A DNA stretch of 62,628 nucleotides, counting the filler. It is 3 parts of 3 records of this genome, joined end to end, with 100 filler letters (N's around TTAATTAATTAA, not from the genome) between each part and the next. Parts side by side here need not be neighbours in the genome. Positions count along the whole stretch, not along the records: positions 1 to 29,444 come from SRR22947727_489; 2 more parts are not named here. The stretch is one strand, 5' to 3'. Of this stretch, positions 1 to 62,628 are shown piece after piece (within the stretch, counting starts at the first letter, position 1; every line of letters starts with the position of its first letter). The notes under the pieces are model-generated. The model was not told the DNA's origin and did no database searches. It worked only from the letters and a program-made list of their open reading frames with translations. Both the position numbers and the translations under genes were made by a program.

Positions 1-1
1 A

Positions 2-49
2 GCAGAAGCAGAAGCACCAGCAGAAGCAGATGATAAAAAAACAGAGTAA
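2..49 (+). CDS. rpsP: 3' end of 30S ribosomal protein S16 (partial; Ala/Glu-rich tail)
   Basis: Reads AEAEAPAEADDKKTE-stop directly before rimM. Identity is inferred from the conserved rpsP-rimM-trmD-rplS order, not from the peptide itself. Confidence 0.7.
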   Translation, partial: AEAEAPAEADDKKTE

Positions 50-52
50 AGA

Positions 53-562
53 TTGAATAAATCAAATTTTGTTCATGTTGCTACATTCGGTGCAGCTATT
101 GGTTTGAAGGGTGAGATCAAAGTAAATCTATTAACATCAACAATAGATGTTTTTAGATCACTTGATCAATATTATAATTTTGATCAATCCATTAAGTGGA
201 ATTTTGAATCTGTTGTAATGCGACAAGAAAAATGTGTTGCACTTCCATCTCATTGTAAAAATCGCGATGACGCTGAGGAATTAAAAAACCAAAAAATATT
301 TTCATTTAGAGAAAATTTTCCTTCAATTAATCCTAATGAGTATCTAGTTAGTGATTTAATTGGTTGTAGTATTATTCACAAGAATGAAAACTCTCTAGGT
401 AAAGTTATTAGCGTTGATAATTTTGGAGCAGGAGATCTGTTAGAAACAATTTATAAAAATAAAAAAATTTATATACCTTTTGATGATAATGTGTTGTCCG
501 TAGATTTAGAAAGAAAAATTATTTTAGTAGATCCAATAAAAGGAATTATTGATAATGATTAA
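53..562 (+). CDS. rimM: 16S rRNA processing protein RimM
   Basis: GLKGEIKV N-terminal motif, DLIGC, NFGAGDLLE (PRC barrel); upstream of trmD; TTG start. Confidence 0.93.
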   Translation: MNKSNFVHVATFGAAIGLKGEIKVNLLTSTIDVFRSLDQYYNFDQSIKWNFESVVMRQEKCVALPSHCKNRDDAEELKNQKIFSFRENFPSINPNEYLVSDLIGCSIIHKNENSLGKVISVDNFGAGDLLETIYKNKKIYIPFDDNVLSVDLERKIILVDPIKGIIDND

Positions 563-1271
563 TGTAAAAATTTTGACAGGTTACCCAGAAATGTTTCCTG
601 GTGGCTTAGCTCATTCTTTGATGGGTAAAGCACTAAAAGAAAATATCTTCAAAATAGAGACTATAAATTTACATGATTTTGGTATTGATAATAGAAAAAG
701 TGTTGATGATGAGCCTTTTGGAGGAGGTCCAGGGATGATTTTAAGACCAGACGTGGTAGAAAAAGCTCTTTTGTCAGTCTCAAATAATATAAACTCTAAA
801 TCAACAAAGATATATCTCACTCCCTCAGGATCTTTATTAAACCAAAAAAAGCTCGGAATTTTGGCTAAATTAGATGAAATTATTATCCTTTGCGGTCGTT
901 TTGAAGGCATTGATCAAAGAGCAATTGATGTGTTGGGTTTTGAAGAGGTTAGTATAGGAGATTATGTTTTGGCTGGAGGAGAGATTGCAGCTCAAGTGCT
1001 ACTTGAAGGTTGTATTCGTCTCATTCCTGGAGTATTAGGTCACCCGGAAAGTTTATTAGAAGAAAGTTTCTCTAATAATCTACTGGAGTATCCTCACTAT
1101 ACGAGACCCAAGATATGGGAGGACTCTCTGGGCAATAAATATGATGTTCCTGAAGTGTTAACCTCGGGCCACCATAGTAATATTAAAAAATGGAGACAAG
1201 ATAAATCGGTTGAAAAAACTAAAAAAATTAGACCTGATTTATATAGTAAAAAAGAACAAGAACAGGATTAG
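555..1271 (+). CDS. trmD: tRNA (guanine-N1)-methyltransferase TrmD
   Basis: [42 protein letters not shown] motifs; ATG at 555 chosen over the ORF-track start. Confidence 0.97.
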
Positions 1272-1273
1272 AT

Positions 1274-1867
1274 ATGAATAATTTATTGGAAACGTTTGAA
1301 AAAAAACAAATAGAGAGACTAACTGGAAAAAAACGTATTCCTACTTTTCGCCCTGGAGATACACTTAAAGTTACAATAAGAATTACAGAGGGTGACAAAT
1401 CTAGACTTCAAGTATTTGAGGGAATGTGTATTGCTAGAAAAAACAATTCAGTAAATTCAAACTTTACAGTTAGAAAACTTTCACACGGTGAAGGTGTAGA
1501 AAGGGTGTTTCCTCTATTTAGTCCAATTATTGAAAAAATTGAAGTTATGCGAAAAGGCGATGTAAGAAGAGCTAAGCTTTATTATCTAAGAGATTTAACA
1601 GGTAAAAGAGCTCGTATCGCTGATCGTGATAGAGGTGATGAAGCAGACCAATATTCAATCATTGAGGAGGTTCCTGCAGAAGAAACTTCTTCAAACACAG
1701 ATGAGACATCTGCTGTCGCTGATCAAGAAAAGGTTGAAGAATCAAAAGAAGCTGAGTTATCTCAGAATGAAAAAAAAGAAGAACCTGCTGAAGAAGTTAA
1801 GTTAGAAGAAAATAAAGATGAGGCACCAGCAAAGGAAGCTGAAAAAAAAACGGATGAACAATCCTAA
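1274..1867 (+). CDS. rplS: 50S ribosomal protein L19 with long acidic C-terminal extension
   Basis: [27 protein letters not shown] motifs; about 70 extra E/K/A-rich residues. Confidence 0.97.
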
Positions 1868-3257
1868 GCCTAAAACTCTTTTTGATAAAATTTGGCACCA
1901 ACATCTTGTTCACCAACAAGATGATGGAACATGCCTTGTATATATAGACCGACATTTAGTTCATGAAGTGACAAGCCCACAAGCATTTGAGGGATTAAGA
2001 GATAATAAAAGAAAAGTTCATCGTCCAGAAAGTACTTTTGCAGTTGCTGACCACAACGTCCCAACATCTGATAGATCTAAAGGAATTGAAAATGAAGAAA
2101 GTAGAATTCAAGTAGAAACACTTGAAAACAATTGTAAAGAATTTGGAGTTACAATATTTCCTCTTCTCGATAGAAGACAAGGAATTGTTCATATTGTAGG
2201 TCCAGAGCAAGGAATAACACAACCAGGAATGACGATAGTATGTGGTGATAGTCACACAGCAACCCACGGAGCATTCGGCGCCCTTGCTTTTGGAATAGGT
2301 ACAAGTGAAGTTGAGCATGTTTTAGCAAGTCAAACTTTAATTCAGCAGCCAGCCAAAAATATGAAAATTACAGTTAGTGGCAATCTCAAAACAGGTGTTG
2401 GTGCTAAAGATATAATTTTACATATAATTGGTGTTATTGGAACAGCGGGTGGAACAGGGTACGTTATTGAATATGCAGGTGAAGCAATTCAATCACTTAG
2501 TATGGAAGGTCGAATGACTATTTGTAATATGAGTATAGAAGCGGGTGCAAGAGCAGGATTAATTGCTCCTGATCAAACTACATTTGATTACATCAAAGGA
2601 AGACCTTATGCGCCAAAGGGTGAAAATTGGGATAAGGCTATAGAATTCTGGAAGTCATTACCATCAGATGAAAATGCTAACTATGATAAGGAGATAAACA
2701 TCAACGCTGAAGAGATAACTCCACAAATAACTTGGGGAACAAGCCCGCAAGATGTAGTGCCAATAAATGGGAAAGTTCCAAACCCAGAAACAATCGATGA
2801 TGTTAATAGAAAAAAAGCTGTTGAACGTTCTTTAGAATACATGGGTTTAGAGCCTGATCAAGAAATTGAAAAAATAAAAATTGATAAAGTATTTATTGGT
2901 TCTTGTACCAATGGAAGAATTGAAGATTTAAGAGAAGTGGCAAGAGTTGTTGAAGGAAAAAAAGTTTCAGTTGATTCTATGATTGTTCCTGGTTCTGGGT
3001 TAGTTAAAGAGCAAGCTGAGAGCGAAGGTCTAGATAAAATTTTTATAGACGCAGGATTTGATTGGAGAGAACCTGGATGCTCAATGTGTCTAGCCATGAA
3101 TCCAGATCAGCTAAAACCGAAGGAAAGATGTGCCTCAACTTCAAACAGAAACTTTGAAGGTAGACAAGGTAGAGAAGGTAGAACTCATTTAGTAAGTCCC
3201 GTTGTCGCTGCTGCATCAGCCATTAAAGGAACCTTTGCGCAAGAAAGTGACCTGTAA
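1854..3257 (+). CDS. leuC: 3-isopropylmalate dehydratase large subunit
   Basis: [45 protein letters not shown]; likely start MNNPKPKTL at 1854. Confidence 0.97.
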
Positions 3258-3859
3258 TGGAACAGTTTGAATTATTAAAAGGGATTGCTGCACCACTTCC
3301 TATGATGAATGTTGATACCGACATGATTATACCAAAGCAGTTTTTAAAAACAATAAAGCGATCAGGTTTAGGTAAAAATCTTTTTCATGAACTTCGTTAT
3401 GATATGCAGGGCAATATAAAAAATGATTTTGTTCTAAATTGGGATCCTTATAAGGAAGCGTCTATTCTTATTGCAGGAGATAATTTTGGTTGTGGTTCCA
3501 GTAGAGAACATGCCCCTTGGTCTCTTTTAGATTTTGGTTTTAAGTGCATAATAGCACCAAGCTTTGCTGATATTTTTTATAACAATTGTTTTAAAAATGG
3601 CATTCTCCCTATTCGCCTCACTCAAGATAAAGTTGATATTTTAATGGAACAAGCAAATAATAAAAAAATGCTTACTGTAGATTTAGAGAAGCAAAAAATT
3701 ATCTCTGAAGATGATAGTTCAATAGATTTTGACATAGATGAATTTAGAAAAAAATGTTTAATAGAAGGTCTTGATGATATTGGTTTAACTCTTCAAAAAA
3801 AAGAAAAAATAACTCAATATGAAGCCACTCTTAAATCATCACATCCTTGGATTATTTAG
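3257..3859 (+). CDS. leuD: 3-isopropylmalate dehydratase small subunit
   Basis: [33 protein letters not shown]. Confidence 0.97.
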
Positions 3860-4972
3860 ATGAGCAATAAAAAAATACTGGTTTTACCAGGAGATGGAAT
3901 TGGCAATGAAGTGATGGCAGAGGCTCTCAAAATCATTGATTGGCTATCAAAAACAAGGTCAATATCCTTTGATATATCCGAGCGTTTAGTTGGGGGGACA
4001 GCTTATGATAAAGAAGGTGACTCAATAAGCGATGAAACAATGCAAGAAGCATTGGACGCAGATGCTGTTTTGTTTGGTGCGGTCGGAGGACCTCAATGGG
4101 ATAATGTTGAAAGAGAAAAACGCCCAGAGGCAGCTTTATTAAGATTAAGAAAGGAATTAGATTTATTTGCTAATCTAAGACCTGCTGTAGTATTTGATGC
4201 GCTAGCTGAAGCATCACCCTTAAAGCTTAATTTAGTTAAAGGACTTGATATTCTTATTTTACGAGAATTAACAAGTGGTGTTTATTTTGGACAACCACGT
4301 GGAGTGTCAAAAATAAATGATAATGAAGAAAAAGCAATTGATACCCAAAGTTATACCACTTCTGAAATTACAAGAATAACACGTGTAGCTTTTGATCTAG
4401 CAAAATTACGAGACAATAAAGTTACTTCTGTTGAAAAATCAAATGTAATGGAAACAGGAATGTTTTGGAAAAATACAGTTACAAATATTCATCTAAAAGA
4501 ATTTCAAGATGTTGAGCTCTTTCACATGTTAGCTGACAACTGTGCAATGCAACTTGTTCGAAACCCAAAACAATTTGATGTTATTTTAACAGATAACTTA
4601 TTTGGAGATCTTCTAAGTGATATAGCAGCAATGTTAACAGGCTCTTTGGGAATGCTACCCTCCGCATCATTAGGTCCAGTAGCAGAAAATGGTTCAAGAG
4701 CAGCAATGTATGAACCTGTTCATGGGAGCGCTCCTGATATCGCTGGACAAGGTAAGGCCAATCCACTTGCTATGATTATGAGTTTTGCTATGATGTTAAA
4801 ATATAGCTTTAATATGCAGGAAGATAGTGTCTTAGTTGAAAACGCAGTCCAAGGGGTTCTATCAAAAGGTTTGAGAACTGCTGATATTAGTGACGGCGCT
4901 GATAAGGTCGTATCAACTCAGGATATGGGTAAGGCTGTTATTGAAGAACTTAAAAATTTATCAGGTAATTAA
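3860..4972 (+). CDS. leuB: 3-isopropylmalate dehydrogenase
   Basis: [35 protein letters not shown]. Confidence 0.97.
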
Positions 4973-4976
4973 CATT

Positions 4977-6020
4977 ATGAGTACAAAATTTAATATCGCT
5001 ATCGCTGGTGCTACGGGTAACGTTGGAAGAGAGATCATTCAAATATTAGAAGATAAAGAATTTCCTGTTGATCATTTGTATTTGTTAGCATCTTCTCGAT
5101 CAAAAGGACAAGCAATTGAGTTTAGAGGGGAAGAATTAATAGTTGAAAATCTTGCTGAATTTGATTTCTCTAAAGTGCAAATAGGACTTTTTTCCCCTGG
5201 AGGTAAGGTATCTGCAGAATTTGCCCCTAAAGCGGCAAAAGCTGGGTGTCTTGTTATTGATAATAGCTCACATTTTAGAATGCATGACAATGTTCCTCTA
5301 ATAGTCCCTGAGGTAAATGCTTCTGCTTTAGAAGATTTTTTTAATAATAATGATCGTAGTAATATTATTGCCAATCCAAATTGCTCAACTATTCAAATGG
5401 TAGTTGCTCTCAAGCCACTGCATGACCAAGCAATAATTAATAGAGTAGTAGTTTCGACGTACCAGTCTGTCTCTGGGGCAGGCAAAGATGCGATGGATGA
5501 ATTATTTAACCAAACTCAACATATCTATACAAATAAAAATATTGAAAAAAATAAATTTACTAAACAAATGGCATTTAATGTTATTCCTCATATTGACACC
5601 TTTCTTGATAATGGAAGTACTAAAGAAGAAGAGAAAATGGTTAATGAAACAAAAAAAATATTGGATGAGGGAATTAAAGTATCTGCCACTTGTGTCCGAG
5701 TCCCTGTTTTTATCAGTCATGCTGAGTCTATTAATATTGAATTTGATTCTCCCTTAAGTGATGTTGACGCAACTAAATTATTAAAAAATTTTGAGGGTAT
5801 TTCAGTTATAGATTTTAGAAAAGATGAAGGTTATGTAACTCCCGTGGAAGCTGCTGGAGAAGATAAAGTATATGTTAGTAGAATTCGTGAAGATGATAGT
5901 GTTGATAATGGATTGAATATCTGGGTAGTGGCAGATAATTTACGAAAAGGTGCTGCTCTCAATGCAGTGCAAATTGCTGAATTAGTAACAAAACAATATT
6001 CGAATTTTTTAAATATTTAA
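4977..6020 (+). CDS. asd: aspartate-semialdehyde dehydrogenase
   Basis: GATGNVG, IANPNCST, STYQSVSGAG, CVRVPV, DNLRKGAALN; likely start MSTKF at 4977. Confidence 0.96.
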   Translation: MSTKFNIAIAGATGNVGREIIQILEDKEFPVDHLYLLASSRSKGQAIEFRGEELIVENLAEFDFSKVQIGLFSPGGKVSAEFAPKAAKAGCLVIDNSSHFRMHDNVPLIVPEVNASALEDFFNNNDRSNIIANPNCSTIQMVVALKPLHDQAIINRVVVSTYQSVSGAGKDAMDELFNQTQHIYTNKNIEKNKFTKQMAFNVIPHIDTFLDNGSTKEEEKMVNETKKILDEGIKVSATCVRVPVFISHAESINIEFDSPLSDVDATKLLKNFEGISVIDFRKDEGYVTPVEAAGEDKVYVSRIREDDSVDNGLNIWVVADNLRKGAALNAVQIAELVTKQYSNFLNI

Positions 6021-6445
6021 TTATCACTAATCAGTCTTTTCCCATAAATTTGGGAGTCCTGTATTTCATAGTTATTTGTTTTATAAAATGCCTTTACTTT
6101 AATATTAGTATTTCGCACAAATAAATTAATTTTTGGACAACCTAACTTGTAGAGTTTTTTTTCTATGATAGATAAAATAGAAGAACCAATTCCTTTTTTT
6201 TGTAGTTCTGGAAGAACTGCTAAATAATAAATATACCCTCGGTGACCATCGTATCCAGCCATGGCTGTAGCAATGATTTTTTTATTAATTTCTCCAATGA
6301 TAAACAGATTATCTTTAATAGACAATTTTCGTTTAATATCTTTCAATGGATCATTCCATTCAACAACAAGTTTACACGTTTCCCATAATTTAACAACAGC
6401 CTCTGTGTCAGTTTTTTTAAATTTTCTATATGTAGGAATACTCAT
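6017..6445 (-). CDS. GNAT family acetyltransferase (YpeA-like)
   Basis: AGYDGHRG, YYLAV, QKKGIG, GCPKINL motifs. Start MSIPT at 6445; the ORF-track extension runs into the tRNA. Confidence 0.85.
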   Translation of the reverse strand: MSIPTYRKFKKTDTEAVVKLWETCKLVVEWNDPLKDIKRKLSIKDNLFIIGEINKKIIATAMAGYDGHRGYIYYLAVLPELQKKGIGSSILSIIEKKLYKLGCPKINLFVRNTNIKVKAFYKTNNYEIQDSQIYGKRLISDN

Positions 6446-6455
6446 AATTTTTCTT

Positions 6456-6530
6456 TGGCGGTCTCGTAGGGATTCGAACCCCAAATCCATGTTCCGAAGA
6501 CACGTGTGATATCCATTTCACCACGAGACC
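6456..6530 (-). tRNA. tRNA-Arg (anticodon UCG)
   Basis: Minus strand GGTCTCG-TG-GTGA AATGGATA TCAC-A-CGTGT CTTCGGA ACATG-GATT-TGGGG TTCGAAT CCCTA-CGAGACC-G-CCA. Complete cloverleaf with encoded CCA and A20. Confidence 0.92.
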
Positions 6531-6587
6531 ATAACTGTTTTTTATGCTAAAAGTTGAAAAGATTAAAGGATAGTTTAATAAAAAAGA

Positions 6588-7859
6588 ATGAGTTCTAACT
6601 TTAGGCCAAAAAATTATCAACCACTAGAGGTTTCAACTATAAAAAATTTTATTGAAAACAGTGATAAAATTAAAAATATTATTGGTGACACAAAAGAAAT
6701 AGAAATCAAAGAAGTTGGAGATGGAAATTTAAATTTAGTTTTTTTTGTTGAGTCTAAAAAAAATTCAATTTGTATTAAGCAACCACTGCCCTATCTCAGA
6801 GTGCTTAAAGATTGGCCTCTAACTTTAAAAAGATCATATTATGAATCTGAATATATGAATATTCACTCAAATCATGTTGCAGATTTGATGCCTAAAATTT
6901 ATGATTTTGATCCCGAGTTGTGCACGATAACAATGGAGAAATTATCCCCACATATAATAATGCGACATGGATTAATTAACGCAACAAAATATGAAAAATT
7001 TGCTGAAGATATTTCAACTTTTATGTCCAAAACATTATTTTTTACCTCAGATTTATATTTAAAAGCTGATCAAAAAAAAGAATTAAATTCGAGGTTCATC
7101 ATGAATACAGAGCTTTGTAAAATTACAGAAGATTTAATTTTTACTGATCCATATATGTATAATAAAAATAATAGATGGACCACACCTCATCTTGATAAAC
7201 AAAAAAAAGAAATAGAAAATAACGATGATCTTAAAATTGCAGTAAGTAGATTAAAAATAAAATTTATGAGTGAAAGCCAATCTTTACTTCATGGCGATCT
7301 TCATACTGGCTCAATAATGGTTTCGGAAAATGATACTAAAGTAATAGATCCAGAATTTGCTTTTTATGGACCCATGGGTTTTGATATAGGAGCTTTATTA
7401 GCAAATTTATTAATGAACTTTTTTTCTCAAAATGGTCATGAAAATAATTTTGGTGAAAGAAAAGAATTTAAAAAATGGATTTTAAATTTAATTAATATGA
7501 TTTGGATAAAATTTGAAAACAAATTTTGCAATTTGTGGAATGACTATCCAGAAGGAGATGCTTATCCTACACAATTATTTAATAATAAACAAATTATTAA
7601 AAGGGAACAAAAAAATTATTTACAAAATATTTACAATGACTCGATTGGCTTTGCAGGAGCTAAAATAATTAGACGAATTTTTGGCTTTGCTCACAACATA
7701 GATTTTGATTGGATTAAAGATGATAAAATAAGAGCAATTTGTGAAAATAAATGTGCTAATCTTGGGATAGATATGCAAGTAAATCCCTCTAAATTTAGAG
7801 ATATCTCAAGTTTAATTGAGGCAGCTATTAAATTGGATAATGAAAGTATTAGCTTTTAG
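6588..7859 (+). CDS. mtnK: 5-methylthioribose / 5-deoxyribose kinase
   Basis: EVGDGNLNLVF, KQ, HGDLHTGSI, DPEFAFYGPMGFDIG, IIRRIFGFAH motifs. Confidence 0.93.
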   Translation: MSSNFRPKNYQPLEVSTIKNFIENSDKIKNIIGDTKEIEIKEVGDGNLNLVFFVESKKNSICIKQPLPYLRVLKDWPLTLKRSYYESEYMNIHSNHVADLMPKIYDFDPELCTITMEKLSPHIIMRHGLINATKYEKFAEDISTFMSKTLFFTSDLYLKADQKKELNSRFIMNTELCKITEDLIFTDPYMYNKNNRWTTPHLDKQKKEIENNDDLKIAVSRLKIKFMSESQSLLHGDLHTGSIMVSENDTKVIDPEFAFYGPMGFDIGALLANLLMNFFSQNGHENNFGERKEFKKWILNLINMIWIKFENKFCNLWNDYPEGDAYPTQLFNNKQIIKREQKNYLQNIYNDSIGFAGAKIIRRIFGFAHNIDFDWIKDDKIRAICENKCANLGIDMQVNPSKFRDISSLIEAAIKLDNESISF

Positions 7860-8803
7860 TTCTTATTAAATCTTTCTAGTTTAAAAATAAAATCTTTTAT
7901 AATTTCATCTCTATTTAACATAGAAACTATTTTGATTGAATGCCTACGGTGATCAACACTCCACGTCATATTATCTGATAATATTGGTGATGGAATTATA
8001 TTAGTTGGTGTCCACTCTTCATTTATTAACCATGCAACTGCAGCCATATCCCATAGTTCTTTTGACCACCCTTTGTGATCATCACTGTACTCTTTAAAAC
8101 GCATTGCTAAAAATTTTCCAATTTCACCGTGCGGTTCAATATACTTTTCTACTTCAGGTACAGTGGTTGTTAAGTGTGTAGTGACACCCGCGCATGGAAC
8201 CATTACTAGAGGAACTCCGCAATCAAAAAGTATTTGAGCTCCGCCTACATCTTGTTTTAAATTAAAATCATATGAGTGAGGCCAATACAGTGCATTTCCT
8301 CCTAACCAAATAACTACTACTTTTTCTTTTATAGAGGGATCTTTTACTAAAGCTGATGCAACATTACTAATAGCTCCAATCGCAATCACGTATAAAGGAT
8401 TGTCCGCAGAACCTTCGTGAGCTTTTTTAATCAAATCGTCTACAGCAGGAGCTTCAACAACTTTCTTAGCTGAGCCTACATATTCTTTAACACCTTTAAA
8501 AACGAAATTTTCATGAGAAACATTTATTCTTTCTAAAAGTCTTAATATTTCATCATAGCTTAACTCCATTCCTTTTTCAGGATTGTCGGCTCTTTCATTC
8601 ATAGAGAACGGTGCAGCATAAATACCTTCAACCTTAATTCTTTCATGTGATAGCATCATCTGCACTAAAGCAAACTGATCATCTATTTCATTGTAAGTAT
8701 CTGTATCTAAAACAGCACGCACAATCCCTTTTCTAGGTTGTAATAAATTTAATATTTTTGTATCATCTTTTGATACATGAAAACCTTTTTCAAAATAAGC
8801 CAT
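7856..8803 (-). CDS. nucleoside hydrolase (IU-NH / Rih family)
   Basis: DTDTYNEIDD Ca2+-binding motif, AIGAISNVA, WLGG, FNL, LWD. Confidence 0.88.
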   Translation of the reverse strand: MAYFEKGFHVSKDDTKILNLLQPRKGIVRAVLDTDTYNEIDDQFALVQMMLSHERIKVEGIYAAPFSMNERADNPEKGMELSYDEILRLLERINVSHENFVFKGVKEYVGSAKKVVEAPAVDDLIKKAHEGSADNPLYVIAIGAISNVASALVKDPSIKEKVVVIWLGGNALYWPHSYDFNLKQDVGGAQILFDCGVPLVMVPCAGVTTHLTTTVPEVEKYIEPHGEIGKFLAMRFKEYSDDHKGWSKELWDMAAVAWLINEEWTPTNIIPSPILSDNMTWSVDHRRHSIKIVSMLNRDEIIKDFIFKLERFNKN

Positions 8804-8985
8804 ATAAATTAGTTATATATTTTTTTTAAGTTGTAAAATAATATTATTAATAAAAATTAATTATAACATTAAAATTATAAATATCACATTAAATATAAAT
8901 TTAGTTAATATTTACTTATAATTTTATTGATTAATAAAAGTCAATATGCAAGAAGTCTCTTAATTTAATTAAATTAGGAGGAAAA

Positions 8986-10254
8986 ATGATTAAAAGAATA
9001 TTTTCTTTTTTTAGTGTCTTCTTACTATTTACAAGTATTTCTTTTTCTGCAAAATCAGCAGAGAAGATTGCGTTAGTAATTGGAACTTGGGCAGAAGGCC
9101 CGTTAACACCATATGTTGAAAAATTTACAGCAGATACAGGAATTGAAGTCGATATACAAACTTTTCCATTTAGAGATCTTCTTGCAACCTTAGAAGTAAG
9201 AGGAAATGCAAAAGCTGATGATATTGACGTAGTTTTTGTTGATGCTCCATTAGTACCTTCATACGCTGTCAGAGGTATGATTGCACCTATGGACTCATAT
9301 TTTTCAGATGCAAATTTAAATGAAATTTTTGCTCCAGCAGGTATTGCAGCAGCTTCATGGAATGGTGAAATGTATGCGCCGCCGCTGAATAACTCAGGAC
9401 AGATATTGTACTACAACAAAGATCTTCTTGCAAAAGCAGGTTGTGCTGAACCATCTGCAATTGAGTCTGAAAGAATTACTTGGGAACAGGTTGTTGATTG
9501 TGCTCAAAAAATTAATGATGAAGGAAGTGGTACTTGGGGTATGATTTTTGATCAAATCAGTAGATACTACCAACTTCAAGCTTTACCTGAATCTTTAGGT
9601 GGTGGATCTGGAGTTTGTGAAGGTGGATTATCAGTTAAAGGTTGTCTTACAAACGATGGATGGATGAAAGCTGCTCAATGGTATTATGATATTCATAACA
9701 CATGGAATGTTTCTCCTAAAGGAGCTAACCCTGACCAAACTCATGAAATGTTTGGTGCTGGCAAAATTGGAATTTTTGTTGGAGGTTCATGGAATGTTGG
9801 AAGATGGAAAGATTCTGATTTAAATTTTGGTTTAGCGTTGCATCCTTATTTTGAGGGTGGTGATGTTGTAACAGGTTGTAATAGTTGGCATATGGGAGTT
9901 TGGAATTATTCTAAACAAAAAGATGCCTCAGCTTTACTTGTGAGATATCTAACTGCAAGTCCAGATGTTGCTCTAGCTTATGTTGATGAGCATAATTCAT
10001 TACCTGCACATATGTCAGGTATATTGCATGTTGCAGAAGATCCAAAGTTTAACAATTTTCCAGATACAGCTATGAAATTAGCAACTTATGAGTCTGCAAA
10101 TCATTGTGCAACGAGAGGTAGAACACCTGGTTTCCTAGAATTTGAAGAAATTGTAAATACAAGCTTTGAAGACATCAGAAATGGTGGTGATCCTGCTTCA
10201 GTTATGCAGTCTGCAGAGACAAGAATTGAACAATCAATGAGACGTTATAAGTAA
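8986..10254 (+). CDS. carbohydrate-type (CUT1) ABC transporter substrate-binding protein
   Basis: Signal peptide, FTADTGIEV, LYYNKDLL, F..GKIGIFVGGSW; strong SD AGGAGG upstream. Confidence 0.9.
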   Translation: MIKRIFSFFSVFLLFTSISFSAKSAEKIALVIGTWAEGPLTPYVEKFTADTGIEVDIQTFPFRDLLATLEVRGNAKADDIDVVFVDAPLVPSYAVRGMIAPMDSYFSDANLNEIFAPAGIAAASWNGEMYAPPLNNSGQILYYNKDLLAKAGCAEPSAIESERITWEQVVDCAQKINDEGSGTWGMIFDQISRYYQLQALPESLGGGSGVCEGGLSVKGCLTNDGWMKAAQWYYDIHNTWNVSPKGANPDQTHEMFGAGKIGIFVGGSWNVGRWKDSDLNFGLALHPYFEGGDVVTGCNSWHMGVWNYSKQKDASALLVRYLTASPDVALAYVDEHNSLPAHMSGILHVAEDPKFNNFPDTAMKLATYESANHCATRGRTPGFLEFEEIVNTSFEDIRNGGDPASVMQSAETRIEQSMRRYK

Positions 10255-10274
10255 TCATTTTAACTTATAATTTA

Positions 10275-10304
10275 TTACTACGCAGAGTATACTCTGCGTA
10301 GTAA
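10275..10304 (+). terminator. perfect 30-bp palindrome followed by a T-run (intra-operon terminator/mRNA stabiliser)
   Basis: TTACTACGCAGAGTA|TACTCTGCGTAGTAA followed by ATTTTTTTT, between the SBP and the first permease. Confidence 0.75.
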
Positions 10305-10328
10305 ATTTTTTTTGATTTATACAAATTT

Positions 10329-11225
10329 ATGTTTAACAATTTTTTTAAAAGACAATGGATAGTTCCTTATCTATTTTTAGCTCCTGCATTATTAGCAACC
10401 ATAGCTTTTAAACTTTATCCAATCTTCATCGGTTTTTGGGAAAGCTTAATTTATACTAGCTTTGGTGGAGGTGTGGAAAAAAGATCATTTGTGTGGTTTG
10501 AGAATTATCAATATCTTTTTAGTGATCCATTATTTTGGCAGTCTTTAAAAATTACATCTATTTTAACAATATTTATCAATCCTTTTCAGATTGCTCTGTC
10601 TTTGGGTTTAGCTCTTTTGTTAATGCGCAAATCAAAATTCATAAGAGTTATAAGATCTTTGTATTTGCTTCCAATAGGTGTTGCATTGCCAATAGCGACG
10701 GTAGTTTGGGGCTTAATGCTTGATCCTTATCAAGGACTAGCAAATGGTTTTATTGGACTCTTTGGAATACCGCCCCAACCTTTTTTAGTGAGTGAACATC
10801 AAGCCTTGTGGTCTATTATAGCTATAGCTACATGGAAAGGTGTTGCTTTTTGGATGCTTTTCTTACTTGCAGGTATGGAAGAAATCCCTACACAATATTA
10901 TGAAGCTGCAAAAATTGATGGAGCAAGGCCATTTGAAAAATTTAGATTTATAACTTTGCCTTTATTAAAAAGAACAATACTTTTTGTTTTTGTGGCAGAT
11001 ACCGCTACAAACTTTGTGTTGATGGTTCCCATGATTATTTTAACAAAGGGAGGTCCAATGCAGTCAACAAATGTACTAGCTTTTGAGGCTTATCGTAGTG
11101 GTTTTTATTATCAGGATTGGGGTAGATCATTATCAATTATAAGTATTTTGACAATTATTTCTCTAGTTGTAATCGGACTTCAGTTATTGTTCTTGGGTGA
11201 TAATAAAGAGGATCGAGTTAAATAA
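10329..11225 (+). CDS. CUT1 ABC transporter permease (MalF/UgpA-like)
   Basis: PYLFLAP, ENY..LF.DP.FW, EAA loop YEAAKIDGA...FRFITLP. Confidence 0.92.
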   Translation: MFNNFFKRQWIVPYLFLAPALLATIAFKLYPIFIGFWESLIYTSFGGGVEKRSFVWFENYQYLFSDPLFWQSLKITSILTIFINPFQIALSLGLALLLMRKSKFIRVIRSLYLLPIGVALPIATVVWGLMLDPYQGLANGFIGLFGIPPQPFLVSEHQALWSIIAIATWKGVAFWMLFLLAGMEEIPTQYYEAAKIDGARPFEKFRFITLPLLKRTILFVFVADTATNFVLMVPMIILTKGGPMQSTNVLAFEAYRSGFYYQDWGRSLSIISILTIISLVVIGLQLLFLGDNKEDRVK

Positions 11226-12064
11226 TGTTTAAACATATTAATAAAAATTGGCCAATTTATGCCTGGTACTTTGTTATTGTTATAGGTTTAATTATTACAA
11301 TAGCTCCTTTTTGGTGGGCTTTATCTAGTTCATTTAAAGATAATGTTACAATTTTTTCTGAGGTTGCTCCTTTTTCTTTTTGGTCAATGGTGCCTGGCAC
11401 TTCGTTGGACCCATATTATGGTATTTTTCAAAAAGGATTTGGTAGAGCAATGGCTAATACACTCTTTGTTTCTGTTGTATCAGTTATAGGAGGTATAATT
11501 ATAAATTCTATGGCAGGTTTTGCTTTCGCACAGTTTAGATTTAAGGGAGATAATATTATGTTCGGATTTATTTTATTATCATTTGCAGTGCCAGCAGATG
11601 CTATTGCAATTCCATTATTTAAAATGATGAGACAGATTGGCTGGTTTGATACCTATTATGCTTTAATAATTCCAATGCTTGCTAATGGCATAATAATTTT
11701 CTTATTTAGACAATTTTTCATTGGTATTCCTAAAGAATTAATGGAGGCAGCAAGGGTAGATGGTCTATCGTGGTTTGGTGTTTATTGGAAAATATGTATG
11801 CCTTTATCAAAACCAGTAACGTTAGGTGCGGGTCTGTTACTCTTTGTTTTTCAATGGGAGTCTTTTTTGTGGCCGTTAATTGCAGCCCCTTCTCCAGATC
11901 TTCATTTAATTCAAGTGGTGTTAGCAAGATTCTCAACTGAATATGCCCCTATATGGAATCAACAATTTGCTGCATCTACTATTGCAGGTCTGTTACCACT
12001 TATATTTATTTATCTTTTTCAAAAACAGTTTGTAAGCGCTCTAACTGGTGTCGAACAAAAATAA
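11225..12064 (+). CDS. CUT1 ABC transporter permease (MalG/UgpE-like)
   Basis: RQFF..IPKELMEAARVDG, WESFLWP, FQKQFV. Confidence 0.92.
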   Translation: MFKHINKNWPIYAWYFVIVIGLIITIAPFWWALSSSFKDNVTIFSEVAPFSFWSMVPGTSLDPYYGIFQKGFGRAMANTLFVSVVSVIGGIIINSMAGFAFAQFRFKGDNIMFGFILLSFAVPADAIAIPLFKMMRQIGWFDTYYALIIPMLANGIIIFLFRQFFIGIPKELMEAARVDGLSWFGVYWKICMPLSKPVTLGAGLLLFVFQWESFLWPLIAAPSPDLHLIQVVLARFSTEYAPIWNQQFAASTIAGLLPLIFIYLFQKQFVSALTGVEQK

Positions 12065-13146
12065 TGCTTGTTAACGATACTAACCTTACAACAATTTGGG
12101 TAGATGAAAATAATCAGAAAATAAAAATTATTGATCAAAGACTTCTTCCTCATGAGCTAAGTATAGTAACATTAAACTCAGTTAAGGATGTTGAATTTGC
12201 TATTAGAGAAATGCAGGTTAGAGGAGCTCCTTTAATAGGTGTTACTGCTGCTTTTGGAATGTATGTTGCTGCTTTAGAAGATTCTTCAATGGAGTTTCTT
12301 AATCAAGCTGCAGATTTTTTAATAAAATCAAGACCAACAGCAGTTAATTTAAGTTGGGCAATAGAAAAAATTAAATTAGAAATTTCTAATATAGATCAAG
12401 CAAATAGAGCAGATAGTATTTTTAATTTAGCTAAAAAAATTAGAGAAGATGATATTGAGGCGTGTAGTAAGATAGGTGAATATGGCCTTGAATTAATAAA
12501 AAATATTTATAGTAAAACAAACTCAACAGTAAATATCCTAACTCATTGTAATGCAGGTTGGTTAGCTGCTGTTGATTGGGGTACAGCTTTAGCACCAATA
12601 TTTAAAGCTAAAAAAAATAATATACCTATTCATGTGTGGGTTGATGAGACTCGACCTAGAAATCAGGGTTTTAATTTAACTGCTTGGGAACTAATTAATG
12701 AGAATATTGATTGCTCTCTAATTGTTGATAATGTCGGTGGTCATTTAATGCAACATAATCAAGTTGATATGTGTATCGTTGGGACAGACAGAACAACCTT
12801 AAGTGGCGATGTTTGTAATAAAATAGGTACTTATTTGAAAGCTCTTGCAGCTTTTGATAATAATATTCCTTTTTATGTATCCGCACCAATTTCAAGTATA
12901 GATTTTAACATTCGAGATGGTATTTCTGAAATTCAAATTGAGACAAGAGATCCCAAAGAAGTAAGTAGTATTTGGGGAGTCGATGAAAATAAAAATATGA
13001 AAACAATAAGTATCGTTCCAGAAAATTCAAAATCAGTAAACTATGCTTTTGATGTTACACCATCTAAATATATCTCTAAACTTATTACTGAAAAGGGAGT
13101 AGTTGACGCAAATGAAATATCAATTAAGGGTTTAAAAGATAAATGA
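12064..13146 (+). CDS. mtnA: methylthioribose-1-phosphate / 5-deoxyribose-1-phosphate isomerase
   Basis: DQRLLP, VRGAPLIG, RPTAVNL, THCNAG, DETRP, NKIGT, AFDVTP; ATG at 12064 overlaps the permease stop (TAATG). Confidence 0.95.
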   Translation: MLVNDTNLTTIWVDENNQKIKIIDQRLLPHELSIVTLNSVKDVEFAIREMQVRGAPLIGVTAAFGMYVAALEDSSMEFLNQAADFLIKSRPTAVNLSWAIEKIKLEISNIDQANRADSIFNLAKKIREDDIEACSKIGEYGLELIKNIYSKTNSTVNILTHCNAGWLAAVDWGTALAPIFKAKKNNIPIHVWVDETRPRNQGFNLTAWELINENIDCSLIVDNVGGHLMQHNQVDMCIVGTDRTTLSGDVCNKIGTYLKALAAFDNNIPFYVSAPISSIDFNIRDGISEIQIETRDPKEVSSIWGVDENKNMKTISIVPENSKSVNYAFDVTPSKYISKLITEKGVVDANEISIKGLKDK

Positions 13147-15152
13147 AAAGTTTATGGAATAATAAAATCGCCTTACAATATGTTAGTGAGTATAAGAAGA
13201 AAAATATTAGTAAAGATTTAGCTCTAAGAATTTATACAACACATTTATTAGGAAAAAATCCAAAACTCGTTTTGCATGGAGGGGGTAATTCTTCAGTAAA
13301 ATCTATAGGTAAAAACTTATATAAAAAAAATGTAAATCTCATTTATGTTAAAGGCAGTGGTTGGGATATGTCAAATTTAAACGAGCTTGGTATGCCTGGC
13401 TTAGAACTTAACCCACTTCTAGAAACTGTAAAATTAAATAAATTAAATGATAATGACATGGTTAACTTATTGCGATCTAATTTAATAAATGCCAACTCAC
13501 CTAATCCTTCCGTTGAAACTCTTTTACACGCTTACTTACCATTTAAGTTTGTAGACCATACTCATTCAAATGCTTTTTTAAGCATTTTAAATCAACCAAA
13601 TTCTCAAGCTTTAATTAAAAAAATTTTTGGAAACAAAGTTGGCATTGTACCCTATATTATGCCTGGCTTTTCTTTAGCAAAAGAATGTTTAAAGATTTTT
13701 AAAAAAGATGAAAAAGTTCAGGGTTTGGCGTTAATTAATCATGGTATTTTTACGTTCGGAGATAGTGCAAAACAAAGCTATGAAAGAATGATCAATTTCG
13801 TTTCTGATGTAGAAAATTATATATCTAAAAATAAAGTTAAACTCAAAACACATACTAATAAATCAAAAATTAATATGTCAGATTTCATGCTGTCTGTTAG
13901 GAAAAGTTTTTCAACTTATTCAAATCATAAATGGATTTTAAAATTTCATAACAATAATGATGATCAAGTTATAGCTTCTACTCAAAACTTAAATAATCTT
14001 ATAAATAAAGGTCCTGTAACTCCAGATCATGTTATTAGAATTAAGTCTAAAATTTTATTTATTTCAAAAAATAAATTTCACAAAATTGATGAGGAAATAA
14101 AAAAATATTGCCAATCTTATAAAAAATATTATTTAAAAAATAAAACTTTTGTTCATAATTGTACAATTACAGACCCACTTCCAAGAATTATAATTTTAGA
14201 AGGAATTGGAATTCTGTCTTTAGGAAAAAAACTGAAAGATCAAAAAATTTCTTATGATATCTTTAGGTCAATGGCATCTTCTGTATTTGATGCTGAAAGA
14301 ATAGGAAAGTTTAAGTCAATAATAGAGAAAGATATTTTTAAGATGGAGTATTGGCCTTTGGAGAGAGCTAAATTAGATAATGCAAAAGTACAATCATTAG
14401 ATGGTAACAATGTTATTATAACTGGTGGTGGTGGCACAATAGGAATGGCAATTGCAAAAAAGTTTAAAAAAGAAGGGGCTAATATAATTCTTATAGATAA
14501 AAAATATGATAAGCATCTTTTAGAAAAAAATAATCTGCATGATTGTTTCTTAATCAATACTGACCTTACTAATAATCAAAAATTAAAAAAAATAGTTGAG
14601 AAAATAGTACTAAACTTTGGAGGTATAGATATATTAATATCTAATGCTGGCAGAGCATTTCAAGGTGCTATTGAAACTGTTGATTCTAAAATAATTAAAA
14701 AAAGTTACGACATTAATTTTTTATCTCACCAAAATATTTCACAATTGACTGTTCAGGTCATGAAAAAACAAAATACCGGAGGTTTAATTTTATATAATTT
14801 ATCTAAGCAGGCTATTAATCCTGGAAAAAACTTTGGTCCTTATGGACTCGCCAAATCAACTACTCTCTTTTTAATGAAACAATACGCACTTGAGTGTGGA
14901 GAATATAATATACGTGTTAACGGCATTAATGCTGATAGAATTGAAAGTGGACTTCTAACAAAAGAATTGATTAATCAACGCGCAACTTCCAGAGGATTAA
15001 GTAAAGAAAAATACTTATCTAATAATCTCCTTAATATTCAAGTATTAGCAGATGATGTTGCTGAAGCATTTTATGCACAAACATTATTGAAAAAAACAAC
15101 AGCTAATATTATTACAGTAGATGGTGGAAATATTGAGGCTAGCCTTAGATAG
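13143..15152 (+). CDS. bifunctional class II aldolase / short-chain dehydrogenase (RhaD-SDR-like fusion)
   Basis: N-terminal: LVLHGGGNSSVK, VKGSG, PSVETLLH, HTH, NHG, TPDH. C-terminal SDR: TGGGGTIG, NAG, YGLAK, IRVNGINAD, VDGG. Confidence 0.9.
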   Translation: MKSLWNNKIALQYVSEYKKKNISKDLALRIYTTHLLGKNPKLVLHGGGNSSVKSIGKNLYKKNVNLIYVKGSGWDMSNLNELGMPGLELNPLLETVKLNKLNDNDMVNLLRSNLINANSPNPSVETLLHAYLPFKFVDHTHSNAFLSILNQPNSQALIKKIFGNKVGIVPYIMPGFSLAKECLKIFKKDEKVQGLALINHGIFTFGDSAKQSYERMINFVSDVENYISKNKVKLKTHTNKSKINMSDFMLSVRKSFSTYSNHKWILKFHNNNDDQVIASTQNLNNLINKGPVTPDHVIRIKSKILFISKNKFHKIDEEIKKYCQSYKKYYLKNKTFVHNCTITDPLPRIIILEGIGILSLGKKLKDQKISYDIFRSMASSVFDAERIGKFKSIIEKDIFKMEYWPLERAKLDNAKVQSLDGNNVIITGGGGTIGMAIAKKFKKEGANIILIDKKYDKHLLEKNNLHDCFLINTDLTNNQKLKKIVEKIVLNFGGIDILISNAGRAFQGAIETVDSKIIKKSYDINFLSHQNISQLTVQVMKKQNTGGLILYNLSKQAINPGKNFGPYGLAKSTTLFLMKQYALECGEYNIRVNGINADRIESGLLTKELINQRATSRGLSKEKYLSNNLLNIQVLADDVAEAFYAQTLLKKTTANIITVDGGNIEASLR

Positions 15153-15713
15153 CTACCAGGAACTATTTGGCTGTTTTAAAAACTCTTCTTCTTCAAATGT
15201 TGATTTTCTATTCAAAATAATATTTCTATGAGGGTATCTTCCAAATTTTTTTATTGCCACTGAATGGTCATTCCATGCATTTTTAACTTTATCATAATGT
15301 TCAAATGATTTTAAATAAGTATCAATAAGTTTGTGACCAAAAACATGATCACTTATATCTTCACTATGAATAAGTGGCATTAAGAGAAAATGTATTTTAT
15401 GTTGATCTAACTCTTCAAGATATCCTCGATCAACGGCTTCATTGACAATTAACCTGGTTTTATAATCTTGTGCAAAAGAATCCGGGGTATTTCTAAAAAG
15501 ATTTCTAGAAAATTGATCTAAAAGTACTACCAAAGATACACACTCTTCTGCAGTATCCTGCCATTCATCATATTCATTATTGATTGCTTTTTTTAGATCT
15601 GTAAAAAATAAATTTTTAATCTTCTGATCATATAGATCATCTTTTTTAAACCAATCTTCCATTGTGGATTGAATAAACCAGAAATCTAAAATTGCTTTTG
15701 CTCTTTCATTCAT
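15153..15713 (-). CDS. DUF924 family protein
   Basis: ILDFWF, LLDQFSRNLFR, MPLIHSE, FGRYPHRN.ILNR.ST.EE. Confidence 0.88.
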   Translation of the reverse strand: MNERAKAILDFWFIQSTMEDWFKKDDLYDQKIKNLFFTDLKKAINNEYDEWQDTAEECVSLVVLLDQFSRNLFRNTPDSFAQDYKTRLIVNEAVDRGYLEELDQHKIHFLLMPLIHSEDISDHVFGHKLIDTYLKSFEHYDKVKNAWNDHSVAIKKFGRYPHRNIILNRKSTFEEEEFLKQPNSSW

Positions 15714-15744
15714 ATCACACCTATAATATAGAAGACGGATCCTC

Positions 15745-16422
15745 ATGACATTAATTAAATTAAATAATAAAATAATTAAGTGTCGTCAGTGTAATCGTTT
15801 AGTTAACTTTAGAGAAAAAATTGCCACTGAGAAACGACGTCAATACATAGACCAAACTTATTGGGGTAAACCAATTACAGGTTATGGTGATATTGATTCG
15901 CAATTACTCATGATAGGATTGGCTCCCGCAGCACATGGTGGGAATAGGACAGGTAGGGTATTTACGGGAGATAAGTCGGCTGATTTTCTTTTCAAATGTC
16001 TTCATAAAGCAGGTTTTGCAAATCAAAGTATTTCAATATCTAGAGATGATGGTTTGGAACTTAATAATCTTTATTTAACAACTGCCTTAAAATGTGTTCC
16101 GCCTGAAGATAAACCTAAGCCTAATGAATTAAAAACCTGTTTTAATTTTTTTAGAGAAGAAATAAATTATCTAGTAAAAATAAATACTATTGTTGCTTTA
16201 GGAAAAATTGCTTTTGATGCATGTTTGAATTTTTATATGCAAGATTATGATCTTAAGAGAAAAGATTTTGTATTTCAGCATGGAACAGAATATATGCTTC
16301 CCGATGATAAAATATTAATCGGTTCTTATCATCCTAGTCCTAGGAATGTAAATACTGGTAGAATAGATGAAAACAAAATGGGTAGATTACTAAAAAAAGT
16401 TAAGAAAGTTATGGATCGATAA
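15745..16422 (+). CDS. uracil-DNA glycosylase family 5 (UdgB-type)
   Basis: CRQC and further Cys (Fe-S ligands), GLAPAAHGGNRTGR.FTGD, YHPSPRN. Confidence 0.9.
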   Translation: MTLIKLNNKIIKCRQCNRLVNFREKIATEKRRQYIDQTYWGKPITGYGDIDSQLLMIGLAPAAHGGNRTGRVFTGDKSADFLFKCLHKAGFANQSISISRDDGLELNNLYLTTALKCVPPEDKPKPNELKTCFNFFREEINYLVKINTIVALGKIAFDACLNFYMQDYDLKRKDFVFQHGTEYMLPDDKILIGSYHPSPRNVNTGRIDENKMGRLLKKVKKVMDR

Positions 16423-16625
16423 TGCCTATTAGAAGAAAATCCAGTATGGAAAAAAAATATTATGAAACCATTGGTCAGGGACTTTTATTTGGCCATGATA
16501 ATCTTCGTTTTAAAACAGTGAATCTTCCACAAAAACAACGTCTTACAAACCTCTGTAAAAAGTTTAGTATAAAATTAATTACTCAATCAAAACCAGTTTT
16601 TTTAAGGGTAATAAATTTATTGTAA
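16422..16625 (+). CDS. small hypothetical protein (67 aa)
   Basis: Fills the gap exactly: start overlaps the UDG stop (TAATG) and its stop abuts the MFS ATG. Confidence 0.55.
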   Translation: MPIRRKSSMEKKYYETIGQGLLFGHDNLRFKTVNLPQKQRLTNLCKKFSIKLITQSKPVFLRVINLL

Positions 16626-17819
16626 ATGAAAAGTTTTTTTTCATATGATCCTAAACTTTTAGTTTATGGATTCTTGATCGTTTTTTTTGCAAGTTACGGC
16701 CAAACTTTTTTTATATCTCTTTTTAATACTGAAATTAGATTTTATTATGGACTCACAGATGGTGAATTTGGTTTTGTGTATGCTATCTCTACTTTGTTTA
16801 GTTCATTTATCCTTATTAGTTTTGCGAAATTAATTGATCATATAGATCTGAGAACCTATTCGCTAATAGTTACTGTCGGTCTTTTGATAGCCTGCATTGG
16901 AATGGCTTTACTAATTAATAATATTTTCTATCTTTTTATAATTATTTTTATGCTTAGGTTTTTTGGGCAAGGAGCAATGACGCATGCGGGAGAAACTACT
17001 ATGGCAAGATATTTTGGGAGTAATAGAGGCAAGGCCTTATCTGTTGCAACACTTGGAGGAATGGCAGGCGTAATGTTTCTTCCTTATATTTCACTAAATT
17101 ATTTTACAAATATAGAAATGAAACAGCTTTGGTTTTATGCATCTATTTCTATTATTGTTTTCATTCCCTTTATTTTTTTAGCATTATCAGGTCAGAAGGC
17201 CAGACATAACAAATTTGATCAAGGCCTGACCAATGATCCCCTTAATTTAAAACTTCGAACAAGAGACATCATTAAAGATAAAAAATTTTATATTTACCTA
17301 CCTTTATCAATCGCTGCACCATTCATATCTACAGGGTTAATGTTTCATCAAATTTATATTTTTGGTCAAAAAGGATGGTCATTAGAAATGCTAGGAAATG
17401 GATACATTCTGCTTGGCTTTTTTTCTATAGTTGGCCTGTTAATAGGTGGCCCCCTGATAGATAGATTTCATACAAAAAAAACCGCAATTACAGTACTTGC
17501 ACCATTACTGCTTTCAGTAATAGTGCTGCTTTTGTTTGATAGTGTATTTTTTTTATTCATCTACATGAGTTTATATGGATTAAACATGGGTATTGGCACT
17601 CCATTTATTGGCTCACTATGGGCTGAAATATATGGCGTAAAAAGTTTAGGAACCGTCAAAGCTTTACTTCATGCCGGAAGCGTGTTTGCAAGTGCTCTTT
17701 CTCCATTGGTATTTGGATATTTAATTGATTGGGGGTACGGTATTACAACTATTATTACAATTAGTATAATAATTATAATTGTTTCAACCCTTCTTCCTAT
17801 TTATAATAAACTTCCATGA
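16626..17819 (+). CDS. MFS transporter
   Basis: About 12 hydrophobic segments; SYGQTFFISLF, LRFFGQG, AEIYG...LG. Confidence 0.88.
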   Translation: MKSFFSYDPKLLVYGFLIVFFASYGQTFFISLFNTEIRFYYGLTDGEFGFVYAISTLFSSFILISFAKLIDHIDLRTYSLIVTVGLLIACIGMALLINNIFYLFIIIFMLRFFGQGAMTHAGETTMARYFGSNRGKALSVATLGGMAGVMFLPYISLNYFTNIEMKQLWFYASISIIVFIPFIFLALSGQKARHNKFDQGLTNDPLNLKLRTRDIIKDKKFYIYLPLSIAAPFISTGLMFHQIYIFGQKGWSLEMLGNGYILLGFFSIVGLLIGGPLIDRFHTKKTAITVLAPLLLSVIVLLLFDSVFFLFIYMSLYGLNMGIGTPFIGSLWAEIYGVKSLGTVKALLHAGSVFASALSPLVFGYLIDWGYGITTIITISIIIIIVSTLLPIYNKLP

Positions 17820-17956
17820 CAGAAAAAGTTGCCGATAGTATAAAATTTTTGATGTCAACATACGAACGCTTGATACAAAAGCAAAAAGAAGAGAAACTAA
17901 CTAAATCTGAATTGGAGACACTAAATAGTTTAAAAAATTTTTTAGGAAAAAAATAA
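17816..17956 (+). CDS. small hypothetical protein (46 aa; absent from ORF track)
   Basis: MTEKVADSIKFLMSTYERLIQKQKEEKLTKSELETLNSLKNFLGKK; ATGA overlap with the MFS stop and TAATG overlap with the zapE start. Confidence 0.6.
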   Translation: MTEKVADSIKFLMSTYERLIQKQKEEKLTKSELETLNSLKNFLGKK

Positions 17957-18993
17957 TGAATTTTTCAGTTCTTGATCACTATAATGGCTTTGTCTTAAAT
18001 AATTTTATCAAAAAAGATAATAGTCAAATCGATTTACTAGATAAAATTTCGTTTACATGGAATCAATTTAATAAAAATAATCTATTTTTTTCTAAAAATA
18101 AAAAAAAAGGTATTTATGTTTATGGTTCGGTTGGTACAGGAAAAACGTTTTTACTGAGCTTATTTTCACAATATAGTAAGGTAGGAAAAAAAATTCACTT
18201 TAACCATTTGATGAATAGAATTCATGATACTATTAATTCAAATGAAAATAAGAGTAAAAAAATTGAATTGTTCATTAAAGAATATTGCAAAGATATTAAA
18301 ATTCTCTTTATCGATGAACTACATATTTTTAATATAGTGGATGCGCTTTTAATTAAAAAAATTTTTCATATACTTGAAGAAAATAATATTTTTGTAATGA
18401 CATCTTCCAATTTTCAACCAAATGATCTCTATAAAAATGGTTTACAAAGAGCAGATTTTTTACCTTTCATAACACACCTGGAAGAAAGTTACGATGTTAT
18501 CAATGTTGTTAGTGAAATAGATTATAGAAGAATTACTCTTAATCAATCAAAGACATATTTCACACCTGTAAATAAAGATACAGAAGAGGAGTTCAACTCA
18601 CTCTTCAATAGATTAGTTGATATAAATAATTTAACAACTAAGAAAATTGAGATTAAAAGCAGAGAAATTTACTTTACCAAATGTTCCGCTAATGTCGCTT
18701 ACTGCACCTTCGATTTTATTTGTAATGCTAATTTGGCACACGACGATTATGCAAATATTGCAAATGAGTTTAAGCTTCTTTTTATTGAAAAGGTTCCAAA
18801 AATGACAAATGATTATTCTGATCAATGTAGAAGGTTTATCAGTTTAATTGATATGTTATATGAAAATAAGTGCTCTGTTGTCATTTTGGCTGAAAACCCC
18901 ATATCATCTCTTTGTCAAATCACTAATCTATCAAAAGAATTTGAGAGAACTGCAAGTAGATTATATGAAATGACCCTTATTCAAGCATCATGA
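17956..18993 (+). CDS. zapE: AFG1/ZapE family ATPase
   Basis: GIYVYGSVGTGKT, IHF..LM, DE, TSSN..P..LY..GLQR, RRFI.LID.LYE, FERT.SRL.EM. Confidence 0.9.
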   Translation: MNFSVLDHYNGFVLNNFIKKDNSQIDLLDKISFTWNQFNKNNLFFSKNKKKGIYVYGSVGTGKTFLLSLFSQYSKVGKKIHFNHLMNRIHDTINSNENKSKKIELFIKEYCKDIKILFIDELHIFNIVDALLIKKIFHILEENNIFVMTSSNFQPNDLYKNGLQRADFLPFITHLEESYDVINVVSEIDYRRITLNQSKTYFTPVNKDTEEEFNSLFNRLVDINNLTTKKIEIKSREIYFTKCSANVAYCTFDFICNANLAHDDYANIANEFKLLFIEKVPKMTNDYSDQCRRFISLIDMLYENKCSVVILAENPISSLCQITNLSKEFERTASRLYEMTLIQAS

Positions 18994-19979
18994 AAAAAAA
19001 ACTATTAATAATATTGTCTTCTATAATATTTTTAGGTTTTGTTGTTTATGGGGTTGCAGGGTTTTATGTTGCCTATAGTATTCTTAAAATAGATCATACA
19101 TGTGGCTGGCATGAAAATTCAAAACCTAATTCTTGGAACACTAAAATTGACGCTCATGAATATTCAAATTTATCAAGAAGTAGATTGAGAGATAACTTTC
19201 CTACAAATGAATACCATCTTGATGAATGGCAAAATGTATATTTTCCTTCTAGAGAAAAAGGTATTCAGCTTAATGGATGGTTGTTTAATTATTATCCAGA
19301 CCGTCCAATTGTCGTAGTTGTTCATGGCATTTATCCAAATGGTAAATGTAAACCTGAGTCGAACTTAATTGCCAGTTTATTAATTCAAGAAGGTATCAAT
19401 GCCTTGACTATTGATTTACGTAATTACGGCCAAAGTGATATTGTAAGTAGTTATGAAGATCTTGGCTTAAAATCTTATAATGATGTTTTAGGGGCTTATG
19501 ACTTTTTAAAAAAGATTGGCTTTGATAGCAATAGTATTGGTCTTCATGGCATTTCATTAGGGGCAGTTCCAGTAATTTTTGCAGCGAATAAAGAAAAAGA
19601 TATCAGCGCTATATGGGCTGATAGTTCTCTCGCTGAGTTTAGTATGGTTCTTCAAGATGAAATTGCTCGTTACGGTTTATCTATTGAGTTCGGACCTGCT
19701 GTTAGTTTTTTTGGAAAATTATTATCCGGTGTTGATCCTATTGATTTAAACCCTGCAGAGAAATTAACAAATAATCAAAACTATTTTTTTACCCATGGTG
19801 ATAAAGATCAAAGAATGTTGGTTCGACACTATCATTATTTTAAAAAATACGCTGAGGAGAATAAAATAAAAGCTCAATTTTGGTTAGCTGAGAACTCATA
19901 TCATGTAGATGGAATGTTTAAATACCCAGACTTATATGCAACAAAAATGAGAGATTTTTTTGAAACTAATCTAAAATAA
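18990..19979 (+). CDS. membrane-anchored alpha/beta hydrolase
   Basis: N-terminal TM segment, VHG, DLRNYGQS, GISLG nucleophile elbow, HGDKD, C-terminal His. Confidence 0.82.
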   Translation: MKKKLLIILSSIIFLGFVVYGVAGFYVAYSILKIDHTCGWHENSKPNSWNTKIDAHEYSNLSRSRLRDNFPTNEYHLDEWQNVYFPSREKGIQLNGWLFNYYPDRPIVVVVHGIYPNGKCKPESNLIASLLIQEGINALTIDLRNYGQSDIVSSYEDLGLKSYNDVLGAYDFLKKIGFDSNSIGLHGISLGAVPVIFAANKEKDISAIWADSSLAEFSMVLQDEIARYGLSIEFGPAVSFFGKLLSGVDPIDLNPAEKLTNNQNYFFTHGDKDQRMLVRHYHYFKKYAEENKIKAQFWLAENSYHVDGMFKYPDLYATKMRDFFETNLK

Positions 19980-19982
19980 AAA

Positions 19983-20121
19983 AGTCGGATTGTCTTTGCT
20001 AGTTTGTACCTTGGCAGACACTTCTCTAGTAAAAAAACTCGGTAATCATCAAACGGCGGGTAAGATGAAAACAATTTCTAGGCGTTCCTCCGAAGCAAAG
20101 AAAGTGAGTTACAATCCGACT
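19983..20121 (-). ncRNA. candidate ~140-nt structured non-coding RNA (possibly 6S-like; family unassigned)
   Basis: 11-bp terminal inverted repeat AGTCGGATTGT/ACAATCCGACT, inner CTTTGCT/AGCAAAG, CTAG/CTAG and TCATC/GATGA stems. Minus-strand TTGAAT-N17-TAATCA upstream and a T-tract directly downstream; more GC-rich than the flanks. Confidence 0.5.
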
Positions 20122-20222
20122 AAGCACTGATTACAACCAATAGATTATAAATTCAACTTTTAGAGGGTAATTTTCTTTAATTTATGCTGAATTTTAAAGA
20201 AATATTATTAGTAAAATATAAT

Positions 20223-20243
20223 CTATCCACAGACTTATGCACA
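20223..20243 (+). promoter_or_regulatory. two tandem DnaA-box-like 9-mers
   Basis: CTATCCACA (20223-20231) and TTATGCACA (20235-20243), 3 bp apart, next to an AT-rich stretch. Confidence 0.35.
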
Positions 20244-20345
20244 TTTATAAAACTATCCTTAAGCTCGTGTAATTCATGATTTTTTTTGAATTTCTGCAAA
20301 AAAAATATACTTAGAAGATATAAAGTTTCTGTTTTACAATATAAA

Positions 20346-20717
20346 ATGTCTTTGAATCGCCCTTTATCCCCACACCTCTCGATACATAAGAAGGTTTTAA
20401 CAGCAGTTTTCTCTATTTTTCATAGATTTACTGGTATTTGTCTGAGTTTAGGCGCAATTTTATTATCTGTGTGGATCATTCTAATTGCACTAGGCCCTGA
20501 TTATTATTCTAAATTTCAGAGTTTAAGTTCTTTAATTTTTTTCAAGATATTTTTATTTCTTTGGACACTTACAATTTTTTATCATCTTTATAATGGAATA
20601 AGATATTTGTTCTGGAGTTATGGCAAAATGATGGAGTTAAGTACAGTTTATAAGTCTGGTTATGTGGTAATTGTTTTATCAATTATATCAACAATTCTAG
20701 TTTGGATTTCTATATGA
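20346..20717 (+). CDS. sdhC: succinate dehydrogenase cytochrome b556 subunit
   Basis: NRPLSPHL, SIFHRFTG, H..NGIR; start MSLNRP at 20346. Confidence 0.95.
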   Translation: MSLNRPLSPHLSIHKKVLTAVFSIFHRFTGICLSLGAILLSVWIILIALGPDYYSKFQSLSSLIFFKIFLFLWTLTIFYHLYNGIRYLFWSYGKMMELSTVYKSGYVVIVLSIISTILVWISI

Positions 20718-21046
20718 AAAATTATACGTCTAAGTGGATAATGCAGCGGTTAACCGCTGTTATATTAATACCACTCACTTTTTGGTTTGTGTATCAGTGT
20801 GTTCTTCTTTCAAATTATGAATATGATCAAATTAAATCTTTTTTCTTTTCAAAAATAAATGCCTCACTTTTTTTTGTTTTAATAATTGCGATGCTCTATC
20901 ATGCTAAGCTAGGTAATGAGACTATTGTTGAAGATTATGTCACATCAGTTAATTTAAAAAAAATTACTAAATTATCTATAAGCGTATTAACTTATACATG
21001 TATGATATTAACAACCATTTCTCTTTTTTATATAATTAGTTCATGA
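20714..21046 (+). CDS. sdhD: succinate dehydrogenase membrane anchor subunit
   Basis: [20 protein letters not shown]. Confidence 0.93.
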
Positions 21047-22836
21047 GCAAATCATATCAGATAACAGACCATCATTATGATGTTGTAGTAGTTGGAGCGG
21101 GAGGTTCTGGATTACGAGCAACGCTTGGCTCAGCAGAAGCTGGTTTAAAAACAGCATGTATTTCAAAGGTTTTTCCAACAAGAAGTCATACGGTTGCAGC
21201 TCAAGGAGGTATTGGTGCAGCTTTAGGCAATATGGGAGATGATAATTGGAAATGGCACATGTACGATACTGTTAAAGGCTCTGATTGGTTGGGCGATCAA
21301 GATGCTATTGAGTATTTATGTTCAAATGCACCTGAAGCAGTAATTGAACTTGAAGAATACGGAATGCCATTTAGCAGAACAGATGATGGAAAAATTTATC
21401 AACGACCATTTGGTGGTCACCTAACTAATAATGGGGAAGGTGCACCAGCAATGCGAGCGTGTGCAGCAGCCGATAGAACAGGACATGCTCTTCTTCATAC
21501 TCTCTACCAGCAGTCACTTAAACACAATGTAGAGTTTTTTATAGAATATTTTGTTTTAGATTTAGTGATGGATAAAGAGGGAAGCTGCAAAGGTGTTGTT
21601 GCGTGGTGTTTAGAGGATGGAACAATACATAGATTTTTATCACATCAAACAATTCTTGCCACAGGAGGATATGGAAGGGCGTACTTTTCATCCACAAGCG
21701 CTCATATTTGTACAGGTGACGGAAGCGCAATGGCTTTAAGACAAAATCTACCTTTATCTGATATGGAATTTATTCAATTTCATCCAACAGGAGTTTACGG
21801 GGCAGGTGTTTTAATCACGGAAGGTGCTAGAGGTGAAGGGGGCTATTTAACGAACAGTGATGGTGAGAGGTTCATGGAGCGATATGCTCCTAACGCTAAA
21901 GATTTAGCATCAAGAGATGTAGTAAGCCGAGCTATGACAATCGAGGTAAATGAAAATAGAGGGTGTGGAGAAAATGCTGATCATGTTCTTTTACACCTTG
22001 AGCATATTGATGCTGCAACTCTTCATAAAAGATTACCTGGTATTTCAGAAACGGCAAAAATTTTTGCAGGTGTAGATTTAACGAAAGAACCAATTCCCGT
22101 ACTACCTACTGTTCATTATAATATGGGTGGCATTCCTACAAATCACAGAACTGAAGTACTTCGACCAACTGAAGATAATCCTGATAATGTATGTGAAGGG
22201 TTATTAGCAGTTGGGGAAGCGGCATGCGTATCTGTTCATGGAGCTAACAGATTAGGGACAAACTCTTTAATTGATCTTGTTGTGTTTGGAAAAGCCTCAA
22301 GCATCACAGCTAAAGAAAAAATAAAACCTAACAGCAAGGCTATAGATATTGATGCAAGCACACTAGATCCAATTTTAGATCGCTTTGATAAAATTAGGTT
22401 TAATAAAGGAGACAGTTCAACTGGTGAAGTGAGAACTTCGATGCAAAAAGTTATGCAAGAAAAATGTGCTGTTTTTAGAACTGAAGAATTAATCTCTAAA
22501 GGGATAGAAGAGTTTAACCAAATTGAAAGTTCTATGGATAATATTGACGTAAAAGATAAATCTATGATTTTTAATACAGACTTAACTGAGTCTCTAGAGC
22601 TACATAATTTAATGGCTCAATCAAAAGTCACTCTTCACTCTGCATTAAATAGAACAGAGAGTAGAGGTGCTCACGCGAGAGAAGATCACCAAGATAGAGA
22701 TGACTCAAACTGGTTGGTTCATTCTCTATCATGGCTTGACAGCAATGGTGACGTCAAAATGGGAAAAAGACCAGTACACATGAATACTCTTACCAATCAT
22801 GTTCAGCCTATTCCTCCGAAAAAAAGAGTTTATTAA
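21043..22836 (+). CDS. sdhA: succinate dehydrogenase flavoprotein subunit
   Basis: [43 protein letters not shown]. Confidence 0.98.
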
Positions 22837-22838
22837 AA

Positions 22839-23633
22839 ATGGTTGAATTTACTTTACCTGCTAATTCAAAAGTACAAAAAGGCATTAATCATCCAATAAA
22901 AGAAGTTTCAGAAAAACCAAAAAAGGTTGTCATTTATCGTTGGAATCCTGAAGATCAAGATAATCCTCGATTAGATAATTATGAAATTGATTTATCTAAA
23001 TGTGGGCCAATGGTTTTAGATGCTTTAATGAAAATAAAAAATGAAATTGATTCATCACTAACCTTTAGAAGATCTTGTAGAGAAGGTGTTTGTGGTTCAT
23101 GTGCGATGAATATTGATGGTGTAAATACTCTAGCATGTTTAAAGCCTATTGAAGAGGTTAACGGTGAGATTAGAATTTATCCCTTACCTCATATGCCAGT
23201 TGTAAAAGATTTAGTACCTGATCTTAGTAAAGCTTACGAGCAATTAGCTTCTATTAAGCCTTGGTTACAAAGATCAAATGAAAACTCTAATAATATACAA
23301 AATAATTCAGAAGAAAAAAAACAAACACCTAAAGATAGAGAAAAATTAGATGGGCAATGGGAATGCGTTCTATGTTTTTGTTGCACGACGTCCTGCCCTA
23401 GTTATTGGTGGAATAGTGATGAATATCTTGGGCCTGCTGTTTTAATGCAAGCAGCAAGATGGGTGAATGACTCTAGAGATGCTGAAAGAAAAGAAAGATT
23501 GAAAGCGGTAAACGATAAAATGAAACTATATCGATGTCACTCTATTATGAATTGTACCCGGTCATGTCCTAAAGGACTCAATCCTGCTAAAGCCATTGCT
23601 GATTTAAAGAAGGCTATTGTTACAGAATTATAA
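22839..23633 (+). CDS. sdhB: succinate dehydrogenase iron-sulfur subunit
   Basis: [38 protein letters not shown]. Confidence 0.98.
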
Positions 23634-24605
<972 letters not shown>

Positions 24606-24656
24606 GGAATGAACTGATTTGCATCAGTTAATTGATGCTTTTTATAAGACTAGAAC

Positions 24657-25844
24657 ATGAATATACACGAGTACCAAGCTAAAGAAATTCTCAAAAACTA
24701 TGGATTGCCTGTCTTAAAAGGTAAGTCATACAATAAAAATCTTGAAACACTTGACGCCGATATAAAAGATTTAAAAGGACCGCCTTGGGTTGTGAAATCA
24801 CAAATTCATGCAGGAGGAAGAGGTGCTGGACATTTTAAAAACTCTTTTAATGGCAAAGGTGGTGTTCAAGTTATTTTTGAAAAAAACAATGTATCTTCTG
24901 TAGCCCAATCCATGATGGGTAATGTGTTGGTTACAAAACAAACAGGAGAGATAGGTAAAACAGTAAATCGTATTTTTATTGAAGAAGGGTGTGATATCGA
25001 TAGAGAATTTTATCTTAGTTTGCTCGTTGATAGAAATACTTCAAAAGTAATGATGATGATTTCTGCTGCGGGTGGTATGGATATTGAGGAAGTTGCAATA
25101 ACTAATCCTGAAAAAATCATCAATGTACATTTTACAACGTACAAAGATATTTCTTTAGACGATAGTTTGTTAACAAAACTTGATATAACTAAAAATCAGC
25201 TTGATGAATTAATTTCTATTATTAATAAATTATTAAATGCTTTTACCTCTATTGATGCATCAACAATTGAAATTAATCCATTGGTTTTAAATAAGCAGGG
25301 AAGTTTTGTCATCTTAGATGCAAAAATAAGCTTAGATGATAATGCACTTTTTCGACATCCTGAATTATTAGATTTAAAAGATTTAACAGAAGAAGATCCT
25401 CTTGAGTTGCAGGCAGCAGAGCATGATATGAATTATGTTAAGCTTGATGGATCAATTGGATGCATGGTTAATGGTGCTGGCTTGGCTATGGCAACAATGG
25501 ATATTATTAAACAATTTGGCGAAGAACCTGCGAATTTTTTAGATTTAGGGGGTACAGCAAATAAAGATAGAGTCATTATGGGCTTTAAAACTATTCAATC
25601 AGATCCAAATGTTAAGTCTATTTTGATTAATATTTTTGGAGGAATTATTCACTGTGACATGATTGCTAATGGGATTGTTGATGCGGTTAAAGAACTTGAT
25701 TTTAAACTTCCTTTAGTAGTTCGCTTTCAGGGCACCAACGCAAAAGAAGGAAAAGATAAGATCAATAATTCTGATTTAGGATTAATATCCATTGATGATT
25801 TTACTGAAGCAGCAAAAAAAGTAGTTGAGTTGGCTAAAGGATAA
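24657..25844 (+). CDS. sucC: succinyl-CoA synthetase beta subunit
   Basis: [37 protein letters not shown]. Confidence 0.97.
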
Positions 25845-25846
25845 TT

Positions 25847-26731
25847 ATGTCGATTATTATAAATAAAAATACAAAAGTTATATGCCAAGGCTTTACTGGG
25901 TCACAAGGAACATATCATTCTCAACAAGCAATAGATTATGGAACACAAATGGTTGGAGGGGTAACTCCAGGGAAAGGTGGATCAACACATTTAGGCTTGC
26001 CTGTTTTTAATACAGTGAAAGAAGCGAAAGATCATACGCAAGCAGACGCTACTGTTATTTATGTTCCCGCAAAATTTGCAACACAGGCTATTCATGAAGC
26101 ACTAGATGCAAAGATAAAAATTATTACCTGTATCACGGAGGGAATTCCTGTTCTTGATATGGTGGAGATTAAAAAAAGAATTCTTGAACAAAAAACATAT
26201 TTTATTGGACCTAATTGTCCAGGCTTAGTAACGCCTGGTGAATGTAAGATAGGAATTATGCCAGGATTTATTCATCAACCAGGTAAAATTGGCATAGTCA
26301 GCAGATCTGGTACATTAACATACGAGGCAGTATGGCAAACTTCGCAGGTAGGGCTTGGCCAAACAACTTGTGTTGGTATAGGTGGTGATCCTGTTCACGG
26401 AATGAATTTCATAGATTGTCTTGATTTATTTCTACAAGATGAAGACACAAAAGGGATATTAATGATTGGTGAAATAGGAGGGACGGCTGAAGAAGATGCA
26501 GCCGAATTTATTTCAAAATCATCTATTAAAAAACCTATGTCAGCTTTTATTGCGGGTGTTTCAGCACCTAAAGGCAAAAGAATGGGTCACGCTGGAGCAA
26601 TAATATCTGGGAATAAAGGCACTGCGCAGTCTAAAATTGATGCTCTGCAGGAAGCGAATATTGCTGTAGCGCCGTCTCCTGCTAAAATGGGTGATACAAT
26701 GTTAGCTGAAATGCAAAAAGGGTATAATTGA
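25847..26731 (+). CDS. sucD: succinyl-CoA synthetase alpha subunit
   Basis: [27 protein letters not shown]. Confidence 0.97.
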
Positions 26732-26782
26732 ATTTAAAAAGTACTTATATTTCTAAAAGATAATGAGTGTATAAGAATAAAA

Positions 26783-29444
26783 ATGAATGACAGTTTTCTA
26801 AACAGCGCCAATGCACCGTATGTTGCTGAGCTTTACTTTAAGTATACGCAGAATCCTAAAAGTATTGATGACAGTTGGAAAAGTTTTTTTTCCTCATTAA
26901 ATGAAGATGAGTTATCAGTACTTTCCGATTTTGGTGGACCGGAATGGAAGAAACGAGATACCAATGTTATTGATGATATTTCATTTGATAAAGTTGTACG
27001 CTCGTCAGCTAATGTAGATTTTGCTAGTTTCAAAACATCAACATTGGACTCTATTAGAGCACTTCGATTAATTCGTGCTTATCGTGTCAATGGTCATTTA
27101 ATTGCCAATCTTGATCCACTCAATTTACATGAAAAAAATTATCATCCAGAACTCGACTACAGATCATATGGATTTACTGATAACGATCTTGATAGAGAAA
27201 TTTTTGTTGATGGAAGTCTTGGTTTAGAAACTGCAACCTTAGCGGAAATTATAAAAATATTAAATAAAACATACTCCTCATCTATTGGTGTAGAGTTTTT
27301 ACACATTCAATCTGTTGAACAGAAACAATGGGTGCAAGAAAGAATAGAAGAAGTACATAACAAAACTAATTTTACAACTCAGGGTAAAAAAGCAATTTAC
27401 CAACGATTGGTTGAATCAGAATTATTTGAACAATACTTAGATAAGAAATTTCTAGGAACTAAAAGGTATGGAGTCGAAGGTGGAGAGTCTATGATTCCAG
27501 GCATTGAGCAAATTGTTAAACAATCATGTTTGGCTGACGTTCAAGATATTTATTTTGGAACAGCACATCGAGGTAGATTAACATTATTAGCAACCGTATT
27601 AGGGATGCCTTACAGAGGTATTCTATCAAAGTTTCAAGGCAGTTTAAATGATCCAAATGAAGTTCTTGGATCAGGAGATGTTAAATATCATCTAGGAGTA
27701 TCAAGTGATCGAGAGTTTGATGGGAAAACAATACATCTATCTTTAACGCCTAACCCTTCACATTTAGAGGCTGTTGATCCAGTTGTAGCAGGAAAAGTAA
27801 GAGCAAGACAAACTCTTCTTGAAGATAAAATGACAAGTAAAGTATTTGGTCTTCTTATTCACGGTGATGCAGCAATGGCTGGTCAGGGTATTGTGGCTGA
27901 AACTTTTGCCATGTCTCAACTCAGAGGTTTTCGAACTGGAGGAACAATTCATTTTGTCATTAATAATCAAATTGGTTTTACTACAACTCCGCACTATGGT
28001 CGTTCAGCTCCGTATTGTACAGAAATTGCTAAAATGGTTCAGGCACCAATTTTTCATGTAAATGGTGATGATCCTGAGGCAGTTGTTCATGTATGTAGAT
28101 TAGCAGCAGAATATAGAAATTTATTTAAAGAAGACGTTGTAATTGATATGTTTTGCTACAGACGTTCAGGACACAATGAGGCTGATGAACCCATGTTTAC
28201 ACAGCCCTTAATGTATAAAAAAATTAAAAAACACGCAACCACTCTTAATATATATAAAGACCAACTTGTTCGTGAAGAAGTGTTAACAGAAGATGAAGCT
28301 AAATTACGAATTTCAGATTTTAAAAAATTTTTGGATAGTGAATTTGAATTATCAAAATCGTATAAACCAAATAAAGCAGACTGGTTAGATGGAACATGGA
28401 CAGGTTTTAAAACGGCCTCTTTTGATGCACGACGAGGTAAAACTTCCTCTAATGAAGAAGATATTAAATTAATCGCAAAAGAAATACATTCTATCCCAGA
28501 TGAGTTTACACCGCATAAGCGTATAAAAAAAATCTATAATGATCGATATCAATCTATTGTAAATAAACAAAATATTGACTGGGCAACGGCTGAAGCTTTA
28601 GCATTCGCATCTCTTCTTGCGGATGGGTATGGCGTACGTTTATCAGGTCAAGATGTTGGCAGAGGTACCTTTAGTCATCGCCATGCAGTTTTATATGATC
28701 AAGAAAATGAAGAAAGGTTTGTTCCTCTTCGTCACTTTAGAGAGAAGCAAGGGCTCTTTGAAATCGTTGATAGTTTTTTATCTGAATTTGGTGTCCTTGG
28801 TTTTGAATATGGATATTCTCAAGCTGATCCAAAAACGTTAGTTATTTGGGAGGCACAGTTTGGTGATTTCTCTAATGGTGCACAAACTATCATTGATCAA
28901 TTTATTACAACTGGAGAGAGAAAATGGCTGAGAATGTCAGGCTTAACATTATTACTGCCCCATGGTCATGAAGGTCAAGGCCCTGAGCATACAAGTTCAC
29001 GATTAGAACGTTTTTTACAGATGTGTGCAGAAGATAATATACAAGTTGCCAATCCAACAAGTCCTGCAAATTATTTCCATATACTAAGACGTCAAATGTT
29101 AAGAGATTTTCGTAAACCACTTATCTTAATGACACCAAAATCAACCTTAAGACATAAAAATAATACTTCTTCAATAGATCAATTTGTTAACGGCTCAACC
29201 TTCCATAGAGTCTTGAGTGATCGAATTTCTAAGGACTTAAAAAATATGATTGATAGAATTATATTATGTTCTGGAAAAATTTACTTTGAATTACAAGATA
29301 GAATAAATGAATTAAATATAAAAAACATCCATATAGTGCGAGTTGAACAACTCTATCCCTTCCCTTATGAAGCTTTAGAAGAAGAGCTTCAAGAATTTAA
29401 AAATTGTGAAATTTTTTGGTGTCAAGAAGAGCCAAAAAATATGG
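26783..29444 (+). CDS. sucA: 2-oxoglutarate dehydrogenase E1 (truncated at contig end)
   Basis: GDVKYHLG, NPSHLE, HGDAA, GHNE.D, WEAQFGDF, GQGPEH, WCQEEP.N; runs into the N spacer. Confidence 0.97.
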
Positions 29445-29544
29445 NNNNNNNNNNNNNNNNNNNNNNNNNNNNNNNNNNNNNNNNNNNNTTAATTAATTAA
29501 NNNNNNNNNNNNNNNNNNNNNNNNNNNNNNNNNNNNNNNNNNNN
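29445..29544. other. artificial contig-joining spacer
   Basis: 44 N + TTAATTAATTAA (stops in all six frames) + 44 N; gene context and lineage change across it. Confidence 0.97.
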
Positions 29545-29574
29545 AGATGCTCTACCAAACTGAGCTAATCACCC
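29545..29574 (-). tRNA. 5' part of a tRNA, probably tRNA-Val (truncated by contig end)
   Basis: Minus strand GGGTGATTAGCTCAGTTTGGTAGAGCATCT resembles the 5' end of proteobacterial tRNA-Val(UAC); the anticodon is not in the window. Confidence 0.7.
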
Positions 29575-29641
29575 ACGAAGGGTATTATATTGATTAATTG
29601 AAACTATACAAAAGAAATTTTGATATTTAATTAATAGAGAT

Positions 29642-30163
29642 CTAAATATTTTCTACCTCAATTTTCGTTGATTCTTTTACCTCGATTAGATTTCCAGTTT
29701 TACAATCATATATATATCCATATATAGGAATAGACTTCGGCACTAGAGGATTATTTTTTAGAATAAGTATATCTTGGAGAACACTTTTTTCATTATTTTT
29801 AAAAGTTAGCCAGTCTATTTTATTCTTTAAGTCTATATTGAATTCTTTATCGATATCTGAGTTTGAAAATTTTTCCAGGCCACAATCAGTGTGATGAATA
29901 ATAAACCACTCTTTTGTTCCAAGTAACTTATATGATATTAATAGAGAGCGAATCACATCATCTGTCACTCTCCCCCCTGCATTTCTTATAACATGTGCAT
30001 CACCCTCAGATAAACCTGCAAATTTTGCGGGATCTAGCCTTGCATCCATGCAGGTTAATATTGCAAACTTTTTAATTGGCGGAGCCTGTAGATTTCTTTT
30101 ATGATCAAAGTTTTTAGCATAGGTTTTATTTGAAAATAGCACTTCGTTTAAAATTTTTGACAT
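29642..30163 (-). CDS. beta-class carbonic anhydrase (clade D-like)
   Basis: TCMDARL, IRNAGG, HHTDCG zinc-ligand motifs. Confidence 0.9.
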
Positions 30164-30183
30164 ATTTAATCGGTATTTTTCAA

Positions 30184-31062
30184 TTATTTTACTATGCTAA
30201 GCCGAGCCAGGTATATTCCAATAAGAGTAATAAATACAAATATTACCTGTATTAAATTTAAAACCTCTGAAAAAATTAAAGCTGCTAAAATTGTAGCAGT
30301 TAGAGGTTGCATTAATAGGCCAATGGATCCACTAGAAGCAGATATTTTTCCAATGCCAAAAGTTATTAGAAATTGTCCTCCAAACTGACACAAGAATGCT
30401 AAAAGGATTAAATTTACCCACTCAAAATGTGTTTGAGGCCAGGACATACCAGACTCAAAACTCATTGGAATTATTGAAAATAAACAACAAAAGAAAGTTG
30501 TATAAAAAATAATATTTAAAGAGGTTTCTTTGCCCAATCTAGATATTATCAATAAATATATTGCGTAACATGATGCTGCAACCATACATAAAATATCTCC
30601 TAATATTTTTCCATTAGCATAATTATTAGAGAAAATTATTAAGCCAAGAATTCCAATAAAAGTTATAAAAAAAGATAGGATAAATCCCTTCTGAGGTTTT
30701 TCTTTGAAAAACAAATAAGCTAACAGTGCTACAAAAATTGGTGCTGAGTTAACAATTATGGTTGCATTTGATACTGAGGTAATATTCATACTGAAGTGCC
30801 ACAAAGATAAATCAGTTGTAAATGCTAATGAAGCAATTGCTGTATAAAAAATTGTTTTTTTATTTTTAACTCTAAATAATATTTTTTTATTTATCAAAAA
30901 ATTGAAAGCAACTAATAAGGGTATAGCAAGAAACATTCTCCAAAATGAAATTGCTGAAGGTGAAAGATAACTCCATTTAACAAATATTGGAGCAAAACCA
31001 ATTAACATTCCCCCAGTAGCAAGCATTAGAAAATGATTTGTTTCCTGTAAATTCTTAATCAT
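30184..31062 (-). CDS. EamA/DMT family transporter
   Basis: About 10 TM segments; [22 protein letters not shown]....LA..IF.E. Confidence 0.88.
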
Positions 31063-31079
31063 GAAGTTATAATTTGATA

Positions 31080-32447
31080 ATGCAAAAAGATATTGTAGAG
31101 CAGAATAAAGAAATTATCACAGTTGGTGAGTTAAACCGATCTGCTAAATACTTACTAGAGGATGCTTTTTCAAATATTGCTGTAATTGGTGAAATATCTA
31201 ATATATCTAGACCTAGTTCAGGTCATATTTATTTTACTCTTAAAGATGAAGATGGTGCTATTGGATGCGCAATGTGGAGATCACAAGCAACTAAGCTAAA
31301 TTTTAAACCCGAAGATGGTGATAAATGTATTTTAAAGGGTCAAGTAAGTCTTTATCCTGCAACTGGTCGTTATCAATTAATGGTTAAATCAATTGAACAG
31401 GCGGGCTCAGGAAATTTAATGCATCAATTTGAGCAACTAAAAAAGAAATTAGATTCTGAAGGCTTATTTGATGTATCAAAAAAACTTTCGCTACCTAAAT
31501 CTCCTAAGCATATTGGTGTAATAACTTCAGCCTCCACTGCTGCTTTTCAAGATATTTTGAGTACTATAAAAAGAAGAGCGCCCTCTTCACAGATATCTCT
31601 TAGTCCTGCTGTTGTTCAAGGAGATGCAGCTGCTGGTAGTTTAATCAAAGCCTTAGATAGAATTATAAAATTCAATGAAAACAACCCAGAGAACTCCATC
31701 GATGTTGTTATTATTGCCAGAGGTGGTGGATCAATAGAGGATTTATGGTGTTTTAATAATGAAGATCTTTCAAGGCAAATTGCTTTATTTCCAATACCAA
31801 CTATTTCAGGAGTTGGTCACGAAATTGATTTTACAATCTGTGATTTTGTATCAGATATGCGAGCCCCAACTCCAACAGCATCAGCCGAGATAGTTACAGA
31901 GTTTAGCTTTCAAGTATTTGATAAGCTATCTGAGATTCAGAATAACTTACATAGATTTATAAGAATATCTTTAAAAGATAAGTTGCAAAAAATTCAATTT
32001 TTAAAAGGCAACATCAAAAATCCATTACTTATTTTAAGAGAGCAGAGTCAAAAAATTGATAATTATGAGTTAAAGCTTAAACAAAATATGAAATTAAATT
32101 ATTCTAATAATAAGCAAAGATTCAACCTGGCTATTTCAAAATTTAGAGAAAAAAGTCCAGTAGCTTCAATACAAGAAAATTATTCTAAAATAAACAATAT
32201 TAAAGAACTTATAAAAAGAAGTATCAAATTAAAGGTGTCTAAAAATATTTCAGCACTTAGAGAATTTGAAAAAAATCTAGATATTTTAAATCCGCTATCT
32301 ATTCTTGAGAGGGGGTATTCAATAATTCAAAATAAATTAGGAAGTTCAATAAAGTCTATATCTGAAGTTGAATCTGGAGATATTCTGACAGCAAGACTTA
32401 ATAAAGGTTTTCTTGATATTGAGGTTAAAAACAAAAAGGATGCATAA
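31080..32447 (+). CDS. xseA: exodeoxyribonuclease VII large subunit
   Basis: GEISN..SGHIYFTLKD, ARGGGSIEDLW.FN, SGVGHEID, RAPTPTA, L.RGYS. Confidence 0.96.
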   Translation: MQKDIVEQNKEIITVGELNRSAKYLLEDAFSNIAVIGEISNISRPSSGHIYFTLKDEDGAIGCAMWRSQATKLNFKPEDGDKCILKGQVSLYPATGRYQLMVKSIEQAGSGNLMHQFEQLKKKLDSEGLFDVSKKLSLPKSPKHIGVITSASTAAFQDILSTIKRRAPSSQISLSPAVVQGDAAAGSLIKALDRIIKFNENNPENSIDVVIIARGGGSIEDLWCFNNEDLSRQIALFPIPTISGVGHEIDFTICDFVSDMRAPTPTASAEIVTEFSFQVFDKLSEIQNNLHRFIRISLKDKLQKIQFLKGNIKNPLLILREQSQKIDNYELKLKQNMKLNYSNNKQRFNLAISKFREKSPVASIQENYSKINNIKELIKRSIKLKVSKNISALREFEKNLDILNPLSILERGYSIIQNKLGSSIKSISEVESGDILTARLNKGFLDIEVKNKKDA

Positions 32448-33234
32448 GAATCTATTTCTTTTTTCTTTATTTTTATACACTTGTAGTTTATTCAGTAAAA
32501 TTGTTATAGATCCAGGTGAAATATTTGCTATAAAAGTAGATGATTGTCCAAATATACAAACACAAAGAGAGCTTTTTGTTGCTTTCGAAGGAAATAAGTA
32601 TGTAATTCTTCCTGCCCCTTTTACAAATGATGAATTGGTAATTAATAATTATTGTCTTCCAATTAAAGTTAATAAAAAAAAATTTGGTGAATCAAGAATT
32701 ACTATTGAAGATACATCGATGGTTGATTTAAATAAGAGTGATTCAGAAAGAGCATTTAAAGAATCACAATTAATCAAACAATCTTTAAATACATACTCAA
32801 AAGATTTGCAGCCATCTCTACATTTTATATCTCCGGTAAATGGTGTAATTTCAAGCCGATATGGTAAGCAAAGGTATATAAACGAAAAGCCTAGATCGCC
32901 CCATCTTGCTTTAGATATTGCAGCAATAGAAGGTACTCCAATTATTGCTCCTTCTTCTGGAAGGGTTATCTTAATTGGAGATTTTTTTTACTCTGGGAAC
33001 TATCTTATCCTTGATCATGGAAATGGTTTACTGTCATCCTATAGCCATATGTCTAAAGTTTTTGTAGGTAAAGATGAAATTGTTGAGCAGGGTCATGTTA
33101 TTGGAGAGGTTGGGTCTACAGGAAGAGTAACGGGCCCTCACCTTCACTGGTCGGTATATCTTTCAAAAAAAAGAATCAATCCTGAATCTTTGATTAAAGA
33201 AAATTATTTAGAATCTTTATTTGATAGATTCTAA
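32440..33234 (+). CDS. M23 family peptidase
   Basis: H.ALD, YSHM, GSTGRVTGPHLHW; signal peptide from the ATG at 32440. Confidence 0.9.
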   Translation: MHKNLFLFSLFLYTCSLFSKIVIDPGEIFAIKVDDCPNIQTQRELFVAFEGNKYVILPAPFTNDELVINNYCLPIKVNKKKFGESRITIEDTSMVDLNKSDSERAFKESQLIKQSLNTYSKDLQPSLHFISPVNGVISSRYGKQRYINEKPRSPHLALDIAAIEGTPIIAPSSGRVILIGDFFYSGNYLILDHGNGLLSSYSHMSKVFVGKDEIVEQGHVIGEVGSTGRVTGPHLHWSVYLSKKRINPESLIKENYLESLFDRF

Positions 33235-33660
33235 GATGGAATTTAAGCTATCTTTTGTTTGAGGTCTAAATAAAGATTTAACCACTTCACCTTTTGGATT
33301 TATAAAGAATGTTGCAGGAACAGCTGGAGGTGTTTGAATACCCCATATTTCTCTTGGGTGTGAAATTAATGAGGGCAAGGAAATTTTAAATTTTTTTGCT
33401 ACCGGTGCTAGGTCCTCAGCATCAAGCTCATCAAAATTGAAAACATAAACAAGTGTATCTTTATTTTCTTGCGCAAATTCAAATAATTCAGGTAGTTCTT
33501 TAATACAAGGAGCACACCAATCTGCCCAATAATTGATAACAATCCACTGTCCTTTTAATTTTTCTATTGACGTATTTTTACCGTTAAATATCTCAATATC
33601 ATTTTTTTGGCAACCAAATAAAATGAATAGACATAACAAGGGTATAATTTTAGCTTTCAT
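33217..33660 (-). CDS. TlpA-like thioredoxin (probable lipoprotein)
   Basis: WADWCAPC..ELP, cis-Pro P.TFFI; LFGC lipobox-like sequence. Confidence 0.88.
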   Translation of the reverse strand: MKAKIIPLLCLFILFGCQKNDIEIFNGKNTSIEKLKGQWIVINYWADWCAPCIKELPELFEFAQENKDTLVYVFNFDELDAEDLAPVAKKFKISLPSLISHPREIWGIQTPPAVPATFFINPKGEVVKSLFRPQTKDSLNSILESIK

Positions 33661-33688
33661 TGACAACATAATAGGCTAAAAAATTAAT

Positions 33689-34288
33689 ATGGAAAATAAA
33701 TATTTATTAATTCTTTTTTATTCTGCGGGCGGTTCAGTAAGAAAAATTGCCCACGCTATTGCTGATGGAGCGGAAGAACATAACTTAAACGTAAAAATAA
33801 GAACTGTTCCTAAAGTTTCATCGGTTTCGGAACAAGTTGAACCTGAAATACCCGAGAAGGATGAAATATACTGCACAAAAGATGATTTAATAAACTGCAG
33901 CGGCCTTGCTTTAGGCTCTCCTACAAGATTTGGTTCAATGGCTTCGCCTTTGAAATATTTCCTGGATTCTACAGGAGATTTATGGGCATCAAATACTCTT
34001 GAAAATACCCCAGGTATTGTTTTTACATCAACAGGATCAATGCATGGTGGTCAAGAAATAACTCAGTTTAATTTATTAACTTATATGCTTCATCATGGGA
34101 TGATTATTCTTGGGTCCCCTTACTCAATAAAACAATTAAATGATACAAAATCTGGTGGAACACCTTATGGCCCATCCCATGTAGAGAGTTTTAATAACTC
34201 TAATAAACTAACTCCACATGAATATGAAATTGCAAAACTAACTGGCTCTAGGATTGCTAAATTTATAACTAAATTTAATGCTTACTAA
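33689..34288 (+). CDS. wrbA: NAD(P)H:quinone oxidoreductase WrbA
   Basis: GSPTRFG, FTSTGSMHGGQE, GGTPYG. Confidence 0.93.
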   Translation: MENKYLLILFYSAGGSVRKIAHAIADGAEEHNLNVKIRTVPKVSSVSEQVEPEIPEKDEIYCTKDDLINCSGLALGSPTRFGSMASPLKYFLDSTGDLWASNTLENTPGIVFTSTGSMHGGQEITQFNLLTYMLHHGMIILGSPYSIKQLNDTKSGGTPYGPSHVESFNNSNKLTPHEYEIAKLTGSRIAKFITKFNAY

Positions 34289-34610
34289 TAAAACCCTAAG
34301 AGTGTGTGCAAATACTCTAATTTTTTTATTAATCTTTGTTAAATTTATAACAGTTATAGATGGAAGAACTGAAATGTTCTTTTTTATTTTTTGGTCATTT
34401 CCTTTTTTAATCTTTTTGCCTTTTGCCAATAAGCTTTCAATCAAGGCATATCAAAGCTTTGCTTTTATAATTCTTATTTACTTTATGTCCTCATCCTTAC
34501 GAGTATTTGGAATTACTCCATATATATTTGATTTAGTTGAGATAATTTTAATAGTTTCATTTTTTATATTTTCTATCTTTGCTCCTAAAAATATACGTAA
34601 AAATATGTAA
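34278..34610 (+). CDS. DUF2069-like membrane protein
   Basis: Four hydrophobic segments; follows wrbA as in many Gammaproteobacteria. Confidence 0.6.
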   Translation: MLTNKTLRVCANTLIFLLIFVKFITVIDGRTEMFFFIFWSFPFLIFLPFANKLSIKAYQSFAFIILIYFMSSSLRVFGITPYIFDLVEIILIVSFFIFSIFAPKNIRKNM

Positions 34611-34676
34611 AGCTTACTTTACATTTAATCCGCTCTAATCTATCATCAGTTACCTTATTCGTTGGAGAAATATATT

Positions 34677-36509
34677 ATGACAGAGAAAAAATCAATTTGG
34701 GCTATAGCAGATGGCTTTCTTACCAAAACCAGAAAGATCATTGTAAATTCAGTTACTGCTTTAGTATTAATAGTAATTACTTTTTCCATTTTAGGTGGTG
34801 TTGGCTCAATGTTTGGCAGCCAAGACGAAATAGATACAAAAGATAAAATTCTTTGGTTTAAGCCTATTGGCGTTGTTGTTGACTCTGAAGTAAACATTGG
34901 TGGTAATTTTGATCTAAATACTATTCTTAATGAGGCAAATGCAGTAGATCAACATGAGTTGCAAGATTTATTAGACGTTTTAAACAATGCTGCAACTGAT
35001 GAAAACCTTGCGGCAGTTTATGTGAATGTATCTGAACTTGGAATGTATTGGGCATCAGCATTTAAATTAGCTGAAGCCGTAAAAAATGTAAAAGATAGTG
35101 GGAAAAGGGTTATAGCATACGCAGAACAATATGGTAATGCTTCCTATTTAATAAGTTCTCAAGCCAATGAAGTTCTTATTAATGAGTATGGGCAAGTCAG
35201 CGCCTTTGGTTTTACAAGAAAAAGAGAGTACTACAAAGACTTATATAAAAACTTAAAGTTAAATTATAACGTTTTTACAGCAGGTGATTTTAAGTCGGGA
35301 CCGGAACCATATACCAGAGACTCTATGTCAGAAAGTGATAAGTTAGCATGGAATGAATTTGCAAATCCTATGTGGGAAAAAATGACTGCCATGATGGAAG
35401 ATGGAAGAAAGCTTCCGGATGGCTTTATTCAACAATATGGTGATACTGCTATTGATCTTATGACAGATAATCCTGAAGTTGCTCAAGTAGCACTTGAGCT
35501 TGGTTTAGTTGATATGGTGGTTACTAGAGAAGGAATAAAAGCTTGGATGTTTGAGGAGTATCCAAATAAAGATAATGATAAATATTCTTTTCCAGATAGC
35601 ATCTCAATATATGACTACTTATCAACTATTGAGAAAGATGAAGAACCTTCAAAAAATAAAATAGCAGTAATAAATGTTGAAGGTGCGATTATGACTGGAG
35701 AAGCAGCATATGGTATTGCTGGTTCCGATACTATCGTAAAAAATATTCAATCAGCAACAAAAGATAAAAATGTTAAAGCAATGGTTTTAAGGGTTAATAG
35801 TCCTGGCGGTGATGTGTGGGCAAGTGAATTGATTACTAATGCATTAAATGAATTCAAAGAAACAGACAGGCCTATTATTTCTTCTATGGGAGATATAGCT
35901 GCATCAGGTGGTGTTTGGGTGACAACGAACTCTGATGAAATTTGGGCTGAAGAAGATACTTTGACAGGATCCATCGGAGTTTATGGAATCGTTCCAACTT
36001 TAGATGGAATCTATGATTGGGCAGGCATAAAGGTAGATGGCGTAAGTTCTACTAAAGCTGGTGAATGGGATGAAAGAGAGGCTATGCCTGAAAATATAAC
36101 CAATTTAATTCAATCAAGTATTGATAGGACTTATTTTAAATTTGTAAATAAAGTTGCTGATAATAGGGATATGTCATATGAAGATGTACTCCCAATTGCT
36201 GGTGGAAGAATCTGGTCTGGATATAAAGCACTAAACTTAGGACTTATAGACAAGATTGGTGATCTTAAAGATGCCTTAGATTCTGCTGCAAAATTTGCAG
36301 AAATTGAAGAATATTCAGTTAAAACTTATAAAAAACCATTGGATCCATTTGAATTATTTATTAATGAATTGCTAGATAACATAAACATAAAAATTAACAT
36401 TGATCCAAGATTGAAATTAATAAATTCAACTCTAGAAAAACACTTAAAAATAATAGATCCGAATAAAAAGAATATTTTAGCTTATTGTTTTGACTGCGAA
36501 ATTAAATAA
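34677..36509 (+). CDS. sppA: signal peptide peptidase SppA (67K type)
   Basis: G.FKS..EP, LRVNSPGG, SMG.IAASGG, TGSIGV, GRIWSG; start uncertain (34662 or 34677). Confidence 0.93.
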   Translation: MTEKKSIWAIADGFLTKTRKIIVNSVTALVLIVITFSILGGVGSMFGSQDEIDTKDKILWFKPIGVVVDSEVNIGGNFDLNTILNEANAVDQHELQDLLDVLNNAATDENLAAVYVNVSELGMYWASAFKLAEAVKNVKDSGKRVIAYAEQYGNASYLISSQANEVLINEYGQVSAFGFTRKREYYKDLYKNLKLNYNVFTAGDFKSGPEPYTRDSMSESDKLAWNEFANPMWEKMTAMMEDGRKLPDGFIQQYGDTAIDLMTDNPEVAQVALELGLVDMVVTREGIKAWMFEEYPNKDNDKYSFPDSISIYDYLSTIEKDEEPSKNKIAVINVEGAIMTGEAAYGIAGSDTIVKNIQSATKDKNVKAMVLRVNSPGGDVWASELITNALNEFKETDRPIISSMGDIAASGGVWVTTNSDEIWAEEDTLTGSIGVYGIVPTLDGIYDWAGIKVDGVSSTKAGEWDEREAMPENITNLIQSSIDRTYFKFVNKVADNRDMSYEDVLPIAGGRIWSGYKALNLGLIDKIGDLKDALDSAAKFAEIEEYSVKTYKKPLDPFELFINELLDNINIKINIDPRLKLINSTLEKHLKIIDPNKKNILAYCFDCEIK

Positions 36510-37188
36510 CTTGTTTAATTAAAGGGATCGTAATTCTTCTTTTCATTTCCATTGAGAGCTGATCAAGGCTCTCAAGGATCTTAACTAAATCAGAAATATT
36601 TCTATTTGCATAAGTAAGCAAATACTGCGCCTCTTTATTACCCAGCTCTATAGATCTAAGATCGGCTATATACTTTAGAGCATTCAGAATTTCATTGTCA
36701 GAAAGGGGATGAAGCTCGTGACTTTGAATTTTTCTAAGCCTTGAATCAAGATCATTTAATTTAAAATTCATATTATGTATATTTTTAGAGGATGTAAAAA
36801 TTAGTCTATTATTTGAGTTTAGCGATCTATTAATAAGATTAAACATCGCCGTTTCCCATGCTTTATTTCCAATAACATGCTCAATTCCATCCAAACAAAC
36901 AAGCTCAATTGCCTCTAGTGAGTCAAGAATATCAGCACTTAGTTTTATTGCTTGCTTCATGGGTAAAAAGAGTGAAGATTTTCCATTATTGTTTACAAGA
37001 TTACACAGGGCTTGCAGTAAGTATGTTTTTCCTGAATCTTTAGGTCCAAAAATTAATAGATCATCAACAAAATCAGCATCTTGAAGCAAGTATAGTAATT
37101 GTTTGTTTGACTCTGTTGGGTAAAAACCTTTGAAGGAGGACTTATTTTCTTTATTCCATGGAAAGGTAAGCTGTTTTGGATTATTCAT
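36502..37188 (-). CDS. hda: DnaA regulatory inactivator Hda
   Basis: N-terminal QLTF clamp-binding-like motif, GKTYLL, DL.SRL, R.ITIP; located next to purM. Confidence 0.88.
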   Translation of the reverse strand: MNNPKQLTFPWNKENKSSFKGFYPTESNKQLLYLLQDADFVDDLLIFGPKDSGKTYLLQALCNLVNNNGKSSLFLPMKQAIKLSADILDSLEAIELVCLDGIEHVIGNKAWETAMFNLINRSLNSNNRLIFTSSKNIHNMNFKLNDLDSRLRKIQSHELHPLSDNEILNALKYIADLRSIELGNKEAQYLLTYANRNISDLVKILESLDQLSMEMKRRITIPLIKQVI

Positions 37189-37732
37189 TATGATATTCAT
37201 TCAAACTTGAGAACCAGTTTCGGGCATATACAAAAAGACTAAGTAAGGTAACTATTACGATGAAAATATCAAGCAGTAATAAGGAAGCAACAACTTTAAA
37301 GATCTCAAATATAAAAACAATAACAATATATGCTATTTGAAGCCCTGTAGTAAGCTTTCCTAAAATATTAGGAAGCGGTGTTTCGGATTCTATTAAAGTC
37401 ATATGGACGGCAGCTCCTAAAAGAATTGCTACGTCTCTTCCAATAAATATCACAAATATATATGAAGGAATGTATGAATTAAGCCATAGAAAAAGTATAG
37501 TTCCTGACAATAAAAGCTTATCAGCCACAGGATCTAATATGGTGCCTAGATAGGTTTGCCAATTCATTCGTCTTGCAAGAAACCCATCTAAAGCATCGGT
37601 CAAAGAAGCAATTAAAAAATAGCCAAGACTAACTAAAAAGTTGCTCATTAAAATATTATTTAAAATTGGGTAAACAAGCCCTATTCTTACTATTGATAAA
37701 AGATTTGGTATAAAGATAAAATATTTACTCAT
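37181..37732 (-). CDS. CDP-alcohol phosphatidyltransferase family protein
   Basis: IPNLLS..R, TDALDGFLAR....T.LG.ILDP.ADK. Confidence 0.92.
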   Translation of the reverse strand: MSKYFIFIPNLLSIVRIGLVYPILNNILMSNFLVSLGYFLIASLTDALDGFLARRMNWQTYLGTILDPVADKLLLSGTILFLWLNSYIPSYIFVIFIGRDVAILLGAAVHMTLIESETPLPNILGKLTTGLQIAYIVIVFIFEIFKVVASLLLLDIFIVIVTLLSLFVYARNWFSSLNEYHNE

Positions 37733-38748
37733 TTTAAATAAACTAAATTTAGTGCCTCTGATTTATTAAGATTATTAATATCAAAAAAACTATTATTTTG
37801 AACATCTCTTTGAAGGGAATTCATATCGCCTATAATAGTAGCTTTATACTCTATTGTATTATTTTTAAAGCTAAGAATCTCTAAATCAGATATAGCTATT
37901 AATTTTAATAATTTGTCTTTTGAAATTTTGTAATCTTCATATGTGTTTATGCCCGTCACGCCAATTTTAGTAACAAAAACATTGGTGGTGTCTATAACCA
38001 AATCTTTTAAAGCTTTAGATATAATAGATTCTAAATGCTTTAAAAAAATAGTTTCAATGTCTGTTTTGTATGACTCACTTGAAATAGCAGTATTTATATC
38101 TCCAGAAAAAGACCACTCGTTAAACCCTTGATTTATTAGTTTTATATCTAAAAGATTGTCAAAATCATATTTAGAAATTAGGTATTCTTTAGGGGAAGAT
38201 AAAATATTGAAGTCTGATAATATTCTTTGGTCTTCTAAATCAAAGATTGGTAACTCTAAAAAAATACCTCTTTGTTTTGAGATTCTATCAAGTGTATTTA
38301 TAAATATATTATCAATAGCTGTATTGGATTCTTGCGATATAAAATATGAAGTTTCTGCGCCTGACTCTACTTCAATTAAAAAAAATATCACTGGTCTTGA
38401 TTGACTAATAATTGGGATTGATAGTTCTTTAAACTTTGAAATTACCTTGTCTTGGTTAAATTTTACCTCTAAAAAACTATTACCATCATAGTTTTTAATA
38501 GAATAGCTGGTAATAAAATCTTTTCTAGAAGAACCGGAGTTTATAATCTTCCATATATTTGATGGTGAATTTGAGCCACTAACTCTAAAAATAAGATTGT
38601 TGAATGAGGAGTTGATAGTAGTTTCTATACTAGAAGAATTTTCAATGGGCTCATATATAGTAAAAAGTTCATTAAATTCCTTTCCAAAGGACAGATTAGA
38701 AAAGATAATAAGACCTACTATAAAATGTTTAATAAAATTGTTATGCAT
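37729..38748 (-). CDS. DUF2066-like exported protein
   Basis: Signal peptide, RVSG, V.F, RP motifs; divergent from purM as in Pseudomonas-type gene order. Confidence 0.6.
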   Translation of the reverse strand: MHNNFIKHFIVGLIIFSNLSFGKEFNELFTIYEPIENSSSIETTINSSFNNLIFRVSGSNSPSNIWKIINSGSSRKDFITSYSIKNYDGNSFLEVKFNQDKVISKFKELSIPIISQSRPVIFFLIEVESGAETSYFISQESNTAIDNIFINTLDRISKQRGIFLELPIFDLEDQRILSDFNILSSPKEYLISKYDFDNLLDIKLINQGFNEWSFSGDINTAISSESYKTDIETIFLKHLESIISKALKDLVIDTTNVFVTKIGVTGINTYEDYKISKDKLLKLIAISDLEILSFKNNTIEYKATIIGDMNSLQRDVQNNSFFDINNLNKSEALNLVYLK

Positions 38749-38771
38749 TTGTTTCACAATGAGTATTCTAA

Positions 38772-39803
38772 ATGACAAAAGAAATTATAGAAAATGATCC
38801 TTATAAATCTGCTGGTGTAGATATTGATGCAGGCAACGATCTTGTTGATCTTATTAAAGAGGATGTTGCCTCTTCCCACAATCACAATGTATTGGGAAAT
38901 ATTGGAGGATTTGCTGGTATGTTTAAACTCGATAAAGAATATAAAAACCCCATATTAGTTGCATGCACAGATGGCGTAGGAACTAAAGTAGCGCTCGCAC
39001 AAGAGTCTAATAAACTTGATAATATAGGACAAGATCTTGTAGGAATGTGCGTTAATGACTTGATTGTTTGTGGCGCTAAGCCTTTATTTTTTCTAGATTA
39101 TTTTGCCTCATCAAAATTAGAGGTTAGCGAAGCATCTAGGGTTATTAAAAGTATAGCTAAAGCATGTAGGGATTCCAGCTGCGCATTGCTTGGAGGTGAG
39201 ACTGCTGAAATGCCTGGTCATTATGTAGGAAAAAACTTTGATCTTGCAGGGTTTTCTGTTGGATGTGTTGATGAAGATAGAGTTATAAACAACAAAACTA
39301 TTAAAAAAAATGATGTTTTAATTGGGATTGAATCTAGCGGACCTCACTCGAATGGTTTTTCGCTTATAAGAAAAATAATCAAAGAAACAAAATTAAGTAT
39401 TGAAGAATATGATAATTTGGTTGACCAAGCATTGAAGCCCACTCACCTTTACCCCAATTTGATTATGGGACTTCTTGAAAAATTTACTATACATGGCATG
39501 GCACATATCACTGGAGGTGGTTTAACAGAAAATATACCAAGATCAATTCCAAAAAACCTTGCAGTAAATATTGATACTAATTCATGGCATATGCCTAAAA
39601 TTTTTAAATGGCTTCAAATTAATGGCCATCTAAGTAATCTTGATATGTATAGAATCTTTAACTGCGGAATTGGCATGGTTTTAATGGTAAGAGAAGAAGA
39701 CTCAGAGCTGCTAATGAAAGAAATTAGTAAGCATAATTTTAAATCTTTTATTATTGGAAATGTTGTTGATAAGGATGCTAATAATTCAATAGTTTTTAAA
39801 TAA
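38772..39803 (+). CDS. purM: phosphoribosylaminoimidazole synthetase
   Basis: YKSAGVDI, TDGVGTK, GGETAEMPG, HSNGFSL, HITGGG, FNCGIG. Confidence 0.97.
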   Translation: MTKEIIENDPYKSAGVDIDAGNDLVDLIKEDVASSHNHNVLGNIGGFAGMFKLDKEYKNPILVACTDGVGTKVALAQESNKLDNIGQDLVGMCVNDLIVCGAKPLFFLDYFASSKLEVSEASRVIKSIAKACRDSSCALLGGETAEMPGHYVGKNFDLAGFSVGCVDEDRVINNKTIKKNDVLIGIESSGPHSNGFSLIRKIIKETKLSIEEYDNLVDQALKPTHLYPNLIMGLLEKFTIHGMAHITGGGLTENIPRSIPKNLAVNIDTNSWHMPKIFKWLQINGHLSNLDMYRIFNCGIGMVLMVREEDSELLMKEISKHNFKSFIIGNVVDKDANNSIVFK

Positions 39804-39807
39804 TTTA

Positions 39808-40455
39808 ATGAAAAGTATTGTTGTTTTAGTTTCAGGTAGTGGTAGTAATCTTCAAGCCATAATTGATAATTGCAATATTAAATACATTAATGCTGAGATC
39901 AAATGCGTTATAAGCAACAACCCACACGCTTATGCTCTGCAAAGAGCAAATTCTGCAAATATTGATAATATTGCAATTAATCATAAAGACTATTTATCGA
40001 GAGATGAATTTGATAATGAGTTAATAAAGATTTTAGATGACTTAAATCCTGATTTAATAGTTCTTGCAGGTTTTATGAGGATCCTTACGGAAAAATTAAC
40101 TAATAAATTTATTGGGAAAATTATTAATATCCATCCCTCTCTATTGCCAAAATATCCAGGATTAAATACTCATCAAGAGGTTATAAAAAATAAAGATATC
40201 GTTCATGGTGTTTCAATTCATTATGTTTCTTCGGAGCTAGATTGCGGTCCACTTATTGCACAAGGAGAAATTAAAACAAAAACATTTGATGATATTAACT
40301 CTCTAGTAGATAGAATTCATAAAATAGAACATTTAATGTATCCTGAAATTATTAAATACATATGCGAAGATAAAATTTCACTAAATTCAAATCAAGTAAA
40401 ATTTAAAAACATAAAAACCAAAGATTGTATTATTTATAATAAATATGAAATATAA
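39808..40455 (+). CDS. purN: phosphoribosylglycinamide formyltransferase
   Basis: SGSGSNLQA, LAGFMRIL, INIHPSLLP, D.GP.I.Q. Confidence 0.96.
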   Translation: MKSIVVLVSGSGSNLQAIIDNCNIKYINAEIKCVISNNPHAYALQRANSANIDNIAINHKDYLSRDEFDNELIKILDDLNPDLIVLAGFMRILTEKLTNKFIGKIINIHPSLLPKYPGLNTHQEVIKNKDIVHGVSIHYVSSELDCGPLIAQGEIKTKTFDDINSLVDRIHKIEHLMYPEIIKYICEDKISLNSNQVKFKNIKTKDCIIYNKYEI

Positions 40456-41125
40456 ATTACTTTTAATTTTCGTTATTAGCTATGGAATCAATGCAATTGA
40501 AATATCTGACTATGAAGCAAGATATTCTTTTGAATCAGATGAGATTAATATTGAAGGTATAAGAAAGTTTTCTAAGAATGATAATGGCTATAGCATAGGC
40601 TTTAAAGCTAAAAATCTTCTTGCATCTATGAGCTTTGAATCTAGGTTTTTTATAAAAAACTCTAAGATCATTTCCAAAGACTACATCATTAAAGTTAAGC
40701 CTAAATTTGTAAACAGAGATCAAGAGATAATTTACAATTATGAAAATCAAACTCTTACTTCCATTGGAAGAGACTCATGGAATGTACCTCTAAACGCAGA
40801 TATTGAATCTGTTGATCCCTTGAGTGCTCAAATTCAAATTAGATTAAATCTACTTCAAGGAATGAATGAATTTTCATTAAAATTGTTAGAAGTAAGGAAT
40901 GGGGAGATACAGGACAATTTTTATAAAATAATAAGAAATGAATCATGTGTTTTAAGTGGGAACAACTACGAATGTGTTGTCTTAAAGAGGTTTAGAGAAA
41001 AAGAAAATAGAGAAACTTTATATTATCTAATTCCAGATCTTGATTACATGTTTCTTAAGATAATAGACACAGGGCCTGAAAGAAATCAAAAACTTGAGCT
41101 GCTAGAGATATTAAGTCTTGGGTAA
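40445..41125 (+). CDS. DUF3108-like exported protein
   Basis: Signal peptide, beta-rich pattern, DPLS..Q.R; follows purN. Confidence 0.55.
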
Positions 41126-41680
41126 GGTTACTCCTGTTTGTCCTTGATACTTCCCACCCCTATCTTTATAACTTGTTTCACATTCTTCATCAGACTCAAA
41201 GAACAGCATTTGAGCAACACCTTCACCAGCATATATTTTAGCTGGAAGATTGGTTGTATTTGAAAATTCTAGTGTCACATGACCTTCCCATTCAGGCTCA
41301 AGAGGAGTGACATTGACTATTATTCCGCATCTAGCATAAGTTGATTTACCAAGGCATATTGTTAAGACATTTCTTGGAATTCTAAAATACTCAATTGTTC
41401 TTGCAAGAGCGAATGAGTTAGGGGGAATAATGCATATATCAGATTCTATATCGACAAAACTTTTTTCATCAAAAGATTTAGGATCAACTATTGCTGAATG
41501 AATATTAGTAAATACCTTGAATTCATTTGAACATCTAACATCGTAACCATAACTTGAAACACCATAAGAAATAAGCTTGTCCCCCTTCTCATCTATTCGA
41601 ACTTGATTCTCTGAAAAAGGCTCTATCATTTTTTTATTTTTAGACATCTCTGATATCCATTTATCTGATTTAATCGACAT
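41111..41680 (-). CDS. dcd: dCTP deaminase
   Basis: [33 protein letters not shown]. Confidence 0.97.
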
Positions 41681-42266
41681 TTATTTCTGTTCTCCCTTGA
41701 ATTGCTCTTGCGATAGTATTTCCATCAACATACTCTAACTCTCCACCAATAGGAATTCCATATGAAATTCTAGATACTTTGATACCTTTTATATGATCTT
41801 TAATATAAATTGCAGTAGCATCGCCCTCTACAGTAGAGCTAGTTGCCAAAATAACTTCTTCAATATTTTCTAGCTTAATGAGTTTTAAAAAATCATTAAT
41901 ACCAAGGTCTTCAGGACTTACTCCCTCTATAGGTGAGAGCCTCCCAAGAAGAACAAAATATTTACCTCTATAACCTCCTGTAGACTCAATAGCTAAAATA
42001 TCAGACGGGCTTTCAACAACACAAATATTTGTAATATCCCTTGAAGTATCTGAACAAACTTTACATAAAATATTAGAAGTAAGCATTCTGCATCTTGAAC
42101 ACCTGCTAATATTCTCCAGTGCATCTAACATGGTATTTGCAAGAACACTTGCACCATCCTTATTTCTATCAAGTAAATATAATGCCATTCTTTGAGCTGA
42201 TTTTTTTCCAATCCCTGGGAGAATTGTTAAGGCATTAATTAGATCATTTAGGAGGTCTTGATGCAT
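41670..42266 (-). CDS. recR: recombination protein RecR
   Basis: [12 protein letters not shown]4 zinc finger, [21 protein letters not shown]. Confidence 0.96.
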
Positions 42267-42267
42267 T

Positions 42268-43908
42268 TTAATTTATAGGTTTAATTGATCCGTCTTTAAT
42301 ATTACCATCAAATTTATCCAAGAACTTTTGAATAGATGGATCTGATAATACATCTTTTTCAGCTTTTGATTGTCTATCAGATTCTTGCTTCTCTTTAACA
42401 TGAATAGGAGATTTCGAAGAGGTGCCATTCTTAACTTTAATTGAGATAGTTTTTTTAAAATACTCTTCACAAGCAGACTTAAATTCCATATGAACATTTT
42501 CTGGTATTTTATTATCTTCATTTGAACCAATTAAAACTAAAGCTAGATTATTGAAAGATTCAAATTCTAAATAGCCAAAATAATTTCTAGCAAATGGGCT
42601 TAATGACAAAGAGTTAAAAATTTGAATCCATTGATCATTGCTTGTGACATCTTCACTTTTTGAAGGATCGGTATTAATAATAGTTTCTATTACTTTTGTC
42701 TCCAGCTTTTTATCATCAGATATTGCGTTAGTATTAATTTTATTAGGAAAACTTTCTTGGGTAATGTTAAGAGGCTGATCAGTTTTTAAATTTTTTTTTT
42801 CTGTGTTTTGTTTGTTTGGTTGCGGTTCAAGCTTATGAAGTGGGTTAAAAGCTAACATTCTTAAAATACATATTTCTAGTGCCTCCTTGGGATTAGGATG
42901 AACATTAAACTTTGAATATGAATTAATAGCTATCTCATATAAAAGTTGACAAAACTCATCATCAATTTTTATTGCCAGACCTTTGATATTCTCATCAGCC
43001 GTGTTCTGTAAAACCTTTTCTAGAGAAGTTTTATGTAAAATAGATATTATACTTTTTAAAATAATTTCATATTCAGGAGATAACTCTTCGATCTTTGCAA
43101 GATTATCAAATGCCGATTGCCCTGAACCATCTATGACGGAATGAAGCATTGATATTAAATGAGAATCATCTATGGTTCCTAATAACTTTTTTACACTTTT
43201 AGCTTCTAATATCCCACTACCATGAGCAATAGCTTGATCTAAAAGAGTTAATGCATCTCTAACAGAACCAGATGCAGCATCGGATATAAGTTCAATACTC
43301 TCATCATCAAAATTAATTTTTTCAGACTCTAGAATCATTTTTAAATGACTGGAGAGAACGACCCCTCCAACAGTTTTTAAATTTAGTTGTAGACATCTTG
43401 ATTGAACAGTTTTTGGCAACTTTTCAGGGTTGGTGGTAGCAAGAATAAAGACCACATGCTTTGGTGGTTCTTCAAGGTTTTTCAGCAAAGCATTAAAGCT
43501 TTCTGTAGTTAACATATGAGCTTCATCTAAAAGATAAACTTTAAAACGTCCATTTGATGGAGATTGAGGAACGGTTTGCAGAAGACCTTTCATTGCATCT
43601 ATGCCTCTTTGAGAAGCTGCATCTTGTTCATAAAAATCTAGAGATCTTCCAAGCTTTATCTCCTCACAATTTGAACAACTATTACATGGAGTTGAAACAG
43701 GGGAATCAGCGGATAAGCAGTTTAAACATTTAGCTAAAATTCTTCCTAATGTAGTTTTGCCAACACCTCTAGTGCCAGAAAAGATAAATGCTTGATGCAT
43801 TCTATCCTGCAAAATGCTATTTGATAATGCTTGAATTATATGATCTTGCCCGACAACTTCATCGAAATTAGTTGGTCTATATTTTCTTGCTAAAACCTCG
43901 TAGGACAT
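42268..43908 (-). CDS. dnaX: DNA polymerase III subunit gamma/tau
   Basis: LARKYRP, GTRGVGKTT, C-x-C zinc module, DEAHML, SRC, GS.RDA, LRMLAF. Confidence 0.96.
   Translation of the reverse strand: MSYEVLARKYRPTNFDEVVGQDHIIQALSNSILQDRMHQAFIFSGTRGVGKTTLGRILAKCLNCLSADSPVSTPCNSCSNCEEIKLGRSLDFYEQDAASQRGIDAMKGLLQTVPQSPSNGRFKVYLLDEAHMLTTESFNALLKNLEEPPKHVVFILATTNPEKLPKTVQSRCLQLNLKTVGGVVLSSHLKMILESEKINFDDESIELISDAASGSVRDALTLLDQAIAHGSGILEAKSVKKLLGTIDDSHLISMLHSVIDGSGQSAFDNLAKIEELSPEYEIILKSIISILHKTSLEKVLQNTADENIKGLAIKIDDEFCQLLYEIAINSYSKFNVHPNPKEALEICILRMLAFNPLHKLEPQPNKQNTEKKNLKTDQPLNITQESFPNKINTNAISDDKKLETKVIETIINTDPSKSEDVTSNDQWIQIFNSLSLSPFARNYFGYLEFESFNNLALVLIGSNEDNKIPENVHMEFKSACEEYFKKTISIKVKNGTSSKSPIHVKEKQESDRQSKAEKDVLSDPSIQKFLDKFDGNIKDGSIKPIN
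42791..42800 (-). promoter_or_regulatory. A10 slippery run in dnaX (candidate gamma-generating recoding site)
   Basis: Minus strand GAAAAAAAAAATTTAAAAACTGA; stop codons follow within a few codons in both shifted frames, just after domain III. Confidence 0.6.
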
Positions 43909-43929
43909 AGCGATAAATCATAACATGAG

Positions 43930-44370
43930 CTAACTAAAAACTGAGTCAATTTCTTCAAAAGTAAAGCCTCTATTTTGTAAAAAACTTTTTTGCTTATTTC
44001 TTTCTCTAAAGTCTTGGGATGCACCATTTTTAAACTTTTTATTAAATGCCTTTTGGGCAGCTTGTTTCCATGCACCCTCTTCTTCAATTGCAAAAGATGA
44101 AATTGAACTATTTATCCCTCTAGACATTAATTCAAATTCAATCTTCTTAGGTCCAAAGCCCTTTCTTTTTCTAACAAGCACGTACATCTGTGCATAACGG
44201 GAATCATTAATGAGATTATTTTCAATGAGTTTTATAATTACCTCATCAACAAGATCTGGGATATCAAATTTTTTTAATAGCTTGTTTTTTAGCTCATGTT
44301 TTGAATGCTCTCTTCTTGAGATAATATCTAGAGCTTTGTTATAAACGCTTGCAAAAAATTCGTCATTCAT
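43930..44370 (-). CDS. recX: regulatory protein RecX
   Basis: SRREHS..EL..KL, IND.RYA, GFGP.KI..EL..RGI, FL.NRGF. Confidence 0.9.
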   Translation of the reverse strand: MNDEFFASVYNKALDIISRREHSKHELKNKLLKKFDIPDLVDEVIIKLIENNLINDSRYAQMYVLVRKRKGFGPKKIEFELMSRGINSSISSFAIEEEGAWKQAAQKAFNKKFKNGASQDFRERNKQKSFLQNRGFTFEEIDSVFS

Positions 44371-44829
44371 TTAATCAAATGGTACTACTCGAGATTTACC
44401 ATTTCTTTTAATAATTCTTACTTTTTGATTTTTAAAATAATTATATGAGCTTACCTCTTGAATGATAGAAATTAACTTTCCAGCATCTGTCTCTATCAAT
44501 AATTCGATCCCATCTTTTTTTGTAAGATTAGACCCAACCTCTGATCCTATTGCAGATCCAACAAGTCCGCCAACAAGAGAAGCAATATCTGATTCAGTCT
44601 CAGAGTCAGTAACATTTTTTCCAGCAACACCGCCTATCAATGCCCCTGCAGCAGCACCAGCCTTTCTGTCTCCCTCTATAGTTACAGAGGTAATATCTTT
44701 AATTGTTCCAAGAACAACATACTGTTGTTTTTGAGCATCAGATCTACTGACAACGTCCGGACTATATTGATAATTGACACAACCTACAGTAGTAAGTATA
44801 AAAAATACTGCGAATAAATTTTTATTCAT
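44371..44829 (-). CDS. SlyB-like glycine-zipper outer membrane lipoprotein
   Basis: Lipobox TVGC, GAAAGALIGG...GGLVGSAIG, ISIIQ. Confidence 0.8.
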   Translation of the reverse strand: MNKNLFAVFFILTTVGCVNYQYSPDVVSRSDAQKQQYVVLGTIKDITSVTIEGDRKAGAAAGALIGGVAGKNVTDSETESDIASLVGGLVGSAIGSEVGSNLTKKDGIELLIETDAGKLISIIQEVSSYNYFKNQKVRIIKRNGKSRVVPFD

Positions 44830-45224
44830 TTTTTTGCTCCTTTAGATAGAGGCTTATAATATTTAATAAGATCCTCTGTAATAATAAAAAAATCTTTGTT
44901 TTTACTAGAACCATTCATTAATTTAACTTTATAAATTTTTTCATTAAAAGATGGTTCAACTATTTGTATAACATCGCCCTTATTTAGTCTTTCTAGATTT
45001 CGATCATTAACAATTGAAAAGACATCCCAGTCTCCAAATTGCCTTGCTCTATGTGTATGATATGCATCATTAGGCATAAAATATAAAACCTTGCTATTCG
45101 TTGGTGATAACTTATTACTCCTTGAGTCAAGAAACCATTCTTCGCCAATATTTATAGATGTAATATCTTCAGAAATTATCTCTAATGAAAATAAAAATAA
45201 AAAACTTAAAAAATACTTACTCAT
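44826..45224 (-). CDS. hypothetical exported protein
   Basis: 132-aa ORF with a hydrophobic N-terminus; 4-nt overlap with the next gene. Confidence 0.6.
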   Translation of the reverse strand: MSKYFLSFLFLFSLEIISEDITSINIGEEWFLDSRSNKLSPTNSKVLYFMPNDAYHTHRARQFGDWDVFSIVNDRNLERLNKGDVIQIVEPSFNEKIYKVKLMNGSSKNKDFFIITEDLIKYYKPLSKGAKK

Positions 45225-45287
45225 ATTGATTCTGACAAAATTGTAATGAAATAGTTCTTATCATTCATAAAATATATGTTAACTCAT

Positions 45288-45315
45288 CTTGAAAATTTTA
45301 AAAACAACCCTAAAT
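45288..45315 (+). promoter_or_regulatory. sigma-32 (RpoH) type promoter
   Basis: CTTGAAA-N13-CCCTAAAT upstream of a small heat-shock gene (consensus CTTGAAA-N13/14-CCCCATNT). Confidence 0.7.
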
Positions 45316-45323
45316 AACAATTA

Positions 45324-45406
45324 GGAGATGCCATAAGGGTCTCCGTATTTTAACAAGCATGCCTTCGGGATGCATAAATTTAGTCGCTAAAAGGGGGACT
45401 ATTATG
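45324..45406 (+). promoter_or_regulatory. ROSE-like RNA thermometer leader
   Basis: Hairpins GGAGATGCC-ATAA-GGGTCTCC and GCATGCC-TTCG-GGATGC, then TAGTCGCT-AAA-AGGGGGACTA, which pairs a UCGCU motif against the SD just before ATG 45404. Confidence 0.6.
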
Positions 45407-45853
45407 ATACTTAACTTTACAGATCCATTTTTCACTACTCGTGTGTTAGGGTTTGAGCCATTATTTGATAGATTGCAGAGACTTTCAGAGTCATCTGAAA
45501 GATCTTCAAGCTACCCGCCATACAATATAAGAAAAGATGGTAATTATTTTGCTATTGAGATTGCTGTAGCTGGTTTGACAAAAAATGATATAAATATTGA
45601 GCTTGCGGACGGCGTCTTGTCAGTTAAATATGATGGGCCAAACACTGAAGTTGTGAATGAAAAAAATGAAGTTGTTTATCAAGGAATTGCTCAAAGAGCA
45701 TTTAAGCAACAATTTACTATAGCAACAGATGTCATAGTTCAGGGTGCAGATCTTATTAATGGTTTATTAACTATTAATTTAGAAAAGATAGTGCCTGAAG
45801 AAAAGAAACCAAAAACAATTGAGATTAAAACACCAAAAAGAATCTCAACTTAA
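45404..45853 (+). CDS. ibpA: small heat shock protein (Hsp20/IbpA family)
   Basis: GFEPLFD, SYPPYNI, IAVAG, YQGIAQRAF...F, A.L.NGLL.I.L...PE.KKP..IEI. Confidence 0.9.
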   Translation: MILNFTDPFFTTRVLGFEPLFDRLQRLSESSERSSSYPPYNIRKDGNYFAIEIAVAGLTKNDINIELADGVLSVKYDGPNTEVVNEKNEVVYQGIAQRAFKQQFTIATDVIVQGADLINGLLTINLEKIVPEEKKPKTIEIKTPKRIST

Positions 45854-45861
45854 AAAAATAT

Positions 45862-45891
45862 ACAAAGGGGTGCATTGCGCCACTTGTTTTC
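45862..45891 (+). terminator. probable intrinsic terminator
   Basis: Imperfect hairpin ACAAAGGGGTGC-ATT-GCGCCACTTGT followed by Ts, directly after hsp20. Confidence 0.5.
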
Positions 45892-45913
45892 TTAGTTAGG
45901 GTGATATGTCATT

Positions 45914-47887
45914 ATGAAATCATATAAGCTAATTGCTTCCCTATTATTATTTTCTATAAGTAGTCTTGCATATTCAGTTGATACTGGACATGCGGACGTC
46001 TCGTTAATTAAATTCTCGAACAATGGATCTCAAGCCAATGAGATGTTTGTTGGTATTAAAATGGATATGCAAAAAAATTGGCATACCTATTGGAAAAATC
46101 CTGGTGATTCTGGAGGACCTATTGAAGTATCATGGACTCTGCCAGATGGTATGACAATTAGTGATATTTATTGGCCAACACCAAAATTAATACCATATAC
46201 ACCTTTAATGACATATGGCTATAAAGATTTTGTTATCTTTCCATTTAAAATTAGTTATGAAAACTTTGATGAGTTAGATGAAATTAGTGCGGATATAAAT
46301 TTTTTAATTTGTGACGACATATGTGTGCCAGAAAAAGCCTTTATTAATACAAATTTTAACTCGATGACTTTTGATAATGAACTTCTTGAATGGATAAATA
46401 AAGTTCCTAATGTAACTCTTCCTGTTTTAGCTAAGCAAACAGATAATAATCTTGAGTTAAGATTTTCTTCTAATAGTAAAATTGAAAGCGTGTATTTTTT
46501 TGCAGATCAAAAAGATATTGTTTTACATGCAGATAAGCAAACTTTTTTTAAAGAAGAAAATAACTGGCTTCTAAATATCTCCACAGAAGATAATCCAAAA
46601 CATAAAGAAAAGCTTAATGGAGTCATCGTCATAAATAATGAAAGTTATTTGGTTGATTCTGAAATAACAATTGAAAATATTTCAAATAAATCAATTACGG
46701 TAATTCAAGCATTAATTTTTGCATTTATTGGAGGCCTGATTTTAAATTTAATGCCTTGTGTGTTTCCAATAATTTCTTTAAAAGTTCTTAGCTTCATCTC
46801 TATTAGTGGAGATTCTACATTTAAAATAAGAGCACATTCAATGATATTTTCTCTAGGAGTTGTTGCCTCTTTTCTAATAATTGCATTACTACTAATAGGT
46901 CTCAAGGAAAGTGGTTCGATTGTTGGCTGGGGATTTCAACTTCAATCACCAATAATAGTTGGTACATTGAGTATTTTAATGTTTTTAATAGGGCTGGTTC
47001 TCTTGATGGATATTAACTTAGGTTCATCACTAACAAGACTAGGTTCTATTGGATCTAACGGCAATAACTACTCAGGCTCATTTGCTACTGGAGTTTTGGC
47101 TGTAATAGTAGCATCTCCTTGCACTGCCCCTTTCATGGGCGCGGCTATTGGTTATGCTCTAATACAACCTTCATTAATAACATTACCAATATTTCTATCA
47201 CTGGGTTTGGGATTTGCATTTCCCTATCTTCTCATTTCATTTAAACCTAATTTATTATCATCTCTACCAAAACCTGGTAAGTGGATGGAAACATTAAAGG
47301 AATTTTTTGCATTTCCGATGTTTGCTACAGCATTGTGGCTTTTGTGGGTATTTAGTCTACAAACATCTGTAGACGCCTTAGTAAATTTATTAATCTCAAT
47401 TTTATTAATTAGTTTCATAGTGTGGTTTCATACAAAAATTATAAAAAATTATCTTAAAATTTTGCTGTCTATATGTTTAATATTAATTCTTGCAAGTCAA
47501 ATAAATCAATTTTTAAATCTTGATGACCAAACTAGAAATGCCGATGAGATTGAATCATCATGGAATCTCAACATAGAAAATGAACTTAGGTCTAGCGGTC
47601 AATCTTATTTAATTAATTTTACAGCTGCTTGGTGTATTACCTGTCAGGCTAACGATAAGGTTGCATTATCAAGACCAAGCGTTAAAGAATATTTAAAAGA
47701 TAATAATATTGAATATATTGTTGCTGACTGGACTAACAGAGATGAAAACATTTTAAAAGTTCTTAATAAATATGAAAGAAGCGGTGTTCCGCTTTATATT
47801 TTTTGGAAGCAAGGTATGAATGAGCCTGAAATACTCCCTGCGATATTAACAGAAAATATGGTTTTAGATATTTTAGATAGGTACTAA
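45914..47887 (+). CDS. dsbD: DsbD-family thiol:disulfide interchange protein
   Basis: WHTYWKNPGDSG, ICDDICVP, LNLMPCVFP, ASPCTAPF, LPKPG.WM, FTAAWCITC. Confidence 0.88.
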   Translation: MKSYKLIASLLLFSISSLAYSVDTGHADVSLIKFSNNGSQANEMFVGIKMDMQKNWHTYWKNPGDSGGPIEVSWTLPDGMTISDIYWPTPKLIPYTPLMTYGYKDFVIFPFKISYENFDELDEISADINFLICDDICVPEKAFINTNFNSMTFDNELLEWINKVPNVTLPVLAKQTDNNLELRFSSNSKIESVYFFADQKDIVLHADKQTFFKEENNWLLNISTEDNPKHKEKLNGVIVINNESYLVDSEITIENISNKSITVIQALIFAFIGGLILNLMPCVFPIISLKVLSFISISGDSTFKIRAHSMIFSLGVVASFLIIALLLIGLKESGSIVGWGFQLQSPIIVGTLSILMFLIGLVLLMDINLGSSLTRLGSIGSNGNNYSGSFATGVLAVIVASPCTAPFMGAAIGYALIQPSLITLPIFLSLGLGFAFPYLLISFKPNLLSSLPKPGKWMETLKEFFAFPMFATALWLLWVFSLQTSVDALVNLLISILLISFIVWFHTKIIKNYLKILLSICLILILASQINQFLNLDDQTRNADEIESSWNLNIENELRSSGQSYLINFTAAWCITCQANDKVALSRPSVKEYLKDNNIEYIVADWTNRDENILKVLNKYERSGVPLYIFWKQGMNEPEILPAILTENMVLDILDRY

Positions 47888-47970
47888 AAAAATTATTTCA
47901 TTAAGGTTTTTTTAAAAATTAACAAAAAGTATTTATAATAGAATTCTAATTGACTATTGGGAAATATCTC

Positions 47971-48672
47971 ATGAATGCAAATCCGTTTATATTATTTGGT
48001 ACAACTCACATTATTACAATTATTGTAATTGCCCTTATTTCAATAATGCTTCCTCGGATTTATAGAACTAAAACTGAAGCCCAAAAATCATTAATGACAA
48101 AAGTTATAGCATTTATTATTTTTTGTCATGTCATAATTTCTCCTTATAAAGATTTATATATATTAGCTAATCCATATAACTGGAGAGAGGTTTTACCTTT
48201 ACATATGTGTGATTTGTCTGAAATCTTTCTAATATGCTTTCTTCTGGGTGGGCCAAGTATATTATATAAATGTGCATTTTTCTGGGGATTGGGTGGAGCA
48301 ACGATGGCAATAATAACTCCTGATATAGCTTTTTTAGATTTAGATTATGCTTTTTTTATGATTGGACATGGGATGATAATTCTTGGAATTATCTATGCAA
48401 CTGTTGTGCTTAATAATAGGCCTTATGCCAGAGATATCATTACAGTATCATTAATAACTGCATTTATTCTTTTTCCTATAGTCTATCTTATAAATTATTT
48501 ATTAGGCGAGCCGGCAAATTATTGGTACTTAATGCAAAAACCTGCTGGTGCTAGTCTAATGGATGCATTTCCTGAGCCACCTTTTCATCTTTTAATTACA
48601 ACTCCGTTGGCAATTTTAATCTTCTATGTAATTTATATACCTTATTTTGTTAAGGATAAGTTAAAGAAGTAA
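47971..48672 (+). CDS. YwaF / TIGR02206-like integral membrane protein
   Basis: FGTTH, LPLHMCD, AIITPD, FF.GH, NY.YL..KP...SL.D. Confidence 0.75.
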   Translation: MNANPFILFGTTHIITIIVIALISIMLPRIYRTKTEAQKSLMTKVIAFIIFCHVIISPYKDLYILANPYNWREVLPLHMCDLSEIFLICFLLGGPSILYKCAFFWGLGGATMAIITPDIAFLDLDYAFFMIGHGMIILGIIYATVVLNNRPYARDIITVSLITAFILFPIVYLINYLLGEPANYWYLMQKPAGASLMDAFPEPPFHLLITTPLAILIFYVIYIPYFVKDKLKK

Positions 48673-48738
48673 CTTACTTTGCTTAATTGCTTTAAATACT
48701 TATAAAATAGGTCTATTAGAAACATAACCATAAAAAAA

Positions 48739-49830
48739 ATGGAAAATTTTATATTATTAGTTAGTGATGTTTGGTCAAGAGGTTTTCTTGGAATTAATCT
48801 CGGGGCAATTATCTCCTCTTTGGGAGTAATTCTTTTAGCTTTTTTATTTAGAGGCTTCATTATCTCAATAATCCTAAGTTCCTTGAGTCGTCTAGCAGCG
48901 AAAACAGAATCAAAAATAGATGATGAGATTCTAAATGCTCTAAAGAAACCGATTGGTTTAGTACCTGTGACTATAGCATTATATATTTGCACATTAATAC
49001 TGCCCATTTCAGGTGTTGCTGGAGATATTGCAACTAATATCGTCAAAGCCTTTGTTATATATACAATTTTTAGCGCTTTAGCTAACAGTGTTAAGCCGAT
49101 TTTTGAAGCTCTATCAACAAGCTCATGGTTGACAGCATCAATGCAAATGTGGCTAGAAAGAGCTTCAAGATTCCTGGTATGGGTAGTTGGTATAGCAATT
49201 ATTCTAGATATTTTTGGTATTCAAATTGGACCTTTAGTAGCAGGATTGGGACTTTTTTCAGTAGCTGTTGCACTTGGTGCGCAAGATTTCTTTAAAAACT
49301 TGATTGCTGGTATCTTAATTATTGGTGAGCATAGGTTCCAGCCTGGGGATCGAATTGAGGTGGTAGGTCAGCTTCATGGTATTGTCGAATCTATTGGTTT
49401 TAGATCAACTGTAATAAGAACATTTGATACTGCCCCAATGACTATTCCTAATAAAGACCTTTCAGATGTAAAAGTTATTAATCATGGAGAAATGATAAAT
49501 AGAAGAATTAATTGGAAAATTAATTTAATTTATTCCACAACAGTAGAACAGCTTGAAAAGATTCGTTCAGATATTAAACAATACATATTGGATAGTAACG
49601 ATTTTTCTTCTGATCCTGACTTAGACCCATGTGTAAGAGTTGTAGAACTTGGCTCAAGCTCAATTGACGTTCTTATAGTGGCCTACTCTGAGCCTGTTGG
49701 TTTTGCGGATTTTAATCTAATTAAAGAAAATTTAATCTTTAATATTATAGGTATCGTTAAAGATAATAATTCAGAGTTTGCTTTTCCGTCCACATCTTTA
49801 TACGTTGAAAGTACACCACAATCTTCTTAG
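48739..49830 (+). CDS. mscS: small-conductance mechanosensitive channel
   Basis: AGLG...VAVALGAQD..KNLIAG, F..GD.I, G.VE.IGFRST, IPN, FAFPS. Confidence 0.92.
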   Translation: MENFILLVSDVWSRGFLGINLGAIISSLGVILLAFLFRGFIISIILSSLSRLAAKTESKIDDEILNALKKPIGLVPVTIALYICTLILPISGVAGDIATNIVKAFVIYTIFSALANSVKPIFEALSTSSWLTASMQMWLERASRFLVWVVGIAIILDIFGIQIGPLVAGLGLFSVAVALGAQDFFKNLIAGILIIGEHRFQPGDRIEVVGQLHGIVESIGFRSTVIRTFDTAPMTIPNKDLSDVKVINHGEMINRRINWKINLIYSTTVEQLEKIRSDIKQYILDSNDFSSDPDLDPCVRVVELGSSSIDVLIVAYSEPVGFADFNLIKENLIFNIIGIVKDNNSEFAFPSTSLYVESTPQSS

Positions 49831-49839
49831 TTAAAGATA

Positions 49840-51606
49840 ATGACTGACCAATATTTGCTATCAATAACGATTGTTTCTTTGTTGGGTTTCTTTATCTGGA
49901 GTAAATTTAGATATGATGCTCTTGCTGCAGGAGCCTTAGTTATTTTAATTATTCTAGGAGTAATTCCTGCTAACCAGGCTTTTAATGGTTTTGCTCACCC
50001 CGCAGTAATAACAGTAGCATTAGTTCTTATTATTAGCCAAGGATTAAAAAATTCTGGCCTAACAGGGCTTGTTGGAAAAGTAATAGGTGGCAGGTCTTTT
50101 ACTAAGTTTCAGTTTTTAATTAGCCTATTGTTCATAGCAGCAATTCTTTCGTCATTTATAAATAATATTGGCGCTCTTGCTATACTTCTTCCAATTACAC
50201 TTAACATTTGCCAAAAAATGAATTGGCATCCCTCAAAGTTCTTAATGCCATTAGCTTTTGCATGTATTTTAGGGGGCATGAATACAACCATTGGAACACC
50301 TCCAAATATTATTATTTCAGAATACAAGTCTACAATTTCAGATTCGGGATTTAATTTTTTTGACTTTTCATATGTTGGTCTTGCTATAACAGTTTTAAGC
50401 ATTTTTTTTATATCAATTATTGGTAATAAATTTATCCAATTAAGAGATGATGGTGGTTCAGGATCTTCGCTAATAGATTTAAAAGGTTACTTGTTTGAAG
50501 TTGAGGTAAATGAGTCAAGCTCTGCAATCGGTATGACTTTATCTGCTTTTAAAAAAGAGGCAGGCGAAGATACAGAAGTTCTTGGAATAGTTAATGAAAC
50601 TGGAGGAGTGAAAAAAGTAAAAAATAATTTAAGAATAAAGGCAGGCCAAATCTTGGTAATTAAAACACCCCCAGACGACATATCCTCTATTCTTGATGTT
50701 TTTGATTTCTCAATTCCAAAGGAGCTCCACTCTTTTGGCGATGACGATTTAGAAGAAATTGAAGCAATGATAACTCCAGGATCAAGATTGATAGGAAGAA
50801 AATATGAATTTTTCTTAAAACTGGCATACGAAGAACTTAATTTACTCGGGTTATGGAGAAAGGGAGCAAAGTATCGAACAAGACTTACAAGGGAAACCTT
50901 TAAAGCTGGCGATGTCTTGTTATTAGGAGTTAGAGATTTAGATGAAGAAGATGTTACAAATAAAATAAAGCACTTAGGATTAATGCCTTTAATGCAAAGA
51001 GAACTGCAAACAATTCCATCGAGAAGTAGACTTCTAAAAGGGCTTATATTTTTTATGGTCTCCATTATTCTTGTTGCGCTAAATATACTTCCTACCGCTG
51101 CAGCCTTTTTATTATGCGTCCTAGGTTTTGCAAGAATTAAGATTATTGATAGCAACTTTTATCGAGATATAGATTGGCCAATTATAATTATGTTGGCTGC
51201 TATGATACCAATTGGAACTGCTCTTCAAACGACTGGTTTAAGTGATGTTATTTCATCAAATATCTCATTATTAGCAGCAGATATGAGCCTATTCTGGCTA
51301 CTATTTTTAATACTTATTATAACCATGGCTACAACTGATATTATTAATAATGCAGCCACAGCAGTCATAATGGCACCAATTTCAGCTGGAATAGGCCTTG
51401 AACTAGGGTATGCTATTGAACCATTTCTAATGGTTGTTGCTGTTGGAGCAAGTTGTGCTTTTTTAACTCCAATAGGCCATCAGTGCAATACAGTTGTTAT
51501 GGGTCCTGGAAACTACAAATTTACAGATTATTGGAGATTAGGTTTACCGCTAGATATATTAATCATAATAATCTCCATACCTATGATTTTATTTGTCTGG
51601 ACTTAA
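49840..51606 (+). CDS. SLC13/CitMHS-like permease with TrkA-C domains
   Basis: SFINNIGA, GG..T.IGTPPNII, two central TrkA-C repeats, NNAATA, FLTPIGHQCN. Confidence 0.88.
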   Translation: MTDQYLLSITIVSLLGFFIWSKFRYDALAAGALVILIILGVIPANQAFNGFAHPAVITVALVLIISQGLKNSGLTGLVGKVIGGRSFTKFQFLISLLFIAAILSSFINNIGALAILLPITLNICQKMNWHPSKFLMPLAFACILGGMNTTIGTPPNIIISEYKSTISDSGFNFFDFSYVGLAITVLSIFFISIIGNKFIQLRDDGGSGSSLIDLKGYLFEVEVNESSSAIGMTLSAFKKEAGEDTEVLGIVNETGGVKKVKNNLRIKAGQILVIKTPPDDISSILDVFDFSIPKELHSFGDDDLEEIEAMITPGSRLIGRKYEFFLKLAYEELNLLGLWRKGAKYRTRLTRETFKAGDVLLLGVRDLDEEDVTNKIKHLGLMPLMQRELQTIPSRSRLLKGLIFFMVSIILVALNILPTAAAFLLCVLGFARIKIIDSNFYRDIDWPIIIMLAAMIPIGTALQTTGLSDVISSNISLLAADMSLFWLLFLILIITMATTDIINNAATAVIMAPISAGIGLELGYAIEPFLMVVAVGASCAFLTPIGHQCNTVVMGPGNYKFTDYWRLGLPLDILIIIISIPMILFVWT

Positions 51607-51611
51607 TTATT

Positions 51612-51797
51612 ATGGAAGATCAGTTTAAGAGACCAAATAAAACTAATGGCAAACCCTATGAACCAGGATTTCAAGATGAAGATGGTAGAGTCTTTTTACG
51701 CTACATCAACAAACATGGTAATGACGGTTACTATCTTGAAGAATGGAAAAAAGATATGAAATCTTATGTTAAAAAAAAGAGTTTATTAAAAGACTAA
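51612..51797 (+). CDS. small hypothetical protein (61 aa)
   Basis: MEDQFKRPNKTNGKPYEPGFQDEDGRVFLRY...YYLEEW; ATG 5 nt after the permease stop; 4-nt convergent overlap with the next gene. Confidence 0.6.
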   Translation: MEDQFKRPNKTNGKPYEPGFQDEDGRVFLRYINKHGNDGYYLEEWKKDMKSYVKKKSLLKD

Positions 51798-52993
51798 TTT
51801 CTATTTAAGTCTGCCATGGCGTCTATGATTTCAGCATATTGCTCATAAAATTCTTTGGATTCACCCTTTTCGTCTGTTACAGGAGTTGCAACATCTGTAC
51901 CCTCTGAAACTACCCCTAAATCTAACAATGCTCTTGCAGTTTTAACTGCATGACTAACACCCGTCCATCTAAAATATTTTAAAGGTCCCCATTTTTGAAT
52001 ATCACCATGATCTTTTCTATTATATTTTGTGATTCTAGTAAAAATTAAATCATTTTCTCTATCAACAAATGTGAATTGACCAAATTTACCACTTGTATTA
52101 AAGATTTTACTCTCATCATCATATTTTGAAACCCACCAATGAAGTGAATAGCCTCTTTTAGCCTCAGTCCACCATTGAGGAGTTATATCCCATACAACTT
52201 GAAATGTCTCATTTACAAATGATTCCGGAATTATTTGTTTACCCTTCCAATTTCCATTTCTTGCAAAAAGTAGGCCAAACCTTGAATAATTTCTTGCAGA
52301 CATGTCAACACAGCAATATGTTAGAACGTTTTCAGCCTCATCCTTCCATAATTTATAATCTGTGGCGCCAATTGGATCTAATATTCTTTCTGATAAAAGT
52401 TTGTCAGCTTTAATACCAGTTGCAGAAAAAAGAATATCTCCAATAATCATTGAATTTGCATTGTTATATTCAAATTTAATTCCAGCTTCTTTTTCAACTC
52501 CAACGTTTTTTGAATAATTTAAATGATCCGATTGAAAGAACATTCTTTCATGCTCATGCTCTGGAAACTCAAGACCGCTAGACATATCCAGAAGGTCTCT
52601 AATGGTAATGGATGATCTTTCATCATTATAATATTCTAAATAGTTTCCAACAGGATCATCTAAACTATTAATTTCACCTTTTTCAATTGATATTCCTATT
52701 AGTGCAGCATAATAACTTTTTGCCATTGACCAAGAGGTTCCATGCGAATTTAAATCATAGTCAGCAGCATATTTTTCACCAATAATCTTTCCATTTTTTA
52801 TAATTACAACACCAAGTGTTGCATTGTCATTGAATGATAGATCGATTAATTTATTTACTTTGGCGGACTTAACACCTTGGCTCTCAGGGGTGGTTGAATG
52901 CCAATCACCTTCAGGAAAGTATCTACTATCAGCCTGAACAAAAAATGAAATTGTTAATATTGGCAATAAAAATAATATTTTTTTATTGATCAT
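51794..52993 (-). CDS. serine hydrolase (class C beta-lactamase-like)
   Basis: SMAK (SxxK), LL.MSSGL, FEYNN (YxN), G..GQ; signal peptide. Confidence 0.88.
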   Translation of the reverse strand: MINKKILFLLPILTISFFVQADSRYFPEGDWHSTTPESQGVKSAKVNKLIDLSFNDNATLGVVIIKNGKIIGEKYAADYDLNSHGTSWSMAKSYYAALIGISIEKGEINSLDDPVGNYLEYYNDERSSITIRDLLDMSSGLEFPEHEHERMFFQSDHLNYSKNVGVEKEAGIKFEYNNANSMIIGDILFSATGIKADKLLSERILDPIGATDYKLWKDEAENVLTYCCVDMSARNYSRFGLLFARNGNWKGKQIIPESFVNETFQVVWDITPQWWTEAKRGYSLHWWVSKYDDESKIFNTSGKFGQFTFVDRENDLIFTRITKYNRKDHGDIQKWGPLKYFRWTGVSHAVKTARALLDLGVVSEGTDVATPVTDEKGESKEFYEQYAEIIDAMADLNRN

Positions 52994-53140
52994 AAAACTC
53001 CCCTGTAAATTAATTTTTTTTGATTATATATACATTTCTATAAAGTATTAAGAAAAAGTTGAAATCATTTATAAATTATATTGATATAACATTATAAATA
53101 TATATAATGATGCTGATAATACAACACCCAGGAGCATAAA

Positions 53141-53323
53141 TTGAACTTACAAGTAAGAGAAGCTACACAAGAAGAAGCTATTGAATGGAATCAAAATGAT
53201 TATTTTATTGGTATGAAATTTGATCCACTGGTAATGTTTGTTGTAATACCAGCTGTGATTCAGATTGTTGTATTAGCATTTATGCTTACATCTATGCTAA
53301 TTACTGGAATCTTTTTTGACTAA
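53141..53323 (+). CDS. small membrane protein (60 aa)
   Basis: AGGAG SD upstream, TTG start, C-terminal hydrophobic segment. Confidence 0.6.
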   Translation: MNLQVREATQEEAIEWNQNDYFIGMKFDPLVMFVVIPAVIQIVVLAFMLTSMLITGIFFD

Positions 53324-53471
53324 AATTTTTAAGCTTTTAATTGGTGTTGGATCTGTAGAACAATTATCTAACCCCTCTCCACTTAAAATTCTGATGCTAT
53401 CTGCATGTTTGGGGTTTGTATTTCTAGCAATAGTAACAACTTTTATAATTTTAACGGGAATTGTTTTATGA
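53316..53471 (+). CDS. small membrane protein, DUF2970-like (51 aa; absent from ORF track)
   Basis: MTKIFKLLIGVGSVEQLSNPSPLKILMLSACLGFVFLAIVTTFIILTGIVL; overlaps both neighbours (ATGA with pseudoazurin). Confidence 0.55.
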   Translation: MTKIFKLLIGVGSVEQLSNPSPLKILMLSACLGFVFLAIVTTFIILTGIVL

Positions 53472-53905
53472 AAAAAATATTACTTAGTATATGTATGGCT
53501 ACCAATATGTTTGTCCAGTCTGAAACTTATGAGGTTAAAATGCTCAATCAAGGGACTGAGGGGTATATGGTTTTTGAGCCAGCCGTTTTAAAAATTTTAC
53601 CAGGTGATTCAGTAACATTTGTAGCAACTGATGCTGCACATAATTCTGCATCTATTGTTGGAATGATTCCTGAGGGTGCTAAGAGTTGGAGTGGTCAGTT
53701 AAGTAAAGATATCACTGTTACCTTTGATCATGAGGGAATATATGCTTATCAATGCACTCCTCATGCAATGATGGCCATGGTTGGTATTATTGAGGTTGGT
53801 TCTAATAAAAATAATTTAGAAAAAATTAAATCAATTGCCAGCAAGACCAAATCAGTTTTTGTGATGAATCAAGACAGGTTAGATACATATATATCAAGTT
53901 TATAA
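53468..53905 (+). CDS. pseudoazurin (type 1 blue copper protein)
   Basis: EVKMLN, MVFEP, GDSVTF, HN, Y.CTPH..MAMVG (His/Cys/His/Met ligands); signal peptide from ATG 53468. Confidence 0.9.
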   Translation: MKKILLSICMATNMFVQSETYEVKMLNQGTEGYMVFEPAVLKILPGDSVTFVATDAAHNSASIVGMIPEGAKSWSGQLSKDITVTFDHEGIYAYQCTPHAMMAMVGIIEVGSNKNNLEKIKSIASKTKSVFVMNQDRLDTYISSL

Positions 53906-53917
53906 TTTAATCTGTAT

Positions 53918-53996
53918 TGGTAGACCCGAATGGACTCGAACCATCGACCTCCGCAATGTCAATGCGGCGCTCTAACCAAAACTGAGCTACGGGTCT
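53918..53996 (-). tRNA. tRNA-Val (anticodon GAC)
   Basis: AGACCCG-TA-GCTC AGTTTTGGTTA GAGC-G-CCGCA TTGACAT TGCGG-AGGTC-GATGG TTCGAGT CCATT-CGGGTCT-A-CCA. Confidence 0.95.
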
Positions 53997-54107
53997 AAAA
54001 AAGAAGTCATTATACAGAAATTTTAACTAATGGTAATGACCATTTATGTATCTAAAAGATATACATATATGCTTAATACGATTGTTTTAAAAGTATTATA
54101 AATAATA

Positions 54108-54135
54108 TTGATAATTAATTATAGATATATATAAT
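54108..54135 (+). promoter_or_regulatory. sigma-70 type promoter with no downstream ORF
   Basis: TTGATA-N16-TATAAT, about 6 nt before the structured element at 54141; the region is AT-rich, so a chance match is possible. Confidence 0.5.
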
Positions 54136-54140
54136 ATTTT

Positions 54141-54214
54141 ACATCAGCACTCCTCTCCCCCTATTAGAATTGCTGATATTCAAAAATGGAGAGCTTAGGC
54201 TCTCCATTTCATTT
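54141..54214 (+). ncRNA. candidate small RNA with C/U-rich anti-SD loop
   Basis: Stem ATCAGCA/TGCTGAT enclosing CTCCTCTCCCCC, then the terminator hairpin; promoter upstream. Confidence 0.5.
54184..54209. terminator. bidirectional intrinsic terminator
   Basis: AAATGGAGAGC-TTAG-GCTCTCCATTT with T-rich tails on both strands, just past the sbcB stop. Confidence 0.8.
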
Positions 54215-55617
54215 TAAGAAACTTTCATTGATTCAATTTTTAATTTTGTAGCTTTAAGAATTTTTTGACTCTCTTCCTCATCTTTTTCATCTAAAAGTTT
54301 ATCTATCTGAATAAGAGATTTCTCTATTGAACCCCAGGGGCCTTCTTCACTATTTCTTTCGTTTATTAAATCTTGATATCTTTTGTTAATATCTTCTGGA
54401 ATATTTGAAGAAAATTGGCTGCATATTATTCTTTCAGCAAATAGTCTTAAGCGCTCATCTTCAAAATTCCTAGATATTTTTACCAAATGTTCTAAATTAT
54501 CTGACATGTGAAATTCTTGCATCAAATCTTTATCTCTATAAGATGGGAATCCGCCAGAATATATTGTTCCTTCAATATACTCAGATTCTGGAAAATCCAT
54601 CATCCTATCTTCCATTGCTTGCGATACTTTAGACTGAAAATCTTTATTTGATCTAACGATATCAGCTCTTCTTTGCAATTCACTGAATTCAATATCAAAA
54701 GCATTTGGATCTGTTAGAAGCTTGTGAGAACAAATAGGTATGGTTTTATTTATTTTATATTTTTTTAACGGGCCGTCTCTTCCTTTAGATTGAACTAATT
54801 TATTTATCTCTGTAAAGTCTAAATCTAAAATATCTTCAGGATCATAGCTTAAATCATAAAATACAATTTCATTTGGTCTACTAGCGTCACTACCGCATAT
54901 AATTACTGGATATCTAAATGTGTGCCTTCTATGAATTTCGCCAAGGGCTAAAAAATCATCTGAATAAAGTAATTCCTTTACCCCTGGTTTGGTTGAGATA
55001 TTGATGAATGACTCAAATACTTCTGGTAATCTTGATTGAATGATTCTACACAGATCAATCATAAGGTTGCAATCAGCTATTGCATCATGAGCATCGCCAG
55101 CATCAATTCCATGCTCTTGAGCTAAGTGTTCTAATTTATAACTAATTCCCGGCCCACCTTCAAACAAGGGTATAGATATCTCATTTGAAAAAAATGCAGC
55201 AATATTATGAATCATCAACATGAGATCTAGTCTGCCATTTCCATTTGTGTTTGTTGTGTAGGGCTCAAGTAAGTTCCAAAAAAACTGCCTCCTTATTAAC
55301 TCTTCATCAAAGGCATGTCCATTGTATGTAATAAAAATTGCAGGATTTTCTGCAGACCATTTCTTCCATTGTAGTTGGAGATCTTTCATCATTTGATAGT
55401 GAGAAGTATTCGAATTAAAAAGATCAATCTTTTTATTTGTAAGCATAGCCATAGGCTGAGGAATGACCCATGGCAATGGTGCACAGCCAATATTTTGTTC
55501 AGCTAATGTATTTAATGATTTGTCAGTTAATACAGAGCCACACTGAAGTATTTGACTAAAATCTTTTTGAATCCCAGTCGTTTCTGTATCGTAGAAAATT
55601 AAATTAATAGAGGACAA
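54214..55617 (-). CDS. sbcB: exodeoxyribonuclease I
   Basis: FYDTETTG, YN...FDEE, KLEHL, AHDAIAD (DEDDh), IY.GGF....D. Confidence 0.88.
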   Translation of the reverse strand: MSSINLIFYDTETTGIQKDFSQILQCGSVLTDKSLNTLAEQNIGCAPLPWVIPQPMAMLTNKKIDLFNSNTSHYQMMKDLQLQWKKWSAENPAIFITYNGHAFDEELIRRQFFWNLLEPYTTNTNGNGRLDLMLMIHNIAAFFSNEISIPLFEGGPGISYKLEHLAQEHGIDAGDAHDAIADCNLMIDLCRIIQSRLPEVFESFINISTKPGVKELLYSDDFLALGEIHRRHTFRYPVIICGSDASRPNEIVFYDLSYDPEDILDLDFTEINKLVQSKGRDGPLKKYKINKTIPICSHKLLTDPNAFDIEFSELQRRADIVRSNKDFQSKVSQAMEDRMMDFPESEYIEGTIYSGGFPSYRDKDLMQEFHMSDNLEHLVKISRNFEDERLRLFAERIICSQFSSNIPEDINKRYQDLINERNSEEGPWGSIEKSLIQIDKLLDEKDEEESQKILKATKLKIESMKVS

Positions 55618-56067
55618 TTATTTCGCCATATGTTTGCCAAGCTCAAGCCTGGCCACCGCTCTTCTATGAACCTCATCAGGTCCATCAGCCAATCTTAATG
55701 TTCTAATATGAGCATACATAGATGCCAATGGTGTTAATTGAGAAACGCCCTCGCCTCCATGCATTTGAATTGCTCTATCAATTATCTTTAATACTACGTT
55801 TGGAACATAGACTTTTATTTGTGCAATTTCACTGGCTGCAATTTTATTGCCTACAGTATCCATTTTATGAGCGGCATCAAGTGTTAAAAGTCTGGCTGCA
55901 TTTAATTCAATTCTTGATTCAGCTATGTAGTCAAAATTAGCACCTAAGTTAGCTATATTTTTACCAAATGGCATCTTGGTTGGGTCAATACCTCTTTTAC
56001 ACATTAGATCAATAGCTCGTTCTCCCACGCCTATTGTTCTCATGCAGTGATGAATTCTTCCAGGGCC
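55618..56067 (-). CDS. acyl-CoA dehydrogenase, C-terminal part (5' truncated)
   Basis: [35 protein letters not shown]. Confidence 0.93.
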
Positions 56068-56167
56068 NNNNNNNNNNNNNNNNNNNNNNNNNNNNNNNNN
56101 NNNNNNNNNNNTTAATTAATTAANNNNNNNNNNNNNNNNNNNNNNNNNNNNNNNNNNNNNNNNNNNN
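56068..56167. other. artificial contig-joining spacer
   Basis: 44 N + TTAATTAATTAA + 44 N; sharp GC increase downstream. Confidence 0.97.
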
Positions 56168-56218
56168 CCAGGGCTGGACTATGCAGCAGCTGTGTAAATG
56201 CTTTGAATCGTCTGAGAT

Positions 56219-56449
56219 TTAACGGGACGATTCAGGTTTTTCAATATCGCGGCGAATCAGTGCCAGTAGGTATGAGGGGGATTTGTAACGGGTCGGTAGG
56301 CAGCGATTCAGGGTTTCGAGATGACCCCAACACACTGTGCGTTCAATTTCTTTGGCTGATTTTCCCTGTTGAAGCAAGCGCCTTAGTGCCTTGCAGTACA
56401 TGGGATAGCCCGCCTCGAGTTCGCCGATGGTGAGTTTTGCCTGAGGCAT
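56219..56449 (-). CDS. conserved picocyanobacterial small protein (DUF3136-like)
   Basis: LTIGELEAGYP.YCKALR...RTVCW..LE.L...LP..YKSP. Confidence 0.8.
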   Translation of the reverse strand: MPQAKLTIGELEAGYPMYCKALRRLLQQGKSAKEIERTVCWGHLETLNRCLPTRYKSPSYLLALIRRDIEKPESSR

Positions 56450-56594
56450 CGGAGCGTCTCATCCACCAAGACAACTTATGCGTTCGTCGTTCCCAGAAAG
56501 TGAAGCTGTTTTGCTTCTTGACGAGGGGGTGCAGGTCGTTGTTTGTCTATCTGCACCCCAACTGATTTGGAGTTTCAGTGCTCGAGGTCGAGTG

Positions 56595-56984
56595 TCAACC
56601 CATCCATGCGACGCAATCGATTTCGACCCGTGCACCTTTTGGAAGCGCTGCAACTTGAACGCAGGCTCGGGCTGGGCTAACTCCGTCACCAAAAATCTCC
56701 GCATAGATGGCGTTGACCGTTCCAAAATCGGCGAGATCAGCCAGAAAAACGGTGGTACGCACCACCTGTTCCGCAGTCGCTCCAGCTTCGGTTAGTACGG
56801 CTTTTAAATTTTTCAAGACCTGATGGGTCTCGGCCGCAACATCGCCTTCCCCCACCATGACCCCTGTGGCTGGGTCAAGAGGGATCTGTCCTGAGCAGTA
56901 CAACCATCCGCCAGCTAAGACAGCTTGGTTGTAGGGGCCAACGGGCGCTGGAGCCGCTGCGGTGGTGATGGCTTGATTCGGCAT
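56595..56984 (-). CDS. ridA: RidA/YjgF family enamine/imine deaminase
   Basis: APAPVGPYNQA, SGQIPLDP, PARACVQVAALPKG..VEID. Confidence 0.92.
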   Translation of the reverse strand: MPNQAITTAAAPAPVGPYNQAVLAGGWLYCSGQIPLDPATGVMVGEGDVAAETHQVLKNLKAVLTEAGATAEQVVRTTVFLADLADFGTVNAIYAEIFGDGVSPARACVQVAALPKGARVEIDCVAWMG

Positions 56985-57003
56985 GGCGGGACAGCAGAGC
57001 AGA

Positions 57004-58122
57004 ATGGGGTTAAATCATCGCGTTCCACTGTTGGAAAGGGTCTCAGGACCGGTTGAAATCCGAGGCCTCTGGCATCGCTACAAGGAGTCGTCGAACGACT
57101 GGACCCTCCGTGGCATCAATCTCGAGCTCCAAGCAGGGGAGCTTGTCGGTTTGTTGGGACCCTCCGGTTGTGGAAAGACGACCCTTTTGCGATTAATCGC
57201 AGGCTTTGAACGGCCTGAGCAGGGATCGGTTCATCTTCAGCACCGCATCGTTGCGGGGGGGCAGCACTGGGTTCCGCCTGAGCGCCGAGGAGTTGGCATG
57301 GTGTTTCAGGACTATGCCCTGTTCCCCCACCTCACGGCGTGGCAAAACGCTTGCTTTGGCTTGCGTCCAGGTCAAGACAACAGTCGCGCGATTTGGTTGC
57401 TTGATCTCTTGGGCCTCCAGGGGCTGGAGCAGCGCTATCCCCATCAATTATCTGGTGGGCAGCGACAACGCTTGGCGTTGGCGCGTGCTTTGGCTCCAGC
57501 CCCTCAGGTCGTTCTTCTCGATGAGCCTTTTTCCAATCTCGATGTGGAAGTGCGCCTTCTTCTTCGCAGTGAACTGGCTTCGGTGTTGCAGGTGTGTGGA
57601 GCCAGTGGACTTCTGGTGACCCATGACCCTGGTGAGGCCCTCGCGATTTGTGATCGTGTCGCTGTGATGCGGGATGGGGTGTTGCACCAGTGCGCCACTC
57701 CAAGGGATCTAGTTGATCATCCCGCCACTCCTTTCGTGGGGCGTTTTGTTCTCCAGGCGAATTTGATTCCTGTTTGGCCAGAGGCAGATAACCGTTTGCA
57801 CTGTTGCCTCGGCAGCCTTCCTGTGCCGTCGCAGTTGTCGTTGAAGTCTTGGCCCGACGATGCAAGTCTGTTGGTGGATCCAGGAGCGATCGCCTTGGAG
57901 CCTGAGCCGGAGGCTGAAGCCTGTGTGATGGGCCGTGAATTTCAAGGTCATGCATGGCAACTCCGGGTTCAAGCGGCTGAACAACACCTGCGTGTCACCC
58001 AGCCCCTGGAGCACGACTACAACCGCGGTACACGCTGTCGTCTTGGTTTTCGAAAGGGCGCCAAGGCCATGCTGTTCCCCCAGCGCATCAGCTTGAACGC
58101 CACTGATCCTTATGACTCCTGA
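57004..58122 (+). CDS. ABC transporter ATP-binding protein, Fe3+/FutC-like
   Basis: [40 protein letters not shown]; exact start uncertain. Confidence 0.85.
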
Positions 58123-58843
58123 GCTCGGCGAGTTGTTCGGCCGTTTCAGCCTGCATAAATAAGTTGGTGCGTTTTTCAGCACCAATGCTTGAGGGAAGAC
58201 TCAGATCTCCGCGAGAACGCAGTGCCTTCACTGTCTGGTGGCGAGTTGTGATTTGAACGTCGTTAGGACGTTGCTCCGTAGCCCAGCGCAAATTGGCTTC
58301 GGTGTACTCATGGGCGCAGCACACAAGGGTTTCATCCGGCAATGCCGCGAAGCGTTGGAGTGCTCGATGCATGTCCTGAGCGGAGCCTTCAAACAACCGC
58401 CCGCAGCCGCCCGCAAAAAGAGTGTCGCCACAAAACACCAGCGGACCAAAGCTGGGGTCTTGGTCGTCGTCGTTCCGAATGATGAACGCGATATGGGCGG
58501 AGGTGTGGGCTGCCACATCGATCACCTCAAGGCTTCGTCCCAGAAGGTTGATCACATCGCCATCGGCAACACCCCTGGTTTGCAACGGAATTCTGAGCCG
58601 ATCGGCAGTGGCTGCGACGACCTCCGCCTGCGGCCATTCGCGCAACAGGTCTGGGGTCCCGCCGATGTGATCAGCGTGATGGTGGGTTTGCAGGATCGCC
58701 TTCAAGCACATCCCGTGAGCGTTCAACCACTGACCCACTGGCTCCGCCACTGCTGGATCCACGACGACCGCGTTCTTGCCTCTGCTCCAGATCCAAATCA
58801 CGTTGTCTTGTAGGACTGGCAAGGCATGAAGTGTGGAGTGCAT
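58088..58843 (-). CDS. gloB: hydroxyacylglutathione hydrolase (glyoxalase II)
   Basis: [37 protein letters not shown]; start MHST at 58843. Confidence 0.93.
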
Positions 58844-58883
58844 CGTTAAAGTCCTGCCTGGTTTCCTGGTCAACGCTGGACCC

Positions 58884-59534
58884 ATGATTACTGTCGCGTT
58901 GGCTAAAGGTGCGCTTCTGAAGGACTCCGTGGCGCGTTTCGCTGCAGCGGGTCTCGACTTCTCAGCCGTGCTGGACAAAGACAACAGGCAGTTAATGGTT
59001 CCGACCCCGTGTGGTCGAGCGCGAGCACTGTTGGTTCGAAATGGAGATGTGCCCACCTATGTGTCCTATGGACAGGCTCAGCTCGGGGTTGTCGGATACG
59101 ACGTCTTGAAGGAGCACCAGTTGCCAGTGGCACAGTTGGTGGACCTTGGTTTTGGGGGATGTCGGATGTCCGTTGCCGTGAAAGCCAGTAGCGGATATCA
59201 ACGAGCCTTGGATCTGCCAGCCCACTGCCGCGTTGCCAGCAAATTCACGCACTGCGCCAGGGAATACTTCGATTCACTCGACCTTCCGGTCGAGTTGGTT
59301 CATTTGAACGGCTCCGTTGAACTCGGTCCGATTACAGGGATGTCTGAAGCGATTGTTGATCTCGTTGCAACGGGCCGCACCTTGCGGGATAACGGCCTGG
59401 TTGAAATTGAGGAATTGTTTCGCTCGTCGGCTCGATTGGTGGGACATCCTCTGTCTATGCGCCTCGATGACGGTGCGTTGACCGAAATCGTGACTGCGAT
59501 TCGCGCCGTTGAACCATCGAAGGGAGAGGCTTGA
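58884..59534 (+). CDS. hisG: ATP phosphoribosyltransferase (short form)
   Basis: [44 protein letters not shown]. Confidence 0.95.
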
Positions 59535-61312
59535 TGGGAGCCGGAGCTGATTGGAAACGGGTTCGGCGTCTTGGTCGCTATTTGGCTCGCGATCGCCGTC
59601 GTCTCTTCGTCACCCTTGCCTTGCTCGTGCCCGTTGCACTGGCTGGGTCGATCCAGCCCTTGCTGGTTGGTCAGGCGATCAGCGTTCTGCGCCGCGAGCC
59701 AAGCCTTCCATGGCTTTCGGGATTGTCGGTTCCTCAGGCGATTCAAACGATCGTGGGTCTCCTGTTGATCTCCGTGTTGTTGCGCCTAGCCCTTCAGGGA
59801 ATTCAGTCGTTCAACATTCAGGCCGTTGGTCAACGGCTGACGGCTCGGATTCGAGACGATCTTTTTCGCCACGCCCTTTCGCTATCCCTTCGTTTTCACG
59901 ACAGCATGCCGGTGGGCAAGTTGCTCACCAGGTTGACCAACGATGTTGATGCCTTAGCTGAGGTTTTTGGGAGCGGAGCTGTTGGGGTCCTCGGCGATTT
60001 GGTGAGCTTGACCGTGATCGCCACCACCATGCTGCTGATTGAGTGGCGCCTCGGTTTGTTGCTCCTTGTCACCCAAGTCCCAGTCACTTTGTTTGTTTTG
60101 TGGCTGCAGGGGCGTTACCGGAAAGCGAATTACATGGTGCGCGAAGAGCTGTCCCAGCTCAATGCTGATTTCCAGGAAAATCTTCAGGGACTTGAGGTGG
60201 TTCAGATGTATCGCCGGGAGCAGGTCAATAGCCGCCGTTTCTCCCGCACCGGAGCCGCCTATCGCAGTGCGGTGAACGGAACGATTTTCTTTGACAGCAG
60301 CATCTCCGCGTTTCTCGAATGGGTGGGCCTCGGAGCCGTTGCTTTGGTGCTGGCCCTGGGCGGCTGGATGGTGACCAACGGGTCGATGGGGTTAGGCACA
60401 CTCACCACGTTCATCATTTATGCCCAGCGGTTGTTTGATCCCTTGCGACAGTTGGCGGAACGATTCACCCAGATTCAGGGGGGATTGACGGCGGTGGAAC
60501 GGATTGGGGAGTTGATGGAAAAGCCCCTCGAGATTGTTGAAGCCCGTGACCCTCAGCCCTTAAACACCCTGGGCGCCGGTGAATTGATATTTGAAAATGT
60601 CAGTTTTTCGTATCGCCCCGACGATCCGATTCTGCGGAACTTGTCCTTTCGGATTGCTCCCGGTGAGCACGTAGCCCTCGTGGGCCCCACAGGATCGGGA
60701 AAATCCACCGTGATTCGATTGCTGTGTCGCCTGTACGAACCCCAGGAGGGGCGAATCCTGCTCGATGGTCGCGATATCCGTTCGATCTCAACGGCGGATC
60801 TCCGTCGCCAGTTGGGAGTTGTGCTTCAGGACACCTTTTTGTTCAGTGGCAACGTTGCTGACAACCTGCGTCTTGATGCTGAGGTGAGTGATGAACAGCT
60901 TCAGAGAATCTGTTCAGACCTGGGACTGGATGAGCTGCTTCGACGGCTTCCTCAGGGGCTTGCAACAGAGCTGCGTGAACGGGGAGGCAACCTCTCCTCC
61001 GGTGAACGGCAGCTGTTGGCTGTGGCCAGGGTGGCGATTCGCAATCCAACGGTGTTGGTGATGGATGAAGCCACGGCCTTCATGGATCCCTCGACCGAAG
61101 CAACGTTGCAGCGTGATCTCGATCGGTTGCTGCAAAAGCGGACTGCTGTGGTGATTGCGCATCGCCTCGCCACCGTCGAGGCCTCCGATCGCATCTTGGT
61201 GTTGAAAGGGGGAGAGCTGATTGAGCAGGGCACCCATGTGGAGCTTCGTGCACAAGGTGGTTTGTACGCCCAGTTGGCTGACCTTCAAGAACGGGGGCTC
61301 GCCAAGCTGTGA
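59534..61312 (+). CDS. ABC exporter (TMD-NBD fusion, MsbA/MdlB-like)
   Basis: TM domain followed by GPTGSGKS, LSSGERQ, MDEAT, IAHRL. Confidence 0.92.
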   Translation: MGAGADWKRVRRLGRYLARDRRRLFVTLALLVPVALAGSIQPLLVGQAISVLRREPSLPWLSGLSVPQAIQTIVGLLLISVLLRLALQGIQSFNIQAVGQRLTARIRDDLFRHALSLSLRFHDSMPVGKLLTRLTNDVDALAEVFGSGAVGVLGDLVSLTVIATTMLLIEWRLGLLLLVTQVPVTLFVLWLQGRYRKANYMVREELSQLNADFQENLQGLEVVQMYRREQVNSRRFSRTGAAYRSAVNGTIFFDSSISAFLEWVGLGAVALVLALGGWMVTNGSMGLGTLTTFIIYAQRLFDPLRQLAERFTQIQGGLTAVERIGELMEKPLEIVEARDPQPLNTLGAGELIFENVSFSYRPDDPILRNLSFRIAPGEHVALVGPTGSGKSTVIRLLCRLYEPQEGRILLDGRDIRSISTADLRRQLGVVLQDTFLFSGNVADNLRLDAEVSDEQLQRICSDLGLDELLRRLPQGLATELRERGGNLSSGERQLLAVARVAIRNPTVLVMDEATAFMDPSTEATLQRDLDRLLQKRTAVVIAHRLATVEASDRILVLKGGELIEQGTHVELRAQGGLYAQLADLQERGLAKL

Positions 61313-61815
61313 TGACGTCCTCCTTGCAAGTGCCTGCAGAGCCACTCCTGCAGCAATACGGCGAGGACGCAAGGTTGTGTACCTGCGCTAATGATCAGCT
61401 CACCCTGGTGTTTAGTCAGTCGCAACCCTTTGATCTCATCGAGCTTGAGCAATTGCTCGAAGCTGTGGGATGGAGTCGCCGCCCTGCCCGTCGTGTGCGG
61501 AAAGCGTTGTCAAACAGCCTTCTCAAGGTGGGCTTATGGCGCCATGACCCCAGGGTTCCTCGGCTTGTTGGTTTCGCACGGTGCACGGGAGATGGCGTTT
61601 TTGAGGCCACCGTTTGGGATGTGGCTGTCCACCCCCTCTATCAAGGCAACGGCTTGGGCAAACAGATGATGATTTACATCCTCGAGACCCTGCATCAGAT
61701 GGGCACGGAACGGGTGAGCCTGTTTGCTGATCCAGACGTGGTCAATTTCTATCAGCGTCAGGGGTGGGATCTTGAGCCTCAAGCTCATCGTTGTGCTTTC
61801 TGGTACTCCAATTAG
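61312..61815 (+). CDS. GNAT N-acetyltransferase (Ycf52-like)
   Basis: VGWSRRP, LVGFAR.TGD, WDVAVHP.YQG.GLG, LFAD..V..FY...GW. Confidence 0.85.
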   Translation: MTSSLQVPAEPLLQQYGEDARLCTCANDQLTLVFSQSQPFDLIELEQLLEAVGWSRRPARRVRKALSNSLLKVGLWRHDPRVPRLVGFARCTGDGVFEATVWDVAVHPLYQGNGLGKQMMIYILETLHQMGTERVSLFADPDVVNFYQRQGWDLEPQAHRCAFWYSN

Positions 61816-61822
61816 GTATAGA

Positions 61823-62509
61823 TCAACGTCGATAAATTCGAATTAATTGTTCGGCGTCCTCGCCGTTTTTCCAGCGTCGTCTGAGCCGAGCATTGCTCCA
61901 AGCCTGGTTCAAAACGCCGCGATGGTTCCAGCGTCGTGCGCTTGTGGTGAGGGCGCACCCCAGGGCACCAATTCGACTGATCTGTTGCAGCCTTTGGATG
62001 AGGTCGACATCTTCCATGAGAGCTAAGGATCGATAGCCCCCAACGCGTTCGTACAGGCTTCGGTGGATTAGGAGACCTTGATCTCCATAGGGCATCTGTC
62101 CCCAGCGGCTGCGAAGCGCCACACACCATTCCAGCAGCTTCAACATTGGCCGGCGTTGATCGACGCGGAAGTCAAAGGCCCAAGCCTGTTGACGTCCCAG
62201 CGCCATGCTGAGCACCCTTTGGACGTGATCTACCCAGTGCTGGTTGAGCCGACTATCGGCGTGCAACACCATCAACCAGCTGTGCTGAGATAACTGCAGA
62301 CCCCGTTGGAGTTGCTGTCCTCGACCCTGCACAGGGCTTTGCACAACCTGGGCGCCTCCTTGATGGGCCACCTGAATGGTTTTGTCCGTACTGCCTCCAT
62401 CCACAACAACGATTTGGAGGGCATCGGGCCACCGCTGGAGATCTGCTAAGAGGAAGGGGAGGTGCCTCGCTTCATTGAGCACGGGAACCACCACGCTTAA
62501 CCCTGCCAT
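61823..62509 (-). CDS. GT2 glycosyltransferase (TIGR04283-like)
   Basis: SVVVPVLNE, VDGGSTD, LHADS, PYGDQG, LMED, TSARRW. Confidence 0.85.
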   Translation of the reverse strand: MAGLSVVVPVLNEARHLPFLLADLQRWPDALQIVVVDGGSTDKTIQVAHQGGAQVVQSPVQGRGQQLQRGLQLSQHSWLMVLHADSRLNQHWVDHVQRVLSMALGRQQAWAFDFRVDQRRPMLKLLEWCVALRSRWGQMPYGDQGLLIHRSLYERVGGYRSLALMEDVDLIQRLQQISRIGALGCALTTSARRWNHRGVLNQAWSNARLRRRWKNGEDAEQLIRIYRR

Positions 62510-62511
62510 GC

Positions 62512-62628
62512 TTATCCCTGCCAAGGCCTGAGATCTGCCAGGTGATCGAGATCATTCCGCCGAGCGATCAGGGCAGTGGTTAGTTGGTTTTGTGCCGCTT
62601 GAGCTTTTGTTTGTTCGAGCACATTCGC
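62512..62628 (-). CDS. 3' end of DUF2064/TIGR04282-like protein (partial)
   Basis: Reads ANVLEQT...NDLDHLADLRPWQG-stop; the DLD..DL tail and adjacency to a TIGR04283-like gene fit this family. Confidence 0.65.
   Translation of the reverse strand, partial: ANVLEQTKAQAAQNQLTTALIARRNDLDHLADLRPWQG

Follow-up and report, generated by a model that had tools for sequence, protein, structure and literature searches.

An aldolase-SDR fusion and a nucleoside hydrolase in a probable importer-fed variant of the DHAP shunt of HIMB59-group ocean bacteria

Seven genes that stand together in a marine bacterium from the HIMB59 group probably encode, with odds that we put at about 70%, a variant of the DHAP shunt (the 5-deoxyribose/methylthioribose route) that would be fed by a CUT1-type importer. 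The block occupies positions 6588-15152 of the window, that is, the whole stretch of DNA analysed (62,628 nucleotides; three pieces joined by N runs at 29445-29544 and 56068-56167), and all seven ORFs are open and intact. Neither the logic of the pathway nor growth fed by import is new; most likely, two of the enzymes, a class II aldolase-SDR fusion and an IU-NH family nucleoside hydrolase, have not yet been described in that role. Literature searches found no paper tying either to the DHAP shunt, and the main text of two HIMB59 papers contains none of the words 'methylthio', 'methionine' or 'nucleoside'. The original prediction, that importer and hydrolase turn a disposal pathway into a scavenging route, is supported by the mutual exclusion of fusion and stand-alone aldolase and by the 5' site of the hydrolase, but importer-driven scavenging via the DHAP shunt was already in print as an idea (passages of PMC6079011, PMC10986504 and PMC12632272).

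The gene set agrees with the one first listed for this DNA: mtnK, a methylthioribose/5-deoxyribose 1-kinase (6588..7859, plus strand, 423 aa; TIGR01767); the hydrolase (7856..8803, minus strand, 315 aa; PF01156); a CUT1-type ABC solute-binding protein, SBP (8986..10254, plus strand, 422 aa; PF13416/PF01547); CUT1 permeases 1 (10329..11225, plus strand, 298 aa) and 2 (11225..12064, plus strand, 279 aa; both PF00528); mtnA, a methylthioribose/5-deoxyribose-1-phosphate isomerase (12064..13146, plus strand, 360 aa; TIGR00512, NF004326); and the fusion (13143..15152, plus strand, 669 aa; NF006192 subfamily). TAATG overlaps join permease 1 to permease 2 and permease 2 to mtnA, and an ATGA overlap joins mtnA to the fusion; for permease 2, mtnA and the aldolase these are the overlaps first described. 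The hydrolase gene is convergent with mtnK (4-base overlap) and divergent from the SBP gene, and the block must therefore comprise at least three transcription units. A terminator-like hairpin (10275..10304, plus strand; 13-pair stem and T run, consensus match) follows the SBP gene, but 2 such sites against 3.8 expected from shuffles is no excess, and the promoter scan gave 51 sites versus 51.8 expected. The sole Rfam match was tRNA-Arg(TCG) (6456..6530, minus strand), which borders a variable slot between asd and DUF924; all 9 related loci that were scanned have it there, whether or not they carry the block. Neither an ABC ATPase gene nor an MtnN/Pfs nucleosidase lies within the block, and inspection by eye of the ORF list of the first piece revealed no mtnB, mtnC, mtnD or mtnE, as had been claimed for the contig.

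The whole block recurs in three related loci (L003, L004 and L021) at 63-84% identity, and in run X15 a single contig covers 5500-16500 unbroken with 116 differing letters; the arrangement is therefore neither chance nor mis-assembly. It is absent from the nearest genome, G001 (one 53-base match), which probably belongs with another piece of the window. Contigs from three RNA runs covered 27-29 of 30 bins, some of them across gene junctions, and their summed depth peaked over the SBP gene; contigs can neither prove transcription nor rank genes.

MtnK scored 485.5 bits against TIGR01767 (cut-off 275) and aligned at full length to solved kinases (2olc, E 6.9e-72; 2pyw, E 1.4e-114), and MtnA passed both TIGR00512 (403.3 versus 279) and NF004326 (441.6 versus 271). 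The block thus encodes the kinase (whose place MtnP phosphorylase can take) and the isomerase that mark DHAP shunt and Drd systems.

The aldolase encoded beside mtnA is not a stand-alone FucA-like Ald2/DrdA but the 669-aa fusion (NF006192 782.6 versus cut-off 639), which is why we speak of a variant of the DHAP shunt. It joins an aldolase II domain (PF00596, at only E 7e-16) to an SDR domain (PF00106), conserves the class II site with three histidines (His139, His141, His200) and the catalytic glutamate (Glu125) as well as Tyr567/Lys571, and has a predicted structure of pLDDT 90.5 whose aldolase domain matches 3m4r. The glutamate resembles Glu76 of DrdA, whereas RhaEW carries Asp at that site (passages of PMC6079011 and PMC3870299). 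Across a sample of 401 alphaproteobacterial genomes, mtnA was present in 63 of the 67 with a close fusion versus 123 of 334 others; a stand-alone aldolase lay within 1 kb of mtnA in 23/32 fusion-less versus 0/35 fusion-bearing genomes (80 given, 13 without coordinates). This mutual exclusion supports the view that the fusion fills the Ald2 slot, and by analogy we propose it as an Ald2 substitute combined with an aldehyde oxidoreductase. It is the sole class II aldolase in 4/5 relatives. ARD contrasts in alphaproteobacteria were uninformative (2/40 fusion-bearing versus 6/40 fusion-less). The fusion tree was built by FastTree from 82 of 115 rows, leaving out near-identical HIMB59 rows. Sister fusions at 47-52% identity lie in other sugar clusters (L028, L092, L096, L099, L101); these, the fusion-less mtnA genomes and the family context of the SBP count against the shunt reading. 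Among genomes of the G001 class, presumably Gammaproteobacteria, distant fusions occur in 44/301, with an mtn gene within 1.5 kb in 0/30 loci. Should our reading hold, it would give a function to a widespread aldolase-SDR family, close copies of which are those in 67/401 sampled alphaproteobacterial genomes.

The hydrolase matched PF01156 (E 3.8e-20) while falling far under the cut-offs of the RihA, RihB and RihC models; an atlas search returned generic nucleoside-hydrolase clusters only, and hydropathy gave its N-terminus no signal-like character. With the IU-NH/Rih enzymes described in passages of PMC2898832 and PMC8910321 it shares the fold family, the Ca-binding aspartates and an Asn beside the catalytic water; D33, D35, D41, D42 and D252 are invariant over 22 aligned rows, with the N-terminal aspartate fingerprint spaced one residue beyond canonical. 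It differs in its ~20-26% identity and at the 5' site: the columns of the 5'-OH-binding residues Asn158 and Glu164 of RihA (3g5i; role of Glu164 from a passage of PMC2898832) hold Tyr and Asp179, so that there is no Asn158 equivalent. Asp stands at the Glu164 site in 35/35 mtn-linked rows versus 1/39 unlinked rows, and Glu in 28/28 HIMB59 copies that occupy the same chromosomal slot on their own. A single clade of Asp-bearing rows was rejected (p-AU 0.029; group chosen after the first tree was seen), and the rows are redundant, amounting to two or three independent events. Asp is also frequent at this site in a distant subfamily (43/139 representatives), and the exchange from Glu is conservative. 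These alignments support a changed 5'-OH site. In characterised IU-NH enzymes the turnover of 5'-deoxy substrates is very slow (passages of PMC2898832 and PMC8910321); our reading predicts that the 5' specificity of this hydrolase has changed, and a natural Glu-type sister enzyme exists for comparison. Plasmids gave 11 hydrolase and 3 SBP matches, with mtn genes in 0/3 regions examined.

The SBP has a hydrophobic N-terminus and a model of pLDDT 94 that resembles, in fold, CUT1 sugar-binding proteins of 17-24% identity; as to its ligand, sequence and fold searches returned distant CUT1 sugar binders only and are uninformative. With two BPD_transp_1 permeases (the best NCBIfam match of permease 1 being UgpA, below cut-off), this SBP_bac_1/8 protein makes up the binding and membrane parts of a CUT1 importer, and a MalK/UgpC-type ATPase, which may be shared with it, was over cut-off elsewhere in the genome in 5/5 relatives. 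Outside HIMB59, SBP relatives had a nucleoside hydrolase neighbour in 41/58 loci, ribokinase in 6 and, by script, mtnA in 5 (about three distinct sets); the closest of them (~60% identity) had no mtn neighbour.

We propose that the SBP and permeases, with the ATPase encoded elsewhere, would import 5'-modified purine nucleosides, the candidates being methylthioadenosine (MTA), 5'-deoxyadenosine or their deaminated forms, and possibly also import the free sugars. The hydrolase, cytoplasmic and of a recognised family, may through its altered 5' pocket free the base and methylthioribose or 5-deoxyribose. MtnK would phosphorylate C1, the sole option since C5 carries no hydroxyl, and MtnA would yield the ribulose-1-phosphate, both reactions being established for homologues. 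By gene context and likeness to RhaEW, the aldolase domain may release DHAP and acetaldehyde or 2-(methylthio)acetaldehyde, and the SDR domain may convert the aldehyde with NAD(H), by oxidation or by reduction. The gain would be the base and a three-carbon unit, and the same enzymes could clear the cell's own 5'-deoxyadenosine from radical SAM reactions. Counting against this, RhaW oxidises an alpha-hydroxy aldehyde, and acetaldehyde is a different substrate.

The block might instead do two jobs, which we consider unlikely: mtnK, mtnA and the fusion would clear the cell's own SAM by-products, with help from MtnP or a short Pfs-like nucleosidase encoded elsewhere, and the importer genes and hydrolase would bring in and cleave ordinary ribosides for ribokinase. 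The SBP relatives, mostly without mtn genes outside HIMB59, fit this division, as do 4-5 radical SAM genes in 4/5 relatives and a Pfs-like gene of 176 aa, under the NCBIfam cut-offs, in the inositol locus of four full-block relatives. The survey of the family of G003 (HIMB59; 116 genomes, kin not being independent in any count) bears on it in both directions. mtnA occurred in 42 genomes, with the fusion adjacent in 32; 10/42 had no adjacent fusion and 3 none at all (incomplete genomes). Most of the mtnP-mtnA-fusion loci lack a transporter, which favours two jobs. In favour of the shunt reading, mtnK was over cut-off in 11/116 genomes and the SBP type of the block in 13/116, and mtnK stood with hydrolase and SBP in 11/11 (in G002 across two contig ends), even in seven genomes that have MtnP and so do not need MtnK for internal MTA. 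In all 11, mtnA is directly followed by the fusion, 4 inside the block and 7 behind mtnP elsewhere. The coupling of permease 2 to mtnA and the hydrolase residue that tracks mtnK likewise argue against separate jobs, as does L152, a distant contig of 65% GC that rebuilds the set from other subfamilies (RpiR-mtnA-mtnK-hydrolase-SBP-permease-permease-fusion). Co-occurrence in other genomes, proposed at the outset as a test, was thus found both in relatives and in L152.

Under a second alternative, which appears quite improbable, ordinary nucleosides take a short cut in which MtnK makes ribose-1-phosphate from ribose, MtnA makes ribulose-1-phosphate, and the fusion yields DHAP and glycolaldehyde, oxidised by the SDR to glycolate. 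Glycolaldehyde resembles lactaldehyde, the RhaW substrate (passages of PMC3870299), glycolate use is predicted for the HIMB59 clade (a passage of PMC10308909), and haloarchaea are reported to turn nucleosides into glycolaldehyde by way of an aldolase (PMC9700705); against this, no activity on ribose was detected for DrdK (passages of PMC6079011). A true ribokinase was found in 5/5 relatives, so MtnK is not needed for plain ribose, and purine and thymidine phosphorylases are present. Moreover, the fusion lies behind the MTA phosphorylase gene mtnP and mtnA in 23 loci, and the 5'-OH-binding Glu is changed rather than retained.

The importer-fed route could also serve mainly another 5'-substituted riboside, such as S-ribosylhomocysteine/SAH or algal arseno-ribosides, to which we give only a slight chance. 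Genomes with MtnP keep the hydrolase and MtnK, which suggests substrates not taken by MtnP, and the Asp change says only that the 5' group differs; on the other hand, MtnK and MtnA pass curated methylthioribose-enzyme cut-offs, and the neighbourhood holds no pointer to arsenic or homocysteine handling. It is very improbable that the fusion acts on rhamnulose-1-phosphate as a RhaEW of the rhamnose type, or works in canonical methionine salvage as a dehydratase like MtnB: it has the two-domain layout of RhaEW, some databases name its relatives 'rhamnose utilization protein RhaD', and MtnB has a class II aldolase fold, but it stays under the TIGR02632 cut-off (388.7 versus 567.75), has Glu for Asp and ~30% identity to Asp-type fusions (examples beside an FGGY kinase, L091 and L100, lie on a separate long branch), has no rha locus nearby, and belongs to a group with ARD in 0/42 genomes.

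The check for mtnBCDE was moved to relatives, and the canonical salvage set (MtnB, MtnC/MtnW-X, MtnD) was lacking as judged on these incomplete genomes: ARD (MtnD) in 0/42 HIMB59 mtnA genomes, and MtnC and RuBisCO-like protein each in 0/5.

Among known systems, the E. coli ATCC 25922 DHAP shunt (comprising Pfs, MtnK, MtnA and Ald2, with a presumed permease; passages of PMC10986504 and PMC12632272) shares with the block the kinase and isomerase families, an operon with a transporter gene and, in the role we propose, external MTA or 5'-deoxyadenosine as carbon; the block differs in having the fusion for stand-alone Ald2, an IU-NH hydrolase for Pfs and a CUT1 ABC importer. DrdK-DrdI-DrdA follows the same kinase-isomerase-class II aldolase logic with a catalytic Glu, and four Drd clusters carry sugar transporter genes, for which salvage of external 5-deoxyribose was suggested; DrdA, however, is a FucA-like single domain, and the main-text passages describe no hydrolase or SDR (PMC6079011). 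The MtnP-MtnA-Ald2 shunt of R. rubrum and R. palustris (passages of PMC5893883 and PMC13474568) has the order of the HIMB59 mtnP-mtnA-fusion loci, but with stand-alone Ald2 and with sulfur recovered via MAR or an unknown aerobic enzyme; sulfur-recovery steps of this type were not identified for the HIMB59 block. The aldehyde-reducing enzyme is stated there to be unknown, and the fusion, if we are right, is a candidate for this step of the 2026 review (PMC13474568). RhaEW (YuxG), a rhamnulose-1-phosphate aldolase/lactaldehyde dehydrogenase, likewise joins a class II aldolase to an SDR, and its DHAP-releasing cleavage of a ketose-1-phosphate with NAD chemistry on the aldehyde is what we propose for the fusion (passages of PMC3870299).

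MTA is excreted by Prochlorococcus (passages of PMC11698098), and the carrier would be a possible consumer of it, a link in marine purine cross-feeding. A more far-reaching combination is tentative and, taken jointly, doubtful: HIMB59 bacteria without sulfite reductase might draw carbon, adenine and reduced sulfur from MTA that phytoplankton release. The hydrolase would then be an IU-NH enzyme re-specified for 5'-deoxy/5'-methylthio nucleosides that replaces Pfs without being homologous to it, the SBP would be a receptor dedicated to 5'-deoxynucleosides, and the fused SDR would be the enzyme sought for 2-(methylthio)acetaldehyde, so that methanethiol reaches MetY. Sulfur recovery would need a C-S cleaving step, for which no gene was found. 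The combination is backed by the relatives, where PF01077 was found in 0/5, spermidine synthase in 0/5 and MetY over cut-off in 4/5.

All seven open reading frames predicted at window 6588-15152 are intact. The order is mtnK, an IU-NH hydrolase on the minus strand (opposed to mtnK and to the run that follows), a CUT1 substrate-binding protein (SBP), two permeases, mtnA and the aldolase-short-chain dehydrogenase (SDR) fusion, with the hydrolase, SBP and permeases thus lying between mtnK and mtnA. The translational coupling in the original prediction was confirmed and extends throughout the permease-permease-mtnA-fusion run as stop/start codon overlaps. mtnK and mtnA passed curated cut-offs, and the fusion scored above the cut-off of NF006192 (bifunctional aldolase/short-chain dehydrogenase) and below that of TIGR02632, the RhaEW model. 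No ABC ATPase gene was found within the block; ATPase genes are present elsewhere in the genomes of relatives. A single contig of sequencing run X15 covers 5500-16500 with 116 differences. Related records at 47-57% identity bear the names HIMB59 or MarineAlpha5, and because of these relatives and the AT-rich alphaproteobacterial context we call the host HIMB59-like. The window is made of three unrelated pieces with N runs between them (29445-29544 and 56068-56167), and the block is in the first. Judged by eye, the middle piece resembles gammaproteobacterial sequence and the last (GC ~55% vs ~32%) cyanobacterial sequence. Between asd and tRNA-Arg, the window's lineage alone has a GNAT acetyltransferase (6017-6445, minus strand; NF002959 over cut-off); in other lineages that interval is empty or encodes a 260-aa membrane protein.

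The MtnK, MtnA and aldolase chemistry is established for homologues (PMC6079011 and PMC10986504, in part). In the portion of PMC13474568 consulted, two variants of the DHAP shunt count as characterised, and the enzyme that reduces the aldehyde is called unknown; shunt clusters with transporter genes, and growth on 5'-deoxynucleosides supplied from outside, are already published, according to partial texts. The literature searched, which covered few subscription papers and sources in part, did not place the fusion, an IU-NH hydrolase or this CUT1 importer family in the shunt. An import-fed shunt is itself known; the fusion, hydrolase and importer, predicted here to be shunt parts, would be new.

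The fusion is a candidate substitute for the aldolase Ald2. A close fusion, defined by E ≤ 1e-150, was found in 67 of 401 sampled alphaproteobacterial genomes; mtnA was present in 63/67 of these vs 123/334 of the others. The two genes were ≤5 kb apart in 25 of the 56 genomes with coordinates listed, and mtnA or mtnP was inside the 1.5-kb flank of the fusion at 14 of the best 30 loci. An aldolase search of 40 mtnA genomes with the fusion and 40 without it placed a stand-alone class II aldolase ≤1 kb from mtnA in 23/32 fusion-less and 0/35 fusion-bearing genomes (coordinates given; among the matches listed). The substrate of the fusion and the direction of its SDR are predictions; its sequence retains the metal histidines, the GGGN loop that binds phosphate, and the Ser/Tyr/Lys of the SDR. 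Its catalytic position is Glu, like Glu76 of DrdA (PMC6079011, in part) and unlike the catalytic Asp of RhaE (PMC3870299, in part); Asp-type fusions were seen next to an FGGY kinase, at loci L091 and L100. The mtn link is strong for the subfamily of the window's fusion and not for the whole family, because sister fusions with 47-52% identity sit in other sugar clusters and an mtn neighbour was found for 0/30 distant homologues from the class (taken as Gammaproteobacteria) of G001, the nearest genome, which lacks the block. Glu-type sisters at this identity (loci L092, L096, L099; L028, L101, L183) lie in a PfkB/TIM-barrel/GFO cluster or with a glycerol-1-phosphate dehydrogenase-like gene and UgpC.

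Across the 116 genomes of the HIMB59 family, mtnK was over cut-off in 11, the SBP was present in 13 and mtnA in 42. Co-occurrence in other genomes, on which the original prediction depended, was observed for mtnK, hydrolase and SBP in 11/11 mtnK genomes, at one slot between asd/tRNA-Arg and DUF924 (spread over two contig ends in genome G002). The mtnA-fusion pair is within the block in 4/11 and at an inositol-gene locus, as mtnP-mtnA-fusion, in 7/11; no mtnP was seen in the four full-block genomes, which hold a short Pfs-like gene at the inositol locus instead. This putative nucleosidase (L037:1438-1968, 176 aa, below NCBIfam cut-offs; also at loci L039-L041) comes after iolB and a class II aldolase gene, at the position of mtnP-mtnA-fusion in sister genomes. 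Among the 31 fusion loci found, mtnA is directly upstream in 27, an MTA phosphorylase-like gene precedes mtnA-fusion in 23, and the full block is present in three (L003, L004, L021); locus L002 has it from the SBP onward. At locus L116 the fusion is reduced to its last 140 codons (5585-6000, break near residue 628), between permease 2 and DUF924 with no mtnA, and is a trace of deletion from the full block. The fusion adjoins mtnA in 32/42 mtnA genomes, and the other ten have a long aldolase-domain ORF elsewhere (7) or none (3). ARD was found in 0/42 mtnA genomes, and MtnC and RuBisCO-like proteins in 0/5 relatives searched, absences that are soft because the genomes are incomplete. In most HIMB59 loci, the gene after mtnA or the fusion at the inositol locus is a conserved 138-aa ORF (L016:12014-12430) that matched no NCBIfam model at 1e-10. 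Genome G012, which may be a mixed assembly, has two mtnP-mtnA loci, L078 and L079, one with the fusion and one without.

Beyond these relatives, the gene set was found together at L152:3229-12960 (same as L153; GC 65%), as RpiR-mtnA-mtnK-hydrolase-SBP-two permeases-fusion on a single strand. Its proteins are 29-44% identical to those of the block, with a hydrolase of a different subfamily and an NF006196 fusion. Loci L181 and L166-L168 carry smaller versions of the set, which at L166 includes an mtnA fragment.

Hydrolase specificity is predicted here with reference to RihA, in which Asn158 and Glu164 bind the ribose 5'-OH (PMC2898832, in part); characterised nucleoside hydrolases act poorly on 5'-deoxy substrates (PMC8910321, in part). 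Asp179 of the window hydrolase aligned with Glu164. Of 80 hydrolase matches in the loci, many repeating a genome, 6 were too short for the 5' site. Asp was observed in 35/35 rows with an mtn neighbour (partly repeated genomes), and the 39 rows without one had Glu (35), Cys (2), Ser (1) or Asp (1, a short HIMB59 contig). In 28 HIMB59 genomes without mtnK, the slot between asd/tRNA-Arg and DUF924 holds a hydrolase alone, and all 28 have Glu; the best 120 homologues had Glu in 107 and Asp in 10. A single clade of Asp rows was rejected (p-AU 0.029; group chosen after the first tree), so at least two changes occurred at the site, accompanying linkage to mtnK. As a caveat, Asp is a clade trait in the distant hydrolase subfamily (43/139). 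At L155:111-2210 and L156:5737-7836 the hydrolase lies inside a ~700-codon open frame, a possible fusion, and Glu-type relatives on rhizobial plasmids (loci L248, L249) follow a betaine/choline-type ABC transporter, not CUT1.

The SBP ligand is likewise a prediction. SBP relatives were collected from 80 metagenome loci, 58 of them outside the HIMB59-like group, where the neighbours were a nucleoside hydrolase (41), MalK (16), ribokinase (6) and an mtn gene (5); the SBP family is therefore riboside-linked in general. The SBP has a hydrophobic leader and the hydrolase has none, so intact nucleosides would likely be imported through the SBP system and the base cleaved off inside the cell. A 60%-identical SBP cluster (L106:7809-11966) contains, besides a hydrolase and MalK, a gene for an ADP-ribosylglycohydrolase, a hint that the substrate in that branch may be ribosides derived from ADP-ribose.

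A true ribokinase is present in 5/5 relatives, and the C1 kinase is therefore most plausibly there for sugars that lack a 5-hydroxyl. Radical SAM genes in relatives provide an internal supply of 5'-deoxyadenosine. Spermidine synthase was found in 0/5 relatives searched, and most MTA would therefore come from outside the cell. Prochlorococcus excretes MTA, more so under phosphate limitation (PMC11698098, in part). A sulfite reductase domain was found in 0/5 relatives searched. In R. palustris, methanethiol is released aerobically from the shunt route by unknown enzymes (PMC5893883, in part); sulfur recovery via the route of the block is possible, and MetY is present in 4/5 relatives.

Follow-up and report, generated by a model that had tools for sequence, protein, structure and literature searches.

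The DHAP shunt is, to our knowledge, the main bacterial route to dispose of, or grow on, 5'-methylthioadenosine and 5'-deoxyadenosine. Its enzymes, as known from 5-deoxyribose disposal, are MtnK or MtnP, MtnA and the aldolase Ald2/DrdA; in R. rubrum, Ald2 is a small protein that stands alone. The available part of one report gives the order of the E. coli operon as mtnK-mtnA-ald2-transporter (PMC12632272). The R. rubrum type of shunt finally turns the aldehyde into 2-methylthioethanol, and the accessible sections of a 2026 review state that the responsible enzyme is unknown (PMC13474568); in E. coli, acetaldehyde is converted to ethanol aerobically, according to the portion consulted of another source (PMC10986504).

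A second described system combines aldol cleavage and aldehyde oxidation in one protein. RhaEW (B. subtilis YuxG, C. aurantiacus Caur_2283; TIGR02632, NF006189) is a bifunctional L-rhamnulose-1-phosphate aldolase / L-lactaldehyde dehydrogenase. It is the only family member with biochemistry. In the available part of the paper describing it, RhaEW converted rhamnulose-1-phosphate to DHAP and lactate with NAD+, had no activity with NADH, and formed no DHAP and no lactate if NAD+ was omitted (PMC3870299). Its orthologues were reported there to lie always inside rha loci.

In the window (the whole stretch of DNA that was analysed, 62,628 nucleotides), we found a cluster of mtnK, a nucleoside hydrolase gene, the genes for a sugar-type ABC binding protein and two permeases, and mtnA, with an aldolase-dehydrogenase fusion as the last gene (Table 1). 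As in a DHAP shunt, the MtnK and MtnA genes are encoded together with the predicted cleaving enzyme, adjacent or overlapping. Overlaps of start and stop codons run from permease 1 to the fusion, as in an operon, and the mtnA TGA overlaps the fusion ATG (ATGA at 13143-13146), which, with the family score of mtnA, upholds the preliminary description in placing the fusion next to this gene. The longest mtnA ORF begins at 11953, and the TIGR00512 match starts at residue 53 of this long ORF; the in-frame ATG that overlaps the permease 2 stop is the likely start.

Table 1. Features of the cluster, in window coordinates
Feature	Position	Strand	Evidence and remarks
tRNA-Arg (anticodon TCG)	6456..6530	-	ARAGORN; Rfam tRNA 57.8 bits; directly upstream of mtnK
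mtnK	6588..7859	+	TIGR01767 MTRK 485.5 bits vs cut-off 275; Pfam APH
Nucleoside hydrolase-like protein, 315 aa	7856..8803	-	Pfam IU_nuc_hydro 73.2 bits vs cut-off 34.2
Periplasmic solute-binding protein, sugar-type ABC importer, 422 aa	8986..10254	+	Pfam SBP_bac_8, SBP_bac_1; N-terminal signal peptide
Terminator-like hairpin, 13 pairs (6 G-C), then T8	10275..10313	+	Just 3' of the binding-protein gene
ABC permease 1, UgpA/MalF-like, 298 aa	10329..11225	+	Pfam BPD_transp_1; NF007852 117.5 bits, below its cut-off
ABC permease 2, UgpE/MalG-like, 279 aa	11225..12064	+	Pfam BPD_transp_1; start overlaps permease 1 stop (TAATG)
mtnA, 5-methylthioribose-1-phosphate isomerase	12064..13146	+	TIGR00512 402.8 bits vs cut-off 279
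Fusion domain 1 (aa 1-228), class II aldolase fold, intact metal site E125, H139, H141, H200	13143..13826	+	Pfam Aldolase_II
Fusion domain 2 (aa 229-416), predicted second, degenerate class II aldolase-like fold without His ligands	13827..14390	+	Model, VIA, hhalign
Fusion domain 3 (aa 417-669 and stop), classical SDR	14391..15152	+	Pfam adh_short; VIA Z about 30-33 to many SDRs

The nucleoside hydrolase gene runs towards mtnK and away from the transporter genes. Its product, presumed to perform the base-removing step, lacks a signal peptide, contains the motif DTDTYNEIDD close to its N-terminus, and is kept at 79-95% in loci L197, L198, L200 and L201. The gene order, including both flanks, is repeated in the independent marine metagenome contigs L197, L198 and L201 (81-99% identity); thus, the arrangement is not an assembly artefact. 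The tRNA-Arg gene forms the left boundary of the cluster and is a possible island insertion point. The hairpin probably acts as an attenuator, by which the amount of binding protein relative to permease would be set. No ABC ATPase gene was found in the cluster. Rfam models at the gathering threshold identified two tRNAs only in the whole window and no SAM or other riboswitch, a search of 6300-9200 at E <= 1 likewise gave tRNAs and no riboswitches, and promoter-like hexamers were not enriched (50 vs a shuffle mean of 51.5).

The fusion ORF (13143-15152, + strand) is open over 669 aa, and the reverse strand is full of stops. All six of the aldolase and SDR motifs quoted earlier for this single chain were located and are intact: PSVE at 122, HTH at 139, NHG at 199, TGGGGTIG at 427, NAG at 501 and YGLAK at 567. 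Pfam assigns residues 36-219 to Aldolase_II (PF00596, class II aldolase/adducin; 59 bits, cut-off 22.2), with the His triad and catalytic Glu in place, and residues 423-605 to adh_short (113 bits, cut-off 26.6). The latter domain has the features of a classical SDR, i.e., the glycine-rich and NAG motifs, S554 (followed by K555), Y567 and K571, as well as N525 and an acidic residue, D452, ending beta-2. Asp at this position is a NAD-preferring signature in SDRs, and Asp452 is invariant across the aldolase-SDR fusion family. Residues S123, E125, H129, H139, H141, H200, D452, N525, K555, Y567 and K571 are all at least 90% conserved both inside and outside the clade to which the window's protein belongs.

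Between these domains lies a region that is covered by no Pfam model and in which the motifs GPxTPDH and EYW are invariant. A model of the full-length fusion, searched with Foldseek and VIA, gave only SDR chains and PDB entry 3m4r among the matches and said nothing on residues 229-414. Therefore, domain 2 was modelled alone (pLDDT 91.1). The top 15 VIA matches to this stand-alone model were all members of the class II aldolase superfamily, ranging from 2opi (Z 10.9) to 3m4r (Z 5.4), and the next match was unrelated (Z 4.7). Alignment of domain 2 with domain 1 by hhalign gave a probability of 64% and an E value of 6.4e-5. As modelled, domain 2 is a degenerate copy of the aldolase fold, a newly described part of the fusion's anatomy. 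It would most likely play the part of the neighbouring subunit, completing the class II aldolase active site.

Since the fusion shares its three-domain architecture and catalytic residues with RhaEW, and the JGI automatic name of some 90%-identical relatives is 'rhamnose utilization protein RhaD', it might be an ordinary rhamnulose-1-phosphate aldolase / lactaldehyde dehydrogenase for rhamnose use. However, it fails both rhamnulose models (TIGR02632, 388.7 bits vs 567.75; NF006189, 368.6 vs 634), which the true RhaEW L120 passes with scores of 1075 and 1206, respectively. It passes NF006192 instead (bifunctional aldolase/short-chain dehydrogenase, PRK08324.1-6) with 782.6 bits against a cut-off of 639, aligned over residues 1-669 to positions 1-685 of 685. 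Eight sampled members of its clade, spanning SAR11-type SAGs, Mesorhizobium, Rhodospirillales, Nitrospina and Reyranella, gave the same result: 8/8 pass NF006192 and 0/8 pass a rhamnulose model. A member of a third clade passes NF006196 in place of NF006192. No rhamnose isomerase or kinase was found nearby, as the preliminary description had stated: rhaA, rhaB and FGGY families, and any other sugar isomerase, were missing from the 20 ORFs scanned in 549-22836, which are not every ORF of that region. The fusion thus also departs from the rule, given in the available part of the RhaEW paper, that orthologues lie within rha loci (PMC3870299). Altogether, a role in rhamnose catabolism appears extremely improbable.

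The tree (FastTree, 235 rows) separates the fusion from the rha-operon enzymes. The two proteins that pass TIGR02632 share about 27-29% identity with the fusion and fall in another well-supported clade. The window's clade, with support of 100, holds all 48 mtn-linked loci (48/82 inside vs 0/54 outside), a count to be read with the facts that a 93-leaf clade was defined by the feature later counted, that the independently supported 113-leaf split provides the fairer count, and that kin among the loci are not statistically independent. Carriers of NF006192 fusions are mostly Alphaproteobacteria (SAR11-type, Rhodospirillales, Mesorhizobium), plus Nitrospinaceae. The NF006192 fusion is an old, separate family, widely mtn-linked, and not a recent loan from rhamnose catabolism; the earlier word 'recruited' overstated the case.

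Linkage to mtn genes recurs in relatives. Among 80 genome loci whose fusions are 38-47% identical to that of the window, MtnA was encoded nearby in 43, MtnK in 13 and MtnP in 28, and at least one of the three in 47. The flanks of the other 33 loci, some of them short, contained no mtn gene; contexts here include Reyranella PRTase-fusion-TauD, Nitrospinaceae purF-purL-purQ-fusion and Pseudolabrys RNase E-fusion. Among close relatives on marine metagenome contigs that extend at least 1.1 kb upstream of the fusion, 24/27 have mtnA directly upstream on the same strand, ending within 200 bp. Three contexts recur: petABC-mtnP-mtnA-fusion; in Mesorhizobium, SorC regulator-fusion-sugar ABC transporter-mtnK-mtnA; and in SAR11-type SAGs, a fused SAM decarboxylase/spermidine synthase, after which come the fusion, mtnA, mtnP and a gene resembling adenine PRTase. 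The SAM decarboxylase/spermidine synthase route makes MTA. In the Mesorhizobium loci, an AMP-binding ligase (c51) adjoins the SorC regulator, possibly a hint towards activation of an acid product. Three other Mesorhizobium neighbour clusters (c60, c61 and c80) contain TetR and RND efflux genes and were rejected as unrelated.

The fusion was absent from the nearest genome, G001, and from 139 genomes of its family (0/139 at E <= 1e-40), and 1/201 genomes of its order matched, below the cut-off. We do not take this as rarity, because G001 is akin only to another part of the window (30184-56067, 97-99% identity) and matches the cluster-bearing part at 64-71%.

MtnB belongs to the same fold superfamily as domain 1 and also acts after MtnA, and APIP/MtnB (4m6r) is among the fold matches of domain 2 (Z 7.0). 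Domain 1 could then be an MtnB-like dehydratase in full methionine salvage, with the SDR acting downstream. The remainder of that pathway, however, was not found: MtnD/ARD (PF03079) and MtnC/enolase-phosphatase (TIGR01691) were over the cut-off in 0/5 relatives' genomes that carry mtn-linked fusions. A domain-1 profile recovered no MtnB structure at E <= 10, and the characterised RhaEW cleaves a C-C bond, as the portion of its description at hand shows (PMC3870299). We therefore regard the dehydratase as very unlikely, in keeping with the aldolase assignment first proposed. Two of the five genomes, G611 (1.1 Mb, 99% complete) and G665 (3.4-Mb chromosome), encode no Aldolase_II-domain protein besides the fusion and thus contain neither MtnB nor an aldolase of the FucA/Ald2 type.

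We consider it likely that the fusion ends an import-coupled variant of the DHAP shunt, in which it would cleave 5-methylthio- or 5-deoxy-ribulose-1-phosphate and oxidise the aldehyde with NAD+. The basis of this reading is what was observed of the genes and their conserved linkage, and of the protein's motifs, family and fold; from these we infer the substrates, step order, redox direction and imported compound. A 5'-deoxy-nucleoside or a free 5-deoxy-pentose would enter by way of the binding protein and the two permeases, with the importer's ATPase encoded outside the cluster. The cytoplasmic nucleoside hydrolase would remove the base, MtnK would phosphorylate C1, and MtnA would yield 5-methylthio- or 5-deoxy-ribulose-1-phosphate. 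Domain 1, as a Zn-type class II aldolase, would then produce DHAP and 2-(methylthio)acetaldehyde or acetaldehyde, and the SDR domain with NAD+ would convert the aldehyde to 2-(methylthio)acetate or acetate, by analogy with RhaEW. The cluster would thus probably import and degrade waste nucleosides or sugars from S-adenosylmethionine chemistry. IU-type nucleoside hydrolases are not known as 5'-deoxy-nucleoside enzymes, which counts against this pathway, and aldehyde dehydrogenation would be unusual chemistry for an SDR. In the literature searched, no paper tied the fusion to MTA or to DHAP shunts; where the family was sought by its usual name, the slash in that name may have hidden matches.

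Clade-specific residues bear on the substrate. Of 17 such positions, 358 lies in domain 2 and the other 16 in the SDR domain. With none in the aldolase domain, domain 1 bears no mark of a changed ketose substrate. The positions in the SDR domain cluster around the catalytic Ser-Lys and Tyr, e.g. Q556, N559 and G568, a pattern in the alignment that would fit a different aldehyde or C5 substituent.

The same aldol cleavage might instead be followed by reduction, with the SDR using NAD(P)H to form 2-(methylthio)ethanol or ethanol and a volatile organosulfur alcohol being released. Among SDRs, aldehyde dehydrogenases are far rarer than alcohol/carbonyl oxidoreductases. The end products of the R. 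rubrum-type shunt and of E. coli acetaldehyde, as far as the sections available describe them, are likewise alcohols (PMC13474568, PMC10986504). However, the invariant Asp452 is of the NAD type, oxidation yields NADH and a usable acid to an aerobic, energy-limited marine cell, and RhaEW, the only characterised relative, used NAD+ and was inactive with NADH in the experiments that we could consult (PMC3870299). The preliminary description had left both fates of the aldehyde open; the acid is the likelier product, and the volatile methylthioethanol is the weaker branch owing to the NAD+-only activity of RhaEW and the invariance of Asp452. We judge the reductive outcome unlikely.

A simple aldolase-first order sits awkwardly with the finding, in the available part of the report, that RhaEW gave no DHAP without NAD+ (PMC3870299). 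This result, including the missing lactate, is predicted if oxidation comes first: the SDR would turn the C4 hydroxyl of the ketose-1-phosphate into a 2,4-diketone, and the Zn domain would cut this by hydrolytic retro-Claisen cleavage to DHAP and the acid, with no free aldehyde and with the same end products as the aldolase-first order. The basic SDR residues K555, R591 and R613, at least 90% conserved in all clades, would suit a phosphorylated substrate. Oxidation of 5-deoxyribulose-1-phosphate at C4 would give 3-hydroxy-2,4-pentanedione phosphate, which is the substrate of LsrF in autoinducer-2 breakdown; LsrF, however, is absent from the window. Moreover, such an activity is undescribed for this fold in the literature examined, and the NAD+ dependence of RhaEW could be allosteric or could reflect an unfavourable equilibrium without product removal. 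Oxidation before cleavage is therefore unlikely for the window's protein. With a similarly low probability, the whole aldolase-SDR fusion family, including RhaEW, might oxidise C4 first, the degenerate copy completing the hydrolytic cut of the Zn domain.

At least 53 proteins among the matches listed, all from marine metagenome sources, are 98-100% identical to the fusion. Four marine RNA libraries, each from a different study, contained contigs (>=95% identity) with pieces of every cluster gene, mostly at a depth of 2-19, and such libraries can carry DNA; cluster parts without contig cover in a given run carry no information. The binding-protein gene was covered by contigs of RNA libraries at a word depth of 67-364. 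If the fusion has the proposed double role, the import-type cluster suggests that very small marine cells scavenge SAM by-products from seawater.

If the NF006192 fusion carries out both the cleavage and the aldehyde step, the gap for the aldehyde enzyme would be filled for a large set of bacteria, the common 'rhamnose utilisation' mislabel would be corrected, and a single protein would offer a handle on the fate of the methylthio group in the sea, as acid or as volatile alcohol. If oxidation comes first, abundant marine bacteria would use imported SAM by-products as food without passing through an aldehyde.

The closest solved structure to domain 1 is 3m4r, an archaeal protein from Thermoplasma acidophilum of uncharacterised function (E 9.5e-53, 39-41% identity; VIA Z 32.6, with 212 residues aligned at an rmsd of 1.4). 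Unlike the three-domain fusion, it was solved as an N-terminal class II aldolase domain alone. The fusion resembles RhaEW in its three-part architecture, its length (about 670-700 aa) and the catalytic residues of the aldolase and SDR parts, but belongs to another NCBIfam equivalog and tree clade, and its context is mtn, not rha.

Like the DHAP shunts of E. coli ATCC 25922, R. rubrum and B. thuringiensis, the cluster has MtnK and MtnA for the first steps and an operon logic that includes a transporter. It differs in having an ABC importer rather than a single permease, a nucleoside hydrolase in place of MtnN/MtnP, and a dehydrogenase fused on to the aldolase. The cleaving enzyme is also not the FucA-like Ald2/DrdA (about 210 aa, EC 4.1.2.62): phmmer gave FucA at E 0.26 and did not list DrdA, and a domain-1 profile reached FucA at E 3e-4, with DrdA (6btd, 6btg) absent at E <= 10, so that the two share a fold superfamily only. 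The predicted product, DHAP, is nevertheless the same, and the three-domain aldolase-dehydrogenase probably takes the place that the small aldolase has in the known shunt.

The reading frame of the aldolase-SDR fusion was found to be open over 669 amino acids, with the reverse strand closed. All six motifs reported for it in the preliminary description were located in this one chain (PSVE at residue 122, HTH at 139, NHG at 199, TGGGGTIG at 427, NAG at 501 and YGLAK at 567). From permease 1 through the fusion, the start and stop codons of successive genes overlap (TAATG at two junctions; ATGA at 13143). No ABC ATPase gene was found in the cluster or among the scanned ORFs of the left part, and the importer genes present are those of the binding protein and two permeases; in L011, the closest genome locus, a MalK-like ATPase gene lies directly upstream of the fusion gene. 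Ordinary chromosomal genes surround the cluster: upstream are trmD, rplS, leuCDB, asd and a GNAT gene, and downstream are DUF924, UDG, MFS, zapE and sdh genes. Neither a rhamnose isomerase nor an FGGY kinase was matched in 20 scanned ORFs of window 549-22836 (a subset of the ORFs there), which agrees with the earlier statement that neither lies nearby.

Features of the mtnK-to-fusion cluster, with window coordinates.
Feature	Position	Strand	Remarks
tRNA-Arg (TCG)	6456-6530	-	57 bp upstream of mtnK
mtnK	6588-7859	+	TIGR01767 485.5 bits (cut-off 275)
IU-type nucleoside hydrolase-like gene	7856-8803	-	without signal peptide
Sugar-type solute-binding protein	8986-10254	+	signal peptide present
Strong terminator-like hairpin	10275-10313		between binding-protein gene and permease 1; 13 pairs plus T8 tail
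Permease 1	10329-11225	+	
Permease 2	11225-12064	+	
mtnA	12064-13146	+	TIGR00512 402.8 bits (cut-off 279)
Aldolase-SDR fusion	13143-15152	+	final gene of cluster

The fusion passes the NCBIfam model NF006192 ("bifunctional aldolase/short-chain dehydrogenase") with 782.6 bits against a cut-off of 639, and fails both rhamnulose-specific models (TIGR02632, 388.7 versus 567.75; NF006189, 368.6 versus 634). Ten proteins picked across the tree described below were compared with these models. Eight of them belong to the window protein's clade, and their sources are a SAR11-type SAG, Mesorhizobium ciceri, three other alphaproteobacterial MAGs, Nitrospina, Reyranella and one contig of a marine metagenome; each of these 8 passes NF006192 and fails both rhamnulose models. 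A true RhaEW, the characterized fusion of rhamnulose-1-P aldolase and lactaldehyde dehydrogenase, passes NF006189 and TIGR02632, and the one member tested of a third clade, L147, passes NF006196. On these results, NF006192 serves as an objective name for the group.

Pfam assigns residues 36-219 of the fusion to Aldolase_II and 423-605 to adh_short, and the full-length AlphaFold model was of high confidence (pLDDT 94.1, pTM 0.91). Domain 1 (residues 1-228) matches PDB 3m4r, an uncharacterized archaeal aldolase domain, with a VIA Z-score of 32.6. In a profile search, this domain retrieved FucA at E 3e-4 and RhaD at 0.04, and neither DrdA nor MtnB was listed at E <= 10; domain 1 is no more than a distant relative of the aldolases in the known pathways. 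Domain 3 (residues 417-669) is a classical SDR. The intervening domain 2 (residues 229-416; window 13827-14390) is covered by no Pfam model. When it was modelled alone (pLDDT 91.1), its top 15 VIA matches were all members of the class II aldolase superfamily, ranging from FucA 2opi (Z 10.9, rmsd 3.6 over 142 residues) down to 3m4r (Z 5.4), followed by an unrelated structure at Z 4.7, and Foldseek agreed. Alignment of domains 1 and 2 by hhalign gave a probability of 64% (E 6.4e-5 over 92 columns) and showed that domain 2 lacks the His metal ligands, although it carries invariant GPxTPDH and EYW motifs. We read domain 2 as a degenerate internal duplicate of the class II aldolase fold. The active sites of class II aldolases form between adjacent subunits, so domain 2 likely supplies the second half of the site. 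This domain is common to the whole fusion family, including RhaEW.

We compared fusion loci from 80 genomes, which were fetched via a profile of 40 representatives (38-47% identity) and came mostly from Alphaproteobacteria and Nitrospinaceae. Neighbouring mtn genes were sought by tblastn, for which the queries were proteins of the window together with three from the loci. MtnA was found in 43 of the 80 loci, MtnP in 28 and MtnK in 13, and 47 loci had at least one of these. Clustering of ORFs together with Pfam defined six recurrent contexts: (i) petABC-mtnP-mtnA-fusion; (ii) in Mesorhizobium, SorC-type regulator-fusion-sugar ABC transporter-mtnK-mtnA; (iii) in SAGs carrying the label Pelagibacteraceae, the fusion between a gene for a fused SAM decarboxylase/spermidine synthase on one side and mtnA, mtnP and an adenine-PRTase-like phosphoribosyltransferase gene on the other; and three contexts with no mtn gene in the flanks, which were (iv) phosphoribosyltransferase-fusion-TauD in Reyranella, (v) purF-purL-purQ-fusion in Nitrospinaceae and (vi) RNase E-fusion in Pseudolabrys. 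Context (iii), seen in the SAR11-type loci L029, L041, L043, L076 and L085 (about 8850-14900 in each), puts MTA-producing and MTA-splitting enzymes beside what is probably adenine recycling, and is a self-contained module in which spermidine is made and MTA is then disposed of.

An even class-level sample of 400 genomes was searched with TIGR02632 at E <= 1e-60. The fusion was present in 62 of them, and only 2 exceeded the RhaEW cut-off. Sixty of these 62 loci were fetched (the partial matches in genomes G562 and G524 were omitted), and mtn genes were nearby in a single one, L156. Most class-sample loci (L127, L147, L150, L151, L173 and others of L120-L178) fall in the third clade, at 30-37% identity to the window protein. 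Neither mtn nor rha genes lie near the members of this clade, and a single context recurs in it, FGGY kinase-GDPD phosphodiesterase-DAO FAD oxidoreductase-fusion.

A FastTree phylogeny was built from 235 rows, comprising 136 locus proteins, 98 representatives of 630-745 amino acids and the window protein; representatives outside this length range and L125, L126, L154 and L159, whose class-sample ORFs were unclustered, were left out. When the tree was coloured by neighbourhood, as the preliminary description had proposed, the mtn-linked loci proved to be confined to the window protein's clade (113 leaves, support 100), with 48 of 82 loci inside and 0 of 54 outside. A tighter clade of 93 leaves (support 94) gave 48 of 77 versus 0 of 59; the 113-leaf split is the fair count, because the tighter clade was defined by the very feature counted, and we make no statistical claim from either, because kin are not independent. 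In marine metagenome loci having at least 1.1 kb upstream, mtnA ends within 200 bp upstream of the fusion on the same strand in 24 of 27. The metagenome loci at 81-99% identity are of the import type found in the window. L204 and L206, at 60-61%, are also of this type, and loci at 54-59% have the order mtnP-mtnA-fusion. L204 (3-5384) and L206 (238-6345) are mosaic relative to the window, with 84-92% identity for the binding protein and permeases, 70-71% for MtnA and 60-61% for the fusion, which suggests that the importer genes have moved between lineages as one module and mtnA with the fusion as another.

The catalytic and cofactor residues (S123, E125, H129, H139, H141, H200, D452, N525, K555, Y567, K571, R591 and R613) show at least 90% conservation within the clade and likewise beyond it. 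Clade-specific positions, defined by one residue in at least 85% of sequences inside and the same residue in at most 15% outside, numbered 17: none in domain 1, one in domain 2 (358), and the other 16 in the SDR domain (526, 556, 559, 568, 570, 575, 580, 581, 599-601, 605, 625, 627, 643 and 664). Therefore, the mtn-linked enzymes differ mainly in the dehydrogenase pocket, a sequence pattern that would fit a changed aldehyde or a changed C5 end of the substrate.

Five genomes with mtn-linked fusions were searched for competing aldolases and salvage enzymes. Acireductone dioxygenase (ARD, MtnD) and enolase-phosphatase (MtnC) had no match over cut-off in any of the five. In G611 (1.1 Mb, 99% complete) and G665 (3.4-Mb chromosome), the fusion is the genome's only protein with an Aldolase_II domain, so these two lack both MtnB and any FucA/Ald2-type aldolase that could act on the product of MtnA. 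This pathway hole argues against reading the fusion as an MtnB-like dehydratase, the alternative to an aldolase raised at the outset, and leaves the fusion as the only visible candidate for the post-MtnA step in the genomes that have the hole.

Two fates had been proposed for the aldehyde, oxidation to acetate or methylthioacetate and reduction to ethanol or methylthioethanol. In classical SDRs, an acidic residue at the end of strand beta-2 signals a preference for NAD over NADP, and in the fusion Asp452 is at this place and is invariant. According to PMC3870299, RhaEW reduces NAD+, shows no activity with NADH and yields lactate and DHAP. Because RhaEW is NAD+-only and Asp452 is invariant, oxidation is favoured. 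If the pathway assignment is correct, we lean toward the SDR domain oxidizing the aldehyde to methylthioacetate or acetate, and the methylthioethanol branch ranks lower. The same source also reports that neither DHAP nor lactate is formed by RhaEW when NAD+ is omitted. This dependence on NAD+ would be compatible with a different order of steps, oxidation first and then retro-Claisen cleavage, which we consider improbable.

The gene order GNAT-mtnK-hydrolase-binding protein-permeases-mtnA-fusion-DUF924-UDG-MFS recurs on marine metagenome contigs at 81-99% protein identity, in full in L197, L198 and L201 and in part in L195, L196, L199, L200, L203, L221, L224 and L237. A large protein database holds 53 proteins at 98-100% identity to the fusion (ENA, JGI, Tara and NCBI sources), including 4 NCBI records named "Alphaproteobacteria bacterium". 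Four marine RNA libraries, each from a different study, hold contigs that partly cover every cluster gene at 95% identity or more; for the fusion, the stretches are 13075-13671, 14141-14434, 14403-15030 and 14868-15100. This coverage is consistent with transcription of the cluster, with DNA carry-over possible and contig depth a poor measure. In three runs, word depth was 67-364 over the binding-protein gene versus mostly 2-19 elsewhere, and in three runs it drops past about 10264-10440; a drop of this kind after the hairpin is what an attenuator favouring the binding protein would produce. The RNA runs X3, X5 and X7 share loose contig ends just before 13125 and before 15755, and therefore in other strains of those samples the sequence on both sides of the fusion gene has diverged or is a different one.

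The window itself is composite. Positions 30184-56067 match contig C5 of the nearest genome, G001, at 97-99% DNA identity; positions 1-30183 match G001 at only 64-71%, on other contigs; and 56068-62628 has no match in it and a G+C content of 55.8%, versus about 31% elsewhere. Either chimeric assembly or very recent exchange accounts for this. The cluster-bearing part is not related to G001 at kin level, and tallies centred on G001 therefore carry no information on relatives of the organism that bears the cluster. Independent contigs confirm the cluster and both flanks.

The sequence observation in the preliminary description is confirmed and its interpretation is supported, with two corrections: the fusion belongs to an old, separate family widely linked to mtn genes and is no recent recruit from rhamnose catabolism, and of the two product options the oxidized one is the more likely. 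Altogether, we propose that the operon would serve DHAP-shunt-like salvage and uptake, with a three-domain NF006192 member as its putative terminal enzyme in place of Ald2 and probably disposing of the aldehyde as well; we consider this role of the fusion likely. The Ald2 of R. rubrum is a small stand-alone protein. Among searchable papers, none tied an aldolase-SDR fusion to MTA or to the DHAP shunt; North et al. 2017 and 2020, which might mention fused forms, lay outside this scope. A 2026 review describes the methylthioacetaldehyde-reducing enzyme as unknown (PMC13474568). The E. coli DHAP shunt likewise lies on a tRNA (leuX) island (PMC12632272); no empty site proving insertion was found at the tRNA-Arg of the window. 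In E. coli K-12, the native shunt supports growth on 5-deoxyribose, 5'-deoxyadenosine and MTA (PMC10986504). In the known DHAP shunt, as described in PMC12632272, PMC6079011 and PMC10986504, MtnA works together with MtnK or MtnP and with Ald2/DrdA, a small aldolase of class II, and a transporter is often present.
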